Assembly: GCA_022769625.1 (NCBI GenBank) | Contig: JALEJP010000055.1 | Coordinates: forward strand, 4,701 to 68,700 | Reading direction: 5' to 3' | Length of the DNA stretch: 64,000 nt | From: Lachnospiraceae bacterium | GTDB lineage: Bacteria; Bacillota; Clostridia; Lachnospirales; Lachnospiraceae | Shown here: one piece after another, positions 1 to 64,000 of the stretch | Position numbering within the stretch: the stretch's first letter is position 1 | Layout of the letters: each line of letters starts with the position of its first letter | Translations under genes and position numbers: made by a program | The notes under the pieces: generated by a model | What the model was told of the DNA's origin: nothing | Database searches by the model: none | Seen by the model: the letters and a program-made list of their open reading frames with translations, nothing else

Positions 1-248
1 ACGTCAATTCCGGGATTCTGAAGCCCGATGGCATTGAGCATGCCTCCATACACCTCAGCCACACGCGGTGTTGGGTTTCCCGGCCACGGGACATTTGCCA
101 CGCCTTTGGTCACAACAGCTCCCAGACGTGAAAGATCCACAAATTCACTGTACTCTTCTCCGGAACCAAAGGTGCCAGACGCTGTCATAACAGGGTTTTT
201 CAGTTCCACTCCTGCAATATTCACACTGGTATTGATTTTCCTGCTCAC
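1..248 (-). CDS. pyrD: dihydroorotate dehydrogenase B catalytic subunit, 5' part only (continues past the left edge)
   Basis: Hand translation from GTG at 248 gives [33 protein letters not shown]...[15 protein letters not shown], a typical class 1B PyrD N-terminus. The GTG overlaps the pyrK stop (GTGA, 245-248). Confidence 0.85.
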
Positions 249-1033
249 AGCTCCACCTCCGTTGAAAGAAATACCGGACCATCCTTACAGACACGTTTGT
301 TATGCACATGCGAATGGCTGTCCACTTCTTTTGATTTACATACACAGGCAAGACACGCACCCACACCGCAGGCCATGCGTTCTTCCAGGGAAAGCCAGCA
401 TTCTATGCCATGCTCCCCGGCATATGCCTTAAGTGCCCGCAGCATCGGAGTCGGCCCGCAGGCATAGATCACATCCGCCTGAAGTCCATGTTCCATAATG
501 GCATCCAGTACGTTGCCTTTTGTCCCGAAGCTGCCATCTTCCGTAGCCACATACAGAGCCGTCTGCTGTTCCAGCTCTTCTTTTAAAAACATCCGGCTGT
601 CCCGGTAGCCCATAACAGCCAGCTTTTCTCCTTTCAGCTGCTTTGCAAGCTCAAGCATCGGCGGGATACCAATGCCGCCGCCGATAAGAAATGCTGTTTT
701 CCCTTCACCGCAGCGGTCAAGGGGGAATCCATTCCCAAGCGGTCCCATGATTTCCAGTGTATCGCCCGCTTTCAATCCGGCAAACTCTGCCGTTCCCTTT
801 CCGGCCACGCGGTATACAATACGTAACGTCTTTTTTTCTCTGTCAATCTCACAGAGGCTGATCGGACGCGGCAGAAGTCGACTGCCGTCCCGGCTGTAAA
901 CCGAAATAAACTGCCCCGGCACAGCCTCCTCTGCAATCTGATCGGTCAAAATCCACATACTGTAAATATCGGGTGCAATGCACTCCTGACTTAACACAGT
1001 ACCCAGTTCCTTATATTTGCCAGCCATATTCAA
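245..1033 (-). CDS. pyrK: dihydroorotate dehydrogenase electron-transfer subunit (FAD/2Fe-2S)
   Basis: 262 aa. Has a ferredoxin-reductase-like fold motif ([16 protein letters not shown]) and a C-terminal Cys cluster ([11 protein letters not shown]). Lies between pyrF and pyrD. Confidence 0.9.
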
Positions 1034-1069
1034 GCTCCTTATTGTTTGTTTCTGTTCTCTTTTGGTCTC

Positions 1070-1999
1070 TTATTTTGCGTTCTGAAGCGCCCCGTCAATA
1101 TCTGCGATCATCGCCTCCACAGCTGCCCTGGATGCTTCTGCAAAATGCTCCTCACCGTACTTTGCATACTGCTCCTGTTTGTAAGCAGCGATAATGCCTC
1201 TTGAGGAATTTACGATGGCACCCAGTCCGTCCTCATTAAAGAAATGAACCAGATCTGCACCTTTTCCTCCCTGCGCACCGTAGCCCGGCACCAGAATAAA
1301 GGATTTCGGCATAATTTTACGCAGTACTTTTCCCTGCTCCGGATAAGTGGCACCCACAACAGCACCGATATAGCTGTAGGAATCTCCCATACAGTCTGCA
1401 CCCCATCCGGCAACCTTTTCTCCAACCAGCTCATAGAGCGGTCTGCCGTCAATAAGCCTGTCCTGGAATTCGCCGCTGGATGGATTGGATGTTTTCACCA
1501 GAATAAACAGACCTTTTTTCTCCTGTCTGCACACGTCAACGAACGGTTTCACGCCATCTGTTCCCAAATATGGATTTACGGTTACAAAGTCCTCATCAAA
1601 GCCTGCATACGCATGATTTCCGATCTGTACCTTTCCAAGATGCCCCGTCGCATAAGCTGCTGATGTGGAACCGATATCCCCTCTTTTGATGTCACCGATT
1701 ACAACCAGATCTTTTTCCCGGCAGTAATCCACGGTTTTCTTAAATGCAATAAGACCCGGAATGCCAAACTGCTCATACATGGCAATCTGCGGCTTTACAG
1801 CCGGAATGAGATCATACACATGATCCACAATTTCTTTATTATACTGCCAGATGGCTTCTGCTGCTCCTTCCAAAGTCTCTCCATACTCTTCAAATGCACG
1901 TTTTTGAATGTGTGAAGGCACATAGGAAAGCATCGGATCCAGGCCGACTACGATAGGTGCATGTGTTTCCTGAATTTTCTGAACCAGTTTATTAATCAT
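1070..1999 (-). CDS. pyrF: orotidine 5'-phosphate decarboxylase (long type 2 form)
   Basis: MINKLVQKIQETHAPIVVGLDP... and DIKRGDIGST motifs. I prefer the ATG at 1999 (RBS GGAAAAGGA) to the track start 2035, which would overlap pyrC. Confidence 0.85.
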   Translation of the reverse strand: MINKLVQKIQETHAPIVVGLDPMLSYVPSHIQKRAFEEYGETLEGAAEAIWQYNKEIVDHVYDLIPAVKPQIAMYEQFGIPGLIAFKKTVDYCREKDLVVIGDIKRGDIGSTSAAYATGHLGKVQIGNHAYAGFDEDFVTVNPYLGTDGVKPFVDVCRQEKKGLFILVKTSNPSSGEFQDRLIDGRPLYELVGEKVAGWGADCMGDSYSYIGAVVGATYPEQGKVLRKIMPKSFILVPGYGAQGGKGADLVHFFNEDGLGAIVNSSRGIIAAYKQEQYAKYGEEHFAEASRAAVEAMIADIDGALQNAK

Positions 2000-2012
2000 A
2001 ATCCTTTTCCTC

Positions 2013-3293
2013 TCAGTTTTTATCTTTATATACAATTTTGCCGTCGCAGATGGTTGCCTTTACTTTTCCTCTCACGGTCCTTCCGTGGAAAGGTGTATTA
2101 CGCCCTTTGGAGGCAAACTTTGTTTTATCGATCACGTATTCCTCGTTTGGATCAATAATGACCACATCAGCAGTCTTTCCTTCTGCCAGGGAGCCCTTAT
2201 CCAGGCCAAGAATCCTGGCCGGATTATAGCTCATCTTCTCTGCCATCTGCATCGGTGTCAGATACTTTTTCTCCACAAGCTCTGTGATTGTCAGCGGAAC
2301 TGCCGTCTCAAGACCTACAATACCGAAAGGTGCCGCTGTAAAGGAACGCTGCTTTTCCTCTTCGCTGTGCGGAGCATGATCCGTGGCAATGACATCCATG
2401 ATGTCATCTCTTAATCCACGTTTCAGAGCGTCCACATCCTTTTTGGTACGCAGAGGCGGATTCATCTTATAATTTGCGTCATTTCCTTCGATATCTTTTG
2501 ATGTGAGTGTGAAATGGTGCGGACAAACCTCAGCAGTCACATGAACACCATGTTTTTTCGCCTGTTTTACAATCTCCACACTGCCCCAGGTAGAGCAGTG
2601 ACAGAGATGCAGCTTCACACCTGTCTCACCGGCAAGCATAACATCCCGCACGGCTATGATATCTTCCACCGCATTGCTGATACCACGGAAGCCTTTTTTT
2701 CGCATAGATTCATCATCGTTTGCCACACCGCCATCCACAAGATTGGCATCCTCACAATGCGCCATAACAGGGATATCACACTCTGCCGCAATTTTCATGG
2801 CTTCCTTGCAGAGCAGGGAGTCCATAACAGACTTGCCGTCCTCACTGATTGCCGGAGCCCCTTCTGCTACCATGGAAGCGATATCGGAAAGCTCCTTTCC
2901 TTTCTGACCTTTTGTGATCGCTCCAGCCTGCAGAACATGGATCGGTGCACTCATCTTTGCTTTATTATGAACGTATCGGATATTCAGTCTGTCATCCGTG
3001 ACCGGCTTCGTGTTCGGCATAGCCAGCACTGTCGTAAATCCTCCGTGTGCCGCTGCGTTTGCTCCTGTCTCCACCGTCTCCTTGTAAGTCTGCCCCGGAT
3101 CTCTCAAATGAACGTGCAGGTCAATCAGCCCAGGCATGACATAGCAGCCTTCGGCATCCAGTACCTCGTCCGCATCTTCTTTTATTCCCTGTTCTACCTT
3201 CGCAATTTTGTCCTCTGTGATCAGGACATCATACAGTCCGTCTTTTCTGGTGTCCGGATCAATCACTCTACCGTTTTTAATCAGTATACTCAT
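2013..3293 (-). CDS. pyrC: dihydroorotase
   Basis: 426 aa amidohydrolase with GLIDLHVHLRDPG and a later DHAPH motif. Pyr operon context. Confidence 0.9.
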   Translation of the reverse strand: MSILIKNGRVIDPDTRKDGLYDVLITEDKIAKVEQGIKEDADEVLDAEGCYVMPGLIDLHVHLRDPGQTYKETVETGANAAAHGGFTTVLAMPNTKPVTDDRLNIRYVHNKAKMSAPIHVLQAGAITKGQKGKELSDIASMVAEGAPAISEDGKSVMDSLLCKEAMKIAAECDIPVMAHCEDANLVDGGVANDDESMRKKGFRGISNAVEDIIAVRDVMLAGETGVKLHLCHCSTWGSVEIVKQAKKHGVHVTAEVCPHHFTLTSKDIEGNDANYKMNPPLRTKKDVDALKRGLRDDIMDVIATDHAPHSEEEKQRSFTAAPFGIVGLETAVPLTITELVEKKYLTPMQMAEKMSYNPARILGLDKGSLAEGKTADVVIIDPNEEYVIDKTKFASKGRNTPFHGRTVRGKVKATICDGKIVYKDKN

Positions 3294-3486
3294 CTTTCGG
3301 ATTCCTTTCTATAAACATCCTCAGGTACTTTTCCGGTACCCGTGCGTTACTGTCTATTATTCTACCATACCGTCCATGAAGCCGCAAACTTTTTTTCTAT
3401 TAAGTTTCCTTTGTGACAGTCGGCAGGATTACTTGATTTTTGCAAATTCAGATGCTATGATTGTTTTAAATTTATGGAGGCTTATT

Positions 3487-4425
3487 ATGAATATGACACC
3501 CCTTGATTTTGGCGGTAAACCCTACCGTTCTCTGGATTACCACTTAAAAGAACGTTATGGTGAAAAAATATACAAGGTTTCCCTGAATGGCAGGATGACC
3601 TGCCCAAACCGTGACGGTACCCTTGGCAGCAGAGGCTGCATTTTCTGCAGCGAAGGCGGAAGCGGTGATTTTGCCGGTGATAAAAATCTTTCCATCACCG
3701 ATCAGATTGAACAACAGAAACAGAAAATCATCCGCAAATTTCCAGCAAAGCGTTTTATCGCATATTTTCAGGCATATACCAATACCTACGCACCCATTGA
3801 TTACCTGGAACAGATCTTCACAGAAGCGATCCGGCATCCGGATATTGCAGGTCTCTCCATTGGCACGAGACCGGACTGCCTGCCAGTGGAAACCCTTTCC
3901 CTGCTTTCCAGGCTGAATGCAGTCAAACCTGTGACTGTGGAGCTTGGGCTTCAGACCATCCACGAAAAAACGGCTGTCCTGATACGCCGCGGCTACCCGC
4001 TGTCCTGTTTTGAAGATGCCATAACACGGCTGAAAGCATCCGGTCTTGAGGTTGTGGTTCATACGATCCTTGGCCTTCCGGGCGAGAGCGCCGAGGACAT
4101 ATTTGCAACCATGCGCTATTTAAACGGATGCGGCATTCAGGGCATCAAACTGCAGCTTCTCCATGTTTTAAAGAATACGGATCTGGCCGATTATTATTAC
4201 AAAACCGGTTTTCCTGTGTTTTCGGAGAACGAATATGTGGATCTGGTTATCCGTTGTCTTGAGCTGCTTTCACCGGAAATCACCATTCACCGTCTGACCG
4301 GCGATGGGCCCTGCGATCTGCTGATCGCACCCCTGTGGAGCCGCCGAAAACGTGCCGTGCTCAACCATATTCACCATGAGCTTAAGCTGCGCGGCACCTG
4401 GCAGGGAAAACTATATACAGCATAG
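3487..4425 (+). CDS. TIGR01212-family radical SAM protein
   Basis: MNMTPLDFGGKPYRSLDYHLKERYGEKIYKVSLNG..CPNRDG..GCIFC is the family signature. GGAGG at 3476-3480 precedes the ATG at 3487; the track ORF start 3208 is an upstream extension. Confidence 0.85.
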   Translation: MNMTPLDFGGKPYRSLDYHLKERYGEKIYKVSLNGRMTCPNRDGTLGSRGCIFCSEGGSGDFAGDKNLSITDQIEQQKQKIIRKFPAKRFIAYFQAYTNTYAPIDYLEQIFTEAIRHPDIAGLSIGTRPDCLPVETLSLLSRLNAVKPVTVELGLQTIHEKTAVLIRRGYPLSCFEDAITRLKASGLEVVVHTILGLPGESAEDIFATMRYLNGCGIQGIKLQLLHVLKNTDLADYYYKTGFPVFSENEYVDLVIRCLELLSPEITIHRLTGDGPCDLLIAPLWSRRKRAVLNHIHHELKLRGTWQGKLYTA

Positions 4426-4453
4426 TATTTTTGAACCGATTGGAGGAAATTAT

Positions 4454-4969
4454 ATGGCAGAACCGTTTACCCTTTACAAACTGATTATTCTCTATATGCT
4501 GGATCAGGTGGATTTTCCGCTTACAAACAGTCAGATTTCCGCCTTTCTTCTGGAACGCGACTATACAAACTATTTCACACTTCAGCAGGCCTTTGCCGAA
4601 CTGCAGGATGCAGGACTCGTTAATACCCAGACGATCCGAAATACCACCCAGTATCATCTTACAAAATCCGGGCGGGAAGCCCTGGGTTACTTTTGTGACC
4701 GTATCCCCAGAGCAATTCAGGAGGAAGCCAGACAATATCTGAAGGATCACCAGATTGAACTGCGCAATGAGGTTTCCATCACAGCTGATTATTACCGCAC
4801 AAGCAGCAAAGAATATGCGGTACACTGTATCATAAAAGAAAAAGAGTCCAATCTTCTCGATCTGACTCTGACAGTTCCGGACAGGGAACAGGCTGCTGCC
4901 ATGTGCAAAAAATGGAAAGACAAATGTGAATCTGTCTACCAGTTTCTGATGGCTCAGCTGCTCTCCTGA
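4454..4969 (+). CDS. DUF4364 family protein (PadR-like winged helix)
   Basis: MAEPFTLYKLIILYMLDQVDFPLTNSQISAFLLERDYTNYFTLQQAF matches my memory of DUF4364. GGAGG at 4443-4447 precedes the ATG at 4454. Confidence 0.75.
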   Translation: MAEPFTLYKLIILYMLDQVDFPLTNSQISAFLLERDYTNYFTLQQAFAELQDAGLVNTQTIRNTTQYHLTKSGREALGYFCDRIPRAIQEEARQYLKDHQIELRNEVSITADYYRTSSKEYAVHCIIKEKESNLLDLTLTVPDREQAAAMCKKWKDKCESVYQFLMAQLLS

Positions 4970-4980
4970 CATTCTGTATG

Positions 4981-6300
4981 TTACGCATCCTCATGAAGCC
5001 ACTTCAGGTAGGATGCGATCTTTTTTTCGTACCCGATCTCACCAGGCTCATAAAATTTTATATCACCAAGTTCATACGGCAGATATCTCTGTCTGGAAAA
5101 ATGCTTCGGAAAATCATGGGCATATTCATAACCAATCCCTCTTCCAAGCTTCGCGGATCCTCCATAATGGGCATCCTGCAGATGGGGGGGAATCGAAGCT
5201 TTTTTCCTGCGAACCGCCTCATTTGCTGCAAAAATGGCGTTTGTGGCAGAATTACTCTTTGGCGCGCAGGCCACATAGAGCACGGCCTGGGCCAGAATCA
5301 GCTGCGCTTCCGGCATACCCACTCGCTCCACCGCCTGAGCCGCCGCAACGGCCACCACAAGTGCCTGGGGATCCGCATTGCCCACATCCTCTGAGGCGCA
5401 GATCATAATTCGCCTTGCAAGAAACGTAACACTCTCCCCTGCATAGAGCATACGGGACAGATAATAAACAGCCGCATCCGGATCCGAGCCACGCATACTC
5501 TTGATAAAGGCAGATACGGTATCATAATGATTGTCTCCGCCTTTATCGTAGCGAACCACCCGCTTCTGAATACATTCCGATGCAGCATCCAGATCCAGAT
5601 GGATCTTTCCGTCCAGGCTGCGCTCTGTGGTAAGGACTCCAAGCTCCACGGCATTTAATGCTGCTCTTGCATCTCCGTCTGCCATGTCCGCCAGAAATTC
5701 CAGGGCATCCTCCTCTATCACGGCATCATAGGCACCCATCCCCCGTTCTATGTCCGAAACGGCACGCCGGATCAGAGTTTTGATTTCTTCTTTTTCCAGC
5801 GGTTTCAGTTCAAAAATAATGGAACGGGAAAGCAGCGCCCCATTTACCTCAAAATAGGGGTTTTCCGTCGTCGCCCCAATCAGGATCAGCGTTCCATCCT
5901 CCACAAACGGAAGTAAGTAATCCTGTTGTCCTTTGTTAAAGCGATGGATTTCATCCACAAACAGAATAGTACGTTTTCCATACATGCCCATCCTGTTTTT
6001 TGCTTCCTGTACAACCTCTTCCATGTCTTTTTTGCCGGCAACCGTAGCGTTGATCTGCTGAAACCGGGCACTTGTGGTATTGGCAATGACCTTTGCAATG
6101 GTGGTTTTTCCGGTTCCGGGAGGTCCGTAAAAGATAATGGAGCCGAGCTTGTCCGCCTTGATTGCGCGGTATAGCAGCTTATCTTTTCCCAGAATATGCT
6201 GCTGTCCCACGATTTCATCCAGCGTCCGCGGGCGAAGCCTGGACGCAAGGGGTGCTTCGTTTTTCATTGTGTTTTCTCTCATGTAATCAAATAAATCCAA
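4981..6300 (-). CDS. rarA: replication-associated recombination protein A (AAA+ ATPase)
   Basis: 439 aa with LRPRTLDEIVGQQH, Walker A GPPGTGKTT and a MgsA C-terminal region. The probable TTG start at 6300 follows GGAGG at a 7-nt spacing. Confidence 0.9.
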   Translation of the reverse strand: MDLFDYMRENTMKNEAPLASRLRPRTLDEIVGQQHILGKDKLLYRAIKADKLGSIIFYGPPGTGKTTIAKVIANTTSARFQQINATVAGKKDMEEVVQEAKNRMGMYGKRTILFVDEIHRFNKGQQDYLLPFVEDGTLILIGATTENPYFEVNGALLSRSIIFELKPLEKEEIKTLIRRAVSDIERGMGAYDAVIEEDALEFLADMADGDARAALNAVELGVLTTERSLDGKIHLDLDAASECIQKRVVRYDKGGDNHYDTVSAFIKSMRGSDPDAAVYYLSRMLYAGESVTFLARRIMICASEDVGNADPQALVVAVAAAQAVERVGMPEAQLILAQAVLYVACAPKSNSATNAIFAANEAVRRKKASIPPHLQDAHYGGSAKLGRGIGYEYAHDFPKHFSRQRYLPYELGDIKFYEPGEIGYEKKIASYLKWLHEDA

Positions 6301-6347
6301 ATTTCTTCCTCCATTTCTCTCGGATTTCTGTTCCGAAAACCCTGTTC

Positions 6348-7073
6348 TTATTCCAACACAAGCTTATCCACCGTTACAAACTCATATCCTTCTGCTTTCA
6401 GAATATCCACAATGCGCAGCGCTGCATCCACGGATGAGGCATAGCAGTCATGAAGCAGAATAATATCGTTTTCCTTCACACCTGATATTACTTTTTCCAC
6501 CACCTGATCCGTATTGGAAGTCGTCCAGTCCAGCGGATCCACACTCCACAGCACCGGAAATAATACAAGGCTGCATTCCAGATCCTTATCCCAGGATCCA
6601 AAGGGAGGTCGGACATATTCCGTATCCTTTCCTGTAATGCTTTTCACCAGCTCACTTGTCTTTGTGATTTCCTGACACGCCTGTTCCGCACTCAAATCTG
6701 TAATTTTCACATGTGACCAGGTATGATTGCCGATCAGATGACCATCCTCTGCCATCTGTTTCACAATCTCCTCATTTCCTTCAATATTTTTCCCGATCAG
6801 AAAAAAAGTTGCCTGCACCTGCCTCTCCCTGAGACCCTCCAGAAGCCTGGGTGTATAAAGAGAATGCGGCCCGTCATCAAAAGTCAGCGCTATCCTTGCC
6901 GGCAGTGCCTCAGCCATCTGGCTGTGCTGCACTTCTCCTGCTGTCGGACGTACTGCTCTTCGGAAACGTGCATATTCCACTGTACCGATGCCAACCCCTG
7001 TAAGCACCAGGAACGCATACATTTGAAAAAGAATCAATCTTCCGTTTCTGCGAAAAAATGCTTTCACAGACAT
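6348..7073 (-). CDS. polysaccharide deacetylase (NodB domain), membrane anchored
   Basis: N-terminal TM helix, then LTFDDGP...ATFFLIG...GNHTWSH motifs. Confidence 0.85.
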   Translation of the reverse strand: MSVKAFFRRNGRLILFQMYAFLVLTGVGIGTVEYARFRRAVRPTAGEVQHSQMAEALPARIALTFDDGPHSLYTPRLLEGLRERQVQATFFLIGKNIEGNEEIVKQMAEDGHLIGNHTWSHVKITDLSAEQACQEITKTSELVKSITGKDTEYVRPPFGSWDKDLECSLVLFPVLWSVDPLDWTTSNTDQVVEKVISGVKENDIILLHDCYASSVDAALRIVDILKAEGYEFVTVDKLVLE

Positions 7074-7135
7074 CCGCCTTTGTTTTTTTCTTTCCTTCTA
7101 TTATATGCCAGAGTCTCCTGTCCCATGACCGCCTC

Positions 7136-7531
7136 TTAGCTGCGTTCCAGATCGCTTCTGGCATTTCGCCGATATGCCTGACAGAGTACGAACAATATGG
7201 CACCGACAATTCCCAGATTGTCTGACTGCTTGATTTTCATCACGCAGAACACAAGTCCCACATAGCCCAGGAAGCCTGCTGCTGCCATCTGGAAAAACAG
7301 ACGCTTCCCAAATTCGGACTTTCCATCCAGCTCATGCAGGACCAGTGGACGTACAATGTCCATCACAACCCAGAAAACCAGCAGAAATCCTCCAAGGACA
7401 CAGCCAAATACCAGCTGACTGTGTCCGCCCTTTTTTGTATAAAGATACAGGAAAAGTGCCATTGCTGCCAGTATGACATAAGCTCCTATGCTGAACCAGT
7501 TCTTTTTATCAAGTCTTTCGTTTTCGTCCAT
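7136..7531 (-). CDS. small integral membrane protein, unknown function
   Basis: About four hydrophobic helices. The ATG at 7531 (MDENERLDKKNWF) is preceded by AGGAGAG; the track start 7561 lies inside a GC hairpin. Confidence 0.55.
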   Translation of the reverse strand: MDENERLDKKNWFSIGAYVILAAMALFLYLYTKKGGHSQLVFGCVLGGFLLVFWVVMDIVRPLVLHELDGKSEFGKRLFFQMAAAGFLGYVGLVFCVMKIKQSDNLGIVGAILFVLCQAYRRNARSDLERS

Positions 7532-7550
7532 TTTTCTCTCCTGTTTTGTC

Positions 7551-7573
7551 CGGCGCACCAATCCGGTGCGCCG
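7551..7573 (-). other. GC-rich stem-loop between the GH89 stop and the next start (possible weak terminator or processing site)
   Basis: cGGCGCACC aatcc GGTGCGCCg, a 9-bp stem with no U tract after it on the minus strand. Confidence 0.3.
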
Positions 7574-7589
7574 TCCCTACTATTGTTGT

Positions 7590-10500
7590 TTATTTTTTGA
7601 TAATTTTAATCTGTTTCGGCAGTTTTCCTTTTTTCTGTAAAAGCTTTTTATATACGTTATATTTCGTCTTCGGTACGTAAAGTCTGCCCTTCTTTGACAT
7701 TCCCTTCAATACCTGGCTGCCGACAGAGCTTAAGCTTTTTCCTTTCACCGTCACCTTTTTCAGCTTTGTACAGCCTGCAAAGGCCTGCTTTCCAATCGTT
7801 TTTACATTTTTTCCGATGGTCACCTGCGTAAGCTTTGTATTTTTAGCAAATGCTTTCGGCGCAACGGCGGTCACCGTACAGTTGTAACCGTTGATGGTTA
7901 TCTGGTCCGGTATGGTAAGCCTGGATTTCTTTTTGCCGCTGATTCCAAGTACCTTAACCGTACGCACGGACGCATCAAATGCGGTGATCTGGAACCGGAA
8001 ACCGCCCTTTTCCAGTTTGTCTCCCTTCTTTGGAAGCTCCGGCTTCGGCGGAAGAACTGCCTGCGCTTTGATCTGCAGTACAATACTGCCTGTGACGCCG
8101 CTTCCGTCTGCTGCCTGTGCGCGGATTACTGCCATGCCAGCTGCTTTTGCCGTTACCGTGCCGCTCTCATCCACAGAAGCTGCGGACGGATTGCTGCTGC
8201 TCCAGTCAAGAAGCCTGTTCTCTGCCTGTTCCGGCGTCACCTTAGCCTCGATTTTCATCGTTTCGCCCACGGTAAGCTCTGTTTTTCCTGCTGTCAGAAT
8301 GATGTGCTCCACTTTAACCGGCGCTGTAGCCTTCACTGTTATGGCGATCTCACCGTAAACACCGCTTCCGTCCGATGCCTGTGCACGGATCACCGCCACA
8401 CCTGCTGCTTTTGCCGTTACCATTCCGCTCTCATCCACAGAAGCTGCGGACGGATTGCTGCTGCTCCAGATCAGTTCCGGATGATCCGCATTGGACGGTG
8501 TCACTTTTGCATGGATTTTAACCGTCTCTCCAGGTGTAAGCTCTGTCACTTTTGCTGTCAGTGCGACATTTTTCACAAGGATCACCTGATGCGGAACTTT
8601 CAGACGCACTTCAGCCGCAGAGCTGAAGCATTTGCCTGCCTGGTTTGTCCCTGCCTGTGTCACGGAGAATTTTACATATCTCGCTGCCTGCGGCGCCTCA
8701 AATGCTGCCAGCTTCCAGGCGGAATCCTGTTCCCAGCTGCCCTCCGCTGCTTTTGTATAATGGATGCCATCCGTGCTGACAGAAATCTCATAGCCGGTGA
8801 CGATCCCGTTCACACTGCTGTCCTGTCTTGGCAGATAGCGCAGTCCTGTGATCTCTGTCTCCTCTTTCAGCTCAAAAATCAGATAATGACTGTCATAGGA
8901 GCTGCTGTCGCTTCCGGAACTCCACCTGGTATGCCAGATGGTTGCGCTGCTTCCGTCCAGCACATTTTCTGCCGGTGTAGTCTCTGATGATGTCTCCTGT
9001 GAGCCTGCTGTCACAATCATATCTCCCGCCGGGTAGTCATCGGAATCATCTGCTGCCGGGCTTCGGTCCACTGAACTGAAATTTTCAAGAACCTCCCATC
9101 CAAGGCTCTCAAGATCTGCTCCGGAAGCCTGACTGGTATACTCTGTATTTGCCCTTGCAAATGCCCATTCAAATTCAAACCAGTTGATGGCCTTAGTACT
9201 TTCCCCATTCAGCTCCGCTTTTTTCTGATCGATCCACATCATCCAGCGCTGTTTGTAGAAATCCCGGGTAAGTCCCGCCCACTGACGGTTGGAATAATCC
9301 TTTAAGCCTCCGCTGACTGCCTGTGGATAAGATCCCCATGTGGTAACCAGCGCTCTGGCATTAAACTCATACAGCTCCTTTGTAAAATCATCGGCTCCTT
9401 CCGCCAGCGCCTTAGCACGTTCTACCCAGGTTCCAAACAAAAACTCTTCCCTGGTGCCAAGCACCGCCTCAACCTCATCGATCAGAGCCAGGAACTGTTC
9501 AGAAGCCTCCGTGAATGCCGCAAGGTCTTTTGCACGGCAGGCATTTACCATCTGTTTATGGTATTTCTGAGACGCATTGGAAAGCACCTGTTTCAGAATA
9601 TCCGCCAGATCATACTGATATCCATCGCTTTCCTGCAGCATATCATAATCCTCAAGAAGAAGCTCTGCTGCCTTCTCCAGCTCTGCCATGTCATAGCTGA
9701 TGACTGCATTGCCCCAGGTGGAAGCGGCGGAAATGCTCTCAGCCGGACGCGCATTGATATAGGATTCCGGTGCTCCCTGTCCCAGCATATTCAGAGAAGC
9801 CTTGTAGACGGTATTTTCCAGAATGCGCATGGCCTGATATGCATTTTCACTCTCCGCGCCGTAACGGCGGGTCACATACTTTTTCAGCCACTCTTCCGTA
9901 TCGATCCTGGTCAGATCCCCGGATGCATCCTCGCACCACACGGTTTCAAACAACAGATCGTAAAGTACCGGGTTGTTCTGAGATCCCTCCGGTGTGATAC
10001 CGATACCCGTAAGCTTTTTACTGTTATTGGCCGCATCCACCACACCATTCACCAGGTTATCCATGTGGCCGTGCAGTCCCATACGTCCGCCAAAGTTATT
10101 CAGCATACAGTACACCCACGGTGTATTCTGGAACTCTTTTCCACCGGAATAGCTGCTGTCACTCCAGTGCGGTGTCTTCTCCGCATACAGATCCAGTATG
10201 AGGGCATGTTCTTTCCGTCCGTTTAAACCGTTTACCAGACCGGCGCTTGGATTGCCCTGCCATGCCTGGATGACCCAGACTGCATCGGCATCAAATTCGA
10301 TCATGGAATCCAGAACACTGGAGCTGACATCGCTTGTATTCATGTTTCCGGTGTTCCCGCCCTCGTGGAATGGATCGGTGGCATAATAATCGGTCACATC
10401 TCCGTATACATTCTGCTGACATTCGTAAAACAGGGCTGCATATTTATCATAGGCATCCGAATTGGTCCTCAGCATGTACGGTCTCTGGAAGGAGCACCAC

Positions 10501-12749
10501 GTTCCCTGCGCAATGACATCGTTTGCAGTCAGCGCATATTCGCCCTGCGCCACATCGGCCACATCCACCGGCACCATGCCGCTGTAACCCTGAAGGATTG
10601 GCTGCATGCCAAGCCTGCGCATGATCAGCTGATTCTTCCTCGCAAGCTCTGTTCTTTCCTGAAACCAGGAATCATGAACCGGACCACCGTACCCGGAAAG
10701 GTTTGCCATATAGGCCCATGCATAATATGCAGGACCTGCAATGTAATCTTTGATGGAAGCATGGTCATAGCCCAGTTCACATAAAAATTCTCTCCATACC
10801 TCCTCCTGTCCTGTGATATCCAGAACCAGGTTGACTCCGTTCAGGGCCAGCCAGTCAAGTTCCTTTCTCCACTCATCCTCACCCCAGAATGCCATGGAAT
10901 AGGACATGGTACAGTAATTGTACGCATAGCGCACCGGAACCTTACATTCTTTATGGATCTTTGTCTCTACCGGAACGATCCGTGCCGGCATCTTTACCTG
11001 ATTCCCCACCTGTGTAATACTCACATTACAGAAATATTTCAGGTAATAGTTCAGACCGGTGGCAAGAGATACCCCGTCATTTCCGGTAATTTTAATTTTC
11101 CCGGCCTCATCTTCTATTTCATAATAGTCATATCCATTGTCCGCCTCCGGTCCAAGTTCAAACCGGAACCAGTCCACGTAATCCTCTCCTATATTCCGGC
11201 TGACAATTCCCTTTACTTCATCAATCGTATCCTCCTCTGTCACTTCCCGGTTGTACCTGGAAGACGCATAGGAAACAGGTGCCTCAAACTCTGCCTTCTT
11301 AGCCTCACCTGTCTTTTCCCCGAGAATCCGGATCTCATTGAGCACTGCTTTTTCACTGGCAGAATGATATTCCAGGAGAATACGTACACTGCAGGCCGGA
11401 ACTTCTTTCGCATCATACGACTCACCTTCTGCCGGACAGGATGTCTGATCTGTCTTCTCTGCAAGCTTTGTATAATTCTGCCCGTCTGTACTGTAATAAA
11501 GAGAATACTGGGAGTATCCATTCGATGGCATAAAAACCTGGATTTCTGAAAGCCTGTATTCCCCTTCCAGATCCAGGTCAATATAAGCCGGATACTGTGC
11601 CGCGGACCAGGTATTTTTCGTATTTCCATCCACAATACGTTCCAGCGTGGACTGGCTGTAATTGCTGTGCAGTGACGTGCTGCCCCAGACAATATTCTGA
11701 GTATCTGCCTCCACGATGGTTGCCTTGTTTGCCAGAATCCGGAATTCCGAAACCTGTGGTATCGTGGTCTGCGCCGCATTGTTTTCTGCTTCAAAAACAA
11801 CCTTTACCGACTCATATTCCAGCTCTTTTGCATCTGCCGCAAGATCCGAAACCGCAATCTCCTTTTTTGCATCCGATGATGCGGTCCCAACCGTCCCTTC
11901 TGCAAACGGCTCCGCCTGGTAGGCTGATTCCTTCTTTGTTCTGCCATACAGCCGGTAACGGTACACCGCTTTGGATTCATCCTCTTTCATGGCGATCACA
12001 AACTGACGGATCTTCTGATCCACACCAAAGCTCACTTCCGCAAAGGACTGTCCACCCTGCGCAAATGTCCTGGTATTCAGAGAAGCAGCCGTGTTAAAAT
12101 CATCGTCTGTCAACTTTGCTTTCTCTGAAGACGCATTCACACTGGCATCCAGAGTAACTGATTTTGCCCTGGTATGCGCAATGTTTTCCAGTACCACTTC
12201 TTCCTCTGCCCCTTCATCAATGTAAATCTCCGCTTCCGCAAGCGCCGGCCAGAAAGCACCTGCCGTCCCGTTATTTTTCGGGTTGGAAAGTACAACGTAC
12301 AGATGGGACATCGCCTGAGGCTGCGTGAACTCAAAGGTATATCCCTCATCAAAAGCTGCCGTCTTATGTGAACCTTCCACATCCACCAGATCACTGGTCA
12401 CATTGTTCAGCGCATATTTAAGTGCCACATCCATGCTCCATGGGGTATGGCCCGATTCAAATTTCAGCACAACCTTTTTGACACATTTCGTGTTGTCCTT
12501 CGGAAGTGCAAATTCAATCTGACAGGGCCAGTCCCCTCCGTTGTTGACCCACAACGTCGAGGCGTCTCCATCCACCAGATTGGATGCCGGTTTGCCGGAC
12601 TGTTCACTTGGAACCGTAATGGTACAGTTTTTGGCGATATTTACCAGTTTCCCTGCTGTCTCCGCCGTTGCCTGCAGCGGAACTGATGCGACGATCAGCA
12701 GAAGCATGATCAGCAGACTGATGCTTCTTTTCCAAAACTTTCCTTTCAT
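7590..12749 (-). CDS. secreted multi-domain alpha-N-acetylglucosaminidase (GH89) with F5/8-type-C (CBM32-like) modules, 2 Big_2 modules and a BspA-type LRR C-terminus
   Basis: Signal peptide MKGKFWKRSISLLIMLLLIVASVPLQATA. NAGLU-like core (YYLKYFCNVSITQVGNQ, NYCTMSYSMAFWGEDEWRKELDWLALNGVN, AGPAYYAWAYMAN). Three discoidin-like blocks (NLVDGDASTLW, RIVDGNTKNTW, NVLDGSSATIW), Big_2 repeats, and an LRR_5-like lysine-rich tail. Confidence 0.85.
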   Translation of the reverse strand: MKGKFWKRSISLLIMLLLIVASVPLQATAETAGKLVNIAKNCTITVPSEQSGKPASNLVDGDASTLWVNNGGDWPCQIEFALPKDNTKCVKKVVLKFESGHTPWSMDVALKYALNNVTSDLVDVEGSHKTAAFDEGYTFEFTQPQAMSHLYVVLSNPKNNGTAGAFWPALAEAEIYIDEGAEEEVVLENIAHTRAKSVTLDASVNASSEKAKLTDDDFNTAASLNTRTFAQGGQSFAEVSFGVDQKIRQFVIAMKEDESKAVYRYRLYGRTKKESAYQAEPFAEGTVGTASSDAKKEIAVSDLAADAKELEYESVKVVFEAENNAAQTTIPQVSEFRILANKATIVEADTQNIVWGSTSLHSNYSQSTLERIVDGNTKNTWSAAQYPAYIDLDLEGEYRLSEIQVFMPSNGYSQYSLYYSTDGQNYTKLAEKTDQTSCPAEGESYDAKEVPACSVRILLEYHSASEKAVLNEIRILGEKTGEAKKAEFEAPVSYASSRYNREVTEEDTIDEVKGIVSRNIGEDYVDWFRFELGPEADNGYDYYEIEDEAGKIKITGNDGVSLATGLNYYLKYFCNVSITQVGNQVKMPARIVPVETKIHKECKVPVRYAYNYCTMSYSMAFWGEDEWRKELDWLALNGVNLVLDITGQEEVWREFLCELGYDHASIKDYIAGPAYYAWAYMANLSGYGGPVHDSWFQERTELARKNQLIMRRLGMQPILQGYSGMVPVDVADVAQGEYALTANDVIAQGTWCSFQRPYMLRTNSDAYDKYAALFYECQQNVYGDVTDYYATDPFHEGGNTGNMNTSDVSSSVLDSMIEFDADAVWVIQAWQGNPSAGLVNGLNGRKEHALILDLYAEKTPHWSDSSYSGGKEFQNTPWVYCMLNNFGGRMGLHGHMDNLVNGVVDAANNSKKLTGIGITPEGSQNNPVLYDLLFETVWCEDASGDLTRIDTEEWLKKYVTRRYGAESENAYQAMRILENTVYKASLNMLGQGAPESYINARPAESISAASTWGNAVISYDMAELEKAAELLLEDYDMLQESDGYQYDLADILKQVLSNASQKYHKQMVNACRAKDLAAFTEASEQFLALIDEVEAVLGTREEFLFGTWVERAKALAEGADDFTKELYEFNARALVTTWGSYPQAVSGGLKDYSNRQWAGLTRDFYKQRWMMWIDQKKAELNGESTKAINWFEFEWAFARANTEYTSQASGADLESLGWEVLENFSSVDRSPAADDSDDYPAGDMIVTAGSQETSSETTPAENVLDGSSATIWHTRWSSGSDSSSYDSHYLIFELKEETEITGLRYLPRQDSSVNGIVTGYEISVSTDGIHYTKAAEGSWEQDSAWKLAAFEAPQAARYVKFSVTQAGTNQAGKCFSSAAEVRLKVPHQVILVKNVALTAKVTELTPGETVKIHAKVTPSNADHPELIWSSSNPSAASVDESGMVTAKAAGVAVIRAQASDGSGVYGEIAITVKATAPVKVEHIILTAGKTELTVGETMKIEAKVTPEQAENRLLDWSSSNPSAASVDESGTVTAKAAGMAVIRAQAADGSGVTGSIVLQIKAQAVLPPKPELPKKGDKLEKGGFRFQITAFDASVRTVKVLGISGKKKSRLTIPDQITINGYNCTVTAVAPKAFAKNTKLTQVTIGKNVKTIGKQAFAGCTKLKKVTVKGKSLSSVGSQVLKGMSKKGRLYVPKTKYNVYKKLLQKKGKLPKQIKIIKK
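8067..8576 (-). repeat. tandem duplication of a Big_2 module inside the GH89 gene
   Basis: Two ~82-88 aa units (..SSSNPSAASVDESG[MT]VTAKAAG[VM]AVIRAQA..). An identical 43-nt stretch occurs at 8163-8205 and 8427-8469, a 264-nt period. Confidence 0.8.
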
Positions 12750-12934
12750 TTCATAAAACCCTCCATACCTTTTCTGTTTTACCTGATACTACCTCTTCAT
12801 TCTATCAGATTCCCGTATTATTTCATAGTATTCACCTCCATAAATTTTCAGGGGATGATCCCGTTTTCCATCTGCAGAACAGATTTCGAAATCATCCCCT
12901 GTCCATCTTATTTTATCCAAACCGGAATTCCCTT

Positions 12935-13837
12935 TTAACTGAACAGTCCCTGAAAGAAATTTACAATTGCGTCAATGATCCTCGTCAGGAAATTTCCCAC
13001 ACTCTCTGTATCTACATGAAAATCCAGACTCTCCAGTTTCTCATACAGCTCCTTTGCCTGCTCCTTCAACTGATTGACATCCAGATCGAGCCCTTCGATT
13101 TTTGACATCAGCTCCGCAATTTTTTTCTCATTTTCTTCAGAAAGTGTGATGTCAAGTTCAGAGCACGCCTGCTGTACCACCTGACGGATATCATCCACGC
13201 TCTTGATGTTGTTCTCTGCCACCTCCTGCTTGACCAGTGCCATCAGCTCCTCCGCTTTTTCGGAATCACCGATCTCCTCCACAAGCTTTCCGGTCAGAAC
13301 AAGCTCATTGTTCGCAGCATCCAGATTTTCCTCCGGCACTTCCTCACCCGTCATCGTTTCATAGGCTTTGATGGCACCCACAAGCGCCGCTGTCCCGGAA
13401 ATGGAATAGGGACCTGCCACGGTAATATCTGCATCCTCCACTCCTGCCGTCAGCAATGCATTCCGATACATTCCTTCCGTACAGTAAGAAATATTTTTTG
13501 TGGTGACATGAATTCCATTTCCCTCCTCTTTTCCCACAACCAGAACTGAGGAGAGTGCCCTTGTCCCAATGACCGAAGCATCCAGATATTCATCCAGATA
13601 TTCATGTTCATCCGCGTTGGTGACGGTGATGATATCGTAATCATCCACATTGATATCCTCAAGGCCCAGCAACGACAGCACCGTCATCTGCTCCTTTGCA
13701 CTTAAGTCCGCCCCCAGTGCCAGATAAGGCTTGTCCAGAACAGCGTCCACACGGTCTGCAAAAGCCGTCACGCCTGATGACAGAAACACCGCTGCAGACA
13801 TCAAAAGTGCCATACCTTTCCCTTTTCTATTCTTCAT
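12935..13837 (-). CDS. DUF1002 domain-containing secreted protein
   Basis: Signal peptide, then DKPYLALGADLSAKEQMTVLSLLGL, the characteristic DUF1002 start (from memory). Confidence 0.7.
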   Translation of the reverse strand: MKNRKGKGMALLMSAAVFLSSGVTAFADRVDAVLDKPYLALGADLSAKEQMTVLSLLGLEDINVDDYDIITVTNADEHEYLDEYLDASVIGTRALSSVLVVGKEEGNGIHVTTKNISYCTEGMYRNALLTAGVEDADITVAGPYSISGTAALVGAIKAYETMTGEEVPEENLDAANNELVLTGKLVEEIGDSEKAEELMALVKQEVAENNIKSVDDIRQVVQQACSELDITLSEENEKKIAELMSKIEGLDLDVNQLKEQAKELYEKLESLDFHVDTESVGNFLTRIIDAIVNFFQGLFS

Positions 13838-13854
13838 GATAAATCTGCCCCTTT

Positions 13855-14784
13855 CTATTTGATCCTTGCCTCAATCCATCCCAGGATATCGCTGTAAACT
13901 TTCTCCCGGTCCAGTTCATTGAGTATCTCATGACGATCTCCGGGATACAGCCGCAGATCCACATTTCGCATACCGGATTCCTTAAAATCCGTATACACCT
14001 TCAGCACACCTTTTCCATTTTTTCCAACCGGATCCTGGGCTCCGGAAGTAAAGAGCACCGGAAGTCCTTTTGGCATATTGGAAAGATAGTCTGCAAAGGT
14101 AAGCTTATACAGTCCCAAAAACATATTGTAGTACGCATTCAGGGTAAACATAAACTGGCAGCGCTCATCTGCAATATAATCATCCACGATTTTCTCATCC
14201 TTTGTGAGCCAGTCCCGGTCTGTCCTTCTTTTTTTCTGGCTGAGTGCATAACCGCCAAATGCCAGGGAATCAATCAGCCGGCTGCGGTAACGCCATCCCT
14301 TCGTTTTTGCCATGGTTTTCGTCAGAGTCATTCCGGCCAACACCTCCGCTCTTGGATGGTAACCGGTTCCCATGATAATCGCCCCGTTAAGCCCTCTGCC
14401 GTAACCACAGAGATACTGTCTTACCAGAAAAGATCCCATGCTGTGCCCCATCAGGAAATAGGGAACATTCGGCCATGCCTCCTCTGTCATACGGCGCAGC
14501 CTGTGAATATCCTTGATCAGCACAACATTTCCGTTTTCTTCTGCAAAATATCCATAATCCTCCTTTGTCCGGATGGATTCTCCATGTCCCAGATGATCAT
14601 TGCCCGTCACCAGAATCCCCTGTCCGGCAAGATAAGCGGCAAATGCATCGTAACGCTCCACAAACTCTACCATGCCATGAGATATCTGCAGAACTGCCCG
14701 GATCTCCCCTTCCGGAATCCAGCGCACCGCATGGATAAGCGTCGCATGATCATTGGACAAATACGTAAAATGTTCTTTCTTCAT
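13855..14784 (-). CDS. alpha/beta hydrolase (lysophospholipase / monoacylglycerol-lipase-like)
   Basis: HG..E oxyanion region, nucleophile elbow GHSMGS, and a C-terminal D..H. I prefer the ATG at 14784 (MKKEHFTYLS) to the track start 14820. Confidence 0.8.
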   Translation of the reverse strand: MKKEHFTYLSNDHATLIHAVRWIPEGEIRAVLQISHGMVEFVERYDAFAAYLAGQGILVTGNDHLGHGESIRTKEDYGYFAEENGNVVLIKDIHRLRRMTEEAWPNVPYFLMGHSMGSFLVRQYLCGYGRGLNGAIIMGTGYHPRAEVLAGMTLTKTMAKTKGWRYRSRLIDSLAFGGYALSQKKRRTDRDWLTKDEKIVDDYIADERCQFMFTLNAYYNMFLGLYKLTFADYLSNMPKGLPVLFTSGAQDPVGKNGKGVLKVYTDFKESGMRNVDLRLYPGDRHEILNELDREKVYSDILGWIEARIK

Positions 14785-15071
14785 ATGAATCAACCCCTTT
14801 AAAAATGCAATCTGTTTCATATTCTCCCTTCCCCCAGTATACAGGAGGTTTGTCGGATGGACAAGAGGCTTTTTCTTATCTTTTTCCTACGTTTCCACAG
14901 AAAAATGGCTGCTTGCTCATGTTTTGCGGGATCCATATGGATCGAATTTTACACAAACAATCGTAGTTTTTCGATTTTTTTCAGCGTTTTACCTTGTTTT
15001 TCGACACTCTGCGTGTTATGATATCTGCGAGCTGGCATGATCGCTATCACATACATCAGAAAATGCCTGTC

Positions 15072-15107
15072 AAAAAGCGGACGTTTTTCATCGAACGTCC
15101 GCTTTTT
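15072..15107 (-). terminator. intrinsic terminator after rsmA (symmetric A/T flanks)
   Basis: AAAAA GCGGACGTT tttcatcg AACGTCCGC TTTTT, a 9-bp stem lying 19 nt past the rsmA stop. Confidence 0.8.
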
Positions 15108-15125
15108 CTGCCTTATCGTATTTTC

Positions 15126-16001
15126 TTATTCTATCTTTTCCTTATCCGCAAGAATATCTGCCAGCACTGCGAACTGTCCAAGCGTCAGGGCTTCCCCTCT
15201 CACGCTTGGAGATACGCCAAGCTGTCCGATTGCTGCCTGAATCTGCTCTTTTGATGCGTGAATTTCCGGCGAATTATTTAATCCATTCTGCAAGGTCTTC
15301 CTTCTCTGATTGAAGGATGCCCGTATAATCTGGAACAGAAGTTTTTCATTTTTCACCGTTACCGGCGGGTTCTCGTGAAGTGTCAGTCGGATGACCGCAC
15401 TGCCCACACCGGGTCTTGGCATAAAGCAGTTGGGCGGCACGTTTGCCACAATATATGGTTCCGCGTAGAACTGCACAGCCAAAGACAGGGCACCATAATC
15501 CTTGGTGCCAGGACCTGCCTGCATCCTCTGGGCCACCTCTTTCTGAACCATAACGGTGATGCTTTTCACCGGAACATGACTTTCAAACAGTCCCATGATA
15601 ATGGGCGTGGTGATATAGTAGGGCAGATTTGCCACCACTTTGATTGGCTTTCCCCCATTATAATGTACCGCCAGCTCATTGATATCCACTTTCAGTACAT
15701 CTTCATTGATCACCGTTACATTGTCATAATCAGCGAGCGTTTCTTCCAGAATCGGTATCAGATTCCGGTCAATCTCCACAGCCACCACCCGACCGGCAGC
15801 CTCTGCCAGATACTGTGTCATCGTTCCGATTCCCGGCCCGATCTCCAGTACACAGTCGTCCTTTGTGATCTCTGCAGACGCAATGATCTTGTTCAGCACA
15901 TGCGCATCAATCAGAAAATTCTGTCCAAATTTTTTCTGAAAAGCAAACTCATATTTCCTGATGATCTCTATGGTCTTCTGGGGGTTTGATAATTTTTCCA
16001 T
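15126..16001 (-). CDS. rsmA: 16S rRNA (adenine1518/1519-N6)-dimethyltransferase
   Basis: KKFGQNFLID, VLEIGPGIGTMT and NLPYYITTPI motifs. The ATG at 16001 has GAGGAA upstream; the track start is 16019. Confidence 0.9.
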   Translation of the reverse strand: MEKLSNPQKTIEIIRKYEFAFQKKFGQNFLIDAHVLNKIIASAEITKDDCVLEIGPGIGTMTQYLAEAAGRVVAVEIDRNLIPILEETLADYDNVTVINEDVLKVDINELAVHYNGGKPIKVVANLPYYITTPIIMGLFESHVPVKSITVMVQKEVAQRMQAGPGTKDYGALSLAVQFYAEPYIVANVPPNCFMPRPGVGSAVIRLTLHENPPVTVKNEKLLFQIIRASFNQRRKTLQNGLNNSPEIHASKEQIQAAIGQLGVSPSVRGEALTLGQFAVLADILADKEKIE

Positions 16002-16037
16002 ACGCAGCCTGTTCCTCATTTCGAATAGTTTCTTGGT

Positions 16038-16808
16038 TTACTCCGCAATATGATACATGCGCTTTGCATTTTCACAGGTTACACGCTCCACCTCTTCCGC
16101 GGAAATGCCTTTGATCGACGCAATCATCTCGATCACATAGGAAATATACGCAGAACGATTGCGTTTTCCCCGGAAAGGAACCGGTGCCAGATACGGACAG
16201 TCCGTCTCCGTAAGCATCTGAGAAAGCGGTACATATTCGACCACCTCTTTCAGAACTCTGGCATTTTTAAAGGTCACCACGCCTCCAACCCCAATGTAAT
16301 AGCCCAGATTCAGATAATCTCTGGCCATCTCCTTCGAACCGGAGTAACAGTGGATCACACCCCCTGTACTGCCTGCGTGCTCTGCCTTTATGATGTCAAA
16401 GGTATCCCTGGCCGCCTCCCGGCTGTGCACAATGATCGGAAGCTTTACTTCTTTTGCAAGGGAAAACTGCCTGGAAAACCATTCTTTCTGAAGACTGTGG
16501 GACTCCTTGTCCCAGTAATAATCCAGACCGATCTCACCTACCGCAACGGTCTTCGGAAGCTTGCAGAGCTCTTTTAACCAGTCCATTTTCTCCTCATCCA
16601 GATCACCCACATGATCCGGATGAACTCCCACTGCTGCATACACATGCGGAAAACGCGCCGCAAGCTGCGTGCTTTCTTTTGCTCCCTGCAGGCTGGCTCC
16701 CACATTCACAATATATCCCACGCCATTTTCCCGCATACGGGTCAGCAGTTCTTCTCTGTCTCCATCAAATGCCTCATCGTCGTAATGGGCATGACTGTCA
16801 AAAATCAT
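16038..16808 (-). CDS. tatD: TatD family metal-dependent hydrolase
   Basis: MIFDSHAHYDD..., GEIGLDYYW, and an HSREA-type motif (VHSREAARD). Confidence 0.88.
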   Translation of the reverse strand: MIFDSHAHYDDEAFDGDREELLTRMRENGVGYIVNVGASLQGAKESTQLAARFPHVYAAVGVHPDHVGDLDEEKMDWLKELCKLPKTVAVGEIGLDYYWDKESHSLQKEWFSRQFSLAKEVKLPIIVHSREAARDTFDIIKAEHAGSTGGVIHCYSGSKEMARDYLNLGYYIGVGGVVTFKNARVLKEVVEYVPLSQMLTETDCPYLAPVPFRGKRNRSAYISYVIEMIASIKGISAEEVERVTCENAKRMYHIAE

Positions 16809-16827
16809 AGGCTCCTCGCTTCTTTTC

Positions 16828-18783
16828 TCAGCAGATCTCTGCTCCGGACGGCATCTTTTTCTCCGGTACCATCAGAGAGAGTTCCCCGTTCTCATCCTCC
16901 GCACACAGCAGCATGCCTTCGGACAGTACACCGGCAAGCTTTGCAGGTTTCAGGTTTACAAGCACCATAACTTTTTTGCCCACCATCTCCTCCGGTGAAT
17001 AGTGAGATTTGATGCCGGATACGATCTGTTTCACCTGGCTGCCGATCTTAACCTGAGAACACAGAAGCTTTCTTGATTTCTTAACTGCTTCACAGGCGAT
17101 GATCTCACCCACCTGGAACTGCATTTTTTCAAAATCATCGAACGTGATCTCTGCCTTTGGCTCCAGATCGATCACATTTTCCGCAGGCTCCTCTGCCTTT
17201 TCTTCCTGTACCGGGTGAAGCTGTGCCACTTTTTCCAGAACTTCATTTACATTCATACGGGCAAACAGAATTTCCGGTTTCTCTGTCACCCGGCTGCCGG
17301 ATTCATACAGCCCAAACTGGTCCATATCCGCCAGATCACGTTTTTTCGCGCCAAGCTGTGTCAGGATCTTTTCCGAAGTTTCCGGCATAAAGGATTCCAG
17401 AAGCACCGCTCCGATACTGATGGATTCTACCAGATTGTAAAGAACGGTGGCCAGTCTGTCCTGCTTCGTCTCATCCTTTGCCAGGGCCCACGGCATGGTC
17501 TCATCGATGTATTTGTTACAGCGCTTGAACAGTGTGAAGATCTCGGTAATGGCATCCGCAACGCGCAGATTTTCCATTTTCTCTTCCACCTTCTTCGGTG
17601 CTGCAAGCACGACAGCTTTCAGGTCCTCATCCACCGGCTCAGCGGCCTTTTTATCTGCCACAACACCGCCGAAATATTTGTTTGACATGGATACCGTACG
17701 ATTTACCAGGTTTCCCAGGGTATTGGCCAGATCGGAATTCATGCGCTCCACCATCAGCTCCCAGGTGATCACACCGTCATTTTCAAACGGCATCTCATGC
17801 AGTACAAAGTAACGCACCGCATCTACGCCAAAGAAATCAACCAGCTCATCCGCATAGAGCACATTCCCCTTTGATTTGCTCATTTTGCCGTCCCCCTGCA
17901 GAAGCCATGGATGGCCAAATACCTGCTTTGGCAGCGGAAGATCCAGCGCCATCAGGAAGATCGGCCAGTAGATGGTATGGAAACGGATAATGTCCTTTCC
18001 GATCAGATGCAGATCTGCCGGCCAGTTCTTTTTAAACTGCTCCGTGCTGTTTCCGTCACAGTCATAGCCAATGCCTGTGATGTAGTTGGTCAGCGCATCC
18101 AACCACACGTAGGTCACATGCTTCGGGTCAAAATCCACCGGGATACCCCATTGAAAGGAGGTACGGGATACACAGAGATCCTGCAGACCCGGCAGAAGGA
18201 AATTGTTCATCATCTCATTTTTACGGGAAACCGGCTGGATGAACTCCGGATGGGTGTTGATGTGCTCGATCAGACGATCCGCATATTTGCTCATACGGAA
18301 GAAGTATGCCTCCTCCTTGGCCGGCTGCACCTCACGTCCGCAGTCCGGACATTTGCCGTCCACAAGCTGGGATTCCGTAAAGAAGGACTCACACGGTGTA
18401 CAATACATCCCCTCATAATGTCCTTTATAAATATCCCCCTGGTCATACAGCTTTTTGAAAATCTTCTGCACCTGCTTTTCGTGATCTGCATCGGTGGTGC
18501 GGATAAACTTATCATAAGAAGTATTCATCAGATCCCAGATTCTCCTGATCTCTGTGGATACCTCATCCACGAACTCCTTCGGTGTAACGCCTTTCTCCTG
18601 CGCCTTCAGCTCAATCTTCTGACCATGCTCATCCGTTCCAGTCTGGAAAAAGACGTCGTAGCCCTGCTGTCTTTTAAAGCGTGCAATGCTGTCCGCCAGC
18701 ACGATCTCGTAGGTATTTCCAATGTGCGGCTTGCCGGATGTATAGGCAATCGCAGTTGTCATATAAAATTTCTTTTTCTCCAT
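16828..18783 (-). CDS. metG: methionine--tRNA ligase with a C-terminal tRNA-binding domain
   Basis: HIGN (GKPHIGNTYE) and KMSKS motifs, a Zn knuckle (CPDCGR), and a Trbp111-like C-terminus. ATG at 18783 with RBS GTGAGGAAG. Confidence 0.92.
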   Translation of the reverse strand: MEKKKFYMTTAIAYTSGKPHIGNTYEIVLADSIARFKRQQGYDVFFQTGTDEHGQKIELKAQEKGVTPKEFVDEVSTEIRRIWDLMNTSYDKFIRTTDADHEKQVQKIFKKLYDQGDIYKGHYEGMYCTPCESFFTESQLVDGKCPDCGREVQPAKEEAYFFRMSKYADRLIEHINTHPEFIQPVSRKNEMMNNFLLPGLQDLCVSRTSFQWGIPVDFDPKHVTYVWLDALTNYITGIGYDCDGNSTEQFKKNWPADLHLIGKDIIRFHTIYWPIFLMALDLPLPKQVFGHPWLLQGDGKMSKSKGNVLYADELVDFFGVDAVRYFVLHEMPFENDGVITWELMVERMNSDLANTLGNLVNRTVSMSNKYFGGVVADKKAAEPVDEDLKAVVLAAPKKVEEKMENLRVADAITEIFTLFKRCNKYIDETMPWALAKDETKQDRLATVLYNLVESISIGAVLLESFMPETSEKILTQLGAKKRDLADMDQFGLYESGSRVTEKPEILFARMNVNEVLEKVAQLHPVQEEKAEEPAENVIDLEPKAEITFDDFEKMQFQVGEIIACEAVKKSRKLLCSQVKIGSQVKQIVSGIKSHYSPEEMVGKKVMVLVNLKPAKLAGVLSEGMLLCAEDENGELSLMVPEKKMPSGAEIC

Positions 18784-18829
18784 CGTATCTTCCTCACTTT
18801 CCATTGATTTCAAAGGGAATCACCTGAAT

Positions 18830-19090
18830 AAAAAAACTGCCTTCCCATATGAGAAGACAGGCAATACCCGTGATACCACTTCACTTTACCGTTTCCTCAC
18901 GGAACCGGCCTCACCAAGTGTGCCAATACACACTCACCCGCTATAACAGGCGGAACCTGTCGCAGCCTTGCCCGGAAGGTTCGGTGCGCCGCTTAAGAGC
19001 CATCTTCAGTCTGTCCCTGTACATTCCTCTCAGCATACGGAATCTCTCTGTAATACAAAAAACAGACTTACTCTCTCCATCCCTGCATTT
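18830..19090 (-). promoter_or_regulatory. T-box leader (Met specifier) with terminator, controlling metG
   Basis: On the minus strand: GAGAGAGTA start, CAGAGAG/GCTGAGAG stem-I motifs, a specifier loop GAAG-AUG-G (AUG = complement of 19001-19003), T-box sequence AGTGGTATCACGGG (18867-18880), then terminator CTGTCTTCTC atat GGGAAGGCAG + U7 (18830-18862). Confidence 0.85.
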
Positions 19091-19139
19091 CTTTTATGAA
19101 AAATCACTGTTCTTACCCTAACATATCAAAAGATTTCTG

Positions 19140-20066
19140 TCAAGCAGGAGGCAGGGACTCCAAATCTCTTTTTTTGCGCCCGATACAAACCTTCCCTTCG
19201 GCAATGAAAAACGACAGCATCATCACCGCAGCACCCACCGCAAAACGCGCCCCCGGGCGTTCGCCCAGGACCAGCACGGAAAGCATACAGCCAAACACAC
19301 TCTCAAAGGAGAGAATAATTCCGCTGGTGGAAGTCCGCACGTACTTTTGCCCGTACACACTGAGAAGGTAGGGTACAATCGTGGAACATACCGCAAGATA
19401 GGCGATTCCGCCAAAAGCGGACAAATCCATCCCTTCCGGCATGGGACCAAAGGCCAGGGCAAACACAAGCCCCAGAACGCCGCCTGTACCGATCTGAACC
19501 ATATTTAACAGCATGCCGTCCTGATCTTTTACACAAATTCCGGTGACCACAATGTGGACGGCATAACAGACTGCTGAAAACAGAGAGATCACATCTCCTT
19601 TATTTACACCATCAAAGCTTCCAAACAGGATCAGTGTAAGCCCTGCCATGCATACAAAGGCTGCCTCGATATCCTCCCGGCGCGGCATCTTTTTTTTGAT
19701 CACCCGGTAAACGAGAGGGAGAATCACAATATAGGAAGCCAGAATAAAGGAAGATTTGGATGCGGTGGTATACTGCAGTCCAACCGTAAAGAACCAGAAT
19801 TCAAAATAGAGGATCACCCCCATCCATACCCCGCTTTGTAAGGTTTTCCAGGTCATTTTTTTCATCCGCGGTATGCAGATCAGGATCATCAAAGCCCCCG
19901 CAAAAAGAAACCGGAAGGCCAGAAGCCAGACCGGAGGCAATACATCCAGCGTATCTTTCAGCACACAGTAGGCAGTTCCCCAGGTAAATGCCGCCAAAAA
20001 CAGAGCTGCCACGGCTGTTTTTCTCCGGTATACCGCCCCTTTTTCAAATGCATATTTTTTCTCCAT
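19140..20066 (-). CDS. DMT superfamily transporter (EamA repeats)
   Basis: About 10 TM helices with two EamA-like halves. ATG at 20066 (MEKKYAFEKG) has GAGGAG upstream and overlaps the end of the paralog upstream. Confidence 0.8.
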   Translation of the reverse strand: MEKKYAFEKGAVYRRKTAVAALFLAAFTWGTAYCVLKDTLDVLPPVWLLAFRFLFAGALMILICIPRMKKMTWKTLQSGVWMGVILYFEFWFFTVGLQYTTASKSSFILASYIVILPLVYRVIKKKMPRREDIEAAFVCMAGLTLILFGSFDGVNKGDVISLFSAVCYAVHIVVTGICVKDQDGMLLNMVQIGTGGVLGLVFALAFGPMPEGMDLSAFGGIAYLAVCSTIVPYLLSVYGQKYVRTSTSGIILSFESVFGCMLSVLVLGERPGARFAVGAAVMMLSFFIAEGKVCIGRKKRDLESLPPA

Positions 20067-20973
20067 CTCTGTGCTCCTCTTCTGAATGATTCTTTGTTTT
20101 TTCTTTCTTCTCTGAAAGCGCCAGTCCCGCAAAGGTCAGCACCGTGCCGATGGCTCCGGCTGTAGTGATGCGCTCTCCCAGAATGAGATAGGCACCGATC
20201 AGCGTTGTCACCGGGTTCAGATAGATATACACACTGCTTTTCACCGCTCCAAGTGCTTCCACCGCATAATTCCATGCCGCAAAGCACAGGGCGGAAGCAC
20301 CGATTCCAAGAAACAGCAGATTGCCGAAATTCACCGGCTGGAAAATCCGGTCAAAATGTTTCAGATCTCCCGTTCCAAGGAACATCGGTATCATAAACAC
20401 CACACCCCAGAAAAAGATCCTTCTGGTGACAGCCAGGGTATTTCGCTGATAAGCTGAAATCTTCCGCAGAACCACAGAATAGATTCCCCACCAGAAAGCA
20501 GCTGTAACTGCAAGGAAATCACCTTTGGGATTCAGCTCCACCGACTCACCGCCCTGAAAGCTGATCAGCACAATTCCCGCCATGGCACAGACAAATCCCG
20601 CAAAAAATCTGGCGCCAATTTTTTCCTCCTTCAGGAAAATGGCGGCCAGAATCACCGTAAACAGCGGTGCGCTGGAAACGATCACACCCACATTGGAAGC
20701 AAGCGTATACACCAGAGCCTGATTTTCCAGAAAATAATAGAGGGTAACCCCGGAAAGCCCCGCAAGAAGATACCATCGCTCCTCTTTCCATCCCTCTGCC
20801 CGGATTCGCTTCCGGCACAAAAGCACCAATACCAGATACCCCAGCACAAACCGGATAAACAGAATCTCTGCCGTTGCAAAGCTTCTGAGCAATATTTTTG
20901 ATGAAATAAATGTCGTCCCCCACACAAGCACCGCCATCAGTGCCAGAAGATGTCCCTTTCCTGTCTTACTCAT
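20044..20973 (-). CDS. DMT superfamily transporter (EamA repeats), tandem paralog
   Basis: LLALMAVLVWGTTFISSK... EamA signature. ATG at 20973 lies 5 nt after GGGAGGAAGG. Confidence 0.8.
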   Translation of the reverse strand: MSKTGKGHLLALMAVLVWGTTFISSKILLRSFATAEILFIRFVLGYLVLVLLCRKRIRAEGWKEERWYLLAGLSGVTLYYFLENQALVYTLASNVGVIVSSAPLFTVILAAIFLKEEKIGARFFAGFVCAMAGIVLISFQGGESVELNPKGDFLAVTAAFWWGIYSVVLRKISAYQRNTLAVTRRIFFWGVVFMIPMFLGTGDLKHFDRIFQPVNFGNLLFLGIGASALCFAAWNYAVEALGAVKSSVYIYLNPVTTLIGAYLILGERITTAGAIGTVLTFAGLALSEKKEKTKNHSEEEHRDGEKICI

Positions 20974-21150
20974 ACCTTCCTCCCAGGAGGCTGCGATGCG
21001 TGCAGCACTATCCTGCTTCTCCATTTATAATCTGCCGGAGAGTATACCATATTTTCCCGTGAATGACAATGAAAAAACTGCCGCAGAAAAATCCGGCGTT
21101 TCCCAATGCCAAATCCTTCTGCGGCAGTCCATAAACTACTTATTTTTGAC

Positions 21151-21324
21151 TCAGATAAACTGATTGGTCTTCTCATCATAATGATAATCGATACGGTCCA
21201 TCTGTTCCAACAGCTTTTTCCGGTTCAGCCCGCGGCAGGTACAGAGTGCTTCCAGAGACTCATAATAGTCACGAAGCTGCGTATTGACGTAACTCAACAA
21301 GATCATGGGATCCTTTGGTATCAT
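21151..21324 (-). CDS. DUF4250 domain-containing small protein (57 aa; not in the ORF track)
   Basis: Hand translation gives MIPKDPMILLSYVNTQLRDYYESLEALCTCRGLNRKKLLEQMDRIDYHYDEKTNQFI. RBS GAGAGGGA lies upstream. It resembles the DUF4250 family as I remember it. Confidence 0.7.
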   Translation of the reverse strand: MIPKDPMILLSYVNTQLRDYYESLEALCTCRGLNRKKLLEQMDRIDYHYDEKTNQFI

Positions 21325-21353
21325 ATTTTCCCTCTCTTCCGTGTGATAGTCGG

Positions 21354-23945
21354 TTACTCAATCTGCATGGCCTCCGCCGTCAGCTCTCCATCCTTCCGGT
21401 CAATCACAATGGTGTCCTCCGCGCGCACGCTACCGGAAAGAATGAGTCTGGCAGCCAGTGTCTCCACGTTTTTCTGCAGGAATCGCTTCAGCGGTCTTGC
21501 ACCGTAGATTGGATCGTAACCACCCTCTATAATATAGCTTTTTGCAGCATCCGTCAACTGCAGCGTGATTTCCTGGGTGGAAAGCCTGCGGTTTAAATCT
21601 GCCATCATAAGCTCAACGATATAGCCGATGTTTTCCTTCGTCAGCGGCTTAAACATGATGATCTCATCCAGCCTGTTCAGAAACTCCGGGCGGAAATGGG
21701 CACGCAGATCGTTCATGACAAGATCCTGGCTTTCCTGGCGGATCGTACCGTCTTCCTCGATACCATCCAGAAGATAGGAGGAACCAATGTTGGATGTCAT
21801 GATCAGGATCGTGTTTTTGAAATCTACCGTTCTGCCCTGAGAGTCGGTGATACGCCCGTCATCCAGAACCTGCAGAAGCACATTGAATACATCCGGGTGA
21901 GCCTTCTCGATCTCATCAAACAATACAACAGAATAGGGTTTTCTGCGCACGGCCTCGGTCAGCTGTCCGCCCTCCTCATATCCTACATATCCCGGAGGTG
22001 CTCCGATCAGCCTGGACACGGAATATTTCTCCATGTACTCACTCATATCGATACGCACCATATTCTGTTCGTCATCAAACATGCACTGTGCAAGTGCCTT
22101 GGCCAGCTCCGTCTTGCCCACACCGGTAGGACCCAGGAACAAAAAGGAACCGATCGGTTTTGTGGGATCTTTGATGCCTGCTTTGGAACGGATAATCGCA
22201 TCCGTCACCTTGTTTACCCCGTCATCCTGACCAATGACACGTTTGTGCAGTTCTTCATCCAGATGCAGAATCTTTGTACGTTCCCCTTCCGTCAGCTTTG
22301 CAACCGGAATACCCGTCCACCGGGAGATGATCCTTGCGATCTCTTCATCCGTCACACGGTCATGTACCAGAGACAGGTCTCTGTTTTTAACCTTGTCTTC
22401 CTCAATCGCCAGCTGCTGTTTTAACCTTGGAAGTTCCCCGTACTGCAGCTCTGCTGCCCGGTTCAGATCATAATTGCGCTGTGCCTTCTCGATCTCCTTG
22501 TTCATGTTCTCAATCTGCTCACGCAGCAGAGAAAGCTTCTCCACAGACTGTTTTTCGTTATCCCACTGTGCCTTCTTTCCGGTGAATTCCTCACGCAGCT
22601 CGGCAAGTTCTCTCTGCAGAGCCTCCAGACGGTCTGCGCTGAGCTTATCGGTCTCTTTCTTCAATGCCGCCTCTTCGATTTCCATCTGCATGATCTTTCT
22701 CTGAAGCTCATCCAGCTCGGTCGGCATGGAGTCCAGCTCGGTCTTGATCAGTGCACACGCTTCATCCACCAGGTCAATGGCTTTATCCGGCAGGAAACGG
22801 TCAGAAATATAACGGTGTGAGAGAGTGGCTGCTGCAACCAGAGCTCCGTCTGTAATCTTCACGCCGTGGTAAACCTCATAGCGCTCCTTCAGCCCACGCA
22901 GGATGGAAATCGTATCCTCCACGCTTGGCTCATCCACGGTTACCGGCTGGAAACGCCGTTCCAGGGCAGCATCTTTCTCAATATACTGACGGTACTCATC
23001 CAGCGTAGTGGCACCGATACAGTGCAGCTCTCCTCTTGCCAGCATCGGCTTTAACATATTGCCCGCATCCATGGCTCCGTCTGTCTTTCCGGCGCCCACG
23101 ATCAGGTGCAGCTCATCGATAAACAGGATGATCTGTCCGTCACTCTTTTTCACTTCCTCCAGGACCGCTTTTAAACGCTCCTCAAATTCACCCCGGTATT
23201 TGGCACCGGCCACAAGAGCACCCATATCCAGCGCAAATATCTTTTTGTCTTTCAGTCCCTCCGGTACATCCCCGCGCACAATACGCTGGGCAAGTCCTTC
23301 CACGGCTGCCGTTTTACCAACACCAGGTTCCCCGATCAGCACCGGATTGTTTTTCGTCTTACGTGATAGAATGCGGATCACATTACGTATCTCCGCATCA
23401 CGCCCGATGACCGGATCCATTTTCTGATTTCTGGCTTTTTCCACCAGATCCTCACCGTACTTGTTCAGTGTATCATACGTGGCCTCCGGATTGTCTGAGG
23501 TCACTCGCTGATTGCCTCTGACGGTGGAGAGAGCCTGCAGAAAACGTTCCCTTGTAATACCAAACTCCTGAAACAGCTGTTTGATGGCGGGATTCGGGTT
23601 TTTTATCATGGAAAGAAACAAATGCTCCACGGAGACATACTCATCCCCCATGGCCTTTGCCTCATCCTCTGCGCTTACCAGCACTTTATTTAAATACTGT
23701 CCAATGTAAATCTGGCCTCCGGATACCTTTGTTCTTTTATCCAGGGCTGTTTCCACTGCATTTAAAAAATAATTTTTATCAATCTCCATCTTCTCAATCA
23801 TCTTGAGAATCAGGCTGTCCTCCTGTGTCAGAAGACTGTACAGCAGATGCTCCTGCTCTACCTCCTGATTGCCGTACTCATATGCAATCTTTTCCAGATT
23901 GTTAACTGCCTGAAGAGATTTCTGTGTAAATTTGTTAATGTTCAT
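21354..23945 (-). CDS. clpB: ATP-dependent chaperone ClpB
   Basis: Clp N domain, two AAA+ modules ([18 protein letters not shown]) and a long coiled-coil middle domain. ATG at 23945 follows GGGAGGTG. Confidence 0.93.
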
Positions 23946-24044
23946 ATCAACACCTCCCACACACATGTCGTGTCAACCATGGGTATCACAGTATGGATCC
24001 TCAAAAAATCCACACCGCAACAGGGTTTCTCCTGTTCTATCGGA

Positions 24045-24073
24045 ACTATAACACTATTTGTTAGCAATGTCAA
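24045..24073 (-). promoter_or_regulatory. clpB promoter (TTGACA-17-TATAGT)
   Basis: On the minus strand, TTGACA is the complement of 24068-24073 and TATAGT the complement of 24045-24050, with exact 17-nt spacing. It lies about 100 nt upstream of the clpB ATG. Confidence 0.7.
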
Positions 24074-24087
24074 GAGGTGAGTGCTAA
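24061..24087 (-). promoter_or_regulatory. CIRCE-like HrcA operator overlapping the clpB -35
   Basis: TTAGCAatg-N9-GAGTGCTAA compared with consensus TTAGCACTC-N9-GAGTGCTAA: one arm is perfect and the other matches 6/9. Confidence 0.65.
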
Positions 24088-24111
24088 TTTTATGTGATTT
24101 TTTTCTGTCAC

Positions 24112-24987
24112 TCAGTCTTCTGGTATCATACCATATTTTATCTTGATCCGCTCCAGCTTCTCAATCATTGGCCTCCCGGCAAACCACAAAAAAAGAACGG
24201 TAGCCGATGCATGAACCAGATCAACCGGAAGTCCCGACATATAGATAGCCAGAAGATTTTTCCAGTTGATGGCATAGGACATCATAACAAGAGAAGCCGG
24301 ATTCATAATTCCCCCATAGATAAACACAGTCGCCAGAAACCCAAAGACGCACAGAGAAATCCTTCCGGCCTTAAGCCATCCTTTCTGGAACAGAATGCCC
24401 GCCAGAAAACCGATGATTCCCATGGCAAACATCTGCCAGGGTGTCCATGGACCCTGCCCGAAAAGCATATTGGAAGCAAGCATACTGACTGCTCCCACCA
24501 GAAATCCGGATTCTGCGCCAAAGCATACCGCAGCAATGATCACAACGGCTGCTACCGGTTTAAAACTTGGCACCATAAAAAATGCCGCCCTTCCCGCCAC
24601 TGCAATGGCAGCCAGAACCGCGATGACTAAAAGCTCTCTTGCCTGGGGCTTTCGTCCTTCAAAGATCATAAAAAAAGGACAGACCGAATAAAGGGCGATT
24701 GCCATACTGATTACCAGATATTTTCTGTCTTTAAAAAGTGTAATTCCAATCAGGATCGTGACGGGAATCAGAAAAAGTATAAGAAAAACAGCTGCCCGTG
24801 TGCGTGCCGGAAGTCTTCCTTTCCTTTTTGGAACAGCCATCACCTCCGGATACTCCATCCACGATTCTTTCTCCTGAACTGCCGTCTGCGGCTCATCCTT
24901 CCAGAAATCCGGATCCACCGGAAGTCCCTCCCCTTTTCCGTCAAAAAACGCATCCAGAAAAAGCTCCAGATTATCCTTTTGCAGCAT
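24112..24987 (-). CDS. ECF transporter S (substrate-capture) component with a ~65-aa cytoplasmic N-terminal extension; corrinoid specificity inferred
   Basis: Six hydrophobic helices and a GQGPWTPWQMF motif. It is the last gene of the riboswitch-controlled operon and overlaps ecfA by 17 nt. GGGAGG lies 8 nt before the ATG at 24987. Confidence 0.75.
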   Translation of the reverse strand: MLQKDNLELFLDAFFDGKGEGLPVDPDFWKDEPQTAVQEKESWMEYPEVMAVPKRKGRLPARTRAAVFLILFLIPVTILIGITLFKDRKYLVISMAIALYSVCPFFMIFEGRKPQARELLVIAVLAAIAVAGRAAFFMVPSFKPVAAVVIIAAVCFGAESGFLVGAVSMLASNMLFGQGPWTPWQMFAMGIIGFLAGILFQKGWLKAGRISLCVFGFLATVFIYGGIMNPASLVMMSYAINWKNLLAIYMSGLPVDLVHASATVLFLWFAGRPMIEKLERIKIKYGMIPED

Positions 24988-26719
24988 CCCCATCACCTCC
25001 CGGAACTTTGCTGTTCGTTAATTCCTCAATCACATCATCCACAGTCACCGCATTGGGATAATATCTGCGTGCCATCCGATTGGCAGCTGTGGTGTAAAAA
25101 CTGTTCCCGGCAAAGAAATCTCCGGAAGCCTTGCAGGTAACGACATTCCCCTGAAAAAAAAGCCCGGTCCGGTCTGCATACTGAGCGCAGAATTCTACAT
25201 CGTGAGAAATCATCAGGACGGTGATCCCCCTCCTGGTCAGTGTCTTTAATATCTCACCCAGCTCTTTTTTAAAATGGTTGTCCATGCCCTTGGTCGGCTC
25301 ATCCATCAGAAGAATTCTTGGCCGAAGAAGTAATATTTTTGCCAGTGCCAGACGCTGCTGTTCCCCGCCGCTTAAATCATAAGGGTGACGGTCCATCAGA
25401 TCTTCCAGCCTGGTAAGTGCCGCAATTCCTGCCACGGCATCTCTTTTTTTCATGTCAATTTGATAGGCGCGGCTCTTTTTCTCCCTCTTTCCATCGATCA
25501 TTTCATACAGATCATCACGGACTGTTTTTTTCACAAAAAGACTTTGGGGATTCTGTGGGAGAACACCCAGGAATCCATGGTACAGTTCATCGTCGGAATA
25601 TTTGTTGATTTCTCTTCCTTCCAGCCATATCTTTCCCCGGTAAGGATAGCGAATCCGGGCAATCAGACTCATAGTGGTACTTTTTCCGGTCCCATTTCCA
25701 CCTACCAGAGCAAAAATCTCACCTTTTTCCACATCCAGAGACAGACCTTTCACCACATCCGGGGATTCCTTTTCATACCGGAACCAGACATCTCTCATCC
25801 GGATTGCCGGTACTCTTTTTTCTTCCGGCTTTCTTTTTGCCCTTGTTTTCTGGCTTTCTTCTTTTTCTGTCTTTGGAGACAGATTTCTCTGTTTCATCTC
25901 CTCCATAAGCCATCTTCTTCCCCTGCTGACCGTAAGAGGGCATTCCAGACTGCTTCCTGCTCCTGCATAAATCTGCATGGGCGTTGGCATGGAAAGAAAC
26001 ATGTCATGATTCCTGTTTTTGAGTTCCTTTCCGATTTCCTGCGGTGTTCCACGTGCAATGATCTCTCCCTGATCCATCACATATACCCGATCTGCCCATG
26101 GAAGCACATCCTCCAGACGATGTTCCGTCAGAATTACGGTAGTTCCCACATCCCGGTTGATCTTTCGCACGGTTTCCAGAAAATCAGAGGCGGCAATGGG
26201 ATCCAGCTGAGAAGTGGGCTCATCCAGAATCAGAAGATCGGGATGCATCGCCATGACTGATGCCAGATTCAGTAACTGCTTCTGCCCTCCTGATAATTCA
26301 CTGACCTTTTTCATAAACCATTCATGAATTCCAAAATAAGAAGCCATTTCTGCCACTCTCAGACGTATGGTAGGCGTATCATATCCCAGACTTTCCAGTC
26401 CAAATGCCAGCTCGTGCCATACCTTATCTGTCACAATCTGATTGTCCGCATTCTGCAGCACATACCCGATCCCGGCACTCTGTGTCCGTTTGTCAAGCGA
26501 ATCCAGTTCTCTTCCCATATAGCGGATACAGCCCGTTTTATCACCGTTGGGCGCAAGCGAAGATTTCAGCTGTCTAAGCAGTGTACTTTTCCCACATCCG
26601 CTTTTACCGCAAAGAACAACAAAGCTTGCATCCTCCACTTCCAGATCAATGTTTTTCAGTATCCAGTTTTCACTGCCGGGATAGCGAAAACAGAATTTTT
26701 CCATTTCAATACAGTTCAT
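24971..26719 (-). CDS. fused ECF transporter ATPase (EcfA-EcfA', two ABC domains)
   Basis: 582 aa with two Walker A sites (GKSGCGKST, GGNGTGKST) and two signatures (LSGGQKQ, LSGGEQQ). Confidence 0.88.
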   Translation of the reverse strand: MNCIEMEKFCFRYPGSENWILKNIDLEVEDASFVVLCGKSGCGKSTLLRQLKSSLAPNGDKTGCIRYMGRELDSLDKRTQSAGIGYVLQNADNQIVTDKVWHELAFGLESLGYDTPTIRLRVAEMASYFGIHEWFMKKVSELSGGQKQLLNLASVMAMHPDLLILDEPTSQLDPIAASDFLETVRKINRDVGTTVILTEHRLEDVLPWADRVYVMDQGEIIARGTPQEIGKELKNRNHDMFLSMPTPMQIYAGAGSSLECPLTVSRGRRWLMEEMKQRNLSPKTEKEESQKTRAKRKPEEKRVPAIRMRDVWFRYEKESPDVVKGLSLDVEKGEIFALVGGNGTGKSTTMSLIARIRYPYRGKIWLEGREINKYSDDELYHGFLGVLPQNPQSLFVKKTVRDDLYEMIDGKREKKSRAYQIDMKKRDAVAGIAALTRLEDLMDRHPYDLSGGEQQRLALAKILLLRPRILLMDEPTKGMDNHFKKELGEILKTLTRRGITVLMISHDVEFCAQYADRTGLFFQGNVVTCKASGDFFAGNSFYTTAANRMARRYYPNAVTVDDVIEELTNSKVPGGDGDAAKG

Positions 26720-27686
26720 CTGCCTCTCCTTCCTTCTGCCGCACAGGATCCGTCATATACCATGGTATCTTTCTTTCCCGGTTGGCCCTGGCTTTCAGTC
26801 TGTAAAAAACGGCATCCTCCCAGACTCCAAACAAAAAGGGAAAAAAACAGATGACGCCCCATGCAAGGTAAACAAGTATACTGTGCGCAGTCAGCGGAAA
26901 ACCGCCGATGATGATCTTCGGATCATACTGTGCAAAAACATCTCCGGAAAAGAATCCTCCAAAACAAACTTCGGTAAGCGCCAGAAGAAGGGCGGAAAGG
27001 ATTCCGTCTCTTCGGTCAAAATGAAAAACGGAAAAAGCAGTCCTTCCTTTCAGACCGTATCCTCTGGCTGTCATGGAATCTGAGGTATCTATGGCATTTT
27101 CCAGTGCCCAGGTAACAAGTATGGAAAATAGTGTAATTCCATATTTTATTTTACGCAGAAAATGTGCATTACTCATATCCCGTCCCACCGCCTTCTGCCC
27201 ATTTCGTATCACCTTCAGCTGCTCTCCAAAGCGCGGCACAAAGCGAAATACCATGGAGAGCACCAGCGAAAGTGATGGGATGATCCGTCCAAACAGATAG
27301 ACAAATTTGTCCGTGGTCATCACCTCGTTGTAGCAGGAAAACCACAGAACTGCAATAAAAAGCATGGAAGACAGAACCACGCCATAGACAATTGCTTCCA
27401 GTGTAACCGGTCCTGTTTTGAGATAGAACAGCGTAGTCACTCCATAATGATTGAAGGCAGGATTAATCAGCGCAACCAGGATCATGGCCGGGAGCGTAAC
27501 CAGGATATTAAATTTTATCACCTTTCTCCAGCCTTTCAGCCGTATGGCATAGGCTGCTGCTCCCAGAAACGAAATGGCAAGCAGCACCGGATGACTGACG
27601 AACATCGTAAACAGCAGGACAATAAGAAAATACATCAGGTTCACCACAGGATGACATCCGGCAAAAGCATCCGTCTGTTTATTCAT
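26706..27686 (-). CDS. ecfT: energy-coupling factor transporter transmembrane protein EcfT
   Basis: CbiQ/EcfT-like polytopic protein with an ARG-type coupling motif (MTARGYGLKGR). ATG at 27686 overlaps the stop of the upstream gene. Confidence 0.82.
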   Translation of the reverse strand: MNKQTDAFAGCHPVVNLMYFLIVLLFTMFVSHPVLLAISFLGAAAYAIRLKGWRKVIKFNILVTLPAMILVALINPAFNHYGVTTLFYLKTGPVTLEAIVYGVVLSSMLFIAVLWFSCYNEVMTTDKFVYLFGRIIPSLSLVLSMVFRFVPRFGEQLKVIRNGQKAVGRDMSNAHFLRKIKYGITLFSILVTWALENAIDTSDSMTARGYGLKGRTAFSVFHFDRRDGILSALLLALTEVCFGGFFSGDVFAQYDPKIIIGGFPLTAHSILVYLAWGVICFFPFLFGVWEDAVFYRLKARANRERKIPWYMTDPVRQKEGEADELY

Positions 27687-28791
27687 AATACTGATCTCCC
27701 ACATCACGTCCCAGATCACAGGTATAGCGCCACTCGATCACATCGCCGTCACTTACTTCATATTTGGAACATCCATAATTCGGAAACCATCCATTCACCG
27801 AATACATCCAGCCGGAAAGCGAACCACAGTCAAACTCATACAGCTGATTGATTCCTTCCACATAATAAGAGCTGTATGCCGGTGTATAGCTTGCCTCCAT
27901 GTGAATATCCGCCTCACGGCATGCCCGGTAGAGTACATCATAGACCGTTTCTCCCGGTGTATAAGAAATTTCTGAGGCATACAGGATCCAGCCATCTGAT
28001 GGTACAAATTCTTCCTTGGATTTTTTGAGATCCTCCATATTATCCAGAATAGTGGAACATTCGATGGAGATGGTACAGGTATGTGTATCTGCGTTTTCCT
28101 GAGAAGAATCCTCTTCCTGTAACGCTGCCTCTTCTGTCCCGGCATCTGTACTTTCCCTGGCCCCGGTGTTTCCCCCCACCAGATAATAGGTATCTCCCAT
28201 CTCGGTAACCTGGAACGTCAGTTTTGTGGTATCTGTCTCAGTTTTTTCCATGGAAACATCACACATCTTTTCCGGTACGCCATCAACCAGTTTGCATAAA
28301 ATGACCAGATCTGCGTCCCACTTCTGCGGAAGCTCCAGTGTCAGCTTTGCGGGTGCAGCCAGATTTTCCTTTGCCAGAGTGACTCCAAGCCCAACCGAAG
28401 CACCATTTGCCGCCTGCTTCACATTCTCCACGTTATCGTCGGTAAAAATAACCTTCAGATTCTGTTCCACCGGATTCTGTATTTTTCTGCCCTCGTAACT
28501 CCAGTAATAGGCAATGTTCCTTGCTTCATCCTGTGAATAAAACTGATACGTCGCATCGGTTCCGGCAATTGCATTCATCTGCTCCCGGGTCACAATACCG
28601 CTTTCCGGCAGCTCCATTCTACCATCTGTAAACAGTTCATCCACGGAGAGCGTTTCCCCGGCCTCTGTTTTTTCTTCTGTCTGCCCGGACTTCTCCAGCT
28701 GTGTGATCTCACTGCTGTTTGTGGTACAGCCTGCAGTAAGCAGCAGGATGGTAAGCACCATCATCCCTATTCGGCTATAATTTCTTTTCAT
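27679..28791 (-). CDS. lipoprotein with a C-terminal DUF4430 (transcobalamin-like beta) domain
   Basis: Lipobox MKRNYSRIGMMVLTILLLTAG|C. The C-terminus GETVYDVLYRA...YVEGINQLYEF..SGWMYSVNGW...DGDVIEWRYT is canonical DUF4430. RBS AGGAGGAG lies before the ATG at 28791. Confidence 0.85.
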   Translation of the reverse strand: MKRNYSRIGMMVLTILLLTAGCTTNSSEITQLEKSGQTEEKTEAGETLSVDELFTDGRMELPESGIVTREQMNAIAGTDATYQFYSQDEARNIAYYWSYEGRKIQNPVEQNLKVIFTDDNVENVKQAANGASVGLGVTLAKENLAAPAKLTLELPQKWDADLVILCKLVDGVPEKMCDVSMEKTETDTTKLTFQVTEMGDTYYLVGGNTGARESTDAGTEEAALQEEDSSQENADTHTCTISIECSTILDNMEDLKKSKEEFVPSDGWILYASEISYTPGETVYDVLYRACREADIHMEASYTPAYSSYYVEGINQLYEFDCGSLSGWMYSVNGWFPNYGCSKYEVSDGDVIEWRYTCDLGRDVGDQYYE

Positions 28792-31700
28792 TTCGTCTCC
28801 TCCTGCCAACAGCAAAAACGATACAGGCTCCCAGTGCAGCTCCCAGAATAAATACAAGCAGGACAGTAATATTTTCACGCTTCCAGATACCGTTCAGACC
28901 GGTGCCGACTGCATGCATACCGGTACGCTCTGAATCATTCTCAGATTCAGGAGACTCCTTTTGTGTATCGTCGGAAGCATTGTCCGGCGTATAAGTCTTT
29001 CCCTCAAAGCTCCATCCTTTTGCTTCTTTTTTGCTGCTTTCTGTTTTTGCACTGCTTGTTTTCTGTGTCCCGTTCTCCGTTTTGCTCAGTGTTTTTCCTA
29101 CGGAACTGCCTTTTGGCTGTGTGTTTCCACCTGTCTGTGACTCTTTCGGATCTGATATTCCGGTTCCGCTCCCGTCTCCCTTTTCTCCTTTTTGAGCTGT
29201 CAGGTCAGACATGTCATAAAGCGAGGTCTTGCCATCACAAAACCGTTGATAAGCAACCAGCGCATAATAGCCCTGTTCCGTTGCCATCCCATTTACCACG
29301 CCGCCTTCACCGCCTCCATTTGTCGCCGCTCCGGCTTTGACATGCATAAACCCGCTGCCGTCGATATGATAAGAAATCAGGTTTTCCACGGTCCATCTTC
29401 CATTTTTAATGAAACGTGCGTCCTTCCGGGGATCAATTCCAAGTGCACAGAGTGCGGTAATGACCTGTGCATTGGATTCCAGCGTTTCCGCTCCCATCGT
29501 GCCGAAACCGCCTGTCTTCAGCTGCATCTTTGACAGGCGGTTTACGCCACGGTCAATTGCCGCCGTTACCTTCCCGTAACTCTCCTTATTGTAATAAGGT
29601 GCCAGCGCCTGCAGTGTCATGGCTGTAATATCGGTATCCGGTTCGTCTCCCTGCAAAGACCATCCCCCTCCGGCAATCTCTCCTTCCAGCAGATAATCAA
29701 TCAGTTTTTGTTCAGTTGTCTGTTCAGAAACACCGGAAACCTTTGGAATCGTATAGTCCGGATTGCAGTTCAGCGCAATCAGAGCCCAGATGGGACCATT
29801 AAATCCCTGTTCCGTGATTTTTGCAAAATCTGCAAGATTTTCCAGCAGATTGTAACCTGCTATGTTTCTTGCATCCTTCCCGATGGCTGTCATAACCAGG
29901 ATCTGTTTGGAATACTCGGTATATTTCACACTGTTGGTCAGTTTGCCATCCTTTTCCTCCAGGTAATTTGCAAGATGATTGTAATAGGTCTGAAAATATT
30001 TGGATTTCAGGGATTTCCCCCCTCTTGCAAGACCAAGCACAAACCATTCACTTCCTACGGTGGGGTCTTTGTCAATGGAAAGCATATATTCTGATGTCTC
30101 TTTCCTGACCTGGTCAACCGATTTTTTCAGTTTATTGGCTTTGTCTGTCACCGTCACTTTGCAGAATGCTGTTATGGATGCGTCTGACTTCAGTGAAACG
30201 GTAACCTTTACACTTCCCGGTGAAATGCCTTTCAGCATCCCGTCACCCGTGACCTTCACGATGGACGGATCGGAACTTTTTATGACTACTGTTCTGTCTG
30301 TCGTCGCATTGAATGGTGTATAATCCACCTCCAGGGAAATCGTGTTTCCAATCCCTACATATTCTTCCGGGGGGACTGAAATTTTTGTAACACGGATCGG
30401 ATTGCTGACGATCAGCAGCGCTCCGGTGTGACTGGTCTTGAACGTAATGCCGTTATCGGTAATCTGGCTTTCCAGCTCCTTTAAAACCACAGAGCTTCCC
30501 TCTGCTGTCAGGGTATTGACGCAGGGATTGTTCAGATTCTGTGCCTCCGAGAGATCTGCTTTTAATTCCAGATCCCTGTCTGGCGTATAAGTGGTTCCAC
30601 TTCGGATATCCTGATAGGAAATGATCTTATTGAAAGCAATGGATGCAAAGGAAGAATACTTTTCTGTCACTGCTTTCTTCCAGGAACTGTTTTCCGTTCC
30701 ATTTTTTACAGTCAGGCACACATACCACGCGGCAGTAACACTTAAGCCACCTGAGGTGTGGATCTGATCTCCGATCCACTGACGGATGGATTTGATGGAG
30801 TCGGTTGTTTTTTCTGACAGCCGGTTCAGCTGTTCTGCTTCCATAGCATCACAGGCATTGGAAATCACGATGAAGCTTTGGATCTGTTTGGAATTTAAGT
30901 CAAACGGCTTTGTCTGATCCACCGAAGCCACAGTCTCGTTGACACAGGAAACCGTCCAGTCTGCAATCTCTTCCATACGTTCTGCTGCTTCCTCGTTCAG
31001 ATAAGCCTTCTGATCTGCAGCGAGACTGGAATACCTTTTCCAGAGATCCACTGCATCCGCCACATTGCCAACCGTCACACGGTCTGCAAAATCCGTTATC
31101 TTTTTCTGCACTGTATCTGCTTCTGTTTTCAACTGCCGGATTTTCTCTTCCAGGTTTACCAGCTTCCGGATCAGATCGGCATCCAGCTTACTTTGCTGTT
31201 CTGTGTCCAGATCTTCGTAAGCACTGCGCACTTCCCGAACCGCGGTTTCATCCGAAAGCGAAACGCGTTCCGGTGACGGCAGATCTGTCAGCCTGTCCCG
31301 AACCCTCTCCACCTGCTTCTGCTTTTCAATCACCACATCTGCTTCCTGTTTCAGCCTGCGAAGCTCTTCCACAGACCCCGCTGACATCTCCTTTTGTACT
31401 TCATCGGAAAGTGACAGGTATTCATCCCACACCTTTTGAATCTGCTGCGCTGTTTCTTCTGTCACAGCACCTGCAGAAGAAAGCGCAGTGATTTTTGTCT
31501 CCATGGACTTTGCCAGCTCCTTCGGTGTGCCCACCATAATTTTACATTCCGCTGACACTCCACTTTGAGTCCGAACCGTAATGACCGCTTCCCCGTTTTT
31601 CAAAGCAGTGACTTTCCCCGAGGCATTCACAGAGGCAACCGAAGCATCGCTGCTTGCGTATGTAACACTCAGTTTTTCCGTGGCATTTTCGGGCTCATAT

Positions 31701-32833
31701 TTTTCCACATGGATTGAAACACTGTCTCCCATTTTCAACCAGGCAGTCGTCTGGTTCAGAATGATTTTCGTGATCTTCCGATCCTTTACCGTCACATGAC
31801 AGACCGCCGTTTTCTGATTCTGCGTTTTCACGGTGATATCAGCCGTTCCAACTCCCAAAGCCGTCACCAGTCCATCCGAATCCACCGATACAACCCCACC
31901 ATCGGAGCTGACCCATTCCAGAGAATACTGGTTCACATTTTCCGGACTCAGGACCGCATGAAGCTTCAGGGTATCACCTGGACTTAAATCTGCCTGCGTT
32001 TTCTGTAAAGTGATCTGATTGGGAAAAACCGGTTCTTCCTCCGGCAGCTGTGCCAGGGCATAATCCAGCTCACTTTGTGATGCATCCAGCTTCTGCAGTA
32101 CCGTTATGGCGTTGTAATAAGCTGCCTCACATCCCGGCACACAAAACCAGACTGATTTCTTCTGATTGATCTGTGCGATTTTCCTGGTAAGTGCCGTCTT
32201 ATCTCCCACCGGATAATACACCTTTGTTTTGTCACTGTAGCTGCATCCGGTAAGGTCTTCTCCGTATCCCCACACTGTAAACTGCAGTCGGAACACATCA
32301 CCGTCTTTCGGACTTTTCCCGTCCATGCCTACACCTGGATACTCATTACCTTTATCATTTCCCACAGAATACATCCATCCGGACATTCTCGAATAAGAAA
32401 ATTCTCCAAGCCATGCCAGATTTCCCGCATACTCATTTTTCGCACTGTTATCCGGAGGTTCCACGTTTTTAATACCTATTTTTTTCGCTCCGATCGTTTT
32501 GATGCAGGAAGGAATCGAAATCGTCCCTGCGTCTGCGCCATTGATTCCGGAAAGATAAAAACTGGCTCCTTTTGTGTCGTAGCTGTATCCATTTTCCTGC
32601 AAAACCCTCCTGCAGATCGTCTCATACGTATCCCCGCTCTGAAAGGTTGTCACATAGGGTTGGATCAGATAGCCCTGGCCGATGGAAAAACGTTCCACTG
32701 CCACGGTAACAGTTCCAGCAGAGACAGTTTCTGCCTCTGCTGAAATCATACAGCCCGGAAATGTTGAAAAAACAAGTACTGCTGACAATAGAAATGATAT
32801 CAAACAGTTCACTCTCTTTTTTCTTCTATCCAT
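28775..32833 (-). CDS. 1352-aa cell-surface protein: signal peptide, DUF4430, Big_2 modules, helical repeats, alpha/alpha-toroid (prenyltransferase/transcobalamin-alpha-like) domain, S/T-rich linker, C-terminal TM anchor
   Basis: N-terminal block FSIGQGYLIQPY...SGWMYSVGND...DGDVFRLQFTVWG. Big_2 blocks (LKLHAVLSPENVN..). Toroid motifs NGPIWALIALNCNPDY, TDITAMTLQALAPYYN and GGFGTMGAETLESNAQVITALCALG. Tail VLLVFILGAALGACIVFAVGRRRRNEKKL with no LPXTG. Confidence 0.8.
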   Translation of the reverse strand: MDRRKKRVNCLISFLLSAVLVFSTFPGCMISAEAETVSAGTVTVAVERFSIGQGYLIQPYVTTFQSGDTYETICRRVLQENGYSYDTKGASFYLSGINGADAGTISIPSCIKTIGAKKIGIKNVEPPDNSAKNEYAGNLAWLGEFSYSRMSGWMYSVGNDKGNEYPGVGMDGKSPKDGDVFRLQFTVWGYGEDLTGCSYSDKTKVYYPVGDKTALTRKIAQINQKKSVWFCVPGCEAAYYNAITVLQKLDASQSELDYALAQLPEEEPVFPNQITLQKTQADLSPGDTLKLHAVLSPENVNQYSLEWVSSDGGVVSVDSDGLVTALGVGTADITVKTQNQKTAVCHVTVKDRKITKIILNQTTAWLKMGDSVSIHVEKYEPENATEKLSVTYASSDASVASVNASGKVTALKNGEAVITVRTQSGVSAECKIMVGTPKELAKSMETKITALSSAGAVTEETAQQIQKVWDEYLSLSDEVQKEMSAGSVEELRRLKQEADVVIEKQKQVERVRDRLTDLPSPERVSLSDETAVREVRSAYEDLDTEQQSKLDADLIRKLVNLEEKIRQLKTEADTVQKKITDFADRVTVGNVADAVDLWKRYSSLAADQKAYLNEEAAERMEEIADWTVSCVNETVASVDQTKPFDLNSKQIQSFIVISNACDAMEAEQLNRLSEKTTDSIKSIRQWIGDQIHTSGGLSVTAAWYVCLTVKNGTENSSWKKAVTEKYSSFASIAFNKIISYQDIRSGTTYTPDRDLELKADLSEAQNLNNPCVNTLTAEGSSVVLKELESQITDNGITFKTSHTGALLIVSNPIRVTKISVPPEEYVGIGNTISLEVDYTPFNATTDRTVVIKSSDPSIVKVTGDGMLKGISPGSVKVTVSLKSDASITAFCKVTVTDKANKLKKSVDQVRKETSEYMLSIDKDPTVGSEWFVLGLARGGKSLKSKYFQTYYNHLANYLEEKDGKLTNSVKYTEYSKQILVMTAIGKDARNIAGYNLLENLADFAKITEQGFNGPIWALIALNCNPDYTIPKVSGVSEQTTEQKLIDYLLEGEIAGGGWSLQGDEPDTDITAMTLQALAPYYNKESYGKVTAAIDRGVNRLSKMQLKTGGFGTMGAETLESNAQVITALCALGIDPRKDARFIKNGRWTVENLISYHIDGSGFMHVKAGAATNGGGEGGVVNGMATEQGYYALVAYQRFCDGKTSLYDMSDLTAQKGEKGDGSGTGISDPKESQTGGNTQPKGSSVGKTLSKTENGTQKTSSAKTESSKKEAKGWSFEGKTYTPDNASDDTQKESPESENDSERTGMHAVGTGLNGIWKRENITVLLVFILGAALGACIVFAVGRRRRNEKKL

Positions 32834-32857
32834 AACTCCATACCAGACTCTGAATGT

Positions 32858-35800
32858 TTACTTTTTGATCTTCACAGCTTTTGCGGAAGAATAAGCGCTG
32901 TATACCTTCTTGCCGTTTACCTTCCGGTAAGCTCTTACTTTATAATAACAGGTACTGCCTTTTTTCCGTTTGCTGTCTGTATATTTAACCGTTTTTCCGG
33001 AACGGATGGTTTTGATTGCTTTATAAGTTCCGTTCTTTTTGGATGCACGGTAAACAATGTAACCGCTTGCACCTGCAACCTTCTTCCAGGTGATAAGTGC
33101 TTTCTTTCCTTTTTTATTTTTTACGGAAATAACAGCTTTTGCGGGTACGGTTTTTGCTGTCACACTATTGGAAAGCTGACTGTATACTGTTTCACCCCAT
33201 GCTGTACTCACCGCCTGTACCGCATAGTAATACCGGGTTCCGGTTACTGCATTCCTGTCACGGAAATTCAGCTCTTTTGTCTCGCCAAGTTTCTGCCAGT
33301 TTCCACCTGATACTTTACGGTAAATCGAATAGGAAGCTGCACCGATACAGGATTTCCAGGAAAGCTCCACACAATTATAGGAAACTGCTTTGGCAGCTGC
33401 CGAAGGTACCAGTTCCCGGAATTCTGTTTTTAACTTTTCCAGCGCCGCTTTCTCTGCTGCTTCTTTTTCCGCTTCCTGATTATCATCCGCGGATCCACCC
33501 ACATCGGTCAGGTCATACAGGGCGTTCTCTTTTTCAACAAAACGGCGGTATGCTTCAAACGCATAGGTCGTCTGCTGTGTTCCCATTGCATTTCCTTTGG
33601 TTTCCACAGATGGATCCCAGTAGAAACCTTCCTCTGCCTTGTAGCTCCACAGATTTGTAATCATATTTTTCTGACCGATGGTAAATCCATTTTTACCATC
33701 AGCCGCATCCATACCTGCCACAGACAGAGCAGTCAGAATCTGTGCCGTGGTACAGCTGTTCTCATTGTAGGATTTATTCGCCGCAAAGCCGGCCTCTAAA
33801 GACATCTGTTCCTGAAGCCATGTCAGTGCTTTCTCAAAGGCTTCCTGAACTTCCGGATGCTTCTCGTTATTATAAGGAGCCAGTGCCTGCAGGATCATAC
33901 CGGTCATATCAACATCGGTTGCATCGGTTAAGGTAAATCCTCCGCTGGCATCCTGGAAAAGAAGGAGCATCTCAATCAGGCTGTCCCGATTCCATTTTGC
34001 TTTTGCCGGAGTTTTGTAATTTTTGCTGTCAAGTGCAATCAAAGTCCAGGATATCTGATTGGAGGTCAGCTCATCCAGATCCTTCCAGTTGTACAGCTTT
34101 TCAATCAGGTTCATTCCACGGAAATTTTCCGGGTTTTCCCCCATGACTCCCAGTGTCAGTACAACACGGACATAGTCTGTAGGCTGGTTCAGTCCATTCT
34201 TCAATGAAGTTTCCACACTGTCCAGATACGCAGACTGATCTGCTTCCTGAATCGTTCCACCGGCCCTGAGGATCGTAAAGATATTCCACTCATCCCCGTA
34301 TTTCGTCACACTCTGTCGTTCCAGGTAATCCAGTCCGTGCGTAATACCAGCTTTTACCGTAGGCATCGGATCATAGGTTTCTGCTGTTTCGCTTTTTACC
34401 GTAACAGTGAATGTGATCGGTTTGCATCCGCCTGATGTATCGTATGGCGTGCCGGTCACGGTAACAGTTCCTGCTTTTTTGGCAACAATAGTCTTACCAT
34501 TCATGCTCACGATTCCATTTTCACTGTAACTCCAGTCAAAATCAGAATTTGTTGCATTGGAAGGTGTTGTCTCCAGACTCAGAGCAAGGGTATCGCCCAC
34601 ATTCATCTCATAAGAAGTCTGCTTCAGGGACGCATCCGTTAACGGAACCTGATATACAAAGGTAACCATTACTTCCTGGGTAAGGGAAGGGTTGTCCTGA
34701 CTGGTAACCTTAAATTTTGCCACCCCGGCTCTTTTTGGAACAATACCGGAATTATGCTGTGATGTATAGAAAGCCACATCCGGTGTCAGTGCTTCCCAAA
34801 TCAGTTCCTTATTGGTCGCATTGGAAGGTGTATAATCAATCTTCAGATTATCGCTGTAAAGCTGCAGACCGTAATAGTAGCCGGTCATAAAATCCGTCTC
34901 ACCGGTGATCGTAAAGGTTTCCGGCGTTGTGATTTGAAACCCACTTAAAGGCTGGTAATTACATTTTGCAAGGAATTGCTGTTTAACGCTCCAGTTATCC
35001 TTCATGAAAACAGACATGGCAGCCTGTCCCCCGGTTTTGATGGACAGGTTATTTCCAACCCACCTGAAATTATAGGTGGTATCATTCGTATCATAATGAA
35101 GGGCCTGCGCCGGTATAACCTGCCACTCATCTTCTGCTGTTTTCCGGCCATAGGTTGTCACTTCCACGCCGCTTGTTGTTCCTTCTGTTACATATGGCTG
35201 ATCCAGGGATACTTCCTGATCACCCACGCAGGTTTTCAGTTCGGTGATACCGCTGGAAACACATGTCACCTGAAAAGATTTGCTCCATCCTCCAGAATCA
35301 GCAATAATATTCAAAGTTCTTGTATCCCAGGGATTCCATTTACCGGTTTCCCGATTTATGAAGCTCCAGTACTGCAGATCATCTCCTCCTGCAATGGAAG
35401 ATACGAAATCACTGCCGCCACTCCATGTAGTGGTACCTTCCGATCTTCCAACCACAAATTTACCTTCATCCAGACAGGTCAGTGTAATCGTATTATCTTC
35501 ACCGAGAATCTGCGGATCCCTTCCGTCTTCATATTCAAAATATACATAGGGTCCCTGATAAGCAGTGACTTCTACCTCAAAAGTGGATGTCCTGGATCCG
35601 ACTTTTACGATGACGCTGGTCTTTCCTTCCTTTTTTCCTTTTACGGAAGCAAGATATTCATTTCCTTCCATCGGTATAACCTCTGCCACCGTTTCATCTT
35701 CCACGCTCCACTCCCAGTCCAGATTTTCAATACCGGATGGAACCACTTCAGCCATCAGATTGAGTTCCCCGGAAATGGCTTCCACCTGATTGGTGGAACC

Positions 35801-36730
35801 CATATTAGTGATGTAGAGACTGTCAGCATCACGAACGGTCACCTCAACACTGTCTTTTACTTCCGGATTCTCTGCTGTCACGGTAATGGTTGCTGTTCCG
35901 GCACCAATTCCTTTGATCACGCCATCCTTAACCGTTGCGACCGTTTCATCTGTTGATTCCCAGGTCAGAACATCTGTGCTTCCAAGAGGATCCAGTGTCG
36001 GTATCACGGTCACTTTCTGACCGCCGTAAATCTCCATTTTTTCTTCCGGCAACGTGATGTCCACTGCTCCGTCCGTGGCCGTCTCCATCTTTTCTTTTGC
36101 AGCGGCTACTGTCTCAGGAGTAGCATCCGTCGTATTCAGGAGCATCGCAACCGCCTCATCATAGGCAGCTCTGCGATTGCCGCCAAGTGCATTGGCATCA
36201 TATTGGGAGAGAGTCTGGATCAGCGCATCCTTGCTGACCTTTATATTTCCAACGGCTCCCCATCCTCCACCTTCTGAGGTTATTCCCGCTTTTTCCAGAT
36301 CACTTCCCGGGATATAAATAATACGCAAAACCGTTACCCGGCTTGCCCAGAAAGACGCAGAGTCGGTATAGCACTCACCGTCTGCCGATATCACCCATTT
36401 CGATCCTTCTCCGAGATCACCGTTATCGAGCCATCCGTCTTCCCGGCTGTCATCTTTAAATCCAGTAATCTCATCGTTGCTCATTTTAACCTGATCACTT
36501 CCCAGAAGTGACGTGATAAAAGGCGTACCATAACTGCCGCTCCAGCTCTCTGTCATCGTTGGCGGAACCAGAATCGTCCCATTTCCTTCTGCATCATATT
36601 TTTCAACGGTATAATACCTTGGTGCTGCTGCCTGCACCTGCACATCCATCACCGTAAATCCGGAGATGATCATGCACAGAGTAAGAACAATGCTCACTGC
36701 TCTTTTTAAAAACTTATTTCTCCTGTTCAT
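32858..36730 (-). CDS. 1290-aa secreted surface protein: Big_2 modules, beta-rich region, alpha/alpha-toroid domain, two very basic Fn3 modules
   Basis: Signal peptide MNRRNKFLKRAVSIVLTLCMIISGF... Several Big_2 blocks. Toroid motifs QISWTLIALDSKNYK, VDMTGMILQALAPYNN and EAGFAANKSYNENSCTTAQILTALSVAG. C-terminal Fn3-like repeats (SYSIYRKVSGG.., GYIVYRASKKNG..). ATG at 36730 lies 7 nt after GAGGAGG. Confidence 0.8.
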   Translation of the reverse strand: MNRRNKFLKRAVSIVLTLCMIISGFTVMDVQVQAAAPRYYTVEKYDAEGNGTILVPPTMTESWSGSYGTPFITSLLGSDQVKMSNDEITGFKDDSREDGWLDNGDLGEGSKWVISADGECYTDSASFWASRVTVLRIIYIPGSDLEKAGITSEGGGWGAVGNIKVSKDALIQTLSQYDANALGGNRRAAYDEAVAMLLNTTDATPETVAAAKEKMETATDGAVDITLPEEKMEIYGGQKVTVIPTLDPLGSTDVLTWESTDETVATVKDGVIKGIGAGTATITVTAENPEVKDSVEVTVRDADSLYITNMGSTNQVEAISGELNLMAEVVPSGIENLDWEWSVEDETVAEVIPMEGNEYLASVKGKKEGKTSVIVKVGSRTSTFEVEVTAYQGPYVYFEYEDGRDPQILGEDNTITLTCLDEGKFVVGRSEGTTTWSGGSDFVSSIAGGDDLQYWSFINRETGKWNPWDTRTLNIIADSGGWSKSFQVTCVSSGITELKTCVGDQEVSLDQPYVTEGTTSGVEVTTYGRKTAEDEWQVIPAQALHYDTNDTTYNFRWVGNNLSIKTGGQAAMSVFMKDNWSVKQQFLAKCNYQPLSGFQITTPETFTITGETDFMTGYYYGLQLYSDNLKIDYTPSNATNKELIWEALTPDVAFYTSQHNSGIVPKRAGVAKFKVTSQDNPSLTQEVMVTFVYQVPLTDASLKQTSYEMNVGDTLALSLETTPSNATNSDFDWSYSENGIVSMNGKTIVAKKAGTVTVTGTPYDTSGGCKPITFTVTVKSETAETYDPMPTVKAGITHGLDYLERQSVTKYGDEWNIFTILRAGGTIQEADQSAYLDSVETSLKNGLNQPTDYVRVVLTLGVMGENPENFRGMNLIEKLYNWKDLDELTSNQISWTLIALDSKNYKTPAKAKWNRDSLIEMLLLFQDASGGFTLTDATDVDMTGMILQALAPYNNEKHPEVQEAFEKALTWLQEQMSLEAGFAANKSYNENSCTTAQILTALSVAGMDAADGKNGFTIGQKNMITNLWSYKAEEGFYWDPSVETKGNAMGTQQTTYAFEAYRRFVEKENALYDLTDVGGSADDNQEAEKEAAEKAALEKLKTEFRELVPSAAAKAVSYNCVELSWKSCIGAASYSIYRKVSGGNWQKLGETKELNFRDRNAVTGTRYYYAVQAVSTAWGETVYSQLSNSVTAKTVPAKAVISVKNKKGKKALITWKKVAGASGYIVYRASKKNGTYKAIKTIRSGKTVKYTDSKRKKGSTCYYKVRAYRKVNGKKVYSAYSSAKAVKIKK

Positions 36731-36832
36731 CTTAATCCTCCTCACGAAATCCTAAAACATTCAAAGTCCGCTCATTTTTCTGATATCATAAAACGATGAT
36801 ATGTTTGTTGCGATCGCCTCCTTTTCCTCCAG

Positions 36833-37693
36833 TTATGATTTATCTGCAAATTCCATATCGAAACCAAACTCCCGGCAGTATGCTTCCACCCTTCCACCTC
36901 TTCTGCATCTGATTTTTGTGGATCGGTTGATGATCCATTCCCCGATTTCATCCGGTTCATGCAGAATTTCAAGCACCTGCAGTCGATTGCATCCGTGAAA
37001 TACCCACTTCCCGATTCGTTTTACACTTTCCGGGATTTTTACCGATTTCAGCATCGTGCATTTGAAAAATGCTGCTTCCTCCAGTTCCACAAGGCGTTCA
37101 GGTAAATGAAGTTCTTCCAGGGCCGTGTAGTAAAAGGCTTCCTGGCCAATCTTTTTCACCGATTTCGGTATATGAATTTGAGTCAGTGATTTACATCGAT
37201 AAAACGCTCTGCGTTCAATCCTTTCCAGATTGGTTGGAAGTACAATTTCCCTAAGCTGTGTGCAGCAGTCAAAAACACAGGATCCAAGTTCCGGCAGCAA
37301 CGCATCCGGATCCACAAAAACCGTCTGAAGCTTTCTGCACTCTTTAAACGCAGCGCTCTCCAGAAGTCTGATCTCTCTTGGGATACGGACGCTCTGCAGC
37401 GCACAGCTGCGTGCAAATGCCGCTTCTCTTATGGCTGTCACAGACTCCGGCAGCAAAAGTTCTCCTTCTATGCCGCAATTTTTAAAAGCTTCACGGCCGA
37501 TGATCCGGCAGGTTTTCGAAAATCTTACCTGTCTGAGTTTTGTCATATTTTCAAACGCTTTATCACCAATAAAAAAATACGGATCCGGTATGACAAACTC
37601 CTCCTGATTACGGCTCCCTACCTGCTTTTTTGTGATGGTTCTTACGGAAAGTTGTAAATCATGCCATTTCTTTTCATCCAGTTTGTATCGCAT
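36833..37693 (-). CDS. BspA-type leucine-rich repeat (LRR_5) protein without a signal peptide; first gene after the riboswitches
   Basis: Repeats of the type IG..AF..C..L..V.IP.SV..I. The N-terminus MRYKLDEKKWHDLQLSVRT is hydrophilic. RBS AAAGGAG lies 6 nt before the ATG at 37693; the track start 37744 lies inside the riboswitch terminator. Confidence 0.75.
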   Translation of the reverse strand: MRYKLDEKKWHDLQLSVRTITKKQVGSRNQEEFVIPDPYFFIGDKAFENMTKLRQVRFSKTCRIIGREAFKNCGIEGELLLPESVTAIREAAFARSCALQSVRIPREIRLLESAAFKECRKLQTVFVDPDALLPELGSCVFDCCTQLREIVLPTNLERIERRAFYRCKSLTQIHIPKSVKKIGQEAFYYTALEELHLPERLVELEEAAFFKCTMLKSVKIPESVKRIGKWVFHGCNRLQVLEILHEPDEIGEWIINRSTKIRCRRGGRVEAYCREFGFDMEFADKS

Positions 37694-37733
37694 CCTCTGC
37701 TCCTTTCCGTTTCCCCTGCCTTTTTCAGGCAAC

Positions 37734-37940
37734 AAAAAAAGCACATTTCCCTCACCCGGGAAACATTACTTCCACACCCGATATGGCAGGTCTCCTGACT
37801 TAGCTTCTTCCTCCGAAGCGCCTTCTCGAATCTTTCTTTCAATGGCATTTGCTTCTTCGTCGGCAATACAGTAGTGGTGACTGTCCCGGATTCCAACCGG
37901 GTTCCCTTTTTGCTCCACACAGATTGTGCTTCACCATATC
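37734..37940 (-). promoter_or_regulatory. cobalamin riboswitch, gene-proximal copy, with terminator
   Basis: Minus strand reads GGTGAAGCAC...AAAAGGGAACCCGGTTGGAATCCGGGACAGTCACCACTACTGTA. The B12 box AGTCAGGAGACCTGCC is the complement of 37785-37800. It is followed by GUUUCCC gggtga GGGAAAU + U7 (37734-37764). Confidence 0.88.
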
Positions 37941-37986
37941 GTGATTTTCTATTGTTAATTTACCCTGACTTTTATTTTTGGGTAAC

Positions 37987-38192
37987 AAAAAAGTACATTT
38001 TCCTCACCCGGAAAACATGACCTTGAATCAATCATGGCAGGTCTCCTGACTCAGCTTCTTCCTCCAAAGCGCCTTCCCGGCAATATCTGCCAGTGGCCTT
38101 CTGCTTTTTCGTCTGCATTACAGTAGTGGTGACTGTTCCGGTTTCTGACCGGATTCCCTTTTTACTCCACACAGTATGTGCTTCACCATGAC
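37987..38192 (-). promoter_or_regulatory. cobalamin riboswitch, promoter-proximal copy, with terminator
   Basis: Minus strand reads GGTGAAGCAC...AAAAGGGAATCCGGTCAGAAACCGGAACAGTCACCACTACTGTA. The B12 box AGTCAGGAGACCTGCC is the complement of 38036-38051. It is followed by CAUGUUUUCC gggtga GGAAAAUG + U6 (37987-38019). Confidence 0.88.
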
Positions 38193-38212
38193 GATTAATT
38201 TATATTTTTTTC

Positions 38213-38241
38213 ATTGTATTTCTTTTTGCCTTCCTTGTCAA
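38213..38241 (-). promoter_or_regulatory. promoter of the riboswitch-controlled operon (TTGACA-17-TACAAT)
   Basis: On the minus strand, TTGACA is the complement of 38236-38241 and TACAAT the complement of 38213-38218, spaced 17 nt. It lies about 20 nt upstream of the first aptamer. Confidence 0.75.
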
Positions 38242-38357
38242 CCCCTGCAGCCTGGAAATCGTCCCTTCGTGTCATGTAAAAGAAATCGATAACTGATATA
38301 CTATTGCTATAAAACTATACCCTTAAGAGCGTATGCAAGAAAAAGGAGGAGAAGGAG

Positions 38358-38675
38358 ATGAAAACATCCGTATCAAAAATCATAAGGAACATGTTCCTGC
38401 TCCTTACAATGGCGTTCCTGATACCGTCCATTGCCAAGGCAGCACTCATCACAAGCAGCGGTGGAAATGGAAAAGAAGCGACTCCGCATCAGCTGACCAT
38501 AGGTCACTGTGAAGATGACACGTTCACCTACACCGTCAGTTCTGGATGTATAAGTGCTTCCAGTTTGAGCAGTAATTCCTTCCTCGTAAAGCAAGGTGAG
38601 ACAGTTACTCTCATCATTCGAAGTGGTTCAAATCCCGGTAAAGCTGTGAAGAAAGTAGTGAAACTTAAAAATTAA
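38358..38675 (+). CDS. small secreted protein (105 aa), no recognisable family
   Basis: Strong RBS AAAAGGAGGAGAAGGAG, signal peptide ...FLIPSIAKA|A, and a strong terminator after the stop. Confidence 0.6.
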   Translation: MKTSVSKIIRNMFLLLTMAFLIPSIAKAALITSSGGNGKEATPHQLTIGHCEDDTFTYTVSSGCISASSLSSNSFLVKQGETVTLIIRSGSNPGKAVKKVVKLKN

Positions 38676-38686
38676 GAAAATCGAGC

Positions 38687-38721
38687 AAATGGGGTGTCAC
38701 ACAAATGTGACACCCCATTTT
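38687..38721. terminator. bidirectional intrinsic terminator between convergent genes
   Basis: AAAT GGGGTGTCACA caaa TGTGACACCCC ATTTTT, a perfect 11-bp stem (38691-38716) with A/T tracts on both sides. Confidence 0.9.
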
Positions 38722-38750
38722 TCTGTTCTTCTCTTCCGGCTTTCCCTGCA

Positions 38751-40694
38751 TTACAGACTTTTCATTTTAATCGTGCCTGCAGCACCACTGTTTCGGAAAA
38801 TACTCCGGTATGCTTCCATGTAATTTGCCTGCACGCTGAAAGCTGCGGTAGATTTGATTCCCTTAAATGCTTTGCTTCCAACCTTGCTCTTTGTCAGCTC
38901 CGTACTTCGGAAAATCAGTGTCTTCAGACTGCTGTCACCATAAAAGGCATATTTTCCGATGGTATTCAGCTTTTTAGAAACGGTGTTAAACTTGTATGCT
39001 GACGTACAGCCGCGGAATGCTCCCTTCTTAATGGTGGTCAGCTCCGGAGAAGAAATGTAAATTCTCCGCACGGAAGATACGTCGCGGAACGACCTCACTC
39101 CAATCATCTCGGCAGAAGGAAGGGTGATCCGGTATGACGTCCCGCCAACGGTTGTCAGACTGGTACATCCATAAAAGGCTTCTTCGTAGATCATCCGGAC
39201 TTTTTTACAGCCGCTTGCTTTTACAAGAGAGGTACATCCTTTGAAAGCATATTTTCCAATCTCTGTCACGCTGTCCGGTATGGAAATGTTTGTTATTTTC
39301 TTGTTGCCTGTCAATGCTTTTTCTGCAATGGAAGAAACCTTATAGGTAATACCGTTGATTGCGACCTGGGAGGGAATCGTCACAGATGTAATCTCATCAT
39401 CCAGAACACCGGCATACGCCACTTCCTGGCTTCTTACCGTAACCGTATATTTTCCGCCTGTTTTGCTGTCAAACAGCGTTGTGCCTGCCGTTGGAGCCAC
39501 ATACTGAACCGGAAGCAGAGCCGTATTTCTGAGATATGGATATCCGTTGTTGACGGATGCCTCCACTGCCCAGATTTCCGTGAAATCAAATCCGCTGAAA
39601 TAAGATGCCGTCTTAATCTGCACATCATTCAAAGCGATCGCTGTCCCGGTGATATAAGTTCCATCGGAAAAGGCATAGACCGGGTTCATGCTGTAATAAT
39701 AACAGCCGGACAGGGCACAGGCTGATGTCTGACTGCTTCCTGCGGCAACGCCTGCACTTCCAACCATGCCCAGAGCTTCTGAATAGTACATCTGAATACC
39801 AATACATTTACTGATACGCAGTGTCCCCACCGCTGCTGTCACTCTGCCGACCAGATTTCCTCCTCTTGTCAGCACACCGGCATTGTAACAGTTTTCTATT
39901 TTCACGTTTCGCACCGATTTTCCATCCGGAATGTCAACCGCACCAATCAATCCTCCCATTTCTGTGCCCGATACTTCTCCCACATTATAACTGGATGTAA
40001 ACAGCACATCCGCTTGCTCTTCCTGGTCGTCTTCTGCTTCAAGCATACCGATCAGACCTCCGCTGTTTGCACCGCCGTTTATTTTTGCGCTGTTTGCAAT
40101 GCCTTCAAACTGTATATCGGTTCCTTTCACCAGTCCGGCCAGTGCGCCGGTGTTTCCGGTTCCTGAAACGTTTCCGGTTATGCTTACATTCTGAATCCGG
40201 ACGGATGCCTTTTTCCCGGTTCCAATGGTGTCGGCCAGTGCACCGGTATCCCCGCTATGGCTGATTTCCACATCAACAAGGGAAAGATTACAGATGGTTC
40301 CCTCTTCCAGCACCTGAATCAATGCTGTTTTCAGTCCTTTGATCTGATGATTTCCTCCATCCAGCGTTCCGCGAAAAACCGGAATGCTTCCCTGCCATTC
40401 CGCGGAAGCCAGATCAAGATCATTCATTAATATATATTTGCCATCCGGTTTTTCTGACAGTTTGGAAAGATCGGATACCTGATAGATCCCCTGATAGCCT
40501 TCCGGCACATTCGAATCCTGCTGCACTTCTGACTCTGCTTCACTTTCTTTCTCAGATTCTGTTCCCGGATTTAAAACCTCCTGCTGTACGATTCCGGAAC
40601 CTATACTTTCTGCTGCAAACCCAACCTGTCCGGCTGTCATAGAAACTGCCAGACCTGCCACCAGGCAGGCTGCCAGATATTTTCTGTTCTTCAT
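38751..40694 (-). CDS. secreted surface protein with GLUG-motif repeats and a C-terminal BspA-type LRR region
   Basis: Signal peptide MKNRKYLAACLVAGLAVSMTAGQVGFA. Repeated G(A/G)L(A/I)G blocks (TGALADTIG, TGALAGLV, SGGLIGML, MGGLIGAV). C-terminal LRR_5 repeats (IPDSVTEIGKYAFKGCTSL...). Confidence 0.75.
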   Translation of the reverse strand: MKNRKYLAACLVAGLAVSMTAGQVGFAAESIGSGIVQQEVLNPGTESEKESEAESEVQQDSNVPEGYQGIYQVSDLSKLSEKPDGKYILMNDLDLASAEWQGSIPVFRGTLDGGNHQIKGLKTALIQVLEEGTICNLSLVDVEISHSGDTGALADTIGTGKKASVRIQNVSITGNVSGTGNTGALAGLVKGTDIQFEGIANSAKINGGANSGGLIGMLEAEDDQEEQADVLFTSSYNVGEVSGTEMGGLIGAVDIPDGKSVRNVKIENCYNAGVLTRGGNLVGRVTAAVGTLRISKCIGIQMYYSEALGMVGSAGVAAGSSQTSACALSGCYYYSMNPVYAFSDGTYITGTAIALNDVQIKTASYFSGFDFTEIWAVEASVNNGYPYLRNTALLPVQYVAPTAGTTLFDSKTGGKYTVTVRSQEVAYAGVLDDEITSVTIPSQVAINGITYKVSSIAEKALTGNKKITNISIPDSVTEIGKYAFKGCTSLVKASGCKKVRMIYEEAFYGCTSLTTVGGTSYRITLPSAEMIGVRSFRDVSSVRRIYISSPELTTIKKGAFRGCTSAYKFNTVSKKLNTIGKYAFYGDSSLKTLIFRSTELTKSKVGSKAFKGIKSTAAFSVQANYMEAYRSIFRNSGAAGTIKMKSL

Positions 40695-40993
40695 AACAAG
40701 GTACCTCCTTTTTCTTTCATTGATAACAACAGAAATTCAGCAAAGTGTATTTTGCATTGTTTCTGACGCTGCTGATTGCCAAATACTTTCTTTTCTATGT
40801 ATTATTGGATAATTGTACCAGAGAAATATGATACAAAAATGTATTCATTTTGTAATATTTCCGTAACTTTTATGATTTTCAGGAAAGCGTTCTTCTGCAT
40901 GATTTTTCTGAAAACCGTCCGTTTGTCATGCCCGCCTCCGTGCGGGCCATTTTCAATTCAAGAGAGCTCCGCAGGCGGTCTTTCCTATAAAGT

Positions 40994-41040
40994 AAAAAAG
41001 CTGACAATTTCTGCGTATGTTGCAGAAGTCATCAGCTTTT
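40994..41040 (-). terminator. intrinsic terminator downstream of the P-II remnant
   Basis: AAAAGCTGA..TTCTGC gtatgtt GCAGAA..TCAGCTTTT, a two-tier stem with an A6 run (U6 on the minus strand) at 40994-40999. Confidence 0.7.
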
Positions 41041-41084
41041 AAGCAGTTTTAGTATAGATTCTATGAGAAAATTTGAAATACCTT

Positions 41085-41354
41085 TTATTCATCCACCCCC
41101 TGCATCGCATAATATCCTTCTTCTCCAGTACGTACCTTAACCGCGTTTTCCACACGATATACGAATATTTTTCCATCTCCGATGTGTCCGGTATAAAGCA
41201 CTTTCTTTACCGCACTTATAACTTTACGCGCCGGCACTTTTGCCACCACGATATCCACCTGAATCTTAGGCAAAAGCTGCATGGTTTCTACCGGAGCCCC
41301 GCGATAGTATTCCATTCGTCCTTTCTGCATACTCTGCAGACTTTTTATGGTCAA
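41085..41354 (-). pseudogene. N-terminally truncated P-II (GlnB/GlnK-like) nitrogen regulator remnant
   Basis: ..QKGRMEYYRGAPVE..LPKIQVDIVVA...GHIGDGKIFVYRVENAVKVRTGEEG matches P-II from the T-loop onward. The first ~30 residues are absent, the only start is a TTG butted against a terminator, and there is no RBS. Confidence 0.55.
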
Positions 41355-41395
41355 AAAAAGGAACAGGGGTACTTTTTCAAAACACCCTTGTTCCT
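41353..41395 (-). terminator. strong intrinsic terminator abutting the P-II remnant
   Basis: Minus strand reads AGGAACAAGGGT gttttgaaaaagt ACCCCTGTTCCT TTTTTTT, a 12-bp stem with 1 mismatch followed by U7. Confidence 0.8.
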
Positions 41396-41598
41396 TTGAA
41401 TAGTAACAAATTACATCTATCTTCGAAAAAATTCAAGTTCTTTTTCTTCTTTATTCACTTTTTTCCATTTTCGATATCAGAATATGATTATACAGTCTTT
41501 TTTACAGCACATCTCCTATACTGAAATGCAAATAAAAATGCAATTAGAAGGCAGATTATATGAATTTGATGGACAAAGCTTATTACATTTCTATATTT

Positions 41599-42267
41599 CT
41601 ATGCACAGAAGCTCTCCGGTATGTTATCCGGATCGCCACACGTTTGTATCAGCTCCAGAGCAGCCCTGTAGAGTGCTTCTGCAAGCTTCCGATGTCCTTC
41701 CTTTCCCATGTGCTCCTGATCCGTTTCGCTTGGCTCTGCATACCTGGAAGCAGCGAGATACCCTGTTCTCCGTGCATCTGCAATCTGCCTGTAAACCTGA
41801 GGAAGATCTTTCGACACCTCTACGGATTTTCTGCAAAACTCAGGATCATACTCCATCTTCCACACAGAATCACCCAGATGAATCGGTGAGACCAACAGCA
41901 CCGGAAGCAGCGGATTACTCTCCCGGATCTGATCCAGCAACTGCTCAATCCCGCATCCAATCAGTGCCGGGGAGGCATGGTATATCGTCTTGCAGTCATT
42001 TGTCCCAAGCATCAGTATAACAAGCTCCACCGGACTGTGTGTTTCCAGAATCGCCGGAAGCATCCCGGTTCCGCGCCGTCCGCTCCGCAGCGCATCCTCA
42101 AACATGGTTGTTCTTCCGCACAGCCCTTCTTCTATCACACGATACCCATGACCTCTCATCTTTTCATCCAGAATGCTGGTCCAGCGCACGCCCCATCCAT
42201 ACCGTTCTTTCGTTCCCGGAATCAGTCCATATGTATTCGAATCACCAAAACACAAAATTTGCTTCAT
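41599..42267 (-). CDS. SGNH/GDSL hydrolase family protein
   Basis: MKQILCFGDSNTYG (block I), GTND (block III), and a DQEH-type C-terminal block. ATG at 42267 with RBS GAAGGTG. Confidence 0.8.
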   Translation of the reverse strand: MKQILCFGDSNTYGLIPGTKERYGWGVRWTSILDEKMRGHGYRVIEEGLCGRTTMFEDALRSGRRGTGMLPAILETHSPVELVILMLGTNDCKTIYHASPALIGCGIEQLLDQIRESNPLLPVLLVSPIHLGDSVWKMEYDPEFCRKSVEVSKDLPQVYRQIADARRTGYLAASRYAEPSETDQEHMGKEGHRKLAEALYRAALELIQTCGDPDNIPESFCA

Positions 42268-42331
42268 ATCATTCACCTTCTCAGAAAAGTTGTTGTTTTA
42301 TAACCTATTATTTAGATATGTTTAATATATA

Positions 42332-42862
42332 TTATGTTTTGTGTTTTGTCAATACCTCTGTATTCACCCCCTCCAGCTCAAGCAGCTGAATTTTCTTCTC
42401 TATTCCCCCCGCATACCCGGTCAGATTTCCATTCGCCCCGATAACACGATGACAGGGAATGATAATCGACATGGGATTGTGTCCTACCGCTCCGCCAACT
42501 GCCTGTGCGGACATGTGCGGCCTGTTGTGCCCTTCTGCAATTTTTTTTGCAATCTCCCCATAGGTGGTAACCTTCCCGTAAGGGATCTCACAGAGCAGTC
42601 TCCACACCTCCATCTGAAAAGCAGTTCCCGATGGAGCCAGAGGCAGATTCCCTATTTCCGGTCTCTTCCTCTCAAAATAACGATCCAGCCACTTTTTCCC
42701 CAGGTCAAAAACAGGCAGATCATCTTTCTGGTACATCTCTTCCTGAATGGAAGCAGTAAAATGCTTCTGCCCCTCTATCCAGAGTCCCACCAGATGTTCC
42801 CCATCTCCGGCCAGAGTAATGGTTCCCACCGGTGATGGATACTTGGTGCAATAATACATCAT
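42332..42862 (-). CDS. ogt: methylated-DNA--protein-cysteine methyltransferase
   Basis: Active-site motif IIPCHRVIGANG and the helix-turn-wing region YGEIAKKI. Confidence 0.88.
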   Translation of the reverse strand: MMYYCTKYPSPVGTITLAGDGEHLVGLWIEGQKHFTASIQEEMYQKDDLPVFDLGKKWLDRYFERKRPEIGNLPLAPSGTAFQMEVWRLLCEIPYGKVTTYGEIAKKIAEGHNRPHMSAQAVGGAVGHNPMSIIIPCHRVIGANGNLTGYAGGIEKKIQLLELEGVNTEVLTKHKT

Positions 42863-43555
42863 TTTCTCCTTAAAAAATCCTGTACTTCCCTCAGCCGCTT
42901 TACGCCTTCCCTGCGTCCAAGCTGATAAACACGCTCCAGCTCCTCCGGTCTTCGTTCCACCACGCCGATTTCAAGAATACTTTCCGGTCGAATGACCAGC
43001 AGGTTTCCGACAGCCTCCTGTTCTTTTATGTAGGCAAGTGTCTCATTATACTTTGTATGCCGTATTTCCAGGGCATGCAGCAGAGCGGGGCTTTTGCGCA
43101 GAGCGATCCGCATCAACGGCAGAAACCGGTTCGGCTGTTTTACAAATCCCTCCGGCTGTGTCAGAATCACCACATTTTGTTTGTACCCGATGCTCTCAAA
43201 ATAGCGAACCGGTATGGAATCTGCGGTTCCGCCGTCTGAAAGCGTATATCCCCCGATTTCCACAAACTTTGACAACACCGGCATGGCTGCCGAGGCACGC
43301 ATCCACTGAATATCCTCGCCGTCTCCTCTGTCACATCTGTGATATACCGGTTCCCCGTTTTTCACATTTGTACAGGTCACATAGAATTCCATTGGATTGG
43401 CACAGTAGGCATCTGTATCAAAAACATCCAGTTTTTCCGGCAATTCGTGGTAGCAGAATTCTTCCCCGTACACATCTCCATGCATCACAAGGGATCGAAG
43501 ACTGGCATAGCGGGGCTCCTCCCTCCAGAATCAGTCCCTTTTTTTCTTCTGTCAT
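42859..43555 (-). pseudogene. patatin-like phospholipase gene disrupted by an internal deletion and frameshift
   Basis: ATG at 43555 (RBS AAGGAG) encodes MTEEKKGLILEGGA, then the frame is lost near 43505-43520. The +1 frame continues RYASLRSLVMHGDVYGEEFCYH...LSDGGTADSIPV. The GxSxG nucleophile region (~55-70 aa in intact relatives) is missing. Confidence 0.65.
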
Positions 43556-43591
43556 CCTACGCACTCCTTTTCCCCTTCAAAGATCAGACTC

Positions 43592-44095
43592 TTATTTTTG
43601 CATTGCAAACATATCGGTAAGCAGCTGGATACCGGTCTTGGTACGAAAAATCTTTCTGTGCACACTATCCCTGGTTTGCTCCCCACTTCCGTCCTCATAA
43701 AGATTTACCAGGAAATCTGCCTCCACCAGTATCTGGTAATCCATTCCCTTTCTGTCCTGATAGGTATGATGATGCCCGATCAGATATTCCACCCGATGCA
43801 TCTGTTCCTCCGTATATCCTCCCACCTGTTCCATCAGCTTTCTGGCTTCCGCCGGCCCTTCTTTTTCCTGATACTTTCCACTGCAGGAACCATATTTCTG
43901 CTCACTGATATGAATACCGATATCATGAAGAATCGCGGCTGTCTCCAGAATAAACTGCGTCTCCTCATCAAGTCCTTCCAGTGTTCCGATGACGGCTGCA
44001 AGGTCATGCACCTTCAGAAAATGCTGAATGCGCTTTGCATCTCCCCTGTCGTAAGCCACCATTGCAGCTGTAAGCTTTGCATGCTGTCTGTTCAT
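43592..44095 (-). CDS. HD domain-containing phosphohydrolase
   Basis: 167 aa with a HD dyad (ILHDIG) and a later GHHHTY. Confidence 0.75.
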   Translation of the reverse strand: MNRQHAKLTAAMVAYDRGDAKRIQHFLKVHDLAAVIGTLEGLDEETQFILETAAILHDIGIHISEQKYGSCSGKYQEKEGPAEARKLMEQVGGYTEEQMHRVEYLIGHHHTYQDRKGMDYQILVEADFLVNLYEDGSGEQTRDSVHRKIFRTKTGIQLLTDMFAMQK

Positions 44096-44166
44096 AAGAC
44101 ACCTCCTGGTTATTACAAAAACTGTCCTCAGTTTACCACTTTTTCCATTCTTTTTCTATCCTGACC

Positions 44167-44934
44167 TTACAGCATTTTAAATACAATGAGTACTGCGCCA
44201 AGGATCACCAATACCACACCGGTTGCACGGTTTAACACCTCCGGCTTCGCTCTGTTTGCAAAACGTGCCGCAATTCTTGCCCAGAGAAGCGTAAAGGTCA
44301 CACAAAGCACCAGACACAGCAGATCCGGCATACCCCCAATGGCAAAATGGGATACCGCTCCGGTAAATGCAGTGAATGCCATGATAAACACACTGGTTCC
44401 CACTGCTGTTTTCAGCTCATATCCCAGAACGCTTGTGAGAATCAACAGCATCATCAGACCGCCGCCTGCACCTACAAATCCGCAGATAAAACCAATCATC
44501 ATGCCACAAAGCACAGACTGGACAAAACGTTTTTTCTTTGATACCATTTCCATTGCTTCCTTTGTTGTCATAACCGGCTTCAGAATAAATTTAATTCCCA
44601 GCAGAAGTGTCATGAACATGGAAAATCCGCCCATTGTGGTGCTTGGCAGAAGACTGGCCACATAGCTTCCAACCAGAGTAAACAGCAACACAGTGATCAT
44701 CATCACAATACCATTTGCCACATCCAGATTTTTATTCTTCCCGTAAGTATAGGCTGAGACCGCACTGGCAAGCACATCACTTGCAAGGGCAATTCCCACC
44801 GCCTGGTAAGGATCCATATTTAAAAATGTAATCAGCATGGGACTGATCACAGCAGCCGCACTCATACCGGCAAACCCGGTACCGATTCCCGCTCCCATAC
44901 CGGCAAAAAAGCATACAAATATCGTTAAAATCAT
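44167..44934 (-). CDS. TauE/SafE (TSUP) family anion exporter
   Basis: 255 aa with ~8 TM helices and glycine-rich G.G.G..G motifs in both halves. Its ATG overlaps the marR stop. Confidence 0.78.
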   Translation of the reverse strand: MILTIFVCFFAGMGAGIGTGFAGMSAAAVISPMLITFLNMDPYQAVGIALASDVLASAVSAYTYGKNKNLDVANGIVMMITVLLFTLVGSYVASLLPSTTMGGFSMFMTLLLGIKFILKPVMTTKEAMEMVSKKKRFVQSVLCGMMIGFICGFVGAGGGLMMLLILTSVLGYELKTAVGTSVFIMAFTAFTGAVSHFAIGGMPDLLCLVLCVTFTLLWARIAARFANRAKPEVLNRATGVVLVILGAVLIVFKML

Positions 44935-45404
44935 AATTCAGGATCCTCCTTCTCTTCTTTCTTTTTTCGGTAACTTTTCATGTTCTCCATCATCTGTTGC
45001 ATGACTTCCTCCGCAGTCTCCAGTTTTTCCGCCTCAATACCGAAAGAGAGAAGCTCTGTAAATTCCCTCTGGCATCTCCTCCCATCCTCCACGATCGGTT
45101 CCGCCTCCGGCAGCAGTGCAAGATGGGTTACTCTTCGGTTATTCCGGTCATGGTTCCGGGAGAGCATTCCTTTCTGAACAAGCTGCTCAATGGATGCAGA
45201 GACATGGGATTTCGTCAGCTGACGTACCCGGACGATTTCGGAAGCAGTATCATACTCCGGGTTGTTTGCAAGAAACAGCAAAATATCCATCTCCATCTGG
45301 GTCAGCTGATACCTTCGCAAAACCTCAGAAAACAGATCCTGATACACACGAAATCCTTTATGCCGCATGGACAGTATATCAAAACACAGTTTCTTTCCCG
45401 CCAT
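44931..45404 (-). CDS. MarR family transcriptional regulator
   Basis: 157 aa with a winged helix (LTQMEMDILLFLANNPEYDTASEIVRVRQLTKSHVSASIEQLVQKGML..D.NNRR). Confidence 0.85.
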   Translation of the reverse strand: MAGKKLCFDILSMRHKGFRVYQDLFSEVLRRYQLTQMEMDILLFLANNPEYDTASEIVRVRQLTKSHVSASIEQLVQKGMLSRNHDRNNRRVTHLALLPEAEPIVEDGRRCQREFTELLSFGIEAEKLETAEEVMQQMMENMKSYRKKKEEKEDPEL

Positions 45405-45508
45405 AAAAATCCTCCTTCCGTATATAGTTCTATTTTAAACTGTTCTGTTTTGAACATTTAACAAGATAACACAGACCACGAAAAATGTAAAGCCCGATAC
45501 AGAAGAAA

Positions 45509-45549
45509 GATCCGGCCCTGACACGTTTGTAACATGCCCGGGCCGGATC
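45509..45549 (-). terminator. intrinsic terminator after the permease-ADH fusion gene
   Basis: Minus strand reads GATCCGGCCC (21-nt loop) GGGCCGGATC TTTCTTCTG, a 10-bp GC-rich stem. Confidence 0.65.
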
Positions 45550-45589
45550 GATCGAGAAGAAATCGATAAATGATAAACTCCAACTGATT

Positions 45590-48235
45590 TTATAATGCCT
45601 TCCGATAAAGTTCTGCAATTTCCTCCTGTGTAAATACCACCGGATTGTTGGCAACTCCTGCTGCTGAAACTTTCATACAGTTTTCCGCCATCCACGGAAT
45701 ATCTTTTTCCTCGATACCCAGATCGGAGAGTGTCACCTCCATATCCAGATCACGCAGCAGCGTACGGATCTTGGGCGCACAGTCTTCTGCCGTGATACCG
45801 CCGAAAATTCTGGCGATTTTTGCATATTTAAAATGATTGCCTTTGTGGGATGCTTCAATCAGCACCGGTGTCAGTGCAGCAAGTCCCTGTCCGTGTACGA
45901 TGTCTTTCAGCCCGCTTGCCGGATGCTCCATGCCATGGGGCAGTGTAACACCTGCTGTGTTTATGACCATACCGCCGATGGTACTTGCCAGTGTGATCTT
46001 TTCCCAGGATTCCCTGGTTCCTTCCCCCCGGTAAACCTTCACCAGATTGTCTGCGATCAGTTCCATCGCATAGAGAGCGAGCGCATCCGTAAATGGCTGA
46101 GAAATTCTCGATGTATAAGCCTCCATGCTGTGGCACAGTGCGTCAAATCCAACGGATGCCAGTACTTTTTTGGGCATGGTCATCATGCATTCCGGATCAA
46201 CGATAGAAACCTTTGCTACGATGGCATTGCAGCGCAGAGATTTTTTATCTCCATTTTCCGGATTCGTAAGTACTGCGAAACCATTTCCCTCTGACCCGGT
46301 ACCGCAGGTAGTGGGAATGAGAATCAGCGGCAATGCTTTATCGCTTTTCTTACGATTGAAAATATAATCATTGACATCCCCCTCATTGACTGACAGGAAA
46401 GCAATGGCCTTTGCGCAGTCCATAATACTGCCGCCGCCGATTGCGACAACCATATCACATTCGTTTGTTCTGGCAAATGCCGCTCCCTCTTCGGCCGTGG
46501 TCGTAAGCGGATTCTGTTTTACTTTATCAAACAGTACGGATGTAATGCCGGAAGCCTTAAGGCTGTCTGCCACCCGGTCATAAAGTCCGGATTTTTTTGC
46601 ACTGCTTCGTCCTGTAACGATCAGCGCTTTTCTGCCGTAAGGTCTGGAAAGCTCGCCGACCTGGTTCACCTTGCCACATCCGAACACCACATTGACCGGT
46701 AGGAAATAGGAGAAGTTCATGTGTGTCTCTTCTTCCACTGCTTCCTCCGCACTTGCTGTCTCCAGAGCCTCTTCCAGGGCAACTTCCACCTCATCTTTTA
46801 CATCCTCATCATCCAGGGCAACATCAATGTGGGAGCCAAATTTCTCTCTGTACTTTGTTTTGCAAATCGCAAAGAATACCAGTCCCAGCAATGCCCAGCC
46901 GCCGGCCATCGCCCATTCCTGAACCACCAGTGCACTTCCGGAACCAGGAATCAGATACATGACCACCATAAAACCGGACATCAGCACGGCAATGGCACCA
47001 ACCAGTTTATAATGCTTTACCTTATAAGGTCTTGGCATACCCGGTTCCTTCGTTCTCAGGATAAGAAAAGAGACGGCAACCATACAGTATGCCAGACAGC
47101 AGCCAAAGTTACCGGCATCCACGATCCACACCAGCATCTTACGTCCTAACAGAGGAGCAAGAACAGACAATGCTCCGATCAGATACAGGGCATTCACCGG
47201 TGTCTTATATTTTTTGTGAAGCTTTGCAAATGTCTTTGGAATCATATAAGATTCTGCCATGGAATACATTGCGCGGCTTCCGCCGATCATGAAAGAATTC
47301 CAGCTGGTCACAATACCGCACATACCGCCGATGATCAGAACCTTCGCCATAATACTGCTGTTAAAAGCCTTTGCCATGGCATCTGCCGTAACCAGTCCGG
47401 ATCCTTCCATAGAAGCTGCGATCTCCGTGCTGTTCATCACAAAACCGACGCCAAGAATGATCAGACCGTAAAATGCCACTGCCAGCACAATGGAAAGAAT
47501 CATCATTTTTCCGATTTTCTTAAGCGGAACATTGATTTCCTCCGCTGCCTGCGGAATTACATCAAAGCCGATGAAGAAAAACGGAGTCATAATTGCAACG
47601 CTCATAATGGATTTCAGGATGGAACCGGTGGATTCCCCCACAAAAATCTGATCCTGCAGATTGGATACATTACCGGTTATTGCAGAAGCCACGATAAGCA
47701 GAATACCCACTCCGCCGATGATAACCGTCAGAACTGTCTGAAGAGTGGCTGCCGTTTTGGCACCGCGGATATTGATATAGGTAATAAATACTGCCATAAT
47801 CATGGCAACTGCCAGCCAGGAAGCATAGATATCAAAACCTGCAACCGTATAAAGATATCCTTTCAGAAAGCCCGGATAAATATAGGTGACGATCGTTGGC
47901 AGCGCACATGCCTCGAAACATACCACACTGACATAGCCAAGAATGATGGCCCAGGTACAGATAAAGGAACCAATGGGTCCCATCGCCTTATAACTGAACA
48001 CGTGTTCCCCGCCGCACTGAGGCATGGCTGCTGTCAGCTCTGCATACGTCAGTCCAACGAAAAATATCATCACGCCACCGATGGCGAAGCCTAACACGGC
48101 TCCGATTACACCGCCGCGGCCGACCCAATCACCCGTGGATACCACCCAGCCCCAACCAATCATGGCACCGAACGCGATAACCAGAATGTCCCACGCACTG
48201 AAGACTTTTTCAAACTCTGATTTCTTTTTTTCCAT
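45590..48235 (-). CDS. natural fusion: APC-superfamily amino acid/amine permease (N, ~470 aa) + iron-containing alcohol dehydrogenase (C, 376 aa)
   Basis: A single 881-aa frame. It has ~12 TM helices (AFGAMIGWGWVV.., GGEHVFSYKAMGP), an acidic linker (DDEDVKDEVEVALEEALETASAEEAVEEE), then an Fe-ADH domain from the Met at 46720 (VAIGGGSIMDCAKA, TTCGTGSE, LPHGMEHPASG). RBS AGGAGG lies before 48235. Confidence 0.85.
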   Translation of the reverse strand: MEKKKSEFEKVFSAWDILVIAFGAMIGWGWVVSTGDWVGRGGVIGAVLGFAIGGVMIFFVGLTYAELTAAMPQCGGEHVFSYKAMGPIGSFICTWAIILGYVSVVCFEACALPTIVTYIYPGFLKGYLYTVAGFDIYASWLAVAMIMAVFITYINIRGAKTAATLQTVLTVIIGGVGILLIVASAITGNVSNLQDQIFVGESTGSILKSIMSVAIMTPFFFIGFDVIPQAAEEINVPLKKIGKMMILSIVLAVAFYGLIILGVGFVMNSTEIAASMEGSGLVTADAMAKAFNSSIMAKVLIIGGMCGIVTSWNSFMIGGSRAMYSMAESYMIPKTFAKLHKKYKTPVNALYLIGALSVLAPLLGRKMLVWIVDAGNFGCCLAYCMVAVSFLILRTKEPGMPRPYKVKHYKLVGAIAVLMSGFMVVMYLIPGSGSALVVQEWAMAGGWALLGLVFFAICKTKYREKFGSHIDVALDDEDVKDEVEVALEEALETASAEEAVEEETHMNFSYFLPVNVVFGCGKVNQVGELSRPYGRKALIVTGRSSAKKSGLYDRVADSLKASGITSVLFDKVKQNPLTTTAEEGAAFARTNECDMVVAIGGGSIMDCAKAIAFLSVNEGDVNDYIFNRKKSDKALPLILIPTTCGTGSEGNGFAVLTNPENGDKKSLRCNAIVAKVSIVDPECMMTMPKKVLASVGFDALCHSMEAYTSRISQPFTDALALYAMELIADNLVKVYRGEGTRESWEKITLASTIGGMVINTAGVTLPHGMEHPASGLKDIVHGQGLAALTPVLIEASHKGNHFKYAKIARIFGGITAEDCAPKIRTLLRDLDMEVTLSDLGIEEKDIPWMAENCMKVSAAGVANNPVVFTQEEIAELYRKAL

Positions 48236-48354
48236 ATTTTCCTCCTAAAAAAGGATGTTAAACAACTGTCCGCATGACAGCTCTTTAACACCCTTGTTAA
48301 AACTTCTTCTGATGACAAAGCGAATGTATCACAATTCGCTTTGCCACACAGTAC

Positions 48355-48948
48355 TTATGATTCAAATTTCAGATCAATCAACTGCATAATATATTTTGCT
48401 GTTTTCTCCAGTCCCAGCACACTGCTGTCAATCATCATATGGCGCAGATGGCGGTCACCCCGGTTGGTTCCGGCCATATACTCATATCTGGAATGCAGCA
48501 TGCTCTCATTGTATTTTACAAGCTCTTCCGCTTCTTTTCTGGAAAGATTCTGGCTTTCCATCATATGACGAACACGAAATTCCTCCGGCGCATAAATGAA
48601 GATATTCAGGCAGTTTTCCATATCCTTCAGAATATAGTTGCTGCATCTTCCGATAATCACACAGGAGGATTTCTTTGCAAATTTCTGAATTACCTCAAAC
48701 TGTGTATAGATCACACGGTTTGTCAGATTTGCATACCTGGGACCAAGCTTCGTCTCAAACTCATATTTCACGTTATTGCCGGAATCCGCTTTTTCCACCA
48801 GTTCCCGGTCTACGCCCAGCTTATCCACTACTTTATCTACCAGATCACGGTCATAATACTCAATTCCCATGGATTTCGCGATCATTTTGCCGATTTCCGG
48901 GCCTCCGCTTCCATACTCACAGCCTATTGTCACTACGAAATGTTTCAT
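48355..48948 (-). CDS. cytidylate-kinase-like (AAA) family protein
   Basis: MKHFVVTIGCEYGSGGPEIGKMIAKSMGIEYYDRDLV is the typical N-terminus of this family. ATG at 48948 with RBS AGGAGAG. Confidence 0.75.
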   Translation of the reverse strand: MKHFVVTIGCEYGSGGPEIGKMIAKSMGIEYYDRDLVDKVVDKLGVDRELVEKADSGNNVKYEFETKLGPRYANLTNRVIYTQFEVIQKFAKKSSCVIIGRCSNYILKDMENCLNIFIYAPEEFRVRHMMESQNLSRKEAEELVKYNESMLHSRYEYMAGTNRGDRHLRHMMIDSSVLGLEKTAKYIMQLIDLKFES

Positions 48949-49028
48949 CTGTTTCTCTCCTATCATTGAAGGCCACAACCAGAAGATTCGTTTCCCTCCG
49001 TTTTTTCCTGGCTGTCCTGTTTTTCTTT

Positions 49029-50243
49029 TTATGACAGTGCTTCCACTGATTCTCTGATGATCTCGTACGCCTTATCACAGTCCGCTTCGGTGAGAATCAG
49101 CGGCGGAACCATACGGATCACACGGCTGCCGATTGCTGTAATCAGCAGCTTCCGTTCTAAGCATCCATGCTTTACATCCACACTGTTGATTGTCTCATCA
49201 AATTCCACACCGACCAGAAGTCCCTGTCCTCTGACCTCTTTTACATGGGGAAGTCCCTTCAGTTTTTCCATAAAGTAAGCCCCCATCTTTTTCGCATTGC
49301 CTGCCAGATCACGATCCAGCAGTTCCGTTACCTCTGCCAGTGCCGCAGCACAGCATACCGGATGTCCGCCAAACGTGGTTCCATGGGATCCTGCGGTAAA
49401 TGCCTTTGCCACTTCTTCCGTTGCGCAGATTGCTCCGATCGGCATTCCGCCGCCCATTGCTTTTGCCATCGATACGATATCCGGTTTGATTCCATAATTC
49501 ATATAGGACATGACCGCCCCTGTTCTGCACCATCCGGTCTGTACCTCGTCCAGAAGAAGCAAAATGCCCTTCTCATCACAGAACTCTCTAAGTCCGGTCA
49601 TAAATTCCTGTGTAGCCGGATGAACTCCGCCCTCTCCCTGTACCGGTTCGATCATAATAGCGATGGTATTTTCCGTACATGCATCTTTAAATGCCTGCAG
49701 ATTATTGTATTCCGCATAGGTGAAGCCTGGTACCATTCCGCCAAATCCGATCTGGCATGCATTGTCCGGCTGTCCGGTTGCACTCATGGCCCCAAAAGTT
49801 CTTCCATGGAAGGACATGGCTGCAGTCACGATATTATATTTATGAGGACCATATTTCTCAACGCCATATTTACGTGCCATTTTGATCATGGCCTCATTCG
49901 CCTCCGTACCGGAATTCTGATAAAAAATCTTGTCCATTCCGATGGTGGTGCATACTTTTTCCGCCAGCAGAGCCTGAGGAATGGTGTACGGATAGTTGAA
50001 GGTCTGCATCAGATCTGCTGCCTGTTCCTGTACCGCTGCCACTACTTTTTCATTGCAGTTTCCAGCAGAATTTACAGCAATACCTGCATAGAAGTCAAGA
50101 TATGGTGTACCATTCTCGTCATACAGATACATATCCTTTCCTGTCTCTGCCAGAAAATCGAAACGCTCATAGGTTTCAATCATATATTTATTTACTTTGT
50201 CCTTGATATCCTGTGCTGTGAAGCCTGTGTCTTTTAATTTCAT
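49029..50243 (-). CDS. class-III PLP aminotransferase (acetylornithine/omega-amine type, 404 aa)
   Basis: GTEANE, DEVQTGWCRTG and the PLP lysine block DIVSMAKAMGGGMPIGA. ATG at 50243 follows CAGGAGGAG. Confidence 0.85.
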   Translation of the reverse strand: MKLKDTGFTAQDIKDKVNKYMIETYERFDFLAETGKDMYLYDENGTPYLDFYAGIAVNSAGNCNEKVVAAVQEQAADLMQTFNYPYTIPQALLAEKVCTTIGMDKIFYQNSGTEANEAMIKMARKYGVEKYGPHKYNIVTAAMSFHGRTFGAMSATGQPDNACQIGFGGMVPGFTYAEYNNLQAFKDACTENTIAIMIEPVQGEGGVHPATQEFMTGLREFCDEKGILLLLDEVQTGWCRTGAVMSYMNYGIKPDIVSMAKAMGGGMPIGAICATEEVAKAFTAGSHGTTFGGHPVCCAAALAEVTELLDRDLAGNAKKMGAYFMEKLKGLPHVKEVRGQGLLVGVEFDETINSVDVKHGCLERKLLITAIGSRVIRMVPPLILTEADCDKAYEIIRESVEALS

Positions 50244-50287
50244 AATTTCTCCTCCTGAATCCTGTTCTGAAAGCAGTTCCTGCACTG

Positions 50288-50314
50288 AAAAAGGCGCTTA
50301 CAAACGTAAGCGCC
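50288..50314 (-). terminator. intrinsic terminator after the XRE-cupin gene, lying inside the leader of the downstream aminotransferase
   Basis: Minus strand reads GGCGCTTAC gttt GTAAGCGCC TTTTT, a perfect 9-bp stem 45 nt upstream of the ATG at 50243. Confidence 0.75.
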
Positions 50315-50347
50315 TTTGCTTTCATGTCTTTTATATTGGATGCATAT

Positions 50348-50376
50348 ACAATATCACATGCAATTTAAAATGTCAA
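50348..50376 (-). promoter_or_regulatory. candidate promoter (TTGACA-17-TGaTATTGT, extended -10) upstream of the leader terminator
   Basis: On the minus strand, TTGACA is the complement of 50371-50376 and TATTGT the complement of 50348-50353, with a TG one nucleotide upstream of the -10. Confidence 0.55.
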
Positions 50377-50563
50377 TAGGCGATTTAATTTTTGATTTTC
50401 CCTTGTTTTTCATATGTTTCGGAAACTTCAAAGGTCAGCCATGTACTTTTATTCATTTCTTTTGTCCATTATATTGAACACGTTTTTCACATCCAATATT
50501 CCACTTCAAAAGATACGAAGGCTTCTTTCAGAAAGATCTGGTGACTCTTTCCCCGTCCCCGCC

Positions 50564-51118
50564 TCAGTGATAATCCAGGAAAAAACAGATAAAACTGCTT
50601 CTGTTTTCTCCTTCGTTGCGATAGCTGTGCATCTGATCCGTTTCGAACCGAAAAACATCATCCCGACCGATCTGATGCCTTTCCCCATTGCACTCAATGG
50701 TTACTTCACCTTCCAGCACCGTAATATACTCTCTTGTTTTCTCTCCATGCCCACCGCTCATATATCTGCATCCGGGTTCGATCTCAATCCGGTAAATCTC
50801 AGCCATACGGTTATCTTCATATGGAAAGCAGGTCCAGACACGATACTCTCCTTCCACTTCTTTGGTCGGTACGGTATCTGTAACCTTAACAAGACAGGAA
50901 TCAAGCGGCGGAGGACCAGTAAGCTCCTGAAAGGGAATCCTCAGCCCGCTGGTGATTTTTCCGAGAACACCCAGGGACGGATTGGCGCTGCCTTTTTCGA
51001 TCTGTGCAAGCATACTCTTGCTCACACCTGTCTGTTCCGCAGCTACGTCCAGACTCATCCCCTTGGATGTACGGATTCTTTTCAGATTGACTGCAACATT
51101 GTAATTCAGATAATCCAC
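50564..51118 (-). CDS. XRE-family HTH + cupin transcriptional regulator (PuuR-like architecture)
   Basis: N-terminal HTH_3 (LKRIRTSKGMSLDVAAEQTGVSKSMLAQIEKG) followed by a C-terminal cupin barrel (GGHGEKTREYITVLEGEVTIE). Confidence 0.82.
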   Translation of the reverse strand: MDYLNYNVAVNLKRIRTSKGMSLDVAAEQTGVSKSMLAQIEKGSANPSLGVLGKITSGLRIPFQELTGPPPLDSCLVKVTDTVPTKEVEGEYRVWTCFPYEDNRMAEIYRIEIEPGCRYMSGGHGEKTREYITVLEGEVTIECNGERHQIGRDDVFRFETDQMHSYRNEGENRSSFICFFLDYH

Positions 51119-51162
51119 CCTTTGCCCTCCTGTTTCCCACTTAAAAATGAGCTTTTGTCTTC

Positions 51163-51191
51163 ATTATACCCCGACTTTTTTCCAGGCTCAA
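51163..51191 (-). promoter_or_regulatory. candidate promoter of the XRE-cupin gene (TTGAGC-17-TATAAT)
   Basis: On the minus strand, TTGAGC is the complement of 51186-51191 and TATAAT the complement of 51163-51168, spaced 17 nt. Confidence 0.6.
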
Positions 51192-51221
51192 GCCAAAAAT
51201 GGATGTCATCTGACCTGTCCT

Positions 51222-52574
51222 TTACATACAGTCCGCCACTGCTTTTTCAAAAATGTCAAGTCCTGCCTCCAGCTGCTCATCCGTCATCACAAGCGGTGCA
51301 AGGAAACGAATGACATTCCCATAAGTACCTGCGCCTTCCACCATCAATCCGTTTTGTGCACATTCTGCAATTACTTTTCCTGTCAGTTCCGGTGCCGGTT
51401 CTTTTGATTCCTGATCCTTTACAAACTCAATACCGATCATACCGCCAAGTCCTCTCACATCTCCGATCACCGGATATTTCTCCATCATCTGACGGTAACG
51501 CGCCATAACCTTTTCCCCGATTTCACAGGAACGTTCTGCCAGATGGTCACGTTCCATGATCTCAATGGTCTTCAGGGATGCTGCACAGGCCAGCGGATTT
51601 CCGCAGTAGGTACCGCCGATGCTGCCCGGTGCCGCTGCATCCATAATCTCCGCTCTGGCAATGATTGCAGAAAGTGGAACACCGGCTGCAATGGATTTTG
51701 CCGTGGTAATGATATCCGGCTGTACACCTGCCTCTTTCCAGTACTCAGAAGCAAACATTCTTCCCGTTCTGCAGAAGCCACTTTGAACTTCGTCCGCAAT
51801 CAGAAGAATTCCATGCTGATCGCAAAGTGCACGCACCGCTTTTACCCATTCGATGGGGGCCGGAATAAATCCTCCTTCTCCCTGCAGAGGTTCCACCACA
51901 ATGGCGGCAATCGTATCTGCAGCCGCGCACTGCTCAAATACATCTTCAATGGATTTCATGTAGTAATCCAGAGCTTTTTCCTTTGGCATTCCTTCCGGAT
52001 TTCTATAATAGTATGGAAACTGTGCGCGAAACACCCCGTTTGCCAAAGGTCCCATGCCTGCCGCATATGCCTTCTTGGAAGTCATTGTCATAGTCAGGAA
52101 CGTTCTTCCGTGGAACGCCCCGGAAAACACGATGATATTGGGACGTTTTGTAAAGGATTTCGCAACCTTCACCGCATTTTCATCGGCCTCGGCACCGCTG
52201 TTTGCAAAATAGGCTTTCTTTTTTTCTCCCTTCACCGGAGCAATCTGCGCCAGTTTTTCCGCCAGTGCAATGTAGCCTTCGTGAGTCACGACATTGATCA
52301 TCCCATGAAAATAGTGATCCGCCTGCGCTTTCACGGCTTCCACAACCTCCGGCTGGGAATATCCGATATTCAAAACACCAACTCCTCCGATCCAGTCCAG
52401 AAATTTATTTCCGTCCACGTCCTCAATCATCGCACCCTCGCCGCGCGCAATCACAACCGGATAGGAACATCCGATGGCATTCGGAATCGCCTCTTTTCTT
52501 CTATTGATCATCTCCTGCGCTTTCGGTCCCGGAAGCGTCTCTGTAATTATTTTCGGTAAATCTGTTCTAAGCAT
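51222..52574 (-). CDS. class-III PLP aminotransferase, 4-aminobutyrate aminotransferase-like (450 aa)
   Basis: LPGPKAQEMINRR, GAEADENAVK, DEVQSGFCRTG and the PLP lysine block IITTAKSIAAGVPL. GGGAGG lies 7 nt before the ATG at 52574; the ATG at 52580 is an alternative. The track start 52805 is an upstream extension through the leader. Confidence 0.85.
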   Translation of the reverse strand: MLRTDLPKIITETLPGPKAQEMINRRKEAIPNAIGCSYPVVIARGEGAMIEDVDGNKFLDWIGGVGVLNIGYSQPEVVEAVKAQADHYFHGMINVVTHEGYIALAEKLAQIAPVKGEKKKAYFANSGAEADENAVKVAKSFTKRPNIIVFSGAFHGRTFLTMTMTSKKAYAAGMGPLANGVFRAQFPYYYRNPEGMPKEKALDYYMKSIEDVFEQCAAADTIAAIVVEPLQGEGGFIPAPIEWVKAVRALCDQHGILLIADEVQSGFCRTGRMFASEYWKEAGVQPDIITTAKSIAAGVPLSAIIARAEIMDAAAPGSIGGTYCGNPLACAASLKTIEIMERDHLAERSCEIGEKVMARYRQMMEKYPVIGDVRGLGGMIGIEFVKDQESKEPAPELTGKVIAECAQNGLMVEGAGTYGNVIRFLAPLVMTDEQLEAGLDIFEKAVADCM

Positions 52575-52655
52575 ATCCATTCCTCCCAATCTTTTCCTCG
52601 CCGTCATAAACTGCAGAGCCTGCCGCTGGCAGCTGCTGCAGATGTATGGTAACGC

Positions 52656-52687
52656 AAAAAAACAAGGGGTGCAGAGCACTTCCTTGT
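52656..52687 (-). terminator. terminator-like hairpin in the 5' leader of the GabT-like gene (candidate attenuator)
   Basis: Minus strand reads ACAAGG aa GTGC tct GCAC c CCTTGT TTTTTTT. No minus-strand gene lies upstream for it to terminate. Confidence 0.5.
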
Positions 52688-52843
52688 CCTTCGTGGGTTC
52701 AGTATGCCATATTTTTTCTCTTTCTTCTATGGGATGAAAGCACAATTCTCTTTTCATCCTTTGTGCTCCATGCACAGTTTTTGTTGACTTTTCTTCGCTG
52801 TTCATGCTATCCTTTTGAAAAACTTATGCAGGGAGGAATTTTT

Positions 52844-53998
52844 ATGGCATTATCACTTCGTCGGATTTTCCAGGAGACCAGGCACAGATATCATCTGGAA
52901 CTGGTCTGCGGAGAAGAGGGGCTGGACAATATTATGAGCTGGGTTTATATCTCGGAGGATATACACACCTCTGATTTTCTCCAGGGCGGCGAACTGATCA
53001 TTACGACCGGTGTCAGCGGACATCAGAGCAGTAGCTGGCTTTCCCGTCTGATCTGCACGCTGATTGCCCACAATACCTGCGGACTGATCCTGAATATCGG
53101 CCCTTACATCAAGCGGGAAGATATTTCCGATGAAATCCTTTCTCTCTGTAAACAGGCAAATTTCCCTCTTTTTGTCATGCCATGGAACATTCGCATCGCT
53201 GATATCACCCACGATTATTACGAGAGGATCTTCCGCGACACACAGACGGAAACTGCGATTACGGATGCCTTTCAGGAACTGCTTTTTTGCCGCAATGCGG
53301 AACACGGACTGGCTGTCCTTCAGTCAAACGGCTTTCCGGATACGCTGACCTACGAGATCTGCTGTCTGCGGTATGAGTCTGCTCCCTCCCTCTTTTTTCC
53401 GGTTCTGAAACGCCAGCTGAAAACTCTTCATCCATCCTTCCATCTGTGCCGCATGGAACAGAACTTGCTGATCATTGCCCCCGGCATACCACAGGATCAG
53501 ATGATATCTGCTGTCACTTCCATGGAAGAAGATCTTCTGGCGCGTTTCCCGAATCTTTTGCTTTACGCAGGAATCGGAAGCACCGCAGCTTCGCTTTCGG
53601 AACTTTCCCGCAGTTATTTCCAGGCAAAAGCCGCAGCTGCCATGGCGGCACACAGCAAATGTTCCCTGTACTGTTTTGAGCATATGGGTTTTTTCAAAAT
53701 ACTTTTTTCTGTGAATGACCGCCGTGTTCTGGAATCCTATGTACAGGAGAAACTGGGTGTTCTCATTGAAAACGACCAGACGCATCACACCGGTTACATG
53801 GATACTCTGCATCAGTACCTGATCTGCGGCGGAAGTATACAGAAAATTGCGGCGGCACTTTTCTGCCACCGCAATACCATCAGCTACCGTATTCGTATTA
53901 TAAAAGAAGAATTCGGATATGACCTGGATGACGGCCATGCATGTTTTGAACTGACTGCCGCATTTGAGATTCTGGAATATCTCAGAATACTCCGATAA
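52844..53998 (+). CDS. PucR family transcriptional regulator
   Basis: N-terminal PurC-like domain (GGELIITTG) and a C-terminal HTH (CHRNTISYRIRIIKEEFGYDLDD). GGGAGGA lies before the ATG at 52844. Divergent from the GabT-like gene. Confidence 0.85.
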   Translation: MALSLRRIFQETRHRYHLELVCGEEGLDNIMSWVYISEDIHTSDFLQGGELIITTGVSGHQSSSWLSRLICTLIAHNTCGLILNIGPYIKREDISDEILSLCKQANFPLFVMPWNIRIADITHDYYERIFRDTQTETAITDAFQELLFCRNAEHGLAVLQSNGFPDTLTYEICCLRYESAPSLFFPVLKRQLKTLHPSFHLCRMEQNLLIIAPGIPQDQMISAVTSMEEDLLARFPNLLLYAGIGSTAASLSELSRSYFQAKAAAAMAAHSKCSLYCFEHMGFFKILFSVNDRRVLESYVQEKLGVLIENDQTHHTGYMDTLHQYLICGGSIQKIAAALFCHRNTISYRIRIIKEEFGYDLDDGHACFELTAAFEILEYLRILR

Positions 53999-54000
53999 TG

Positions 54001-55548
54001 TCATGCTCCGGTCCATTTGCAGGTCTGCCATCCAAGGCGGCCGAAGCGCCTGGTCTGCAGGCAGATTTCTTTCTGCAGATTTTCCCCAAATAACTTCTTT
54101 GTCATCCGCCATTTCCAGTTTTTTCCCACTGTGGAGGGCTGATTCATTCTGGTTTCATTGCCAAATCCCAGATAATCCTGCATGGGAATGATGCAGAGTG
54201 CTGCCTGACTGCGCATCACAAGTCCGATCATCGGACGGAAAAGATATTCGTCCGGAGTATAGCTGTCACACAGATACTTACGCACCATCGCTTTTTCTTC
54301 CCTGGAAATGCTCTGCAGCCAGCCTGTCAGTGTCTCATTGTCATGAGTTCCGGTATAGGCCACACAATTCTCCATATAATTGTGCGGCAGATAATCACTG
54401 GCACATCCTGTATCCCTGGCATCAAAAGCAAACTCCAGCACCTTCATACCGGGAAATCCGCTCTCCCACACCAGGCGGCGCACTGAATCCGTCATATAGC
54501 CCAGATCTTCTGCAATCACATCATGCTCTCCCAGAGCCTCCCGCACCCGGTAAAACAGATCCATTCCCGGTCCTTTTTCCCAGTGGCCTTCCACCGCACT
54601 GTCAGCCCCATAAGGAATCGAATAATACTCATCAAAGCCACGGAAATGGTCGATACGTACCACATCATAAATGCGAAAGCAGTGTGCCAGGCGTGAAATC
54701 CACCACTGATACCCTGTATTTCTGTGATAATCCCAGCGATAAAGCGGATTGCCCCAGAGCTGCCCTGTGGCGGAAAATCCGTCCGGCGGACATCCCGCCA
54801 CGGCGGACGGCACATTATTCTCATCCAGCTGAAAAAGCTCCGGATGGCTCCAGGTGTCTGCGCTGTCCATGGCCACATAAATCGGGATATCCCCTATGAT
54901 GCGGACTCCATGTTCGTTCGCATACCGTTTCAGATCGTTCCACTGCTTATAAAATACATACTGCATATACTGTTGAAATTCGATATCAAAATACAGTTCC
55001 CTGCGGTAATAATCCATGGCGTTTGCCATGCGAAGTCTGATATCCTCGGCCCATTCTGTCCAGGGTGCACCGCCAAACCGGTCCTTCACCGCCATAAAAA
55101 GTGCATAATCAGAAAGCCACCAGCTGTTTTCTTCCAGGAACTTCTGATACTCCGGATTGCGGCTGATATCACTGCGCTCATAAGCCCTTCTCAGAAGAAG
55201 ATAGCGCCCCTCATATATTTTTTTATAGTCCACCTCATCTGCTTTTGTTCCAAAGTCCACCGCGTCACACTCTTCCTTCGTGAGCACCCCCTCTGCAATC
55301 AGAGTCTCCAGGCTGATAAAATATGGATTTCCCGCAAAGGTTGAGAAAGACTGATAAGGAGAATCCCCATAACTGGTGGGACCAAGGGGAAGAATCTGCC
55401 AATAGCACTGTCCAGCCTCCTGAAGCCAGTCTACAAAATCATATGCGCTTTTTGAAAAACATCCAATGCCGTATTCAGACGGCAGGCTCGTTATGGATAG
55501 CAAAATCCCTGCTGCTCTGGTCAACTTTCTTTTCCTCCTCTGTCTCAA
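54001..55548 (-). CDS. malQ: 4-alpha-glucanotransferase (amylomaltase, GH77)
   Basis: AGILLSITSLPSEYGIGCF, YWQILPLGPTSYGDSPYQSFS, IGDIPIYV, VRIDHFRGF and TGTHDN motifs. The start is uncertain (ATG 55548 or TTG 55524); both overlap the upstream gene. Confidence 0.9.
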   Translation of the reverse strand: MRQRRKRKLTRAAGILLSITSLPSEYGIGCFSKSAYDFVDWLQEAGQCYWQILPLGPTSYGDSPYQSFSTFAGNPYFISLETLIAEGVLTKEECDAVDFGTKADEVDYKKIYEGRYLLLRRAYERSDISRNPEYQKFLEENSWWLSDYALFMAVKDRFGGAPWTEWAEDIRLRMANAMDYYRRELYFDIEFQQYMQYVFYKQWNDLKRYANEHGVRIIGDIPIYVAMDSADTWSHPELFQLDENNVPSAVAGCPPDGFSATGQLWGNPLYRWDYHRNTGYQWWISRLAHCFRIYDVVRIDHFRGFDEYYSIPYGADSAVEGHWEKGPGMDLFYRVREALGEHDVIAEDLGYMTDSVRRLVWESGFPGMKVLEFAFDARDTGCASDYLPHNYMENCVAYTGTHDNETLTGWLQSISREEKAMVRKYLCDSYTPDEYLFRPMIGLVMRSQAALCIIPMQDYLGFGNETRMNQPSTVGKNWKWRMTKKLFGENLQKEICLQTRRFGRLGWQTCKWTGA

Positions 55549-56368
55549 TCATCACTCCGAAATGGTCGGAAACCTGCGGGTACTCTTTTCCGTCGCAGAT
55601 TACACGACAGCTTTTTACCCGCACACTCTGCAGACTCCAGATATAATCAATTCGCATCCCACTGTCTGTTTTTTCATCCCGCCATCCGTCAATTGCTTCC
55701 TCCACGGTATTTTCACCGTGTGTCTCTTCTGCCAGTAAATAGGCATCCTTCCATCCGGTTTTTTTAACATAGTCATAGCCTTCTCCTCTGACCTGTGCCG
55801 GACTGTTGAAATCTCCCATAACCCACAGATTTCTCACGTTACCTATTTTGCCCTGCAGACCTGTCAGAACCTGATCCCACTGATCTGCAAATGCCTCGCC
55901 GTCCTTTTTCCACCATCCCATGTGAACCGTGTAAAACCAGCTTTCATCCGTTCGGATTCCAAGGATCTTGCGCCGTCTCCAGTTATGAAAATCATCGGTG
56001 CGGCTGACTGTGAACTGATCTGTCTCAAGGATGGGACGGCGCGAAAAAAGCGCCAGTCCCTCCTCATAAATATCATATCCCAGCTTGATCGGTATCCAGG
56101 TCCAGAAATAGCAGATGCCCCGTTTCTCCAGCAGACCGGCCAGCCTGGCCGCGTGGTTTCCTTCCCGGATCACTCCTTCACCGTCCTCACACCTGACATA
56201 TCCCTTCAGGCGCTCCTCCGGCAGGGCAGATGCATCCCGCCTCTGATTTACCTCCTGAAGTCCCATAATTTCCGGCTGTTCAACAGCAGCCATTTCTGCA
56301 AACTGTAAAAGCTTTGTTTCGTAATCCTTCTCCACAAGGCTGTGGGTGTTAAAGGTAAGTATCTTCAT
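55475..56368 (-). CDS. mapP: endonuclease/exonuclease/phosphatase family protein, probable maltose-6'-phosphate phosphatase
   Basis: MKILTFNTHS...GLQEVNQ...SDHFGV EEP motifs. It lies directly downstream of a maltose/glucose-family PTS gene, as described for MapP in enterococci. The specific function is inferred from that context. Confidence 0.65.
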   Translation of the reverse strand: MKILTFNTHSLVEKDYETKLLQFAEMAAVEQPEIMGLQEVNQRRDASALPEERLKGYVRCEDGEGVIREGNHAARLAGLLEKRGICYFWTWIPIKLGYDIYEEGLALFSRRPILETDQFTVSRTDDFHNWRRRKILGIRTDESWFYTVHMGWWKKDGEAFADQWDQVLTGLQGKIGNVRNLWVMGDFNSPAQVRGEGYDYVKKTGWKDAYLLAEETHGENTVEEAIDGWRDEKTDSGMRIDYIWSLQSVRVKSCRVICDGKEYPQVSDHFGVMIETEEEKKVDQSSRDFAIHNEPAV

Positions 56369-56422
56369 TTTTCCCTCCAGGATCTCCCTGCATTCGTCTG
56401 TAGCCGGACACCCGTTCAGACA

Positions 56423-58603
56423 TCACAGAATATCGTTGATATCGGATTTTAACACATCCGCCTTTGGTCCGTAAACGGCCTGAATTCCATTATCCTTTTT
56501 CAGCAGTCCCAATGCGCCTTCTGCTTTCCATGCCGGAAGCTCCGCCACCTTGTCCGGGTCCTTCACCGTCACGCGCAGTCTCGTCATGCAGGCATCCACA
56601 AGTGTAATATTCTCCCTTCCGCCAAGAAGTGCGATAATACGCTCTGCCTGTTCTCCACCGTTCCCGGAGGCAGCCGGTTTCGCATCGGTCTCCTCATTAT
56701 CGTCTGTATAATTTCCAAGACGTCCCGGTGTGGCAAACTGTAACTTTCCTATCATGAAATAAGCAACAAAATATCCGATCACAAAAAACGCAATCACGCA
56801 GATCACAAAATGTATAATGTCTCCCGTCAGCCCTGCTTTCACGGACATCGGGATACGGGTGATAAACTCCAGGTTTCCAAAGGAATGCAGCCTCAAATCC
56901 CAGATACCTGCCATGGCAAAAGCACAACCCTGAAGCACAGCATACACCAGATACAGCGGCAGTGCGCAGAACATGAACATAAACTCCAACGGCTCCGTTA
57001 CGCCGGTCAGAAAGACTGCAAGCACCGTAGACAGAAACATGGATTTGTATTTTTTCCGTTTATCCGCATCGACTCTGCGGTACATAGCCAATGCAATGCC
57101 AAGAAGAAGACCGGTTGCGCCAATCATCTGTCCCACCTTAAAACGGGCCGGTGTCACTGTGTTCAGAAGATTCGTATAAGAAGCCATATCTCCTGCATCT
57201 TTGAAATTAATCAGGTCAGTCACCCATGCAAGCCACAGCGGATCCTGTCCAAATACCTGGGAACCTGCGCTGATACCTGTCTGAATCGTGTAGGTTCCGC
57301 CAAAGGAAGTATAATTCATCGGTATGGTCAGCATATGATGCAGACCAAAAGGCAAAAGCAATCGTTCCAGAGTTCCATATACAAACGGAGCCAGCACCGG
57401 CGATGTGGATGAGGAATTTGCAATCCAGACACCAAAGGAATTGATTCCTGTCTGTACCACCGGCCAGACCACGGCCAGAATCAGAGAAATGATCACCGAC
57501 CAGAGCATAACCACCAGGGGAACAAAACGTTTTCCATTAAAGAAAGACAGCGCATCCGGGAGTTTTCTGTAATTATAATACTTATTATACACCGTACCGC
57601 CGACAAAACCAGCAATAATTCCCACAAATACACCCATATTCAGCGCCGGGGCACCCAGTATTGATGTGAAATAACCATTTACCAGAATCTCCTGTCCAAA
57701 CAACGTGTAGGTCACTGCATTGGGATCTGCCAGCATATCACCTGTCACACCAAAAATCGCTCCTGTGATACGGTTGATCAGAATAAATGCGATGACTGCC
57801 GCAAAGGCACCGCCTGCACGTTCCTTTGCCCAGGAACCACCGATCGCTGCTGCAAACAGGATATGCAGATTGCTGATGACAGCCCAGCCGATATTTTCCA
57901 TGGTGCTTCCTGCCATAAGAATCAGATGAACATCCGCACCCGCCATCTGAACCAGCTTACCAAGAGTGATCATCAAACCTGCCGCAGGCATGACAGCGAT
58001 AACCGTCATCAGTACCTTACCAAGCTTCTGCAGAAAATCAAAGTTCAGAGCAATTTTTTTCTTTTTTTCCTTCTTCTCCTCTGCTTTTTTCTCCGGCTTT
58101 TCTTCCGTATTTTTTTCCGGAGCACAGTCATCAAGTACGGTCAGTATAACCGTCTTTCCTGCTTCCATCTTTCCTTCACTGCAATTTAAGCTCTTCCCTT
58201 CCATACCGTCACATACCAGAACCGGTGTGATTGGATTGATATGGTTCTTTTCCAGGAATTCAAGATCCACTTCTGCCACAAGATCACCTTTTTTAACCTT
58301 GTCTCCCACTTTCACATGGCTTTTAAAACATGCGCCATGCAAAGACACCGTTTCCAGTCCGATATGAACCAGAAGCTCCAGTCCATTCTCTGAGCGGAAC
58401 CCATACGCGTGAAGGGTATCTGCCACAGAAACAACCTCTCCGTCTACGGGACTCACAATTTTTCCATCACGTGGAATCACTGCCACACCATCCCCGATAA
58501 TTTTCTCCGAAAATACCGGATCCGGAACCGTTTCCAGTCCAACTGCCTGTCCGGTAACCGGCGATACGATGGAAATTCCCATACAGGTATCTTCTTCTCT
58601 CAT
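56423..58603 (-). CDS. PTS glucose/maltose-family transporter, domain order EIIA-EIIC-EIIB
   Basis: N-terminal EIIA-Glc (DPVFSEKIIGDGVAV, HAYG, LLVHIGLETV), a K/E-rich linker, a ~10-TM EIIC, and a C-terminal EIIB (NITLVDACMTRLRVTV). ATG at 58603 lies 8 nt after GGGAGGT. Confidence 0.85.
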   Translation of the reverse strand: MREEDTCMGISIVSPVTGQAVGLETVPDPVFSEKIIGDGVAVIPRDGKIVSPVDGEVVSVADTLHAYGFRSENGLELLVHIGLETVSLHGACFKSHVKVGDKVKKGDLVAEVDLEFLEKNHINPITPVLVCDGMEGKSLNCSEGKMEAGKTVILTVLDDCAPEKNTEEKPEKKAEEKKEKKKKIALNFDFLQKLGKVLMTVIAVMPAAGLMITLGKLVQMAGADVHLILMAGSTMENIGWAVISNLHILFAAAIGGSWAKERAGGAFAAVIAFILINRITGAIFGVTGDMLADPNAVTYTLFGQEILVNGYFTSILGAPALNMGVFVGIIAGFVGGTVYNKYYNYRKLPDALSFFNGKRFVPLVVMLWSVIISLILAVVWPVVQTGINSFGVWIANSSSTSPVLAPFVYGTLERLLLPFGLHHMLTIPMNYTSFGGTYTIQTGISAGSQVFGQDPLWLAWVTDLINFKDAGDMASYTNLLNTVTPARFKVGQMIGATGLLLGIALAMYRRVDADKRKKYKSMFLSTVLAVFLTGVTEPLEFMFMFCALPLYLVYAVLQGCAFAMAGIWDLRLHSFGNLEFITRIPMSVKAGLTGDIIHFVICVIAFFVIGYFVAYFMIGKLQFATPGRLGNYTDDNEETDAKPAASGNGGEQAERIIALLGGRENITLVDACMTRLRVTVKDPDKVAELPAWKAEGALGLLKKDNGIQAVYGPKADVLKSDINDIL

Positions 58604-58747
58604 CCTAAAAACCTCCCTTTCTCCTGCCCTCTTACGGCTTCCTTTGTTTTTTGTTTTCCTCTGTTCCTTTCCTTCTGCCGTCTGATCTTTTCTGCATCCC
58701 AGAGTTTTCAGCGTGCAACTATTGTCTTTCATTTTTTGTATTTATTG

Positions 58748-58761
58748 TGCAATCGCTTGCA
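58748..58761. promoter_or_regulatory. palindromic cre / LacI-family operator candidate in the divergent PTS-lacI intergenic region
   Basis: TGCAATCGCTTGCA fits the cre pattern TGNAANCGNWNNCA and the TGCAA-N4-TTGCA type of LacI/MalR operator. Further TTGCA/TGCAA half sites lie at ~58775-58785 and 58908-58960. Confidence 0.55.
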
Positions 58762-59046
58762 TTAAATATAATATGTTTGCACAGCGTTTTCAAGTCTTTT
58801 TTTTCCTGTTTTTTCATTTCTACGTTTCCCACAAGAATTTCCCTTTCTTTTTGTGCATTTTCACTCCTGGAAGTCCCGGTTTCAAATTCTTCCCAATCGG
58901 TTTTCTTTATGCAAACCTCAGCCTCCTTGTTTGCATGATTTGCATAATTTATGCATCTAATTTTTCTTTCCTGTTGCATAACATAGTTGACTTCTCCCTC
59001 TGTTTCTCTTAAAATAAGAACAGAATCAGACAAGGAGGAGCATCAA

Positions 59047-60072
59047 ATGGCTGTTACGATCAAAGACGTTGCTGCGTTAGCCGGAGTATCACCTTCCACC
59101 GTATCACGCACCTGCAAGGATAATCCTGCAATCAGCGCCGAGACAAAGGAAAAAGTCCGCCGTGCCATGGCTGTACTTGGATACGAGCCCAATTTTCAGG
59201 CAAGCAACCTTGCCTCCCACACTTCCAATTCACGCACCATCGGTATTATTCTCCCGGTTTCCGTAAAGGAAGCCTATGAAAACTCATTTTATCTGGAGGC
59301 AATCCGCGGAATCAGCCAGTTCTGTAACCAGCGGCAATACATCAACACCGTGATCACCGGTCAGAGCGAAGATGAAATTCTCCAGGTCATCCGATCCATG
59401 ACACGCAGCGGACAGGTGGACGGATTTATTGTTCTTTATTCCAGAGAGCAGGATCCCGTCATTGACTATCTGTACAATGAAGGCCTACTCTACGTACTGA
59501 TCGGAAAAGCAAGTCAAAATGCGAATCAGACGATCTACATCGACAACGACAACCTGCTGGCCGGTCAGGAGGCCGCAGAGTATCTTTACAACCTGGGCCA
59601 CCGACGCATCGCATATATCGGAAGCGACAACAGGCTGCTCTTTTCCGCAGACCGAAAAGCCGGATACCAGCTGGCTCTTTCCCGTTTCGGGCTTCCAAAA
59701 TGTCCGGAATACTGTATTGAGATCCGATCGCTTTCAAAAAATGACTGCGAACCTGTCTATTCGCTTCTGAAAAGTGAAGAACGCCCAACCGCCATTATTG
59801 TAAGTGATGATATTATCGCAGTCGTACTGGAACGTGCCTGTTTTGAACTGGGGCTTTCCATACCAAAAGATATTTCCATCGTCTCCTTTAACAATTCCCT
59901 GCTTGCCAGACTGACTTCTCCCATGCTTACCTCCATCGATGTAAATTCCTGTCAGCTTGGCACCGAAGCGGCATCACAGATTATAAACCATATTGAAAAC
60001 CCCAACCTGCTGGCCACCAAAATTATCGTGCCGCACCATATCATCGAGAGAGACAGCTGCAGAAGCCTTTAA
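59047..60072 (+). CDS. LacI family transcriptional regulator (maltose-locus repressor candidate)
   Basis: MAVTIKDVAALAGVSPSTVSRT HTH plus a periplasmic-binding-protein-like sugar domain. GGAGGAG lies before the ATG at 59047. Confidence 0.88.
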   Translation: MAVTIKDVAALAGVSPSTVSRTCKDNPAISAETKEKVRRAMAVLGYEPNFQASNLASHTSNSRTIGIILPVSVKEAYENSFYLEAIRGISQFCNQRQYINTVITGQSEDEILQVIRSMTRSGQVDGFIVLYSREQDPVIDYLYNEGLLYVLIGKASQNANQTIYIDNDNLLAGQEAAEYLYNLGHRRIAYIGSDNRLLFSADRKAGYQLALSRFGLPKCPEYCIEIRSLSKNDCEPVYSLLKSEERPTAIIVSDDIIAVVLERACFELGLSIPKDISIVSFNNSLLARLTSPMLTSIDVNSCQLGTEAASQIINHIENPNLLATKIIVPHHIIERDSCRSL

Positions 60073-60145
60073 CATGAAAAAACGGTACGGGATCGGTGAC
60101 ACAGTAAACGCCATTCAGGAATCAGGAAAGGAATAATGAATTCAT

Positions 60146-61525
60146 ATGAACGAAACAGAAATCAGACAGATCGTAAAAAATCAGCGCAGTTATTTTTATT
60201 CCGGCGCCACACTGGATGTGGAATTCCGTATCAATGCCCTGAAAACCCTGAAAGCTGCCATTTTGAAATACGAATCCAGGATCAACGATGCCATACAGAA
60301 GGATCTTGGGAAAAGCCCCTTTGAAAGCTATATGTGCGAGACAGGACTCGTCCTCTCTGAAATCAGCTATATGCAGAAACACATCCGTTCCTTTGCCAGA
60401 GAAAAAACGGTACGGACGCCCCTTGCACAGTTTCACTCCCGCAGCTTCAAAAAGCCCTCCCCCTACGGTGTGACCCTGATCATGAGTCCCTGGAATTATC
60501 CATTTCTTCTGACACTGGATCCTCTTGTGGATGCGCTTGCCGCCGGAAACACCGCTGTGATCAAGCCGAGTGCTTACTCACCAAATACCAGTGAAATCAT
60601 GCACCAGCTGATTTCTGAATGTTTCAGCAAAGAATACGTCACGGTTGTCACCGGAGGACGTCAGGAAAACACCTGCCTGCTGAGGGAACATTTTGATTAC
60701 ATTTTCTTCACCGGAAGTCAGGCTGTGGGAAAAGAGGTCATGCGCTGTGCTTCCAGCCATCTCACTCCTGTCACTCTGGAGCTGGGCGGAAAAAGCCCCT
60801 GTCTGGTGGAGAAGAGCGCCAATATTCCTCTTGCCGCCAAACGCATTGTATTCGGCAAGTATCTGAATTGCGGGCAGACCTGTGTTGCCCCTGATTACAT
60901 TTACTGTGACCAGGAAATCAAAGATCAGCTGATTCGGGAAATCAAACGTCAGATCCGGCTTCAGTTTGGCACAGAGCCTTTACAGAATAATAATTACGGA
61001 AAGATTATAAACGAAAAACATTTTGACCGCATCTGTGGCCTGATAGATGTAAAAAAACTGGTCTGCGGAGGACGCACAGACCGCAGCACACTGCAGATTG
61101 AGCCATCTGTGCTGGATTCTGTCACCTTTGATGATCCCATCATGCAGGAAGAGATTTTCGGTCCGCTGCTCCCGATCCTCACCTATACCGATATCGATGA
61201 GGCAATCGCCAGAATCAACTCCATGAGTCACCCGCTGGCACTGTATATTTTTACCGGTGACAAATCCATTGCCGGAAAAGTCACCGAAAGCTGCGGTTTT
61301 GGCGGAGGCTGCATCAATGACACCATCATCCATCTTGCCACCAGTGAAATGAGCTTCGGCGGTTTCGGGGAAAGTGGAATGGGCGGTTATCACGGGAAAC
61401 GGGGTTTTGATACTTTTTCACATGAAAAAAGCATCGTGGACAAAAAGACCTGGATCGACCTCCCGATGCGCTATCAGCCTTACCGGAAATTAAACGAAAA
61501 ACTGATCCATCTGTTTCTGCGGTAA
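60146..61525 (+). CDS. NAD(P)-dependent aldehyde dehydrogenase (ALDH3-like)
   Basis: ELGGKSP, catalytic Cys block NCGQTCVAPDY, and EEIFGPLLPI. Confidence 0.88.
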   Translation: MNETEIRQIVKNQRSYFYSGATLDVEFRINALKTLKAAILKYESRINDAIQKDLGKSPFESYMCETGLVLSEISYMQKHIRSFAREKTVRTPLAQFHSRSFKKPSPYGVTLIMSPWNYPFLLTLDPLVDALAAGNTAVIKPSAYSPNTSEIMHQLISECFSKEYVTVVTGGRQENTCLLREHFDYIFFTGSQAVGKEVMRCASSHLTPVTLELGGKSPCLVEKSANIPLAAKRIVFGKYLNCGQTCVAPDYIYCDQEIKDQLIREIKRQIRLQFGTEPLQNNNYGKIINEKHFDRICGLIDVKKLVCGGRTDRSTLQIEPSVLDSVTFDDPIMQEEIFGPLLPILTYTDIDEAIARINSMSHPLALYIFTGDKSIAGKVTESCGFGGGCINDTIIHLATSEMSFGGFGESGMGGYHGKRGFDTFSHEKSIVDKKTWIDLPMRYQPYRKLNEKLIHLFLR

Positions 61526-61552
61526 CCCGCAAAGACAGATGGATCTTTGTCT

Positions 61553-62542
61553 CTAATCAATCAGATCATTCTGAAATCTCGAAAGGTGTTCATAAGGAAG
61601 GATCAGCCTTCCTCTGTACAGTCCGCAGCCATCATTGATGAGGCTGTTATCTGCCGCAGCAAACATATTTACATCCAGATCTGCCAGATTCAGCTGCAGA
61701 ATACGCATGCCGCGTTCATAGGCCTCATCAAAATAGATGCATTCACCTTCCGGGATGGCATCCCTGCGCGCTCTTTCCTTCTGCTGACGTTTCTCATAGC
61801 CCAGATGATTGGCAGAACCGATCTCCGCAATATCATCCATCTCTTTTGTACGAAGCTGAACCTCCATGTAGGACCTTGAGGTATTATCATAGAAGGTGAT
61901 ATGCAGAGACTGATAACCATACTCACTGGCGGCACAGATATAATCCCGGTAATAAGACCGCACCTCGTCATTCATCCGTGGAGATGTACTTTCTTTCACA
62001 CCATGTGCCGATTCTGCCGTAAATCCACGTTCCTCCAGAAAACCAGGCAACTTATTTGCAATCTGATACAGGTACTTCAGCTCCTCCTCCCGCCTGTCTT
62101 CTCCTTCCCGCAGGTGACATTTCGGCAGAGAGATCACGATCCGGTAGGCAATCAGATCCCGAAAGCAGTTGAGGCGATTTTTTAACTGAGACACGGGAGG
62201 ATATGAGCCGTGTTTCCTGTAATAATCGTAAATATACTCTACAATATAACCATTAAACTTCTCCTCCGCACGTATCAGAGATTTAATCCGCCCTTTGAAG
62301 GTAAACGCCAGAAAAGGATATTCCTTTGCCATATATTTGTAAAACTCCCTGATTCTCTGCGACTGAGCCGTCAGGAAGTCATTATGCTCCAAAAGCTCCA
62401 TGATCTGGAGCAGAAAATTGCTGTGCGCCAGATCAATCTCATTGTGTGTTTTTTTCGCTTCTTTTCGCAAATCTTCCAGATATCTCTGTATAATCTTCAG
62501 CACCGTATCTCCCGAATACAGGTAATCGTTTAATGTGATCAT
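61553..62542 (-). CDS. RelA/SpoT-domain (small alarmone synthetase-like) protein, 329 aa, atypical extensions
   Basis: Synthetase motifs in order: FKGRIKSLIRAEEKF, FRDLIAYRIV, GYQSLHITF, EVQLRTKEMD, HLGYEK. I chose the ATG at 62542 because the track ORF extension crosses the upstream terminator. Confidence 0.75.
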   Translation of the reverse strand: MITLNDYLYSGDTVLKIIQRYLEDLRKEAKKTHNEIDLAHSNFLLQIMELLEHNDFLTAQSQRIREFYKYMAKEYPFLAFTFKGRIKSLIRAEEKFNGYIVEYIYDYYRKHGSYPPVSQLKNRLNCFRDLIAYRIVISLPKCHLREGEDRREEELKYLYQIANKLPGFLEERGFTAESAHGVKESTSPRMNDEVRSYYRDYICAASEYGYQSLHITFYDNTSRSYMEVQLRTKEMDDIAEIGSANHLGYEKRQQKERARRDAIPEGECIYFDEAYERGMRILQLNLADLDVNMFAAADNSLINDGCGLYRGRLILPYEHLSRFQNDLID

Positions 62543-62612
62543 ACTTTTCTCTCTTTCTGCGTATGCATGTTGTTTGTAGGAATCATACCACATCTGGCGG
62601 CAGCGGGCAATC

Positions 62613-62654
62613 AAAAAAAGCCGTCCGGATTTCCGAATTGAAATCCGGACGGCT
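62613..62654 (-). terminator. intrinsic terminator after the partial surface-protein gene
   Basis: Minus strand reads AGCCGTCCGGATTT caattcgg AAATCCGGACGGCT TTTTTTT, a 14-bp perfect stem. Confidence 0.9.
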
Positions 62655-62682
62655 GCGAAAGAATTTATTTTCTTTTCGAGAG

Positions 62683-64000
62683 CTACTTCGTTTTCACTGA
62701 TTTTGCCTTGCTCCATGCTGAGTAATATGACTTTCCGTTTACTATCATATACGTTCTTACCTGTACATAGTACTTCTTCTTAGCCTTAAGCCTGGTAATC
62801 TTCATGCTTGTCTTCTTGTAGCCCTTTACATTCTTTATCTTGACCTTTGTCATCTTCGATGATGTACTGTATCGGATCTGATATCCTTTGATCTTCGATT
62901 TCGCCATCTTTTTGGACTGTTTCTTCCACTTCACAGTGAATGCTTTCTTTGCTCCCGACACCTTGGAAATTGAGGTTCCTTTCGGGTTGATGTTAAAGTA
63001 TTCATCCATCGAGCCGGAATACTTGTCACTCGAGCTCTTAAATGTAACCGTTACCTTGTAGCTACCGACATTCTTGCGACCGCTTGCGAAGGATACCGTA
63101 TAATGGTTTGACGGGATTGTATTTCCGCCTGCATCAACAACCTGTACACTTGGCGTATTTACTCTGCCATTGTAGGTGTAGTCTGTTGGCTGAAACTTAA
63201 TGGCGGATACTTTTGGAATTACCGTTGTTTCATAGGTTTCGTTACATACCGTACAAGTCTTTACAATCTTTCCGTCTGCGTTTGCAGTTGCTTTTGTTGT
63301 GGTTGCTTTGCCATCGTGGATATGTTCCCATTTCGCATAGAATACTTTATCGCCGGTATCGGTGAAACTGATTGCCGTAACAGGGCTGCCCGTTAAAGCT
63401 TCATTGTCATACCAACCCTTGAACTTGTGGCCGGCATAGGTTATATCGTTCTCTGTCGGAAGGCTTACCCCTTCCCCGTTGGTGTAGCTGGTCACGTTCT
63501 TTCCGTCCTTGATCGTTCCGCCATTGGTGATGAGAGTCACTTTATTGGTTTTCTTCACGGTGACCATGGCGCTCTCTACAGCAGATCTGTTTCCGTTTCC
63601 GTCTTCTGCCAACAGGGAAACCAGATCACTTAATTCATTTGCCACCGTTTCCATAATTGGCTCCTCATTTTCATCAACCTGAATCTGTCCTTCTTCATCA
63701 TATACCGGTATTTCTTTCGTCAGCTCAAGCTTACCGGTATAGGAGAATCTTCCGGTTTCATCAGCAGTTGCAGCTTCTATCGGATTTCCGTAGTAGTCTT
63801 CTTCATTGAGACAAACCTTCATATTTGGTTCTGTCACGCCGGTTATGGTATATTCTCCGGTATTCGGATCAGCATATACTACGGAATCGTCCAGACTGAG
63901 CATAGGAGCGGTGTCATCCTTCTGCACCAGCAGGTATTTTGTTGTGGTGTCGGTGTAAGTGCCCTGATCCACCGCCGCATCAATCTTGAACATCACGGAA
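62683..64000 (-). CDS. cell-surface protein, 3' part (continues past the right edge): Listeria-Bacteroides repeat and a basic Fn3 C-terminus
   Basis: KVTLITNGGTIKDGK..YAGHKFKGWYDNEALTGSPV (Flg_new-type repeat) and a C-terminal lysine-rich Fn3-like module (FTVKWKKQSKK..GYQIRYSTSSK..YYVQVRTY). The frame is open to the window edge. Confidence 0.75.
   Translation of the reverse strand, partial: SVMFKIDAAVDQGTYTDTTTKYLLVQKDDTAPMLSLDDSVVYADPNTGEYTITGVTEPNMKVCLNEEDYYGNPIEAATADETGRFSYTGKLELTKEIPVYDEEGQIQVDENEEPIMETVANELSDLVSLLAEDGNGNRSAVESAMVTVKKTNKVTLITNGGTIKDGKNVTSYTNGEGVSLPTENDITYAGHKFKGWYDNEALTGSPVTAISFTDTGDKVFYAKWEHIHDGKATTTKATANADGKIVKTCTVCNETYETTVIPKVSAIKFQPTDYTYNGRVNTPSVQVVDAGGNTIPSNHYTVSFASGRKNVGSYKVTVTFKSSSDKYSGSMDEYFNINPKGTSISKVSGAKKAFTVKWKKQSKKMAKSKIKGYQIRYSTSSKMTKVKIKNVKGYKKTSMKITRLKAKKKYYVQVRTYMIVNGKSYYSAWSKAKSVKTK

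Follow-up and report, generated by a model that had tools for sequence, protein, structure and literature searches.

B12 import by ECF-CbrT of Lactobacillus delbrueckii was shown in 2018 (Santos et al. 2018, eLife 7:e35828; PDB 6FNP). This transporter carries cobalamin and cobinamide (PMC5997447), and CbrT itself, a group II S component of 182 aa, uses the general ECF module. In Bacteroides, the riboswitch-linked surface lipoproteins BtuG, BtuH and BtuJ, working with BtuB, capture cobamides and hand them to the transporter (PMC8941943; PMC13616437). The animal carriers transcobalamin, intrinsic factor and haptocorrin (PF01122 and PF14478) are soluble chains of ~400 aa in which a contiguous α/α toroid and SLBB β-domain clamp one cobalamin. 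The idea that bacteria capture B12 with such parts is not new, as the accessible portion of Burroughs et al. 2007 (PMC1796856) predicts SLBB and toroid surface proteins encoded in CbiO/CbiQ operons to be B12 scavengers. The searchable literature yielded no experiment showing that a bacterial toroid or DUF4430 protein binds corrinoids. On the basis of a mutant phenotype, a homologous operon of L. sakei has been linked to heme uptake, and its S component lacks cobalamin-binding residues according to its authors (bioRxiv 10.1101/864751, accessible portion).

Here, we analysed an operon of a gut Lachnospiraceae bacterium lying in a window of 64,000 nucleotides (the whole stretch of DNA under study), in which an importer and three surface proteins with predicted transcobalamin parts stand under two B12-sensing RNA switches (Table 1). 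The operon likely encodes a cobamide importer of the ECF-CbrT type with a dedicated (group I) module, together with three predicted transcobalamin-like extracellular corrinoid binders, repressed by intracellular cobalamin through the two riboswitches in series. A preliminary description had read the locus as a corrinoid capture and import system, and the riboswitches, the homology to CbrT, the transcobalamin-like folds and the recurrence of the cassette support that reading in silico.

Table 1. Features of the operon and its leader, with positions in the window
Feature	Position	Strand	Evidence or remark
Sigma-70-type promoter TTGACA-17-TACAAT	38213..38241	-	11/12 consensus positions
Cobalamin riboswitch aptamer 1	38019..38204	-	RF00174, 109.8 bits, E 1.3e-26, model positions 1-189
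Intrinsic terminator, riboswitch unit 1	37987..38018	-	stem ATGTTTTCC/GGAAAATGT, loop GGGTGA, then T6; aligned to unit 2
Cobalamin riboswitch aptamer 2	37768..37953	-	RF00174, 91.3 bits, E 2.5e-21, model positions 1-189
Intrinsic terminator, riboswitch unit 2	37734..37766	-	9-bp stem then T7; fold -13.8 kcal/mol
LRR_5 (BspA-type) protein, 286 aa, first gene after riboswitches	36833..37693	-	LRR_5 E 1.7e-51
Giant surface protein 1, 1290 aa	32858..36730	-	signal peptide, SLBB-like N-domain, Big_2 x3, toroid
Giant 1 divergent SLBB-like N-domain	36308..36574	-	hhalign vs SLBB profile, probability 89.5%, E 2e-6
Giant 1 α/α toroid	33521..34420	-	27-28% identity to giant 2 toroid, E about 1e-25
Giant surface protein 2, 1352 aa	28775..32833	-	signal peptide, SLBB/DUF4430-like N-domain, Big_2, toroid, TM anchor
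Giant 2 SLBB/DUF4430-like N-domain, motif SGWMYSVG	32234..32728	-	BLAST to lipoprotein SLBB, E 3.7e-5
Giant 2 α/α toroid	29189..30178	-	model pLDDT 93.2
Giant 2 C-terminal membrane anchor, aa 1320-1345	28799..28876	-	hydropathy scan; then RRRRNEKKL
DUF4430 lipoprotein, 370 aa	27679..28791	-	PF14478 E 1.8e-19; lipobox LTAG|C
Lipoprotein SLBB domain, transcobalamin β-domain fold	27703..28086	-	Foldseek on predicted model
EcfT (CbiQ family) transmembrane coupling component	26706..27686	-	PF02361 E 1.6e-9; multiple TM segments; TARGYG motif
Fused EcfA-A' ATPase, 582 aa	24971..26719	-	two ABC_tran domains, E 3.5e-58; TIGR04520 336 bits, above cut-off
CbrT-like S component, 294 aa	24112..24996	-	PF07155 and PF12822; 6FNP_A match

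Operon architecture and tandem riboswitch leader

Seven minus-strand ORFs, whose likely starts were refined from sequence, follow the riboswitches in the order LRR_5, giant 1, giant 2, DUF4430 lipoprotein, EcfT, EcfA-A' and S component, as had been described. The gaps of 102 nt (LRR_5 to giant 1) and 24 nt (giant 1 to giant 2) respect the earlier upper bound of ~102 nt, whereas the remaining four junctions overlap by 8-26 nt rather than by the 8-17 nt claimed. Terminator-like sites inside the operon were weak and at background (22 against 16.9±4.6 in shuffles), in keeping with the earlier description, which had found no terminator between the genes, and so were promoter-like sites (31 against 26.2±4.4). 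The seven genes are probably co-transcribed, although downstream of the S gene no terminator was found. Pfam searches returned the LRR_5, Big_2, DUF4430, CbiQ, two ABC_tran and ECF S component domains, as well as weak Prenyltrans and SQHop_cyclase_C matches.

Tandem riboswitches in a 'pseudo-cooperative' arrangement are a known type. Ahead of the leader lies the promoter noted earlier, which is near-consensus and one of only two sites of such quality in the 20 kb scanned, and aptamer 1 starts 9 nt after the end of its -10 box. Both cobalamin aptamers of the preliminary description proved to be full-length covariance-model matches; the separate hairpin and U-run behind each of them had been overlooked. 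The terminator scan listed a site at 37766-37743 in unit 2, while terminator 1 fell under its GC-pair cut-off and the MFE fold there picked another pairing. A single platform shared by both aptamers was ruled out by these separate hairpins and U-runs. Since a terminator belongs to each aptamer and the aptamer-plus-terminator units are 80% identical, we regard them as two complete riboswitches, and this identity points to a recent duplication. AdoCbl riboswitches that occur in tandem, each with an expression platform of its own, form a described class (Sudarsan et al. 2006; review by Sherlock et al. 2022, PMC9481103), and the present leader, with two complete same-class units and a terminator for each, differs from it in nothing essential.

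ECF importer

The only significant solved relative of the S component was CbrT (6FNP_A, E 8.5e-10, covering CbrT residues 7-177 of 182), and the next solved S component followed at E 2.7; the closest structure is thus a cobalamin S component and not one for an unrelated substrate. Nearly all of CbrT is aligned, and both systems combine an ATP-driven ECF-type importer with a B12-related genomic context. Unlike ECF-CbrT, the present system has a dedicated (group I) module with fused A-A', co-encoded surface binders and a larger S component, whose N-terminal extension (a ~60-aa cytoplasmic tail and two extra TM helices) is conserved in 57 loci of the cassette family.

Transcobalamin-like surface proteins

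The lipoprotein (model pLDDT 81.8), which has more than 5000 homologues, comprises a β-rich N-domain followed by the C-terminal SLBB domain. The best 16 Foldseek PDB matches of this domain were all to β-domains of transcobalamin, haptocorrin and intrinsic factor, and against the isolated transcobalamin β-domain 5no0 it gave TMt 0.70 and rmsd 3.3 Å. Judged from the predicted model, the DUF4430 domain has the structure of a transcobalamin β-domain, as had been stated.

The two giants are paralogues. Giant 1 is composed of a signal peptide, a divergent SLBB-like N-domain to which the Pfam search gave no match, three Big_2 domains, a β-rich region, the α/α toroid and a C-terminal region with a sub-threshold FN3-like match. 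Giant 2 carries a signal peptide, the SLBB/DUF4430-like domain, two Big_2 domains, a ~250-aa helical stalk, a further Big_2 domain, the α/α toroid, a low-complexity linker and the TM anchor; no LPXTG-like motif was found. Its N-domain matched PF14478 below threshold (E 8.7e-4), and PF14478 is present in several orthologues. The giant 1 toroid gave a weak Prenyltrans match, with SQHop_cyclase_C matched by all members of its alignment. For the giant 2 toroid, the only one modelled, the best Foldseek match was human transcobalamin (4zrp_A, E 1.2e-4, TMq 0.60), although Foldseek hardly separates transcobalamin from terpene cyclases here, and the profile search against PDB gave squalene-hopene cyclase (E 4e-10).

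Both folds of the animal carriers are found here, whereas the domains reside on giant stalked proteins or separate polypeptides, and in sequence the toroid resembles Pfam Cobalamin_bind (PF01122) less than it does squalene-hopene cyclase and prenyltransferase. The locus matches every feature listed in the accessible portion of Burroughs et al. 2007: secreted or anchored SLBB (DUF4430) and α/α toroid proteins containing Ig-like spacers, and an operon that also encodes a further, paralogous SLBB protein, the ECF ATPase and T. It differs from that system in its two ~1300-aa paralogues, in both of which about 700 aa separate the SLBB domain from the toroid, in the TM rather than LPXTG anchor of one giant, and in the tandem pair of complete cobalamin riboswitches; that portion describes no S component and mentions no riboswitch. 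With Bacteroides the locus shares a gut commensal host, a riboswitch-linked accessory surface lipoprotein and a multi-protein extracellular relay of cobamides to a transporter, which is proposed here, whereas an outer membrane and a TonB-dependent BtuB are both absent, and the importer is ECF-type rather than BtuCD. None of the Pfam or PDB matches of the proteins was to a Bacteroides B12-binding protein. The earlier statement that the system is built from unrelated parts stands with respect to BtuG/H, but it only half-stated the kinship to animal transcobalamin.

Conservation across Bacillota

We compared 77 species-level loci from Bacillota. The cassette of riboswitch, toroid/SLBB proteins, SLBB lipoprotein, T, A and S was present in at least 50 of them, and the order T, A, S was kept in 49 of 50. 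Same-strand genes for SLBB were found in 70 loci, for EcfT in 56, for A in 58 and for CbrT-like S in 51. The lipoprotein, encoded directly upstream of EcfT, was the most conserved accessory. A same-strand cobalamin riboswitch match occurred in 47/77 loci (61 matches on '+' against 2 on '-'), so that the riboswitch beside these genes recurs in related genomes; within the DNA examined per locus, none was found in about 40%. Covariance model R1 gave 49 matches in 1.25 Mb, 47 of them '+'. The tandem arrangement was seen in only few relatives (L045 and, weakly, L002). One cassette (L003) lies inside a pdu microcompartment locus, and another (L005) adjoins a B12-dependent aminomutase gene with Lys-AminoMut_A, OAM_dimer and B12-binding domains.

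Proposed mechanism and alternative functions

Transcription would start ~7 nt past the -10 box at 38213. With plentiful AdoCbl or another cobamide, each aptamer would independently favour its own terminator, and the need to escape both for read-through would make repression tighter and steeper; under scarcity the full ~14 kb mRNA would be produced. Giant 2 would be held by its C-terminal TM helix, and the C-terminal region of giant 1 probably places that protein in the wall layer. Each giant would present one SLBB (β-grasp) domain and one α/α toroid, raised on long stalks that are Ig-like or helical. Both kinds of domain are predicted to bind the ligand, and a corrinoid may be clamped between the toroid face and an SLBB domain as in transcobalamin. 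Because the two domains lie so far apart in each giant, the transcobalamin-style sandwich is not guaranteed, and to form the clamp they would have to meet in trans or through the chain folding back. The relay would presumably run inwards, the membrane-tethered SLBB lipoprotein carrying the ligand to the S component, which the EcfT and EcfA-A' module would topple, hydrolysing ATP and importing cobamide or cobinamide.

The B12 system could instead consist of the lipoprotein and ECF genes only, with the giants and the LRR protein as co-transcribed adhesins or host- or glycan-binding proteins that, for example, alter surface behaviour under B12 starvation. Big_2, LRR_5 and the FN3-like match are typical adhesin modules, giant 1 orthologues exchange SLH, choline-binding, dockerin and FIVAR modules, the toroid resembles terpene cyclases and prenyltransferases most, and the LRR gene is variably placed. 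However, both giants combine a toroid with SLBB, precisely the pairing by which transcobalamin is defined, in most of the 77 loci SLBB-T-A-S is immediately preceded by toroid genes, and in Paenibacillus a solitary toroid, DUF4430 and SLH protein has its own cobalamin riboswitch ahead of it with no transporter nearby, which makes an adhesin role unlikely. We consider it very unlikely that the surface proteins chiefly hoard corrinoids, as a competitive sink or cell-surface store with no hand-over to the importer. The operon does encode three SLBB-type domains and two toroids, the ~8 kb investment exceeds what a simple relay seems to require, and competition for B12 is known from the surface binders of Bacteroides (PMC8941943, PMC13616437), but operon structure and overlapping junctions couple the genes tightly to the importer genes, and repression by B12 suits acquisition under scarcity, not storage under plenty.

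[quoted passage not shown] That operon, likened to ours by description only, is reported to contain S, A-A' and T with transcobalamin-like β and α subunits, and the same portion mentions no cobalamin riboswitch. Toroid and SLBB specificity is itself a prediction, and corrins and porphyrins are alike in size. Against heme stand the two cobalamin riboswitches gating the operon and those preceding the cassette in relatives, its embedding in pdu and aminomutase (B12-enzyme) loci, and the kinship of the S component to the cobalamin/cobinamide subunit CbrT.

For the LRR_5 gene, which starts with the RBS GGAAAGGAG followed by ATG, the tie to the B12 system is uncertain. We treat it as a loosely linked neighbour, whose product may nevertheless have some role there. 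The hydropathy scan found no signal peptide, TM or hydrophobic segment in the protein, and in relatives the gene either precedes the riboswitch or follows the S gene.

Predicted tandem cobalamin riboswitches in the operon leader

Both strands of the operon region were examined. The promoter called consensus in the preliminary description was found to be near-consensus, and the first aptamer starts 9 nt past its -10 box. Exactly two Rfam matches reached the gathering score across the 64 kb window (31.5 bits for RF00174), and both were full-length cobalamin aptamers sharing the B12-box sequence AGUCAGGAGACCUGCC; two cobalamin aptamers had been noticed by eye. The hairpin and U-run 3' of each aptamer are its predicted expression platform. 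The two aptamer-terminator units are identical in 188 of 236 aligned columns (80%) and are spaced by 65 nt, and a promoter scan detected no promoter-like site between them. As two complete units lie in one leader without an intervening promoter or gene, the arrangement agrees with tandem same-ligand riboswitches, and the leader holds one complete riboswitch duplicated in tandem rather than a pair of aptamers served by a single platform. A class of tandem AdoCbl riboswitches, each with its own platform, is known (PMC9481103).

Seven same-strand ORFs lie 3' of the riboswitches and encode, in order, an LRR_5 protein, giant 1 (1290 aa), giant 2 (1352 aa), a DUF4430 lipoprotein, EcfT, EcfA-A' and an S component. 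RBS and ATG positions, taken together with the ORF coordinates, gave gaps of 102 nt between the LRR_5 gene and giant 1 and 24 nt between the two giants, followed by overlaps of 17 nt (giant 2/lipoprotein), 8 nt (lipoprotein/EcfT), 14 nt (EcfT/EcfA-A') and up to 26 nt (EcfA-A'/S). The gene number and the gaps of at most ~102 nt described earlier stand, whereas the overlaps of 8-17 nt have to be extended for the last junction. Promoter-like and terminator-like sites within the operon are weak and occur at shuffle-background frequency, in line with the earlier failure to see a terminator between the genes, and the seven genes are probably co-transcribed. No obvious terminator was found 3' of the S gene. 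Read-through from the B12 operon into the next gene, clpB, is possible since no terminator separates the two; clpB has a strong promoter, which is overlapped by a CIRCE-like half-palindrome.

Coordinates of operon features and neighbouring elements in the window
Feature	Position	Strand	Remarks
Promoter TTGACA-17-TACAAT	38241-38213	minus	11/12 consensus positions
Cobalamin aptamer 1	38204-38019	minus	RF00174, 109.8 bits, E 1.3e-26, model positions 1-189
Terminator of riboswitch unit 1	38018-37987	minus	hairpin + U-run
Cobalamin aptamer 2	37953-37768	minus	RF00174, 91.3 bits, E 2.5e-21, model positions 1-189
Terminator of riboswitch unit 2	37766-37734	minus	hairpin + U-run
Toroid of giant 2	29189-30178	minus	
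SLBB domain of lipoprotein	27703-28086	minus	
S component gene	24112-24996	minus	294 aa
clpB promoter TTGACA-17-TATAGT	24073-24045	minus	extended TG, strong
Region of clpB promoter and CIRCE-like half-palindrome	24045-24100	minus	TTAGCACTC-N9-CATTGCTAA
clpB	21354-23966	minus	next gene past S component
105-aa ORF	38358-38675	plus	signal-peptide-like N-terminus, strong RBS
Bidirectional terminator	38687-38720		strong, 15-bp stem
LRR_5 + Peptidase_M26_N-like gene	38751-40694	minus	647 aa
GH89 α-N-acetylglucosaminidase gene	7590-12749	minus	1719 aa
Permease/alcohol dehydrogenase ORF	45590-48235	minus	881 aa

A predicted dedicated ECF importer with a long CbrT-like S component

EcfT belongs to the CbiQ family (PF02361), EcfA-A' is a fused ATPase with two PF00005 domains (TIGR04520, 336 bits, over its cut-off) and the S component matched the ECF S families PF07155 and PF12822. 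The S, T and A/A' genes stand together in one operon with overlapping junctions, as in group I (dedicated) ECF importers. Pfam and NCBIfam agreed with all the domain assignments made by eye, namely the LRR protein, DUF4430, EcfT, the fused EcfA-A' and the S component.

Against the PDB, the S component matched 6FNP chain A (E 8.5e-10, residues 7-177 of 182 aligned) as its sole significant solved relative, the next-best S component having an E-value of 2.7. An affiliation with an unrelated substrate, which the preliminary description had named as an argument against itself, did not appear. The 6FNP structure is ECF-CbrT, which imports cobalamin and cobinamide (PMC5997447); as told in that paper, Rodionov et al. 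2009 predicted CbrT to be B12-specific, and Santos et al. 2018 (PMC5997447) proved transport by it. CbrT is a six-TM protein of ~180 aa, whereas the S component here has 294 aa; it exceeds L. delbrueckii CbrT by a cytoplasmic N-terminal tail of ~60 aa and two TM helices, and the N-terminal extension is kept in 57 related loci. Judged by its sequence, it represents a distinct long subfamily. Cobalt transport of the CbiMNQO type was considered and rejected, as the S component is CbrT-like and no CbiM- or CbiN-type match occurred in the search results.

Transcobalamin-like domains of the surface proteins

The lipoprotein carries DUF4430 (PF14478, E 1.8e-19) and the lipobox LTAG/C, and belongs to a family of more than 5000 members at E≤1e-8. 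Its model (pLDDT 81.8) consists of a β-rich N-domain and a C-terminal domain, for which the top 16 Foldseek matches in the PDB were all animal transcobalamin (TC), haptocorrin (HC) or intrinsic factor (IF), followed by 3u7z, a structural-genomics protein of Ruminococcus gnavus. Against the isolated TC β-domain 5no0, this domain gave a TMt of 0.70 and an rmsd of 3.3 Å. Among 41 homologues, cysteines C218, C224, C320 and C337 (mature numbering) are invariant and C301 is near-invariant, an uncommon feature in an anaerobe's extracellular domain. These cysteines could form disulfides or, by analogy with the cysteine ligand in BtuM, ligate the corrin cobalt.

Pfam detected three Big_2 domains in each giant, with a weak Prenyltrans match in giant 1 and a weak SQHop_cyclase_C match in giant 2. 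Their C-terminal toroid regions are paralogous (27-28% identity). The giant 2 toroid, modelled with AlphaFold2 on a 21-sequence alignment (pLDDT 93.2), had human transcobalamin (4zrp_A, E 1.2e-4, TMq 0.60) as its best PDB match in Foldseek, nearly equalled by drimenyl diphosphate synthase, other terpene cyclases and prenyltransferases, and a profile of the 21 toroid domains found squalene-hopene cyclase in the PDB (E 4e-10), not transcobalamin. Of the Pfam families proposed earlier for the seven products, Big_2, LRR_5, CbiQ, ABC_tran and DUF4430 were recovered, as were SQHop_cyclase_C and Prenyltrans for the toroids, and Cobalamin_bind (PF01122) matched no member of the toroid alignment. The modelled toroid fold thus looks compatible with transcobalamin, with terpene cyclases scoring almost alike. 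Single-sequence PDB searches with giant 2 and the lipoprotein returned no cobalamin carriers, and the relationship of the two to these carriers was revealed only by structure prediction combined with Foldseek.

Members of the toroid family share the nearly invariant motif DxD(I/M)T(G/A)M, which in the profile-to-PDB alignment falls on the catalytic DxDDTA of squalene-hopene cyclase, and a second near-invariant motif, NGMATEQ. The motif residues may line a ligand cavity or be a relic of a terpene-cyclase ancestor.

The N-domain of giant 2 resembles the DUF4430 domain of the lipoprotein (E 3.7e-5); its PF14478 match is slightly sub-threshold, and PF14478 is present in several giant 2 orthologues. 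The N-domain of giant 1 is remotely SLBB-like (hhalign probability 89.5%), SLBB being the β-domain fold of the animal carriers. In all, the operon holds three SLBB-type domains and two toroids, the pair of modules with which transcobalamin clamps B12. Giant 2 ends in a TM anchor, and LPXTG-type sorting signals were found in neither giant. The C-terminus of giant 1 yielded nothing beyond an FN3-like match below threshold (GH85_C), and no anchor motif was found in it. Giant 1 orthologues bear, among others, SLH, choline-binding, dockerin or FIVAR modules, with which a wall-anchoring role of this region would fit, and giant 1 is probably attached to the wall by its C-terminal region. The dockerin domain (PF00404) occurs in the giant 1 homologue P0161, a hint that in some species the predicted B12-binding protein may be mounted on a cohesin/cellulosome-like scaffold.

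Distribution of the cassette among Bacillota

Full-length homologues of both giants were found in Blautia and in Lachnospiraceae MAGs, and the ClpB and EcfA clusters at ≥90% identity are named Hominisplanchenecus sp. The toroid profile was run against one genome per species; more than 567 stretches matched, and the 77 loci fetched belong to Lachnospiraceae, Blautia wexlerae, Paenibacillus, Enterococcus, Clostridium, Terrisporobacter, Tissierella, Lutispora, Oscillospiraceae, Bacillus and Ellagibacter. By this survey the cassette occurs in hundreds of Bacillota species and is shared by at least 50 of the 77 species-level loci. On the strand of the toroid gene lay an SLBB domain in 70 of the 77 loci, the ATPase in 58, EcfT in 56 and a CbrT-like S component in 51. 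The order T, A, S was kept in 49 of 50 loci, and in 48 of 62 cases T was preceded by an SLBB domain ending at most 700 nt away. Among the accessory proteins, the SLBB lipoprotein, whose gene directly precedes EcfT, is the best conserved.

Run over 1.25 Mb, a covariance model of seven aptamers recovered 49 cobalamin riboswitches, 47 of them on the gene strand. An nhmmer profile placed same-strand riboswitch matches in 47 of 77 loci (61 '+' against 2 '-' matches), which bears out the conservation in related genomes for which a survey had been proposed. Seven loci without a match were rescanned with Rfam and still gave no riboswitch, so the element is frequent, not universal, within ±10 kb. Its number and spacing vary: three riboswitches ~1 kb apart were seen in one locus (L061, 1332-3583), a close tandem pair in another (L045, 7602-8257) and four across 12 kb in a third (L035, 8399-20422).

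The two-giant layout is kept in the nearest loci, L002 and L007. The closest, Blautia-type locus L002 has an aptamer of 49.8 bits with a degenerate second copy of 30 bits in a permissive scan; the aptamer was absent from the Rfam scan at gathering threshold. A sortase gene (18916-19692) directly follows and overlaps its S-component gene; at the matching position the window has no sortase, and giant 2 has its TM anchor without LPXTG.

Some cassettes lie beside B12-dependent enzymes. In locus L003 a riboswitch-led cassette sits inside a pdu microcompartment locus beside diol dehydratase, and in L005 the cassette is near a B12-dependent aminomutase gene. L003 is from an unrelated metagenomic Bacillota contig and encodes PduV-EutP, BMC shell proteins, PocR and diol dehydratase (8942-24959), with an extra 130-aa DUF4430 gene 3' of the S gene; of its riboswitches (9727-9905 and 21152-21322) the second lies further downstream, 3' of a glycerate kinase gene. 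Paenibacillus radicis has a riboswitch ahead of a solitary gene for a 1930-aa protein that combines toroid, DUF4430 and SLH.

A candidate cobamide capture-and-import system

In the best-supported reading, the operon serves to capture and import cobamides and is repressed by intracellular cobalamin, which would act on two serial transcriptional OFF riboswitches. When the ligand is scarce, the giants would present their toroid and SLBB modules on long stalks, Ig-like or helical; the membrane-tethered lipoprotein would hand the ligand to the long-form CbrT, and import would draw its energy from the EcfT and EcfA-A' module. The toroid and SLBB domains probably bind corrinoids and relay them in this direction, and as they lie ~700 aa apart in each giant, the clamp would presumably close in trans or by fold-back. 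A more specific version is tentative and, in our estimate, less likely than not: the giants and the lipoprotein would form a tiered 'split transcobalamin' relay, in which toroid and SLBB of different proteins, or distant in one chain, clamp the corrinoid in trans and the ligand passes from the ~1300-aa stalk tips to the lipoprotein and on to the long-form CbrT. On this view the toroids, only 27% identical, may each suit different cobamides or serve to strip B12 from host IF or haptocorrin. Surface capture with relay to the importer, as proposed in the preliminary description, gains in silico support.

Import of heme or another tetrapyrrole is suggested by a study of the L. sakei Lsa1836-1840 heme ECF-like system (bioRxiv 10.1101/864751), to which the operon can be likened by published architecture alone. 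Here it is unlikely because of the cobalamin riboswitches, the B12-enzyme contexts and the CbrT homology. That the giants are unrelated adhesins is contradicted by their toroid and SLBB content and by the solitary riboswitch-controlled homologue, and surface proteins that only sequester corrinoids would fit less well with the tight coupling to importer genes.

The capture-and-import reading has a precedent. For low-GC Gram-positives, Burroughs, Balaji, Iyer and Aravind 2007 (PMC1796856) described secreted or anchored proteins in which transcobalamin-like SLBB domains are joined to α/α toroids and Ig-like domains, with a second SLBB paralogue and CbiO/CbiQ genes in one operon; B12 scavenging was predicted for them, together with the acquisition of animal transcobalamin from such bacteria. 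As that paper defines the arrangement, the operon corresponds to it, having an SLBB and toroid protein, a second SLBB paralogue and CbiO/CbiQ-like genes. It is thus of an already predicted kind, and the novelty first attached to it was overestimated; two giant paralogues, a TM anchor, the duplicated riboswitch and the long-form CbrT are local variations. In TC, IF and HC, contiguous α and β domains in a chain of ~400 aa sandwich one cobalamin. The β-grasp SLBB (PF14478) is present in the lipoprotein, sub-threshold in giant 2 and remote in giant 1; in contrast to the animal proteins, SLBB and toroid are ~700 aa apart in each giant, and the lipoprotein SLBB has no toroid. No top Foldseek match was a Bacteroides B12-binding protein such as BtuG, BtuH or BtuJ, and the Pfam families of the seven proteins are LRR_5, Big_2, toroid families, DUF4430, CbiQ, ABC and ECF S, which upholds the earlier view that the parts are unrelated to the Bacteroides surface scavengers.

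Competition for cobamides shapes gut communities and, to our knowledge, Bacteroides is the one group in which the machinery of capture is understood. In a September 2026 review, the surface cobamide binders of Gram-positive Firmicutes are called 'entirely uncharacterized' (PMC13616437). In the literature searched, we found no paper that tested whether a bacterial DUF4430 or toroid protein binds corrinoids, and the L. sakei heme study was the only experimental work on bacterial DUF4430 or transcobalamin-like proteins. The locus is a clean and, by prediction, strongly regulated example from a human-gut Lachnospiraceae lineage, and a good candidate with which to approach the Gram-positive part of the competition for B12 in the gut. 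As the concept is already known, it brings no conceptual surprise and its value lies in experimental tractability, not discovery: it supplies concrete constructs for asking whether toroid and SLBB domains bind cobamides, which ones, and whether they feed the ECF importer. The locus is relevant, too, to the proposal that animal transcobalamin originated in bacteria. If true, the split-transcobalamin relay would give a first mechanistic model of how Gram-positive gut bacteria capture cobamides outside the cell, and would be a living example of the bacterial lineage proposed as the source of animal transcobalamin.

The LRR_5 gene and the operon neighbourhood

The product of the first operon gene matched LRR_5 (E 1.7e-51, Pfam), and no signal peptide or TM segment was found in it. 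The gene lies 3' of the riboswitch in the window and in L007; in L002 it comes ahead of the riboswitch, and in L010, one of the other fetched loci, it follows the S gene. As this position varies among relatives, we rejected the gene as an integral part of the system as unproven, and its functional link to the system is uncertain. LRR_5 modules recur nearby, in this protein, in a 647-aa LRR_5 and Peptidase_M26_N-like protein encoded just upstream of the operon, and in a 1719-aa GH89 protein. The bidirectional terminator closes the gene of the 647-aa protein, and a 105-aa ORF without a Pfam match is divergent from the operon promoter region. The 881-aa ORF joins an amino-acid permease (12-437) to an iron-containing alcohol dehydrogenase (513-881) and is either an unusual fusion or two genes without a stop codon between them. 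The secreted multidomain GH89 α-N-acetylglucosaminidase comprises NAGLU N, TIM and C domains, two F5/8 type C and two Big_2 domains and LRR_5, which suggests degradation of host mucin or glycosaminoglycans and is compatible with a gut habitat.

Follow-up and report, generated by a model that had tools for sequence, protein, structure and literature searches.

Which ligand is handled by a Lachnospiraceae locus whose transcobalamin-like modules are spread over two giant proteins and a lipoprotein, and how might these modules work together? The window analysed here, i.e. the whole stretch of 64,000 nucleotides, contains a seven-gene operon preceded by two B12 riboswitches, which most likely corresponds to a predicted system for the surface capture and import of B12-like cofactors. 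We put at about 0.75 the probability that it is a B12-repressed operon by which a Lachnospiraceae-like Gram-positive host scavenges and imports corrinoids, that is, cobamides or their precursors. The idea is not new: the operon is of the kind predicted in 2007 by Burroughs et al. (PMC1796856), and its B12 function is a prediction. According to a 2026 review, extracellular capture in Gram-positive Firmicutes is entirely uncharacterised.

The control region carries the first indication of the ligand. A covariance-model search identified two cobalamin riboswitch aptamers (RF00174) located 5' of the operon, on the minus strand like its genes and all other features described below. Aptamer 1 (38019..38204) scores 109.8 bits (E=1.3e-26) and aptamer 2 (37768..37953) scores 91.3 bits (E=2.5e-21), both as full-length matches above the gathering score of 31.5 bits, and they are close duplicates with approximately 80% identity. 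A terminator scan revealed a hairpin followed by a U-tract at 37735..37766, the expression platform of aptamer 2, composed of 9 pairs and then GCTTTTTTTG, with a fold of -15 kcal/mol (z=-3.0). Aptamer 1 is followed by a weak terminator-like hairpin and U-tract of the same sequence design (37986..38018), whose fold is weakly better than those of shuffled sequences (z=-1.6). Directly 5' of aptamer 1, a promoter-like site, TTGACA-17-TACAAT (38213..38241), has 11 of 12 consensus matches; it is a consensus match only, and its position suggests its function. Based on this anatomy, high intracellular cobalamin would make the two tandem riboswitch-terminator units halt transcription. When B12 is scarce, the long surface proteins A and B, the lipoprotein C and a dedicated ECF transporter would be produced.

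The operon encodes the T component, two ATPase domains and the integral-membrane S component of that transporter together. The T component (26706..27719) matches Pfam CbiQ with 38.1 bits for a cut-off of 25, and EcfT in the PDB (5d3m_D, E=1.9e-8). The next gene (24971..26719) codes for A-A' ATPases, with two ABC domains (ABC_tran E=3.5e-58 in two stretches; TIGR04520 ECF_ATPase_1, 336 bits for a cut-off of 315). The CbrT-like S component (24112..24996) matches Pfam ECF-ribofla_trS (E=3e-11), and an ECF_trnsprt Pfam match is also present in the transporter. Only one PDB entry, 6fnp_A, matches the S component significantly (E=8.5e-10, 173 residues); this is the ECF-CbrT transporter for vitamin B12 from Lactobacillus delbrueckii (Santos et al. 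2018, PMC5997447). We consider the S component a homologue of the B12-specific CbrT and predict from this relationship that it transports B12. The two transporters have in common an ECF T component and two ATPase domains, but in the window the ATPases are fused and the S component is extended N-terminally by approximately 115 residues. Furthermore, CbrT depends on a shared, general group II ECF module (PMC5997447) and has no extracellular helper proteins, whereas the window transporter has a dedicated, operon-encoded module and three to five extracellular binding modules.

The same set of genes recurs in other genomes. Using the toroid, we gathered 79 related loci from Lachnospiraceae, Paenibacillus, Clostridia and Tissierellales. 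Most of them code for DUF4430 proteins (74/79), T components (66/79), A components (66/79) and S components (61/79), and the order toroid, DUF4430 lipoprotein, T, AA', S is fixed across Bacillota. The gene directly 5' of the ECF-T gene codes for a short-type DUF4430 in the case of 49 of 71 T genes. A cobalamin-riboswitch-like element was detected in at least 51 of the 79 loci, nearly always upstream and on the same strand. In about one-third of the loci, no riboswitch was present in the fetched DNA, e.g. in L016 with 10 kb of upstream sequence. The tandem riboswitches, the CbrT-like S component and the conserved cassette make up a contextual link to B12 that the sequence-only reading had left unused.

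Does the cassette necessarily handle corrinoids? A single cassette composed in this way, lsa1836-1840 of L. sakei, is known from experiments (bioRxiv 10.1101/864751), and these linked it to heme rather than B12 uptake. Compared by description, its five parts correspond to those of the window: the S, T and fused AA' components plus two secreted proteins, one beta-like and one an alpha-like toroid, both of them small and single-domain, unlike the giants of the window. The consulted part of the preprint reports no B12 riboswitch for L. sakei. According to the same source, deletion of the cassette lowered heme accumulation and complementation reversed the defect, genetic evidence that assigns the cassette to heme uptake, and a trans alpha/beta heterodimer handing the ligand to the S component was proposed. 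By analogy, the window system might import heme or another non-corrin tetrapyrrole, bound at the toroid-beta interface, via its ECF transporter. We regard this as very unlikely, given that two high-scoring cobalamin riboswitches precede the window operon and that many related loci have them likewise. Also against heme, the closest solved relative of the S component is the B12-specific CbrT, and the L. sakei S component is described by its authors as devoid of cobalamin-binding residues. In that study, heme binding by the L. sakei alpha/beta pair was docked in silico only, and the Lachnospiraceae-type members may simply have another substrate than their lactobacillar counterpart.

We then examined how the extracellular proteins predicted to serve corrinoid uptake are built. 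Protein B (28775..32833; Pfam Big_2 E=1.9e-28) has 1352 residues and is composed of a signal peptide, a DUF4430 module with an insertion of approximately 40 residues, a helical linker, two Big_2 domains, a helical region of approximately 220 residues, a region without assigned domain, a further Big_2 domain, a toroid, a low-complexity linker of approximately 105 residues, and a transmembrane anchor followed by the tail RRRRNEKKL. Its hydrophobic segments are residues 7-32 and 1320-1345, the latter being the anchor (28799..28876; Kyte-Doolittle peak 2.92). Protein A (32858..36730) has 1290 residues from the ATG at 36730, in an ORF of 1295 codons that starts with a GTG at 36745. It has a signal peptide (hydrophobic residues 12-37), a divergent DUF4430, two Big_2 domains, a region without assigned domain, a third Big_2 domain (Pfam Big_2 in three stretches), a toroid and two FN3-like domains. 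It is a secreted protein devoid of a membrane anchor, and its C-terminal FN3-like domains are basic. Lipoprotein C (27679..28791), of approximately 370 residues from M30, has a lipobox, LTAGC, read from the sequence, and a region without assigned domain ahead of its C-terminal DUF4430. All motifs quoted in the sequence-only reading were found where it had placed them: SGWMYSVGND at residue 151 of B, DGDVFRLQFTVWG at residue 177 and the toroid motifs at residues 1012, 1067 and 1108; GSKWVISADGE at residue 114 of A and its toroid motifs at residues 897, 945 and 984.

That reading had taken DUF4430 as the counterpart of the transcobalamin (TC) beta domain and had assigned it to all three proteins, with a canonical module in C, an N-terminal one in B and a weaker one in A, and these assignments hold. 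The DUF4430 of C (ORF residues 290-394, 27697-28011) matches PF14478 with 70.3 bits (cut-off 23.8, E=1.8e-19). The module of B, a DUF4430/SLBB domain of the long subtype (residues 49-194, 32252..32689), scores 21.2 bits with Pfam DUF4430, below the same cut-off, and E=9.4e-25 with a family HMM built from the related loci, over positions 2-104 of 105. Its AF2 model (pLDDT 86.7) was compared with the PDB using Foldseek, a structural test that covered B only. The top 19 matches are all TC, the TC beta domain, 3u7z, intrinsic factor or haptocorrin, and the TM-score with TC beta (5no0) is 0.64 on the target. For the module of A (residues 57-154, 36284..36577), there was no match in Pfam and only E=0.03 with the family HMM. 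A profile built from its 16 homologues aligned with the DUF4430 family with 96.6% hhalign probability (E=4.9e-10, 94 columns). A search of 1.84 billion proteins yielded no more than 21 representative homologues of it, and its G-W motif, SGWMY in B and C, reads SKWVI, with the Trp kept and the Gly replaced by Lys. Judged from this profile comparison, the N-terminus of A is a genuine but divergent DUF4430. Finally, the DUF4430 family profile matches TC residues 327-406, i.e. its beta domain (E=1.7e-5). Thus, both profiles and structure support the beta modules being TC-beta-like.

The toroids are close to the C-termini of both giants, at residues 899-1214 of B (29192..30139) and 785-1085 of A (33491..34393). 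They are paralogous, as had been proposed, with 27% BLASTP identity over 407 residues (E=3e-27), and that of A retains every column that is invariant in family alignment A1. The AF2 model of the B domain, for which there are at least 1373 homologues, is an all-helical toroid of high confidence (pLDDT 96.4, pTM 0.94). The toroid and DUF4430 matches are confirmed as not due to chance. The kinship of the toroid with the TC alpha domain was upheld by fold and not by sequence. Among 682 Foldseek matches of the B model, a class II terpene synthase, drimenyl-diphosphate synthase, ranks first (E=9.6e-5), the TC:CD320 complex second (E=1.2e-4) and intrinsic factor 18th. The best TM-score of all matches, 0.63, is with TC (7qbe_C), and terpene synthases and prenyltransferases score as well as TC. 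PF01122 (Cobalamin_bind) gave no match with the window toroids at E up to 10, a search with the toroid profile up to E=1 did not recover TC, and the hhalign probability with TC alpha, 1.4%, is not significant. The family profile matches squalene-hopene cyclase (SHC) with E=1e-11, over only about 70 residues. Weak matches with Pfam SQHop_cyclase_C and Prenyltrans (E about 1e-4; for A, 1e-4 and 7e-4, respectively) lie below the curated cut-offs (20.8-21.9 bits for 26.1 and 19.6 bits for 26.5). By sequence, the toroid is nearer SHC and drimenyl-diphosphate synthase than TC; by structure, SHC-like toroids and TC tie, and the models support a shared alpha/alpha-toroid fold with TC alpha. The proposed resemblance of a toroid motif, D.TAM..QAL, to the TC segment VDTAAMAGLAF is real and colinear, but this is a generic helix-cap motif of toroids, and it aligns equally with the DVDDTA motif of SHC.

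Class II terpene cyclases are cytoplasmic or membrane-associated enzymes with two toroid (beta-gamma) domains. We considered and rejected such an enzyme as the identity of the window proteins, which have a single extracellular toroid behind a signal peptide and no catalytic DxDD. In its place, the toroid family has the motif D-x-D-[MILV]-T-[AG]-M, with a hydrophobic residue at the position of the second Asp of the DD pair in 59 of 59 aligned members.

A related view is that B12 handling is confined to the DUF4430 modules and the CbrT-like transporter, with no TC-like clamp, and that the toroids and stalks do something else. Possible roles would be adhesion to mucus or cells, binding of a host B12 carrier, or an enzymatic or isoprenoid-binding function that descends from terpene-cyclase-like ancestors. 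The affinity to cyclases in sequence, the first Foldseek rank of drimenyl-diphosphate synthase and the overlap of the family motif with the cyclase DxDDTA motif fit this view. In addition, the isolated TC beta domain was crystallised with cyanocobalamin (PDB 5np4), showing that a beta module needs no partner to hold the ligand, and the operon includes a leucine-rich-repeat (LRR) protein in a neighbourhood rich in adhesin-like LRR/Big_2 proteins. We nevertheless consider it unlikely, for no other partner accompanies the DUF4430 and ECF genes as constantly as the toroid, and 49 of the 93 toroid ORFs also contain a DUF4430, placed on one side of the toroid or the other. If the two had no joint function, such co-occurrence and fusions would be difficult to explain. 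The hydrophobic residue in place of the second Asp of the DD pair and the single, extracellular toroid, unlike the two domains of the cyclases, also argue against it.

Taking the operon as a corrinoid capture and import system with a toroid-beta clamp, we infer the ligand, the clamping and the order of hand-over as follows. The distal beta modules of A and B would catch the corrinoid outside the wall, and a toroid and a beta module would then sandwich it in the TC fashion. The most plausible candidate for this beta module is the one on lipoprotein C, close to the membrane and acting in trans; alternatively, the beta module of A or B itself might fold back in cis. The ligand would then be handed to the S component and imported using ATP. 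Both the permuted cis (beta...alpha) and the trans (toroid protein plus beta lipoprotein) arrangements that had been proposed are widespread among the related loci. In 29 of 78 loci, the toroid proteins are all devoid of a beta module and a separate beta protein is present, indicating that pairing in trans suffices. In B, the alpha and beta modules are approximately 700 residues apart, and a clamp in cis would thus require folding back of the stalk. The idea that the spacers project the clamp beyond the wall does not fit the order of domains in B, where only the beta module is at the far tip and the toroid is about 105 residues from the anchor. It would thus be the beta module that the spacers hold outwards, rather than an assembled clamp.

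How does this arrangement compare with known systems? Mammalian TC, intrinsic factor and haptocorrin (PF01122 plus PF14478) similarly combine an alpha6/alpha6 toroid with a small domain of the beta-grasp fold. Their beta modules are homologues of those in the window and the toroids have the same fold, with TC among the best structural matches, but the window toroids and TC alpha have no detectable sequence relationship, and the cobalt-coordinating His173 of TC has no established equivalent in the former. Furthermore, the mammalian proteins have alpha, a short linker and beta in one chain of about 400 residues, whereas in the window the order is reversed, with N-terminal beta modules in A and B at a similar distance of approximately 700 residues from the toroid, or the modules are on separate chains, a third beta module being on C. 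Unlike in the mammalian group, the modules of A and B form part of proteins that have about 1300 residues and span the wall.

The closest precedent is bacterial. Burroughs, Balaji, Iyer and Aravind (Biol Direct 2:4, PMC1796856) described TC-like SLBB and toroid surface proteins in CbiO/CbiQ operons and predicted scavenging of B12 or its precursors from domain architectures and CbiO/CbiQ neighbourhoods. Every feature of that operon type is present in the window: a secreted SLBB (DUF4430) domain fused N- or C-terminally to a toroid, Ig-like domains, a second, paralogous SLBB protein, and adjacent genes for a CbiO-like ATPase and a CbiQ-like membrane protein. The majority of the 79 related loci share this layout. 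Riboswitch control and a CbrT-type S component, found in the window, were not reported there; other differences are the wide spacing of alpha and beta on one chain, the giant stalk proteins and the two paralogous copies. The surface lipoproteins BtuG, BtuH and BtuJ of Bacteroides, which form a relay for cobamides, are similar in concept, with riboswitch-controlled loci and several surface B12 binders that feed a membrane transporter. However, their folds are unrelated (beta-propeller BtuG, BtuH domain, DUF4465 BtuJ), and they work at an outer membrane, together with a TonB-dependent transporter.

The operon begins with the gene (36833..37693) for the BspA-type LRR protein, of approximately 286 residues (Pfam LRR_5 E=1.7e-51). 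It has no predicted signal peptide. Its ATG, read from the sequence, is downstream of a GGAGC ribosome-binding site, and the LRR ORF is also found in the related loci L001, L005 and L041.

The genes for the two giant proteins A (1290/1295 aa; 32858-36730/36745, minus strand) and B (1352 aa; 28775-32833, minus), the only ones covered by the coordinates of the sequence-only reading, belong to a single minus-strand gene string that spans ~38241 to 24112 of the window, and the functional unit extends beyond them on both sides. The string begins with a promoter-like site (TTGACA-17-TACAAT), followed by two cobalamin riboswitch aptamers on the minus strand, at 38019-38204 (109.8 bits) and 37768-37953 (91.3 bits), both far over the gathering score of 31.5. 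The two riboswitch units share ~80% identity, and each is followed in 3' by a hairpin and a U-tract, the second convincing (z=-3.0) and the first weaker (z=-1.6). The units (37735-38241, minus) are near-duplicates with similar terminator hairpins and lie in series with a spacing of 251 nt, which suggests a recent tandem duplication that would create two successive termination checkpoints. Two to four riboswitch copies are also present in several related loci collected via the toroid (L024, L027, L037 and L050).

The first gene 3' of the riboswitches (36833-37693, minus) codes for a BspA-type LRR protein with LRR_5 repeats and no signal peptide; LRR ORFs also adjoin the cassette in loci L001, L005 and L041. 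A and B come next, followed by the genes for a DUF4430 lipoprotein, C (27679-28791), and for the T membrane component (26706-27719), the fused ATPases AA' (24971-26719) and the S component (24112-24996) of an ECF transporter, all on the minus strand. Directly upstream of the riboswitch promoter, a 647-aa secreted protein (38751-40694, minus) combines an M26-peptidase N-terminal-like region with BspA LRR_5 repeats, and a strong bidirectional terminator (38687-38720) separates its gene from the operon.

Among solved structures, the S component has a single significant relative, which is also its best, 6FNP chain A (E=8.5e-10, 173 residues); 6FNP is ECF-CbrT, by which L. delbrueckii transports vitamin B12 (PMC5997447). 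The operon is equipped with a dedicated importer of the CbrT type. In the S component, the CbrT-like core is preceded by a ~115-aa N-terminal extension with extra hydrophobic segments. In ~15 related loci (L009, L042, L047, L059 and L068-L078), AA' and S are fused in one ORF of 741-940 aa, which would keep the substrate-binding subunit attached to its motor.

Three independent lines tie the operon to B12, namely the tandem cobalamin riboswitches, the CbrT-type S component and the conservation of the cassette; for the cassette at large, the three are riboswitch control, the CbrT-type S component and the transcobalamin (TC)-like beta modules. We estimate at about 75% the probability that the operon scavenges corrinoids by means of TC-like modules, and are less certain of the specific geometry of clamp and relay. 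By analogy, the operon might serve heme uptake, as the Lsa1836-1840 cassette of L. sakei is made up of the same five parts and heme accumulation was impaired when it was deleted (preprint, bioRxiv 10.1101/864751). The cobalamin riboswitches and the similarity to CbrT oppose this reading in the window, and we consider it very unlikely.

B consists of a signal peptide (residues 7-32), a beta module of the DUF4430/SLBB type (49-194), a helical linker, two Big_2 domains, a ~220-residue helical region with no Pfam match, a stretch devoid of family assignment, another Big_2 domain, an alpha/alpha-toroid (899-1214) and, after ~105 residues of low-complexity linker, a transmembrane helix (1320-1345) with a basic tail. 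In A, the signal peptide (12-37) is followed by a divergent beta module (57-154), two Big_2 domains, a ~300-residue stretch with no assignment, a third Big_2 domain, the toroid (785-1085) and two FN3-like basic domains, with no anchor. The segments devoid of family assignment correspond to 30344-31546 (minus) in B, with ~220 helical and ~170 further residues, and to 34646-35563 (minus; ~300 aa) in A. Since B is anchored at its C-terminus, its toroid is membrane-proximal and its beta module forms the distal tip, at odds with the earlier proposal of a clamp that projects beyond the cell wall. Short homologues are common, in which the toroid is combined with FN3, SLH, dockerin or transmembrane segments.

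All motifs quoted in the sequence-only reading are present at the positions that it reported, and the three beta modules that it described are borne out. The N-terminal block of B scores 21.2 bits with Pfam DUF4430, below the 23.8 cut-off; a DUF4430 HMM built from the related loci matches residues 49-194 end to end (E=9.4e-25), with an insertion of ~40 residues. The first 19 PDB neighbours of the AlphaFold2 model of this N-terminus (pLDDT 86.7) are all transcobalamins, the TC beta domain on its own, 3u7z (a DUF4430 structure from R. gnavus), intrinsic factor or haptocorrin. As a single-sequence query against the PDB, the same region returned zero matches; for its homologues, a word-index search yielded three relatives and an alignment query 41. 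The N-terminal block of A, described as a weaker DUF4430-like module, has no Pfam match and reaches only E=0.03 with the DUF4430 family HMM. Profile-profile comparison aligned it with DUF4430 over 94 of 105 positions (96.6% probability, E=4.9e-10). Among 1.84 billion proteins, this rare module has 21 representative homologues, and it is always N-terminal in giant proteins. The lipoprotein's C-terminal domain is a canonical DUF4430 (Pfam, 70.3 bits). The DUF4430 family aligned by hhalign with residues 327-406 of human TC (78.5% probability, E=1.7e-5), the TC sequence having been checked against PDB 7qbf_A (100% over 409 residues).

Full-length Pfam and NCBIfam scans overlooked the N-terminal DUF4430 modules; it took segment scans and family profiles to detect them. 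An NCBIfam SCO2321_fam match on B was disregarded (29 bits for a cut-off of 300), and the sole PDB matches of the C DUF4430 domain as a single-sequence query, designed Kelch-repeat proteins, were attributed to chance, given a short G-W/D-G-D stretch. The N-terminal two-thirds of C (residues ~41-286 of the ORF; 28021-28791, minus), between the lipid anchor and the DUF4430 module, have no Pfam match, yet the lipoproteins encoded by 23 related loci share them in conserved form.

The toroids of A and B are paralogous, as had been noticed (27% identity over 407 residues, E=3e-27). Their matches to Pfam SQHop_cyclase_C and Prenyltrans are weak and under the curated cut-offs. AlphaFold2 modelling with a 59-sequence alignment yielded an all-helical toroid for residues 899-1214 of B (pLDDT 96.4, pTM 0.94). 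The structural comparison suggested by the sequence-only reading gave a mixed answer, with TC and terpene synthase both close by structure and the squalene-hopene cyclase (SHC) side favoured by sequence. Foldseek places drimenyl-diphosphate synthase, which is a class II terpene synthase, first (E=9.6e-5) and TC:CD320 second (E=1.2e-4); the top TM-score among all matches (0.63) is that of TC 7qbe_C, and intrinsic factor ranks 18th, followed by prenyltransferases, SHC and GH105 hydrolases. The toroid family profile matches SHC (E=1e-11, ~70 residues) and drimenyl-diphosphate synthase (3e-6), and the same search did not match TC.

The sequence-only reading had also likened a D.TAM-type motif of the toroids to a segment of the TC alpha domain. 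The motif does occur in genuine TC and the alignment is colinear, pairing DTDITAMTLQAL with SVDTAAMAGLAF, but the comparison of the toroid family with TC alpha is not significant (hhalign, 1.4% probability) and DTDITAMTLQAL aligns as well with the SHC motif PDVDDTAVVVWAL. It is thus a generic toroid helix-cap motif, and we rejected it as specific evidence for TC. In the toroid family, the motif takes the form D-x-D-[MILV]-T-[AG]-M; where the DD pair of the cyclase DxDD motif has its second Asp, 59 of 59 aligned members have a hydrophobic residue. Taken together, the structural ranks, the sequence affinities and the hydrophobic residue at this position indicate that the toroid has the TC alpha fold and is found in the same company, that its membership in Cobalamin_bind is not demonstrable and that it is no cyclase either.

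Homologues of the toroid domain make up at least 1373 protein clusters, and at least 562 matches in genomes were confirmed, the closest to the window being a Lachnospiraceae MAG with 83% identity in the toroid. The 79 best loci come from Lachnospiraceae, Blautia, Paenibacillus, Clostridium, Tissierellales, Oscillospiraceae and others. DUF4430 is encoded in 74 of them, ECF T and ECF A in 66 each and an S component of the window type in 61, in a nearly constant order: toroid protein(s), DUF4430 protein, T, AA', S. Rfam detected a cobalamin riboswitch in five of seven sampled loci, and an nhmmer profile seeded from these matches found riboswitch-like elements in at least 51 of the 79, nearly all upstream and on the operon strand; this count is a lower bound, as many loci end short upstream. 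Terpene-cyclase-like sequence affinities could mean that the toroids do something other than co-bind B12, an option made improbable by their tight co-occurrence and frequent fusion with DUF4430.

Within the cassettes, 49 of 93 toroid ORFs have DUF4430 in the same chain, in the orders b-TOR, TOR-b, TOR-b-TOR, b-TOR-b-TOR and others (b, beta module; TOR, toroid). In 29 of 78 loci, all toroid proteins are devoid of a beta module, which is supplied by a protein of its own. For 49 of 71 T genes, the gene directly upstream of ECF-T codes for a short-type DUF4430, and only one of these upstream genes also has a toroid. Long-type DUF4430 modules with an insertion, as in B, are a minority (22/162) and mostly N-terminal. 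The T-adjacent short-type modules and the loci with toroid and beta module on separate proteins identify the lipoprotein-type beta module as the constant partner of the transporter. As far as architecture statistics go, alpha/beta pairing in trans is therefore sufficient, and the beta modules in cis are additions. Some single giant proteins of Paenibacillus, Lutispora, Tissierella and Clostridium (loci L012, L013, L015, L031, L034, L038, L049 and L062) alternate up to two or three toroids with up to four DUF4430 modules (e.g. b-b-b-TOR-b-TOR), which suggests multivalent capture arrays.

Gut communities are shaped by competition for B12 and related cobamides. In the scavenging system that we favour, both terminators would be read through at low B12, and corrinoid would be captured by the distal beta modules, sandwiched in the manner of TC between a toroid and a beta module (the simplest candidate being the one on the membrane lipoprotein), then handed to the S component and imported. 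More tentatively, and less likely than not, A, B, the lipoprotein and the ECF transporter might form a wall-spanning corrinoid relay, a Gram-positive counterpart of Bacteroides BtuG/H/J. The distal beta modules on their ~700-residue stalks would then serve as bait, and the membrane-proximal toroid and the lipoprotein beta module would close a TC-like clamp in trans that passes the ligand to the CbrT-like S component. Such a relay might bind strongly enough to take B12 away from competitors or from the intrinsic factor or haptocorrin of the host, and the toroid family would either be the bacterial ancestor of animal TC alpha or represent the same fold recruited independently to the same task.

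The observation made in the sequence-only reading is correct and its interpretation largely so, but the prediction had already been published. In 2007, Burroughs, Balaji, Iyer and Aravind (PMC1796856) defined a TC-like SLBB clade and described, in Gram-positive bacteria, its N- or C-terminal fusions to an alpha/alpha-toroid and its fusions to Ig domains; they also noted that the operon encodes another, paralogous SLBB protein and that CbiO/CbiQ genes lie adjacent. They observed that these organisms usually lack B12 synthesis, and concluded that the role of the proteins is to scavenge B12 or precursors of it. An alpha/beta heterodimer in trans feeding an ECF S component is also proposed, for heme, in the L. 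sakei preprint. Bacteroides are the sole group whose extracellular B12 capture machinery is known in detail, unlike the Gram-positive case, called entirely uncharacterised in a 2026 review. In the literature searched, we found no characterised Gram-positive B12 surface binder of the toroid/DUF4430 type and no report of B12 binding by such proteins. The published concept limits the surprise, and the window is a further case of the predicted system. To a very widespread Bacillota cassette it adds a clean case that is strongly linked to B12 and has tandem riboswitches, a CbrT-like S component and a pair of paralogous giant stalk proteins. The three independent links to B12 make this cassette a well-defined target for biochemistry, which bears on the bacterial origin proposed for animal transcobalamins (PMC1796856) and on whether heme is truly the specific substrate of the equivalent cassette in L. 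sakei.

Elsewhere in the window, a single 881-aa ORF (45590-48235, minus) codes for an amino-acid permease in residues 12-437 and an iron-containing alcohol dehydrogenase in residues 513-881, an unusual fusion of transporter and enzyme. A 1719-aa secreted GH89 alpha-N-acetylglucosaminidase (NAGLU; 7590-12749, minus) also has F5/8 type C, Big_2 and LRR_5 domains; it resembles an enzyme that degrades mucin glycans, consistent with a gut Lachnospiraceae origin.

Follow-up and report, generated by a model that had tools for sequence, protein, structure and literature searches.

Why should a single operon be preceded by two riboswitches of the same class? This question is raised by a 64,000-nt stretch of DNA (the window; positions 4,701 to 68,700 of contig JALEJP010000055.1 in assembly GCA_022769625.1), for which a preliminary description, made from the sequence alone, had reported two complete cobalamin riboswitches in tandem on the minus strand. 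The host belongs to the Lachnospiraceae of the gut, is uncultured and is related to Blautia; the nearest homologs carry Lachnospiraceae and Blautia names. For an answer, it matters whether both units are complete, whether they are carried by the same transcript, which genes they precede and whether both have been retained as functional RNAs.

The window was searched against Rfam 15 with cmscan. The cobalamin riboswitch model (RF00174) matches twice, both times on the minus strand and over model positions 1-189 of 189. Besides these two matches, nothing in the 64-kb window scores above the gathering score. The elements of the two aptamers are as follows.

38204-38019, minus strand: cobalamin aptamer of unit 1 (promoter-proximal), RF00174 full length, 109.8 bits, E = 1.3e-26
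38132-38127, minus strand: loop L5 of unit 1, UCACCA, in which UCACC is complementary to GGUGA of the terminator loop
38051-38036, minus strand: B12 box of unit 1, AGTCAGGAGACCTGCC (from the sequence and the RF00174 match)
within 38204-38019, minus strand: P6-extension hairpin of unit 1, canonical form, GCCACUGGCA...UGCCGGGAAGG
37953-37768, minus strand: cobalamin aptamer of unit 2 (gene-proximal), RF00174 full length, 91.3 bits, E = 2.5e-21
37880-37875, minus strand: loop L5 of unit 2, UCACCA (from the sequence)
37800-37785, minus strand: B12 box of unit 2, AGTCAGGAGACCTGCC (from the sequence and the RF00174 match)
within 37953-37768, minus strand: P6-extension hairpin of unit 2, variant form, GCCAUUGAAA...AUUCGAGAAGG, with compensated pairs

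Both aptamers exceed the gathering score of RF00174 (31.5 bits) by about 60-80 bits, unit 2 scoring 18 bits below unit 1. The search with RF00174, which had been proposed as a check, thus confirms the two tandem units of the preliminary description as full-length cobalamin aptamers, and, at the 5' ends, the coordinates given there were off by no more than about 12 nt. The shared core and the shared B12 box described there are also found. The core ACAGTCACCACTACTGTA is the same in both units (38136-38119 in unit 1, 37884-37867 in unit 2). When read from the sequence, the B12 box is the same as well, the consensus AGCCAGGAGACCUGCC being represented by AGUCAGGAGACCUGCC in either unit. The core helices P1-P6 of RF00174 are kept in both units, and both have the P6 extension that is typical of the AdoCbl class. 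Corrinoid binding and a response at the level of expression are predicted for both.

Each aptamer has an expression platform of its own, which consists of a hairpin followed by a run of six or seven U residues.

38018-37987, minus strand: expression platform of unit 1, 9-bp hairpin ATGTTTTCC-GGGTGA-GGAAAATGT, then T6
38018-38010, minus strand: 5' arm of terminator 1
38009-38004, minus strand: loop of terminator 1, GGGUGA
38003-37995, minus strand: 3' arm of terminator 1
37992-37987, minus strand: U6 tract of terminator 1
37766-37734, minus strand: expression platform of unit 2, 9-bp hairpin ATGTTTCCC-GGGTGA-GGGAAATGT, then T7
37766-37758, minus strand: 5' arm of terminator 2
37757-37752, minus strand: loop of terminator 2, GGGUGA
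37751-37743, minus strand: 3' arm of terminator 2
37740-37734, minus strand: U7 tract of terminator 2

The terminator hairpin of unit 1 folds with -11.2 kcal/mol (z = -2.8) and that of unit 2 with -13.8 kcal/mol (z = -3.9). In both cases, none of 200 dinucleotide shuffles folds as well. The hairpin with a GGGTGA loop and the U6-U7 tract, which had been noticed after each unit, are therefore present twice. Both hairpins are weak (-11 to -14 kcal/mol). A consensus terminator scan called the terminator of unit 2 and missed that of unit 1, because the stem of the latter has just two G-C pairs. The locus is thus a tandem of two complete riboswitches of the same class in one 5' leader, each with a terminator-like platform.

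The terminator loop is complementary to a loop within the aptamer. In both units, UCACC of L5, which is the loop on the short helix P5, and GGUGA of the terminator loop can form five contiguous Watson-Crick pairs, a match that is expected by chance for two 6-nt loops with a probability of about 0.4% (a rough estimate). In the cobalamin class, aptamer and platform are known to be linked by a kissing loop between L5 and L13 (PMC9600662). In both units, the terminator is the sole hairpin between P1 and the U tract, and P13 and the terminator stem therefore appear to be one and the same helix. Six related terminators were compared. Their GGUGA loop is invariant, while their stems covary, 98% of the cells being paired and two pairs having changed in both positions. 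The versions of the stem that are found in the closest relatives are UUUUCC/GGAAAA, UUUCCC/GGGAAA and UUUCUC/GAGAAA, and L5 shows no variation among them. In more distant relatives, P13 and the terminator are separate, or the complementarity between L5 and the loop is imperfect.

The alternative structure that would form without ligand is less clear. A search for an antiterminator in the minimum-free-energy folds and the truncated folds of both units found no convincing conserved alternative structure. The minimum-free-energy folds of both full units already hold P1 together with the terminator. Candidate antiterminators are GGAGAC of the B12 box, or GGAAGA, either of which might pair with the 5' arm of the terminator; in the folds, this pairing is only suggestive.

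Two further features concern the question of whether the units are transcribed together.

38241-38213, minus strand: promoter-like site TTGACA-17 nt-TACAAT, sigma-70-like (consensus scan, 11/12)
37986-37954, minus strand: spacer between the units, 33 nt, with a degenerate -10 copy (TAACAAT) that has no usable -35

The site at 38241-38213 is the only promoter-like site that the consensus scan finds on the minus strand within 37400-38600. In the spacer between the units, the same scan finds no promoter-like site, and there is no real ORF; the ORFs that overlap the two-unit region are spurious and out of frame. For the remnant TAACAAT, no acceptable -35 element can be read from the sequence 16-18 nt upstream. 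The duplication has a period of 251-252 nt. Because a degenerate copy of the -10 element is found in the spacer, the duplicated segment must have spanned from about the -10 to just beyond the terminator. The gene upstream of the leader is encoded on the opposite strand and starts at 38358, so that the leader region is a divergent intergenic region. The aptamers are of the same class, their matches are separated by a gap of 65 nt (less than the 300 nt that is used as the limit for tandems), no ORF intervenes and there is a single promoter (consensus scan). From this arrangement, both riboswitches are predicted to be on one transcript.

The leader is followed by seven genes on the same strand, which are separated by short gaps or overlap.

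37693-36833, minus strand: BspA-type LRR_5 protein, 286 aa, the first regulated gene (start codon ATG at 37693, RBS AAGGAG at 37705-37700)
36745-32858, minus strand: Big_2 (Ig-like) protein, 1295 aa, secreted, with a signal peptide
32833-28775, minus strand: Big_2 (Ig-like) protein, 1352 aa, secreted, with a signal peptide and a C-terminal membrane anchor
28878-27679, minus strand: DUF4430 lipoprotein (lipobox LTAGC; the likely start is Met at ORF residue 29)
27719-26706, minus strand: ECF T component, CbiQ family
26719-24971, minus strand: fused double ABC ATPase
24996-24112, minus strand: ECF S component, CbrT-like (match to PDB 6FNP chain A)

The start position of the LRR_5 gene is conserved in the orthologous locus of uncultured Blautia sp. 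UMGS143 (L027, identical to L002). Gene callers stretch this ORF (P0121) to a GTG at 37744, which lies inside terminator 2. The next gene after the operon, clpB, has a strong promoter of its own (24073-24045). The transmembrane part of the S component (residues 117-289) matches chain A of PDB 6FNP (E = 8.5e-10), the structure of ECF-CbrT, a characterized ECF importer for vitamin B12 (PMC5997447). A CbrT-homologous S component is thus found with an adjacent T component and two ATPase domains, which is the composition of an ECF-CbrT-type importer. In transcobalamins, DUF4430 is found as the C-terminal domain (PMC4350170); when compared with solved structures, the DUF4430 protein of the operon gave no significant match. 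Because of the CbrT-like S component, the DUF4430 lipoprotein and the ECF T component with its ATPases, we assign the operon (about 13.6 kb) a putative function in corrinoid capture and uptake, its transport specificity being predicted. The preliminary description had called the operon expensive. This is to be qualified in that the operon, of about 13.6 kb and with two proteins of about 1300 aa, is one of corrinoid capture and uptake and not of biosynthesis. A B12 biosynthesis operon was considered and rejected, since no cob or cbi biosynthetic genes are found downstream of the riboswitches but instead those for the LRR, Big_2, DUF4430 and ECF-CbrT proteins. Several Lachnospiraceae loci have the same gene order (small protein, giant Big_2 proteins, DUF4430 protein, T component, ATPases, S component). 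In Blautia loci, it is followed by a sortase and CbiZ.

The tandem is also found outside the window. The LRR protein is encoded at 99% identity on independent Logan assemblies, two of which (L063 and L064) span the leader and have the same two RF00174 matches as the window. An assembly artifact was thereby rejected, the tandem being present in two independent assemblies with few SNPs. Other short contigs of the same species stop 33-43 nt upstream of the LRR gene, exactly at the repeat, as assemblies commonly do. When L063 and L064 are compared to the window, there are three differences in the aptamer of unit 1, none in that of unit 2 and none in the terminators. The 33-nt spacer differs between strains at two positions, more densely than any other part of the leader. 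The numbers are small, and within them the differences avoid helices and terminators, those of unit 1 being located in loops and junctions.

Ahead of the homologous first gene or operon, more distant relatives have a single riboswitch. This is the case in all four in which one was found there (L027, the Lachnospiraceae MAG L024, L067 and L068). The second unit is therefore not required for a working system. A scan with the core 18-mer gave 22 loci in representative genomes and 29 metagenome loci, none of them with two copies; the scans were for exact matches, which diverged tandems would escape. When LRR homologs were used as an entry into a Blautia-type variant of the locus (L069-L072), no riboswitch was found there; in L030/L031, the sequence covered ends short of the operon start. 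Within the data searched, only one species-level lineage has the tandem.

The two units have diverged. They share about 76-77% identity when aptamer and platform are taken together and about 82% when the aptamer is taken by itself. The differences are found mostly in P1, in L4, in the hairpin of the P6 extension and in the linker that leads to the terminator, and the core and the B12 box are near-identical. This distribution corresponds to the pattern of a conserved core and a diverged periphery that had been seen by eye and had been attributed to an old duplication kept under selection. Among the pairs of the Rfam consensus that are formed in both units, 25 are identical, one has a change on one side and seven have changed on both sides yet are still paired. 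These seven compensatory changes are distributed over P1 (three), P4 (one) and the P6 extension (three). The model pairs that are not formed are mostly at the outer end of P1; the others belong to a hairpin that is poorly aligned by the model but can be seen to pair, as CACA/UGUG, in either unit.

Unit 2 is closer to the single riboswitch of Blautia sp. UMGS143 (88% identity) than to unit 1 (77%), and unit 1 is 81% identical to that riboswitch. In neighbor-joining trees, unit 2 and the Blautia ortholog group together with bootstraps of 99% (aptamer and platform) and 90% (aptamer only), with unit 1 branching outside this pair. The two units group together in 1.4%. A recent lineage-specific duplication with symmetric divergence was rejected on the basis of these values (1.4% versus 90-99%). 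The P6 extension follows the same grouping. It is of the canonical type (CACUGG.../...CCGGG) in unit 1 and of a derived type (CAUUGA.../...UCGAG) in unit 2 and in the Blautia ortholog. The variant hairpin of unit 2 also occurs in single riboswitches (L027, L048 and L001). Among more distant relatives, both hairpin types recur, so that the sharing of P6 extensions may be due to homoplasy or to exchange between paralogs. The lower score of unit 2 is explained by this variant hairpin, which is common to riboswitches that are sole regulators.

The leader of the Blautia ortholog has a single copy of the riboswitch, with the same L5 and the same GGGUGA terminator loop as the tandem. Its promoter and its leader are like those of unit 1, and its P6-extension variant, its platform, the downstream 5' UTR and the first codons are like those of unit 2. 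A leader that combines the promoter side of unit 1 with the platform side of unit 2 fits the duplication of an internal segment. The states that the single riboswitches of L027 and L067 share with either unit, when compared in search of a clean 5'/3' breakpoint that would mark a collapse by unequal recombination, form a mosaic. The safe conclusion from these comparisons is that the duplication is not recent. The duplication may have occurred before the UMGS143 lineage split off, or at the time of this split, with relatives losing one copy later; the orthologous proteins of that lineage are just 43-69% identical. Equally, unit 1 may have evolved faster than unit 2. The idea of an old duplication kept under selection is borne out by the seven compensatory pairs, by the retention of both units in conspecific strains and by the grouping of unit 2 with the single riboswitch of another species and not with unit 1. 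The compensatory changes, the shared variant hairpin and the strain differences that avoid helices and terminators argue that both units are functional RNAs and that neither is a decaying copy.

We consider it probable that the tandem is of the kind called "pseudo-cooperative", with two independent AdoCbl-type transcriptional OFF switches in the single leader of an uptake operon. From ligand binding to termination at each U tract, and including the stabilization by the kissing loop, the choice of antiterminator and the multiplication of the two effects, we infer the following course of events. Transcription would start at the one promoter (38241-38213), and RNA polymerase would transcribe unit 1 first. 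With a corrinoid bound, the aptamer would hold the B12 box and the 3' strand of P1. L5 (UCACC) would then be free to kiss the GGUGA loop of the weak, A/U-rich hairpin, which would be P13 and terminator stem in one. The kissing interaction would stabilize this weak terminator, and transcription would stop at the U6 tract of unit 1 (about 37987). Without ligand, the 5' arm of the terminator would probably be captured by GGAGAC of the B12 box or by the purine-rich segment GGAAGAAG. Transcripts that escape would reach unit 2, where the same decision would be made at the U7 tract (about 37734). Expression would thus be the product of two read-through fractions, and this multiplication would result in a lower leak when B12 is plentiful and in a steeper dose-response. 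By analogy, the tandem probably tightens the shut-off and would make the OFF switch more digital. A steeper, more digital response is the standard reading of tandems that respond to the same ligand and have separate terminators (PMC9481103).

A second switch might serve other purposes. The aptamers might no longer prefer the same corrinoids, an alternative that the preliminary description had raised, or might bind them with different affinity; base-on and base-off cobamides, or cobinamide, are examples of ligands that might be told apart. The leader would then be a two-threshold or two-input gate, and the uptake operon would be shut only by particular corrinoids, or at different levels of them. 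The units are indeed different in P1, in L4 and in the P6 extension, and both types of P6 extension (CACUGG/CCGGG and CAUUGA/UCGAG) recur among related riboswitches. Work with chimeras has shown that the determinants of selectivity are dispersed across scaffold and platform (PMC9600662), so that peripheral differences between the units could matter, and a corrinoid-scavenging gut bacterium meets many cobamide variants. However, the two units do not differ in the ligand-proximal core, the B12 box, L5 or the terminator loop, and within the cobalamin clan, both have their best match to the same Rfam model. No sequence rule predicts selectivity, and the differences fit neutral, structure-preserving drift equally well. 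We thus regard such a gate as unlikely. The same low likelihood is given to the proposal that the units have long been kept for differing corrinoid affinity or selectivity, or for kissing across units, between L5 of unit 1 and the terminator loop of unit 2, for which the identity of these loops in the two units would allow. If this were true, the leader would be a graded or two-input sensor that matches a costly surface scavenging apparatus to the cobamide mix of the gut.

It is quite unlikely that only one unit regulates and that the other is a redundant or decaying duplicate, which is carried neutrally. Relatives have just one riboswitch ahead of their homologous first gene or operon, but the divergence between the units is larger than that between unit 2 and its ortholog, so that a dead copy would have had time to decay. 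The 18 bits by which unit 2 scores below unit 1 would point to unit 2 as the dispensable copy; this drop, however, comes from a hairpin variant of riboswitches that are present as sole copies, and both units are full length and about 60-80 bits over the threshold. Unit 1 would be indicated by its weaker terminator (two G-C pairs, U6) and by the strain differences within aptamers, three of three being located there. These are in loops and junctions, though, outside of the helices, and neither unit has lost its B12 box, L5 or terminator loop, all three being identical between them. In addition, seven compensatory changes have kept both units folded despite about 20% divergence. It would also be conceivable that the switches are not in series but on separate transcripts, with an internal promoter in the spacer driving unit 2 and the operon. 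The -10-like remnant TAACAAT, which has been kept in the spacer, is what could be taken for such a promoter, but it lacks an acceptable -35 element 16-18 nt upstream, the scan gives no promoter-like site in the region that separates the units and the orthologous single-riboswitch leader of Blautia sp. UMGS143 uses the promoter of unit 1. Separate transcripts are therefore very improbable.

Two independent OFF switches in series, the reading that we prefer, have counterparts among known systems. The arrangement is not new, as AdoCbl doublets have already been catalogued. Pseudo-cooperative tandem AdoCbl riboswitches were reportedly first noted by Sudarsan et al. in 2006. Sherlock et al. (2022) list 26 AdoCbl doublets from their own survey, which are classed as pseudo-cooperative, and give credit to an earlier tandem-riboswitch study (PMC9481103). 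Like these doublets, the leader in the window has two complete cobalamin riboswitches with their own intrinsic terminators, both predicted to be OFF switches, a 65-nt gap that is below the 300-nt limit and no intervening ORF. There is no architectural difference. In the present case, the genes that follow are those of a Lachnospiraceae operon for giant surface proteins and ECF-CbrT uptake.

The characterized precedent is the tandem TPP riboswitch of tenA from Bacillus anthracis (Welz and Breaker 2007), which gives a steeper response without true cooperativity (PMC9481103). It likewise has two independent transcriptional OFF switches for the same ligand in series, as predicted here. It differs in the ligand class and in having been characterized experimentally. 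The tandem glycine riboswitch also has two homologous aptamers for one ligand in a leader, but these share one expression platform and are in physical contact. Here, the terminators are separate, one for each aptamer, and the two aptamers are thus not expected to bind cooperatively. The SAM-I/AdoCbl tandem upstream of metE, a NOR gate, combines a further OFF switch in series with one for AdoCbl, which has a terminator of its own. Its two ligands are different, whereas both units described here are of the cobalamin class and have identical cores.

The tandem reveals no new regulatory principle. It is a natural case of two stacked OFF switches for the same ligand, located ahead of an operon of about 13.6 kb. 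Together with the relatives that have a single switch, and with the compensatory divergence between the units, it provides a natural comparison of single and double switches. This comparison is suited to asking whether a second switch brings a sharper response and less leak alone, or a discrimination between gut corrinoids as well.

A conserved Lachnospiraceae operon follows the tandem riboswitch on the minus strand of the window (24112-37693) and was also found in other assemblies (L024, a Lachnospiraceae MAG; L027, uncultured Blautia sp. UMGS143; L030/L031; and L061). At those loci with a readable leader, it is preceded by a cobalamin riboswitch. The operon codes for an LRR_5 protein, one or two secreted Ig-like (Big_2) proteins of ~1100-1750 aa, a lipoprotein of the DUF4430 (transcobalamin-like) type, and an ECF transporter whose S component is CbrT-like. 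The Blautia version additionally encodes a sortase and CbiZ. The LRR_5/Big_2/DUF4430/ECF operon appears to be a Gram-positive apparatus for corrinoid capture at the cell surface. No published description of this operon was found in a literature search on DUF4430.

In the automatic gene calls, the ORF of the first gene, which codes for the BspA-type LRR_5 protein, begins at a GTG (37744) that lies within the terminator of the second riboswitch, resulting in a protein of 303 aa (P0121). When translated from the conserved ATG at 37693, which is preceded by a ribosome binding site, the protein has 286 aa.

A compact variant locus (L069-L072) consists of a 173-aa DUF4430 protein, a 170-aa LRR_5 protein, an ECF T component and ATPases, and adjoins an IS605-family TnpB gene. 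No RF00174 match at gathering score was obtained at this locus.

A second LRR_5 protein (647 aa, 38751-40694, minus strand) is encoded directly upstream of the riboswitch leader. It has an M26 IgA1-protease N-terminal-like region and is also kept in the same-species strain L063. The divergent upstream gene codes for 414 aa in L063 but is represented only by a 105-aa ORF (38358-38675) in the window, which lacks ~930 nt at this place (window 38548-38633 versus L063 1160-2174). The retained 5' part diverges by ~12% from L063, compared to ~2% elsewhere.

Behind the first riboswitch, the post-terminator tail GUUACCC and GGGUAA from the spacer may form a 6-bp hairpin (37960-37985, minus strand). Position 37960 carries an SNP between strains (A to G), which retains the pair as a U-G wobble. 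This hairpin has no evident function.

In L017, a Lachnospiraceae MAG, two cobalamin riboswitches are positioned back to back on opposite strands, with 255 nt between them:

1339-1532, minus strand, cobalamin riboswitch
1788-1969, plus strand, cobalamin riboswitch

These are presumably the leaders of divergent operons. The riboswitches of L005 (4818-5005, minus strand) and of the single-riboswitch relative L068 (535-724) have the L5 loop sequence UCUAUCU, which is unlike that of the window. In L005, its perfect complement, AGAUAGA, is located directly 5' of the terminator stem, a placement which suggests that L5 pairs with the platform in a geometry unlike that in the window.
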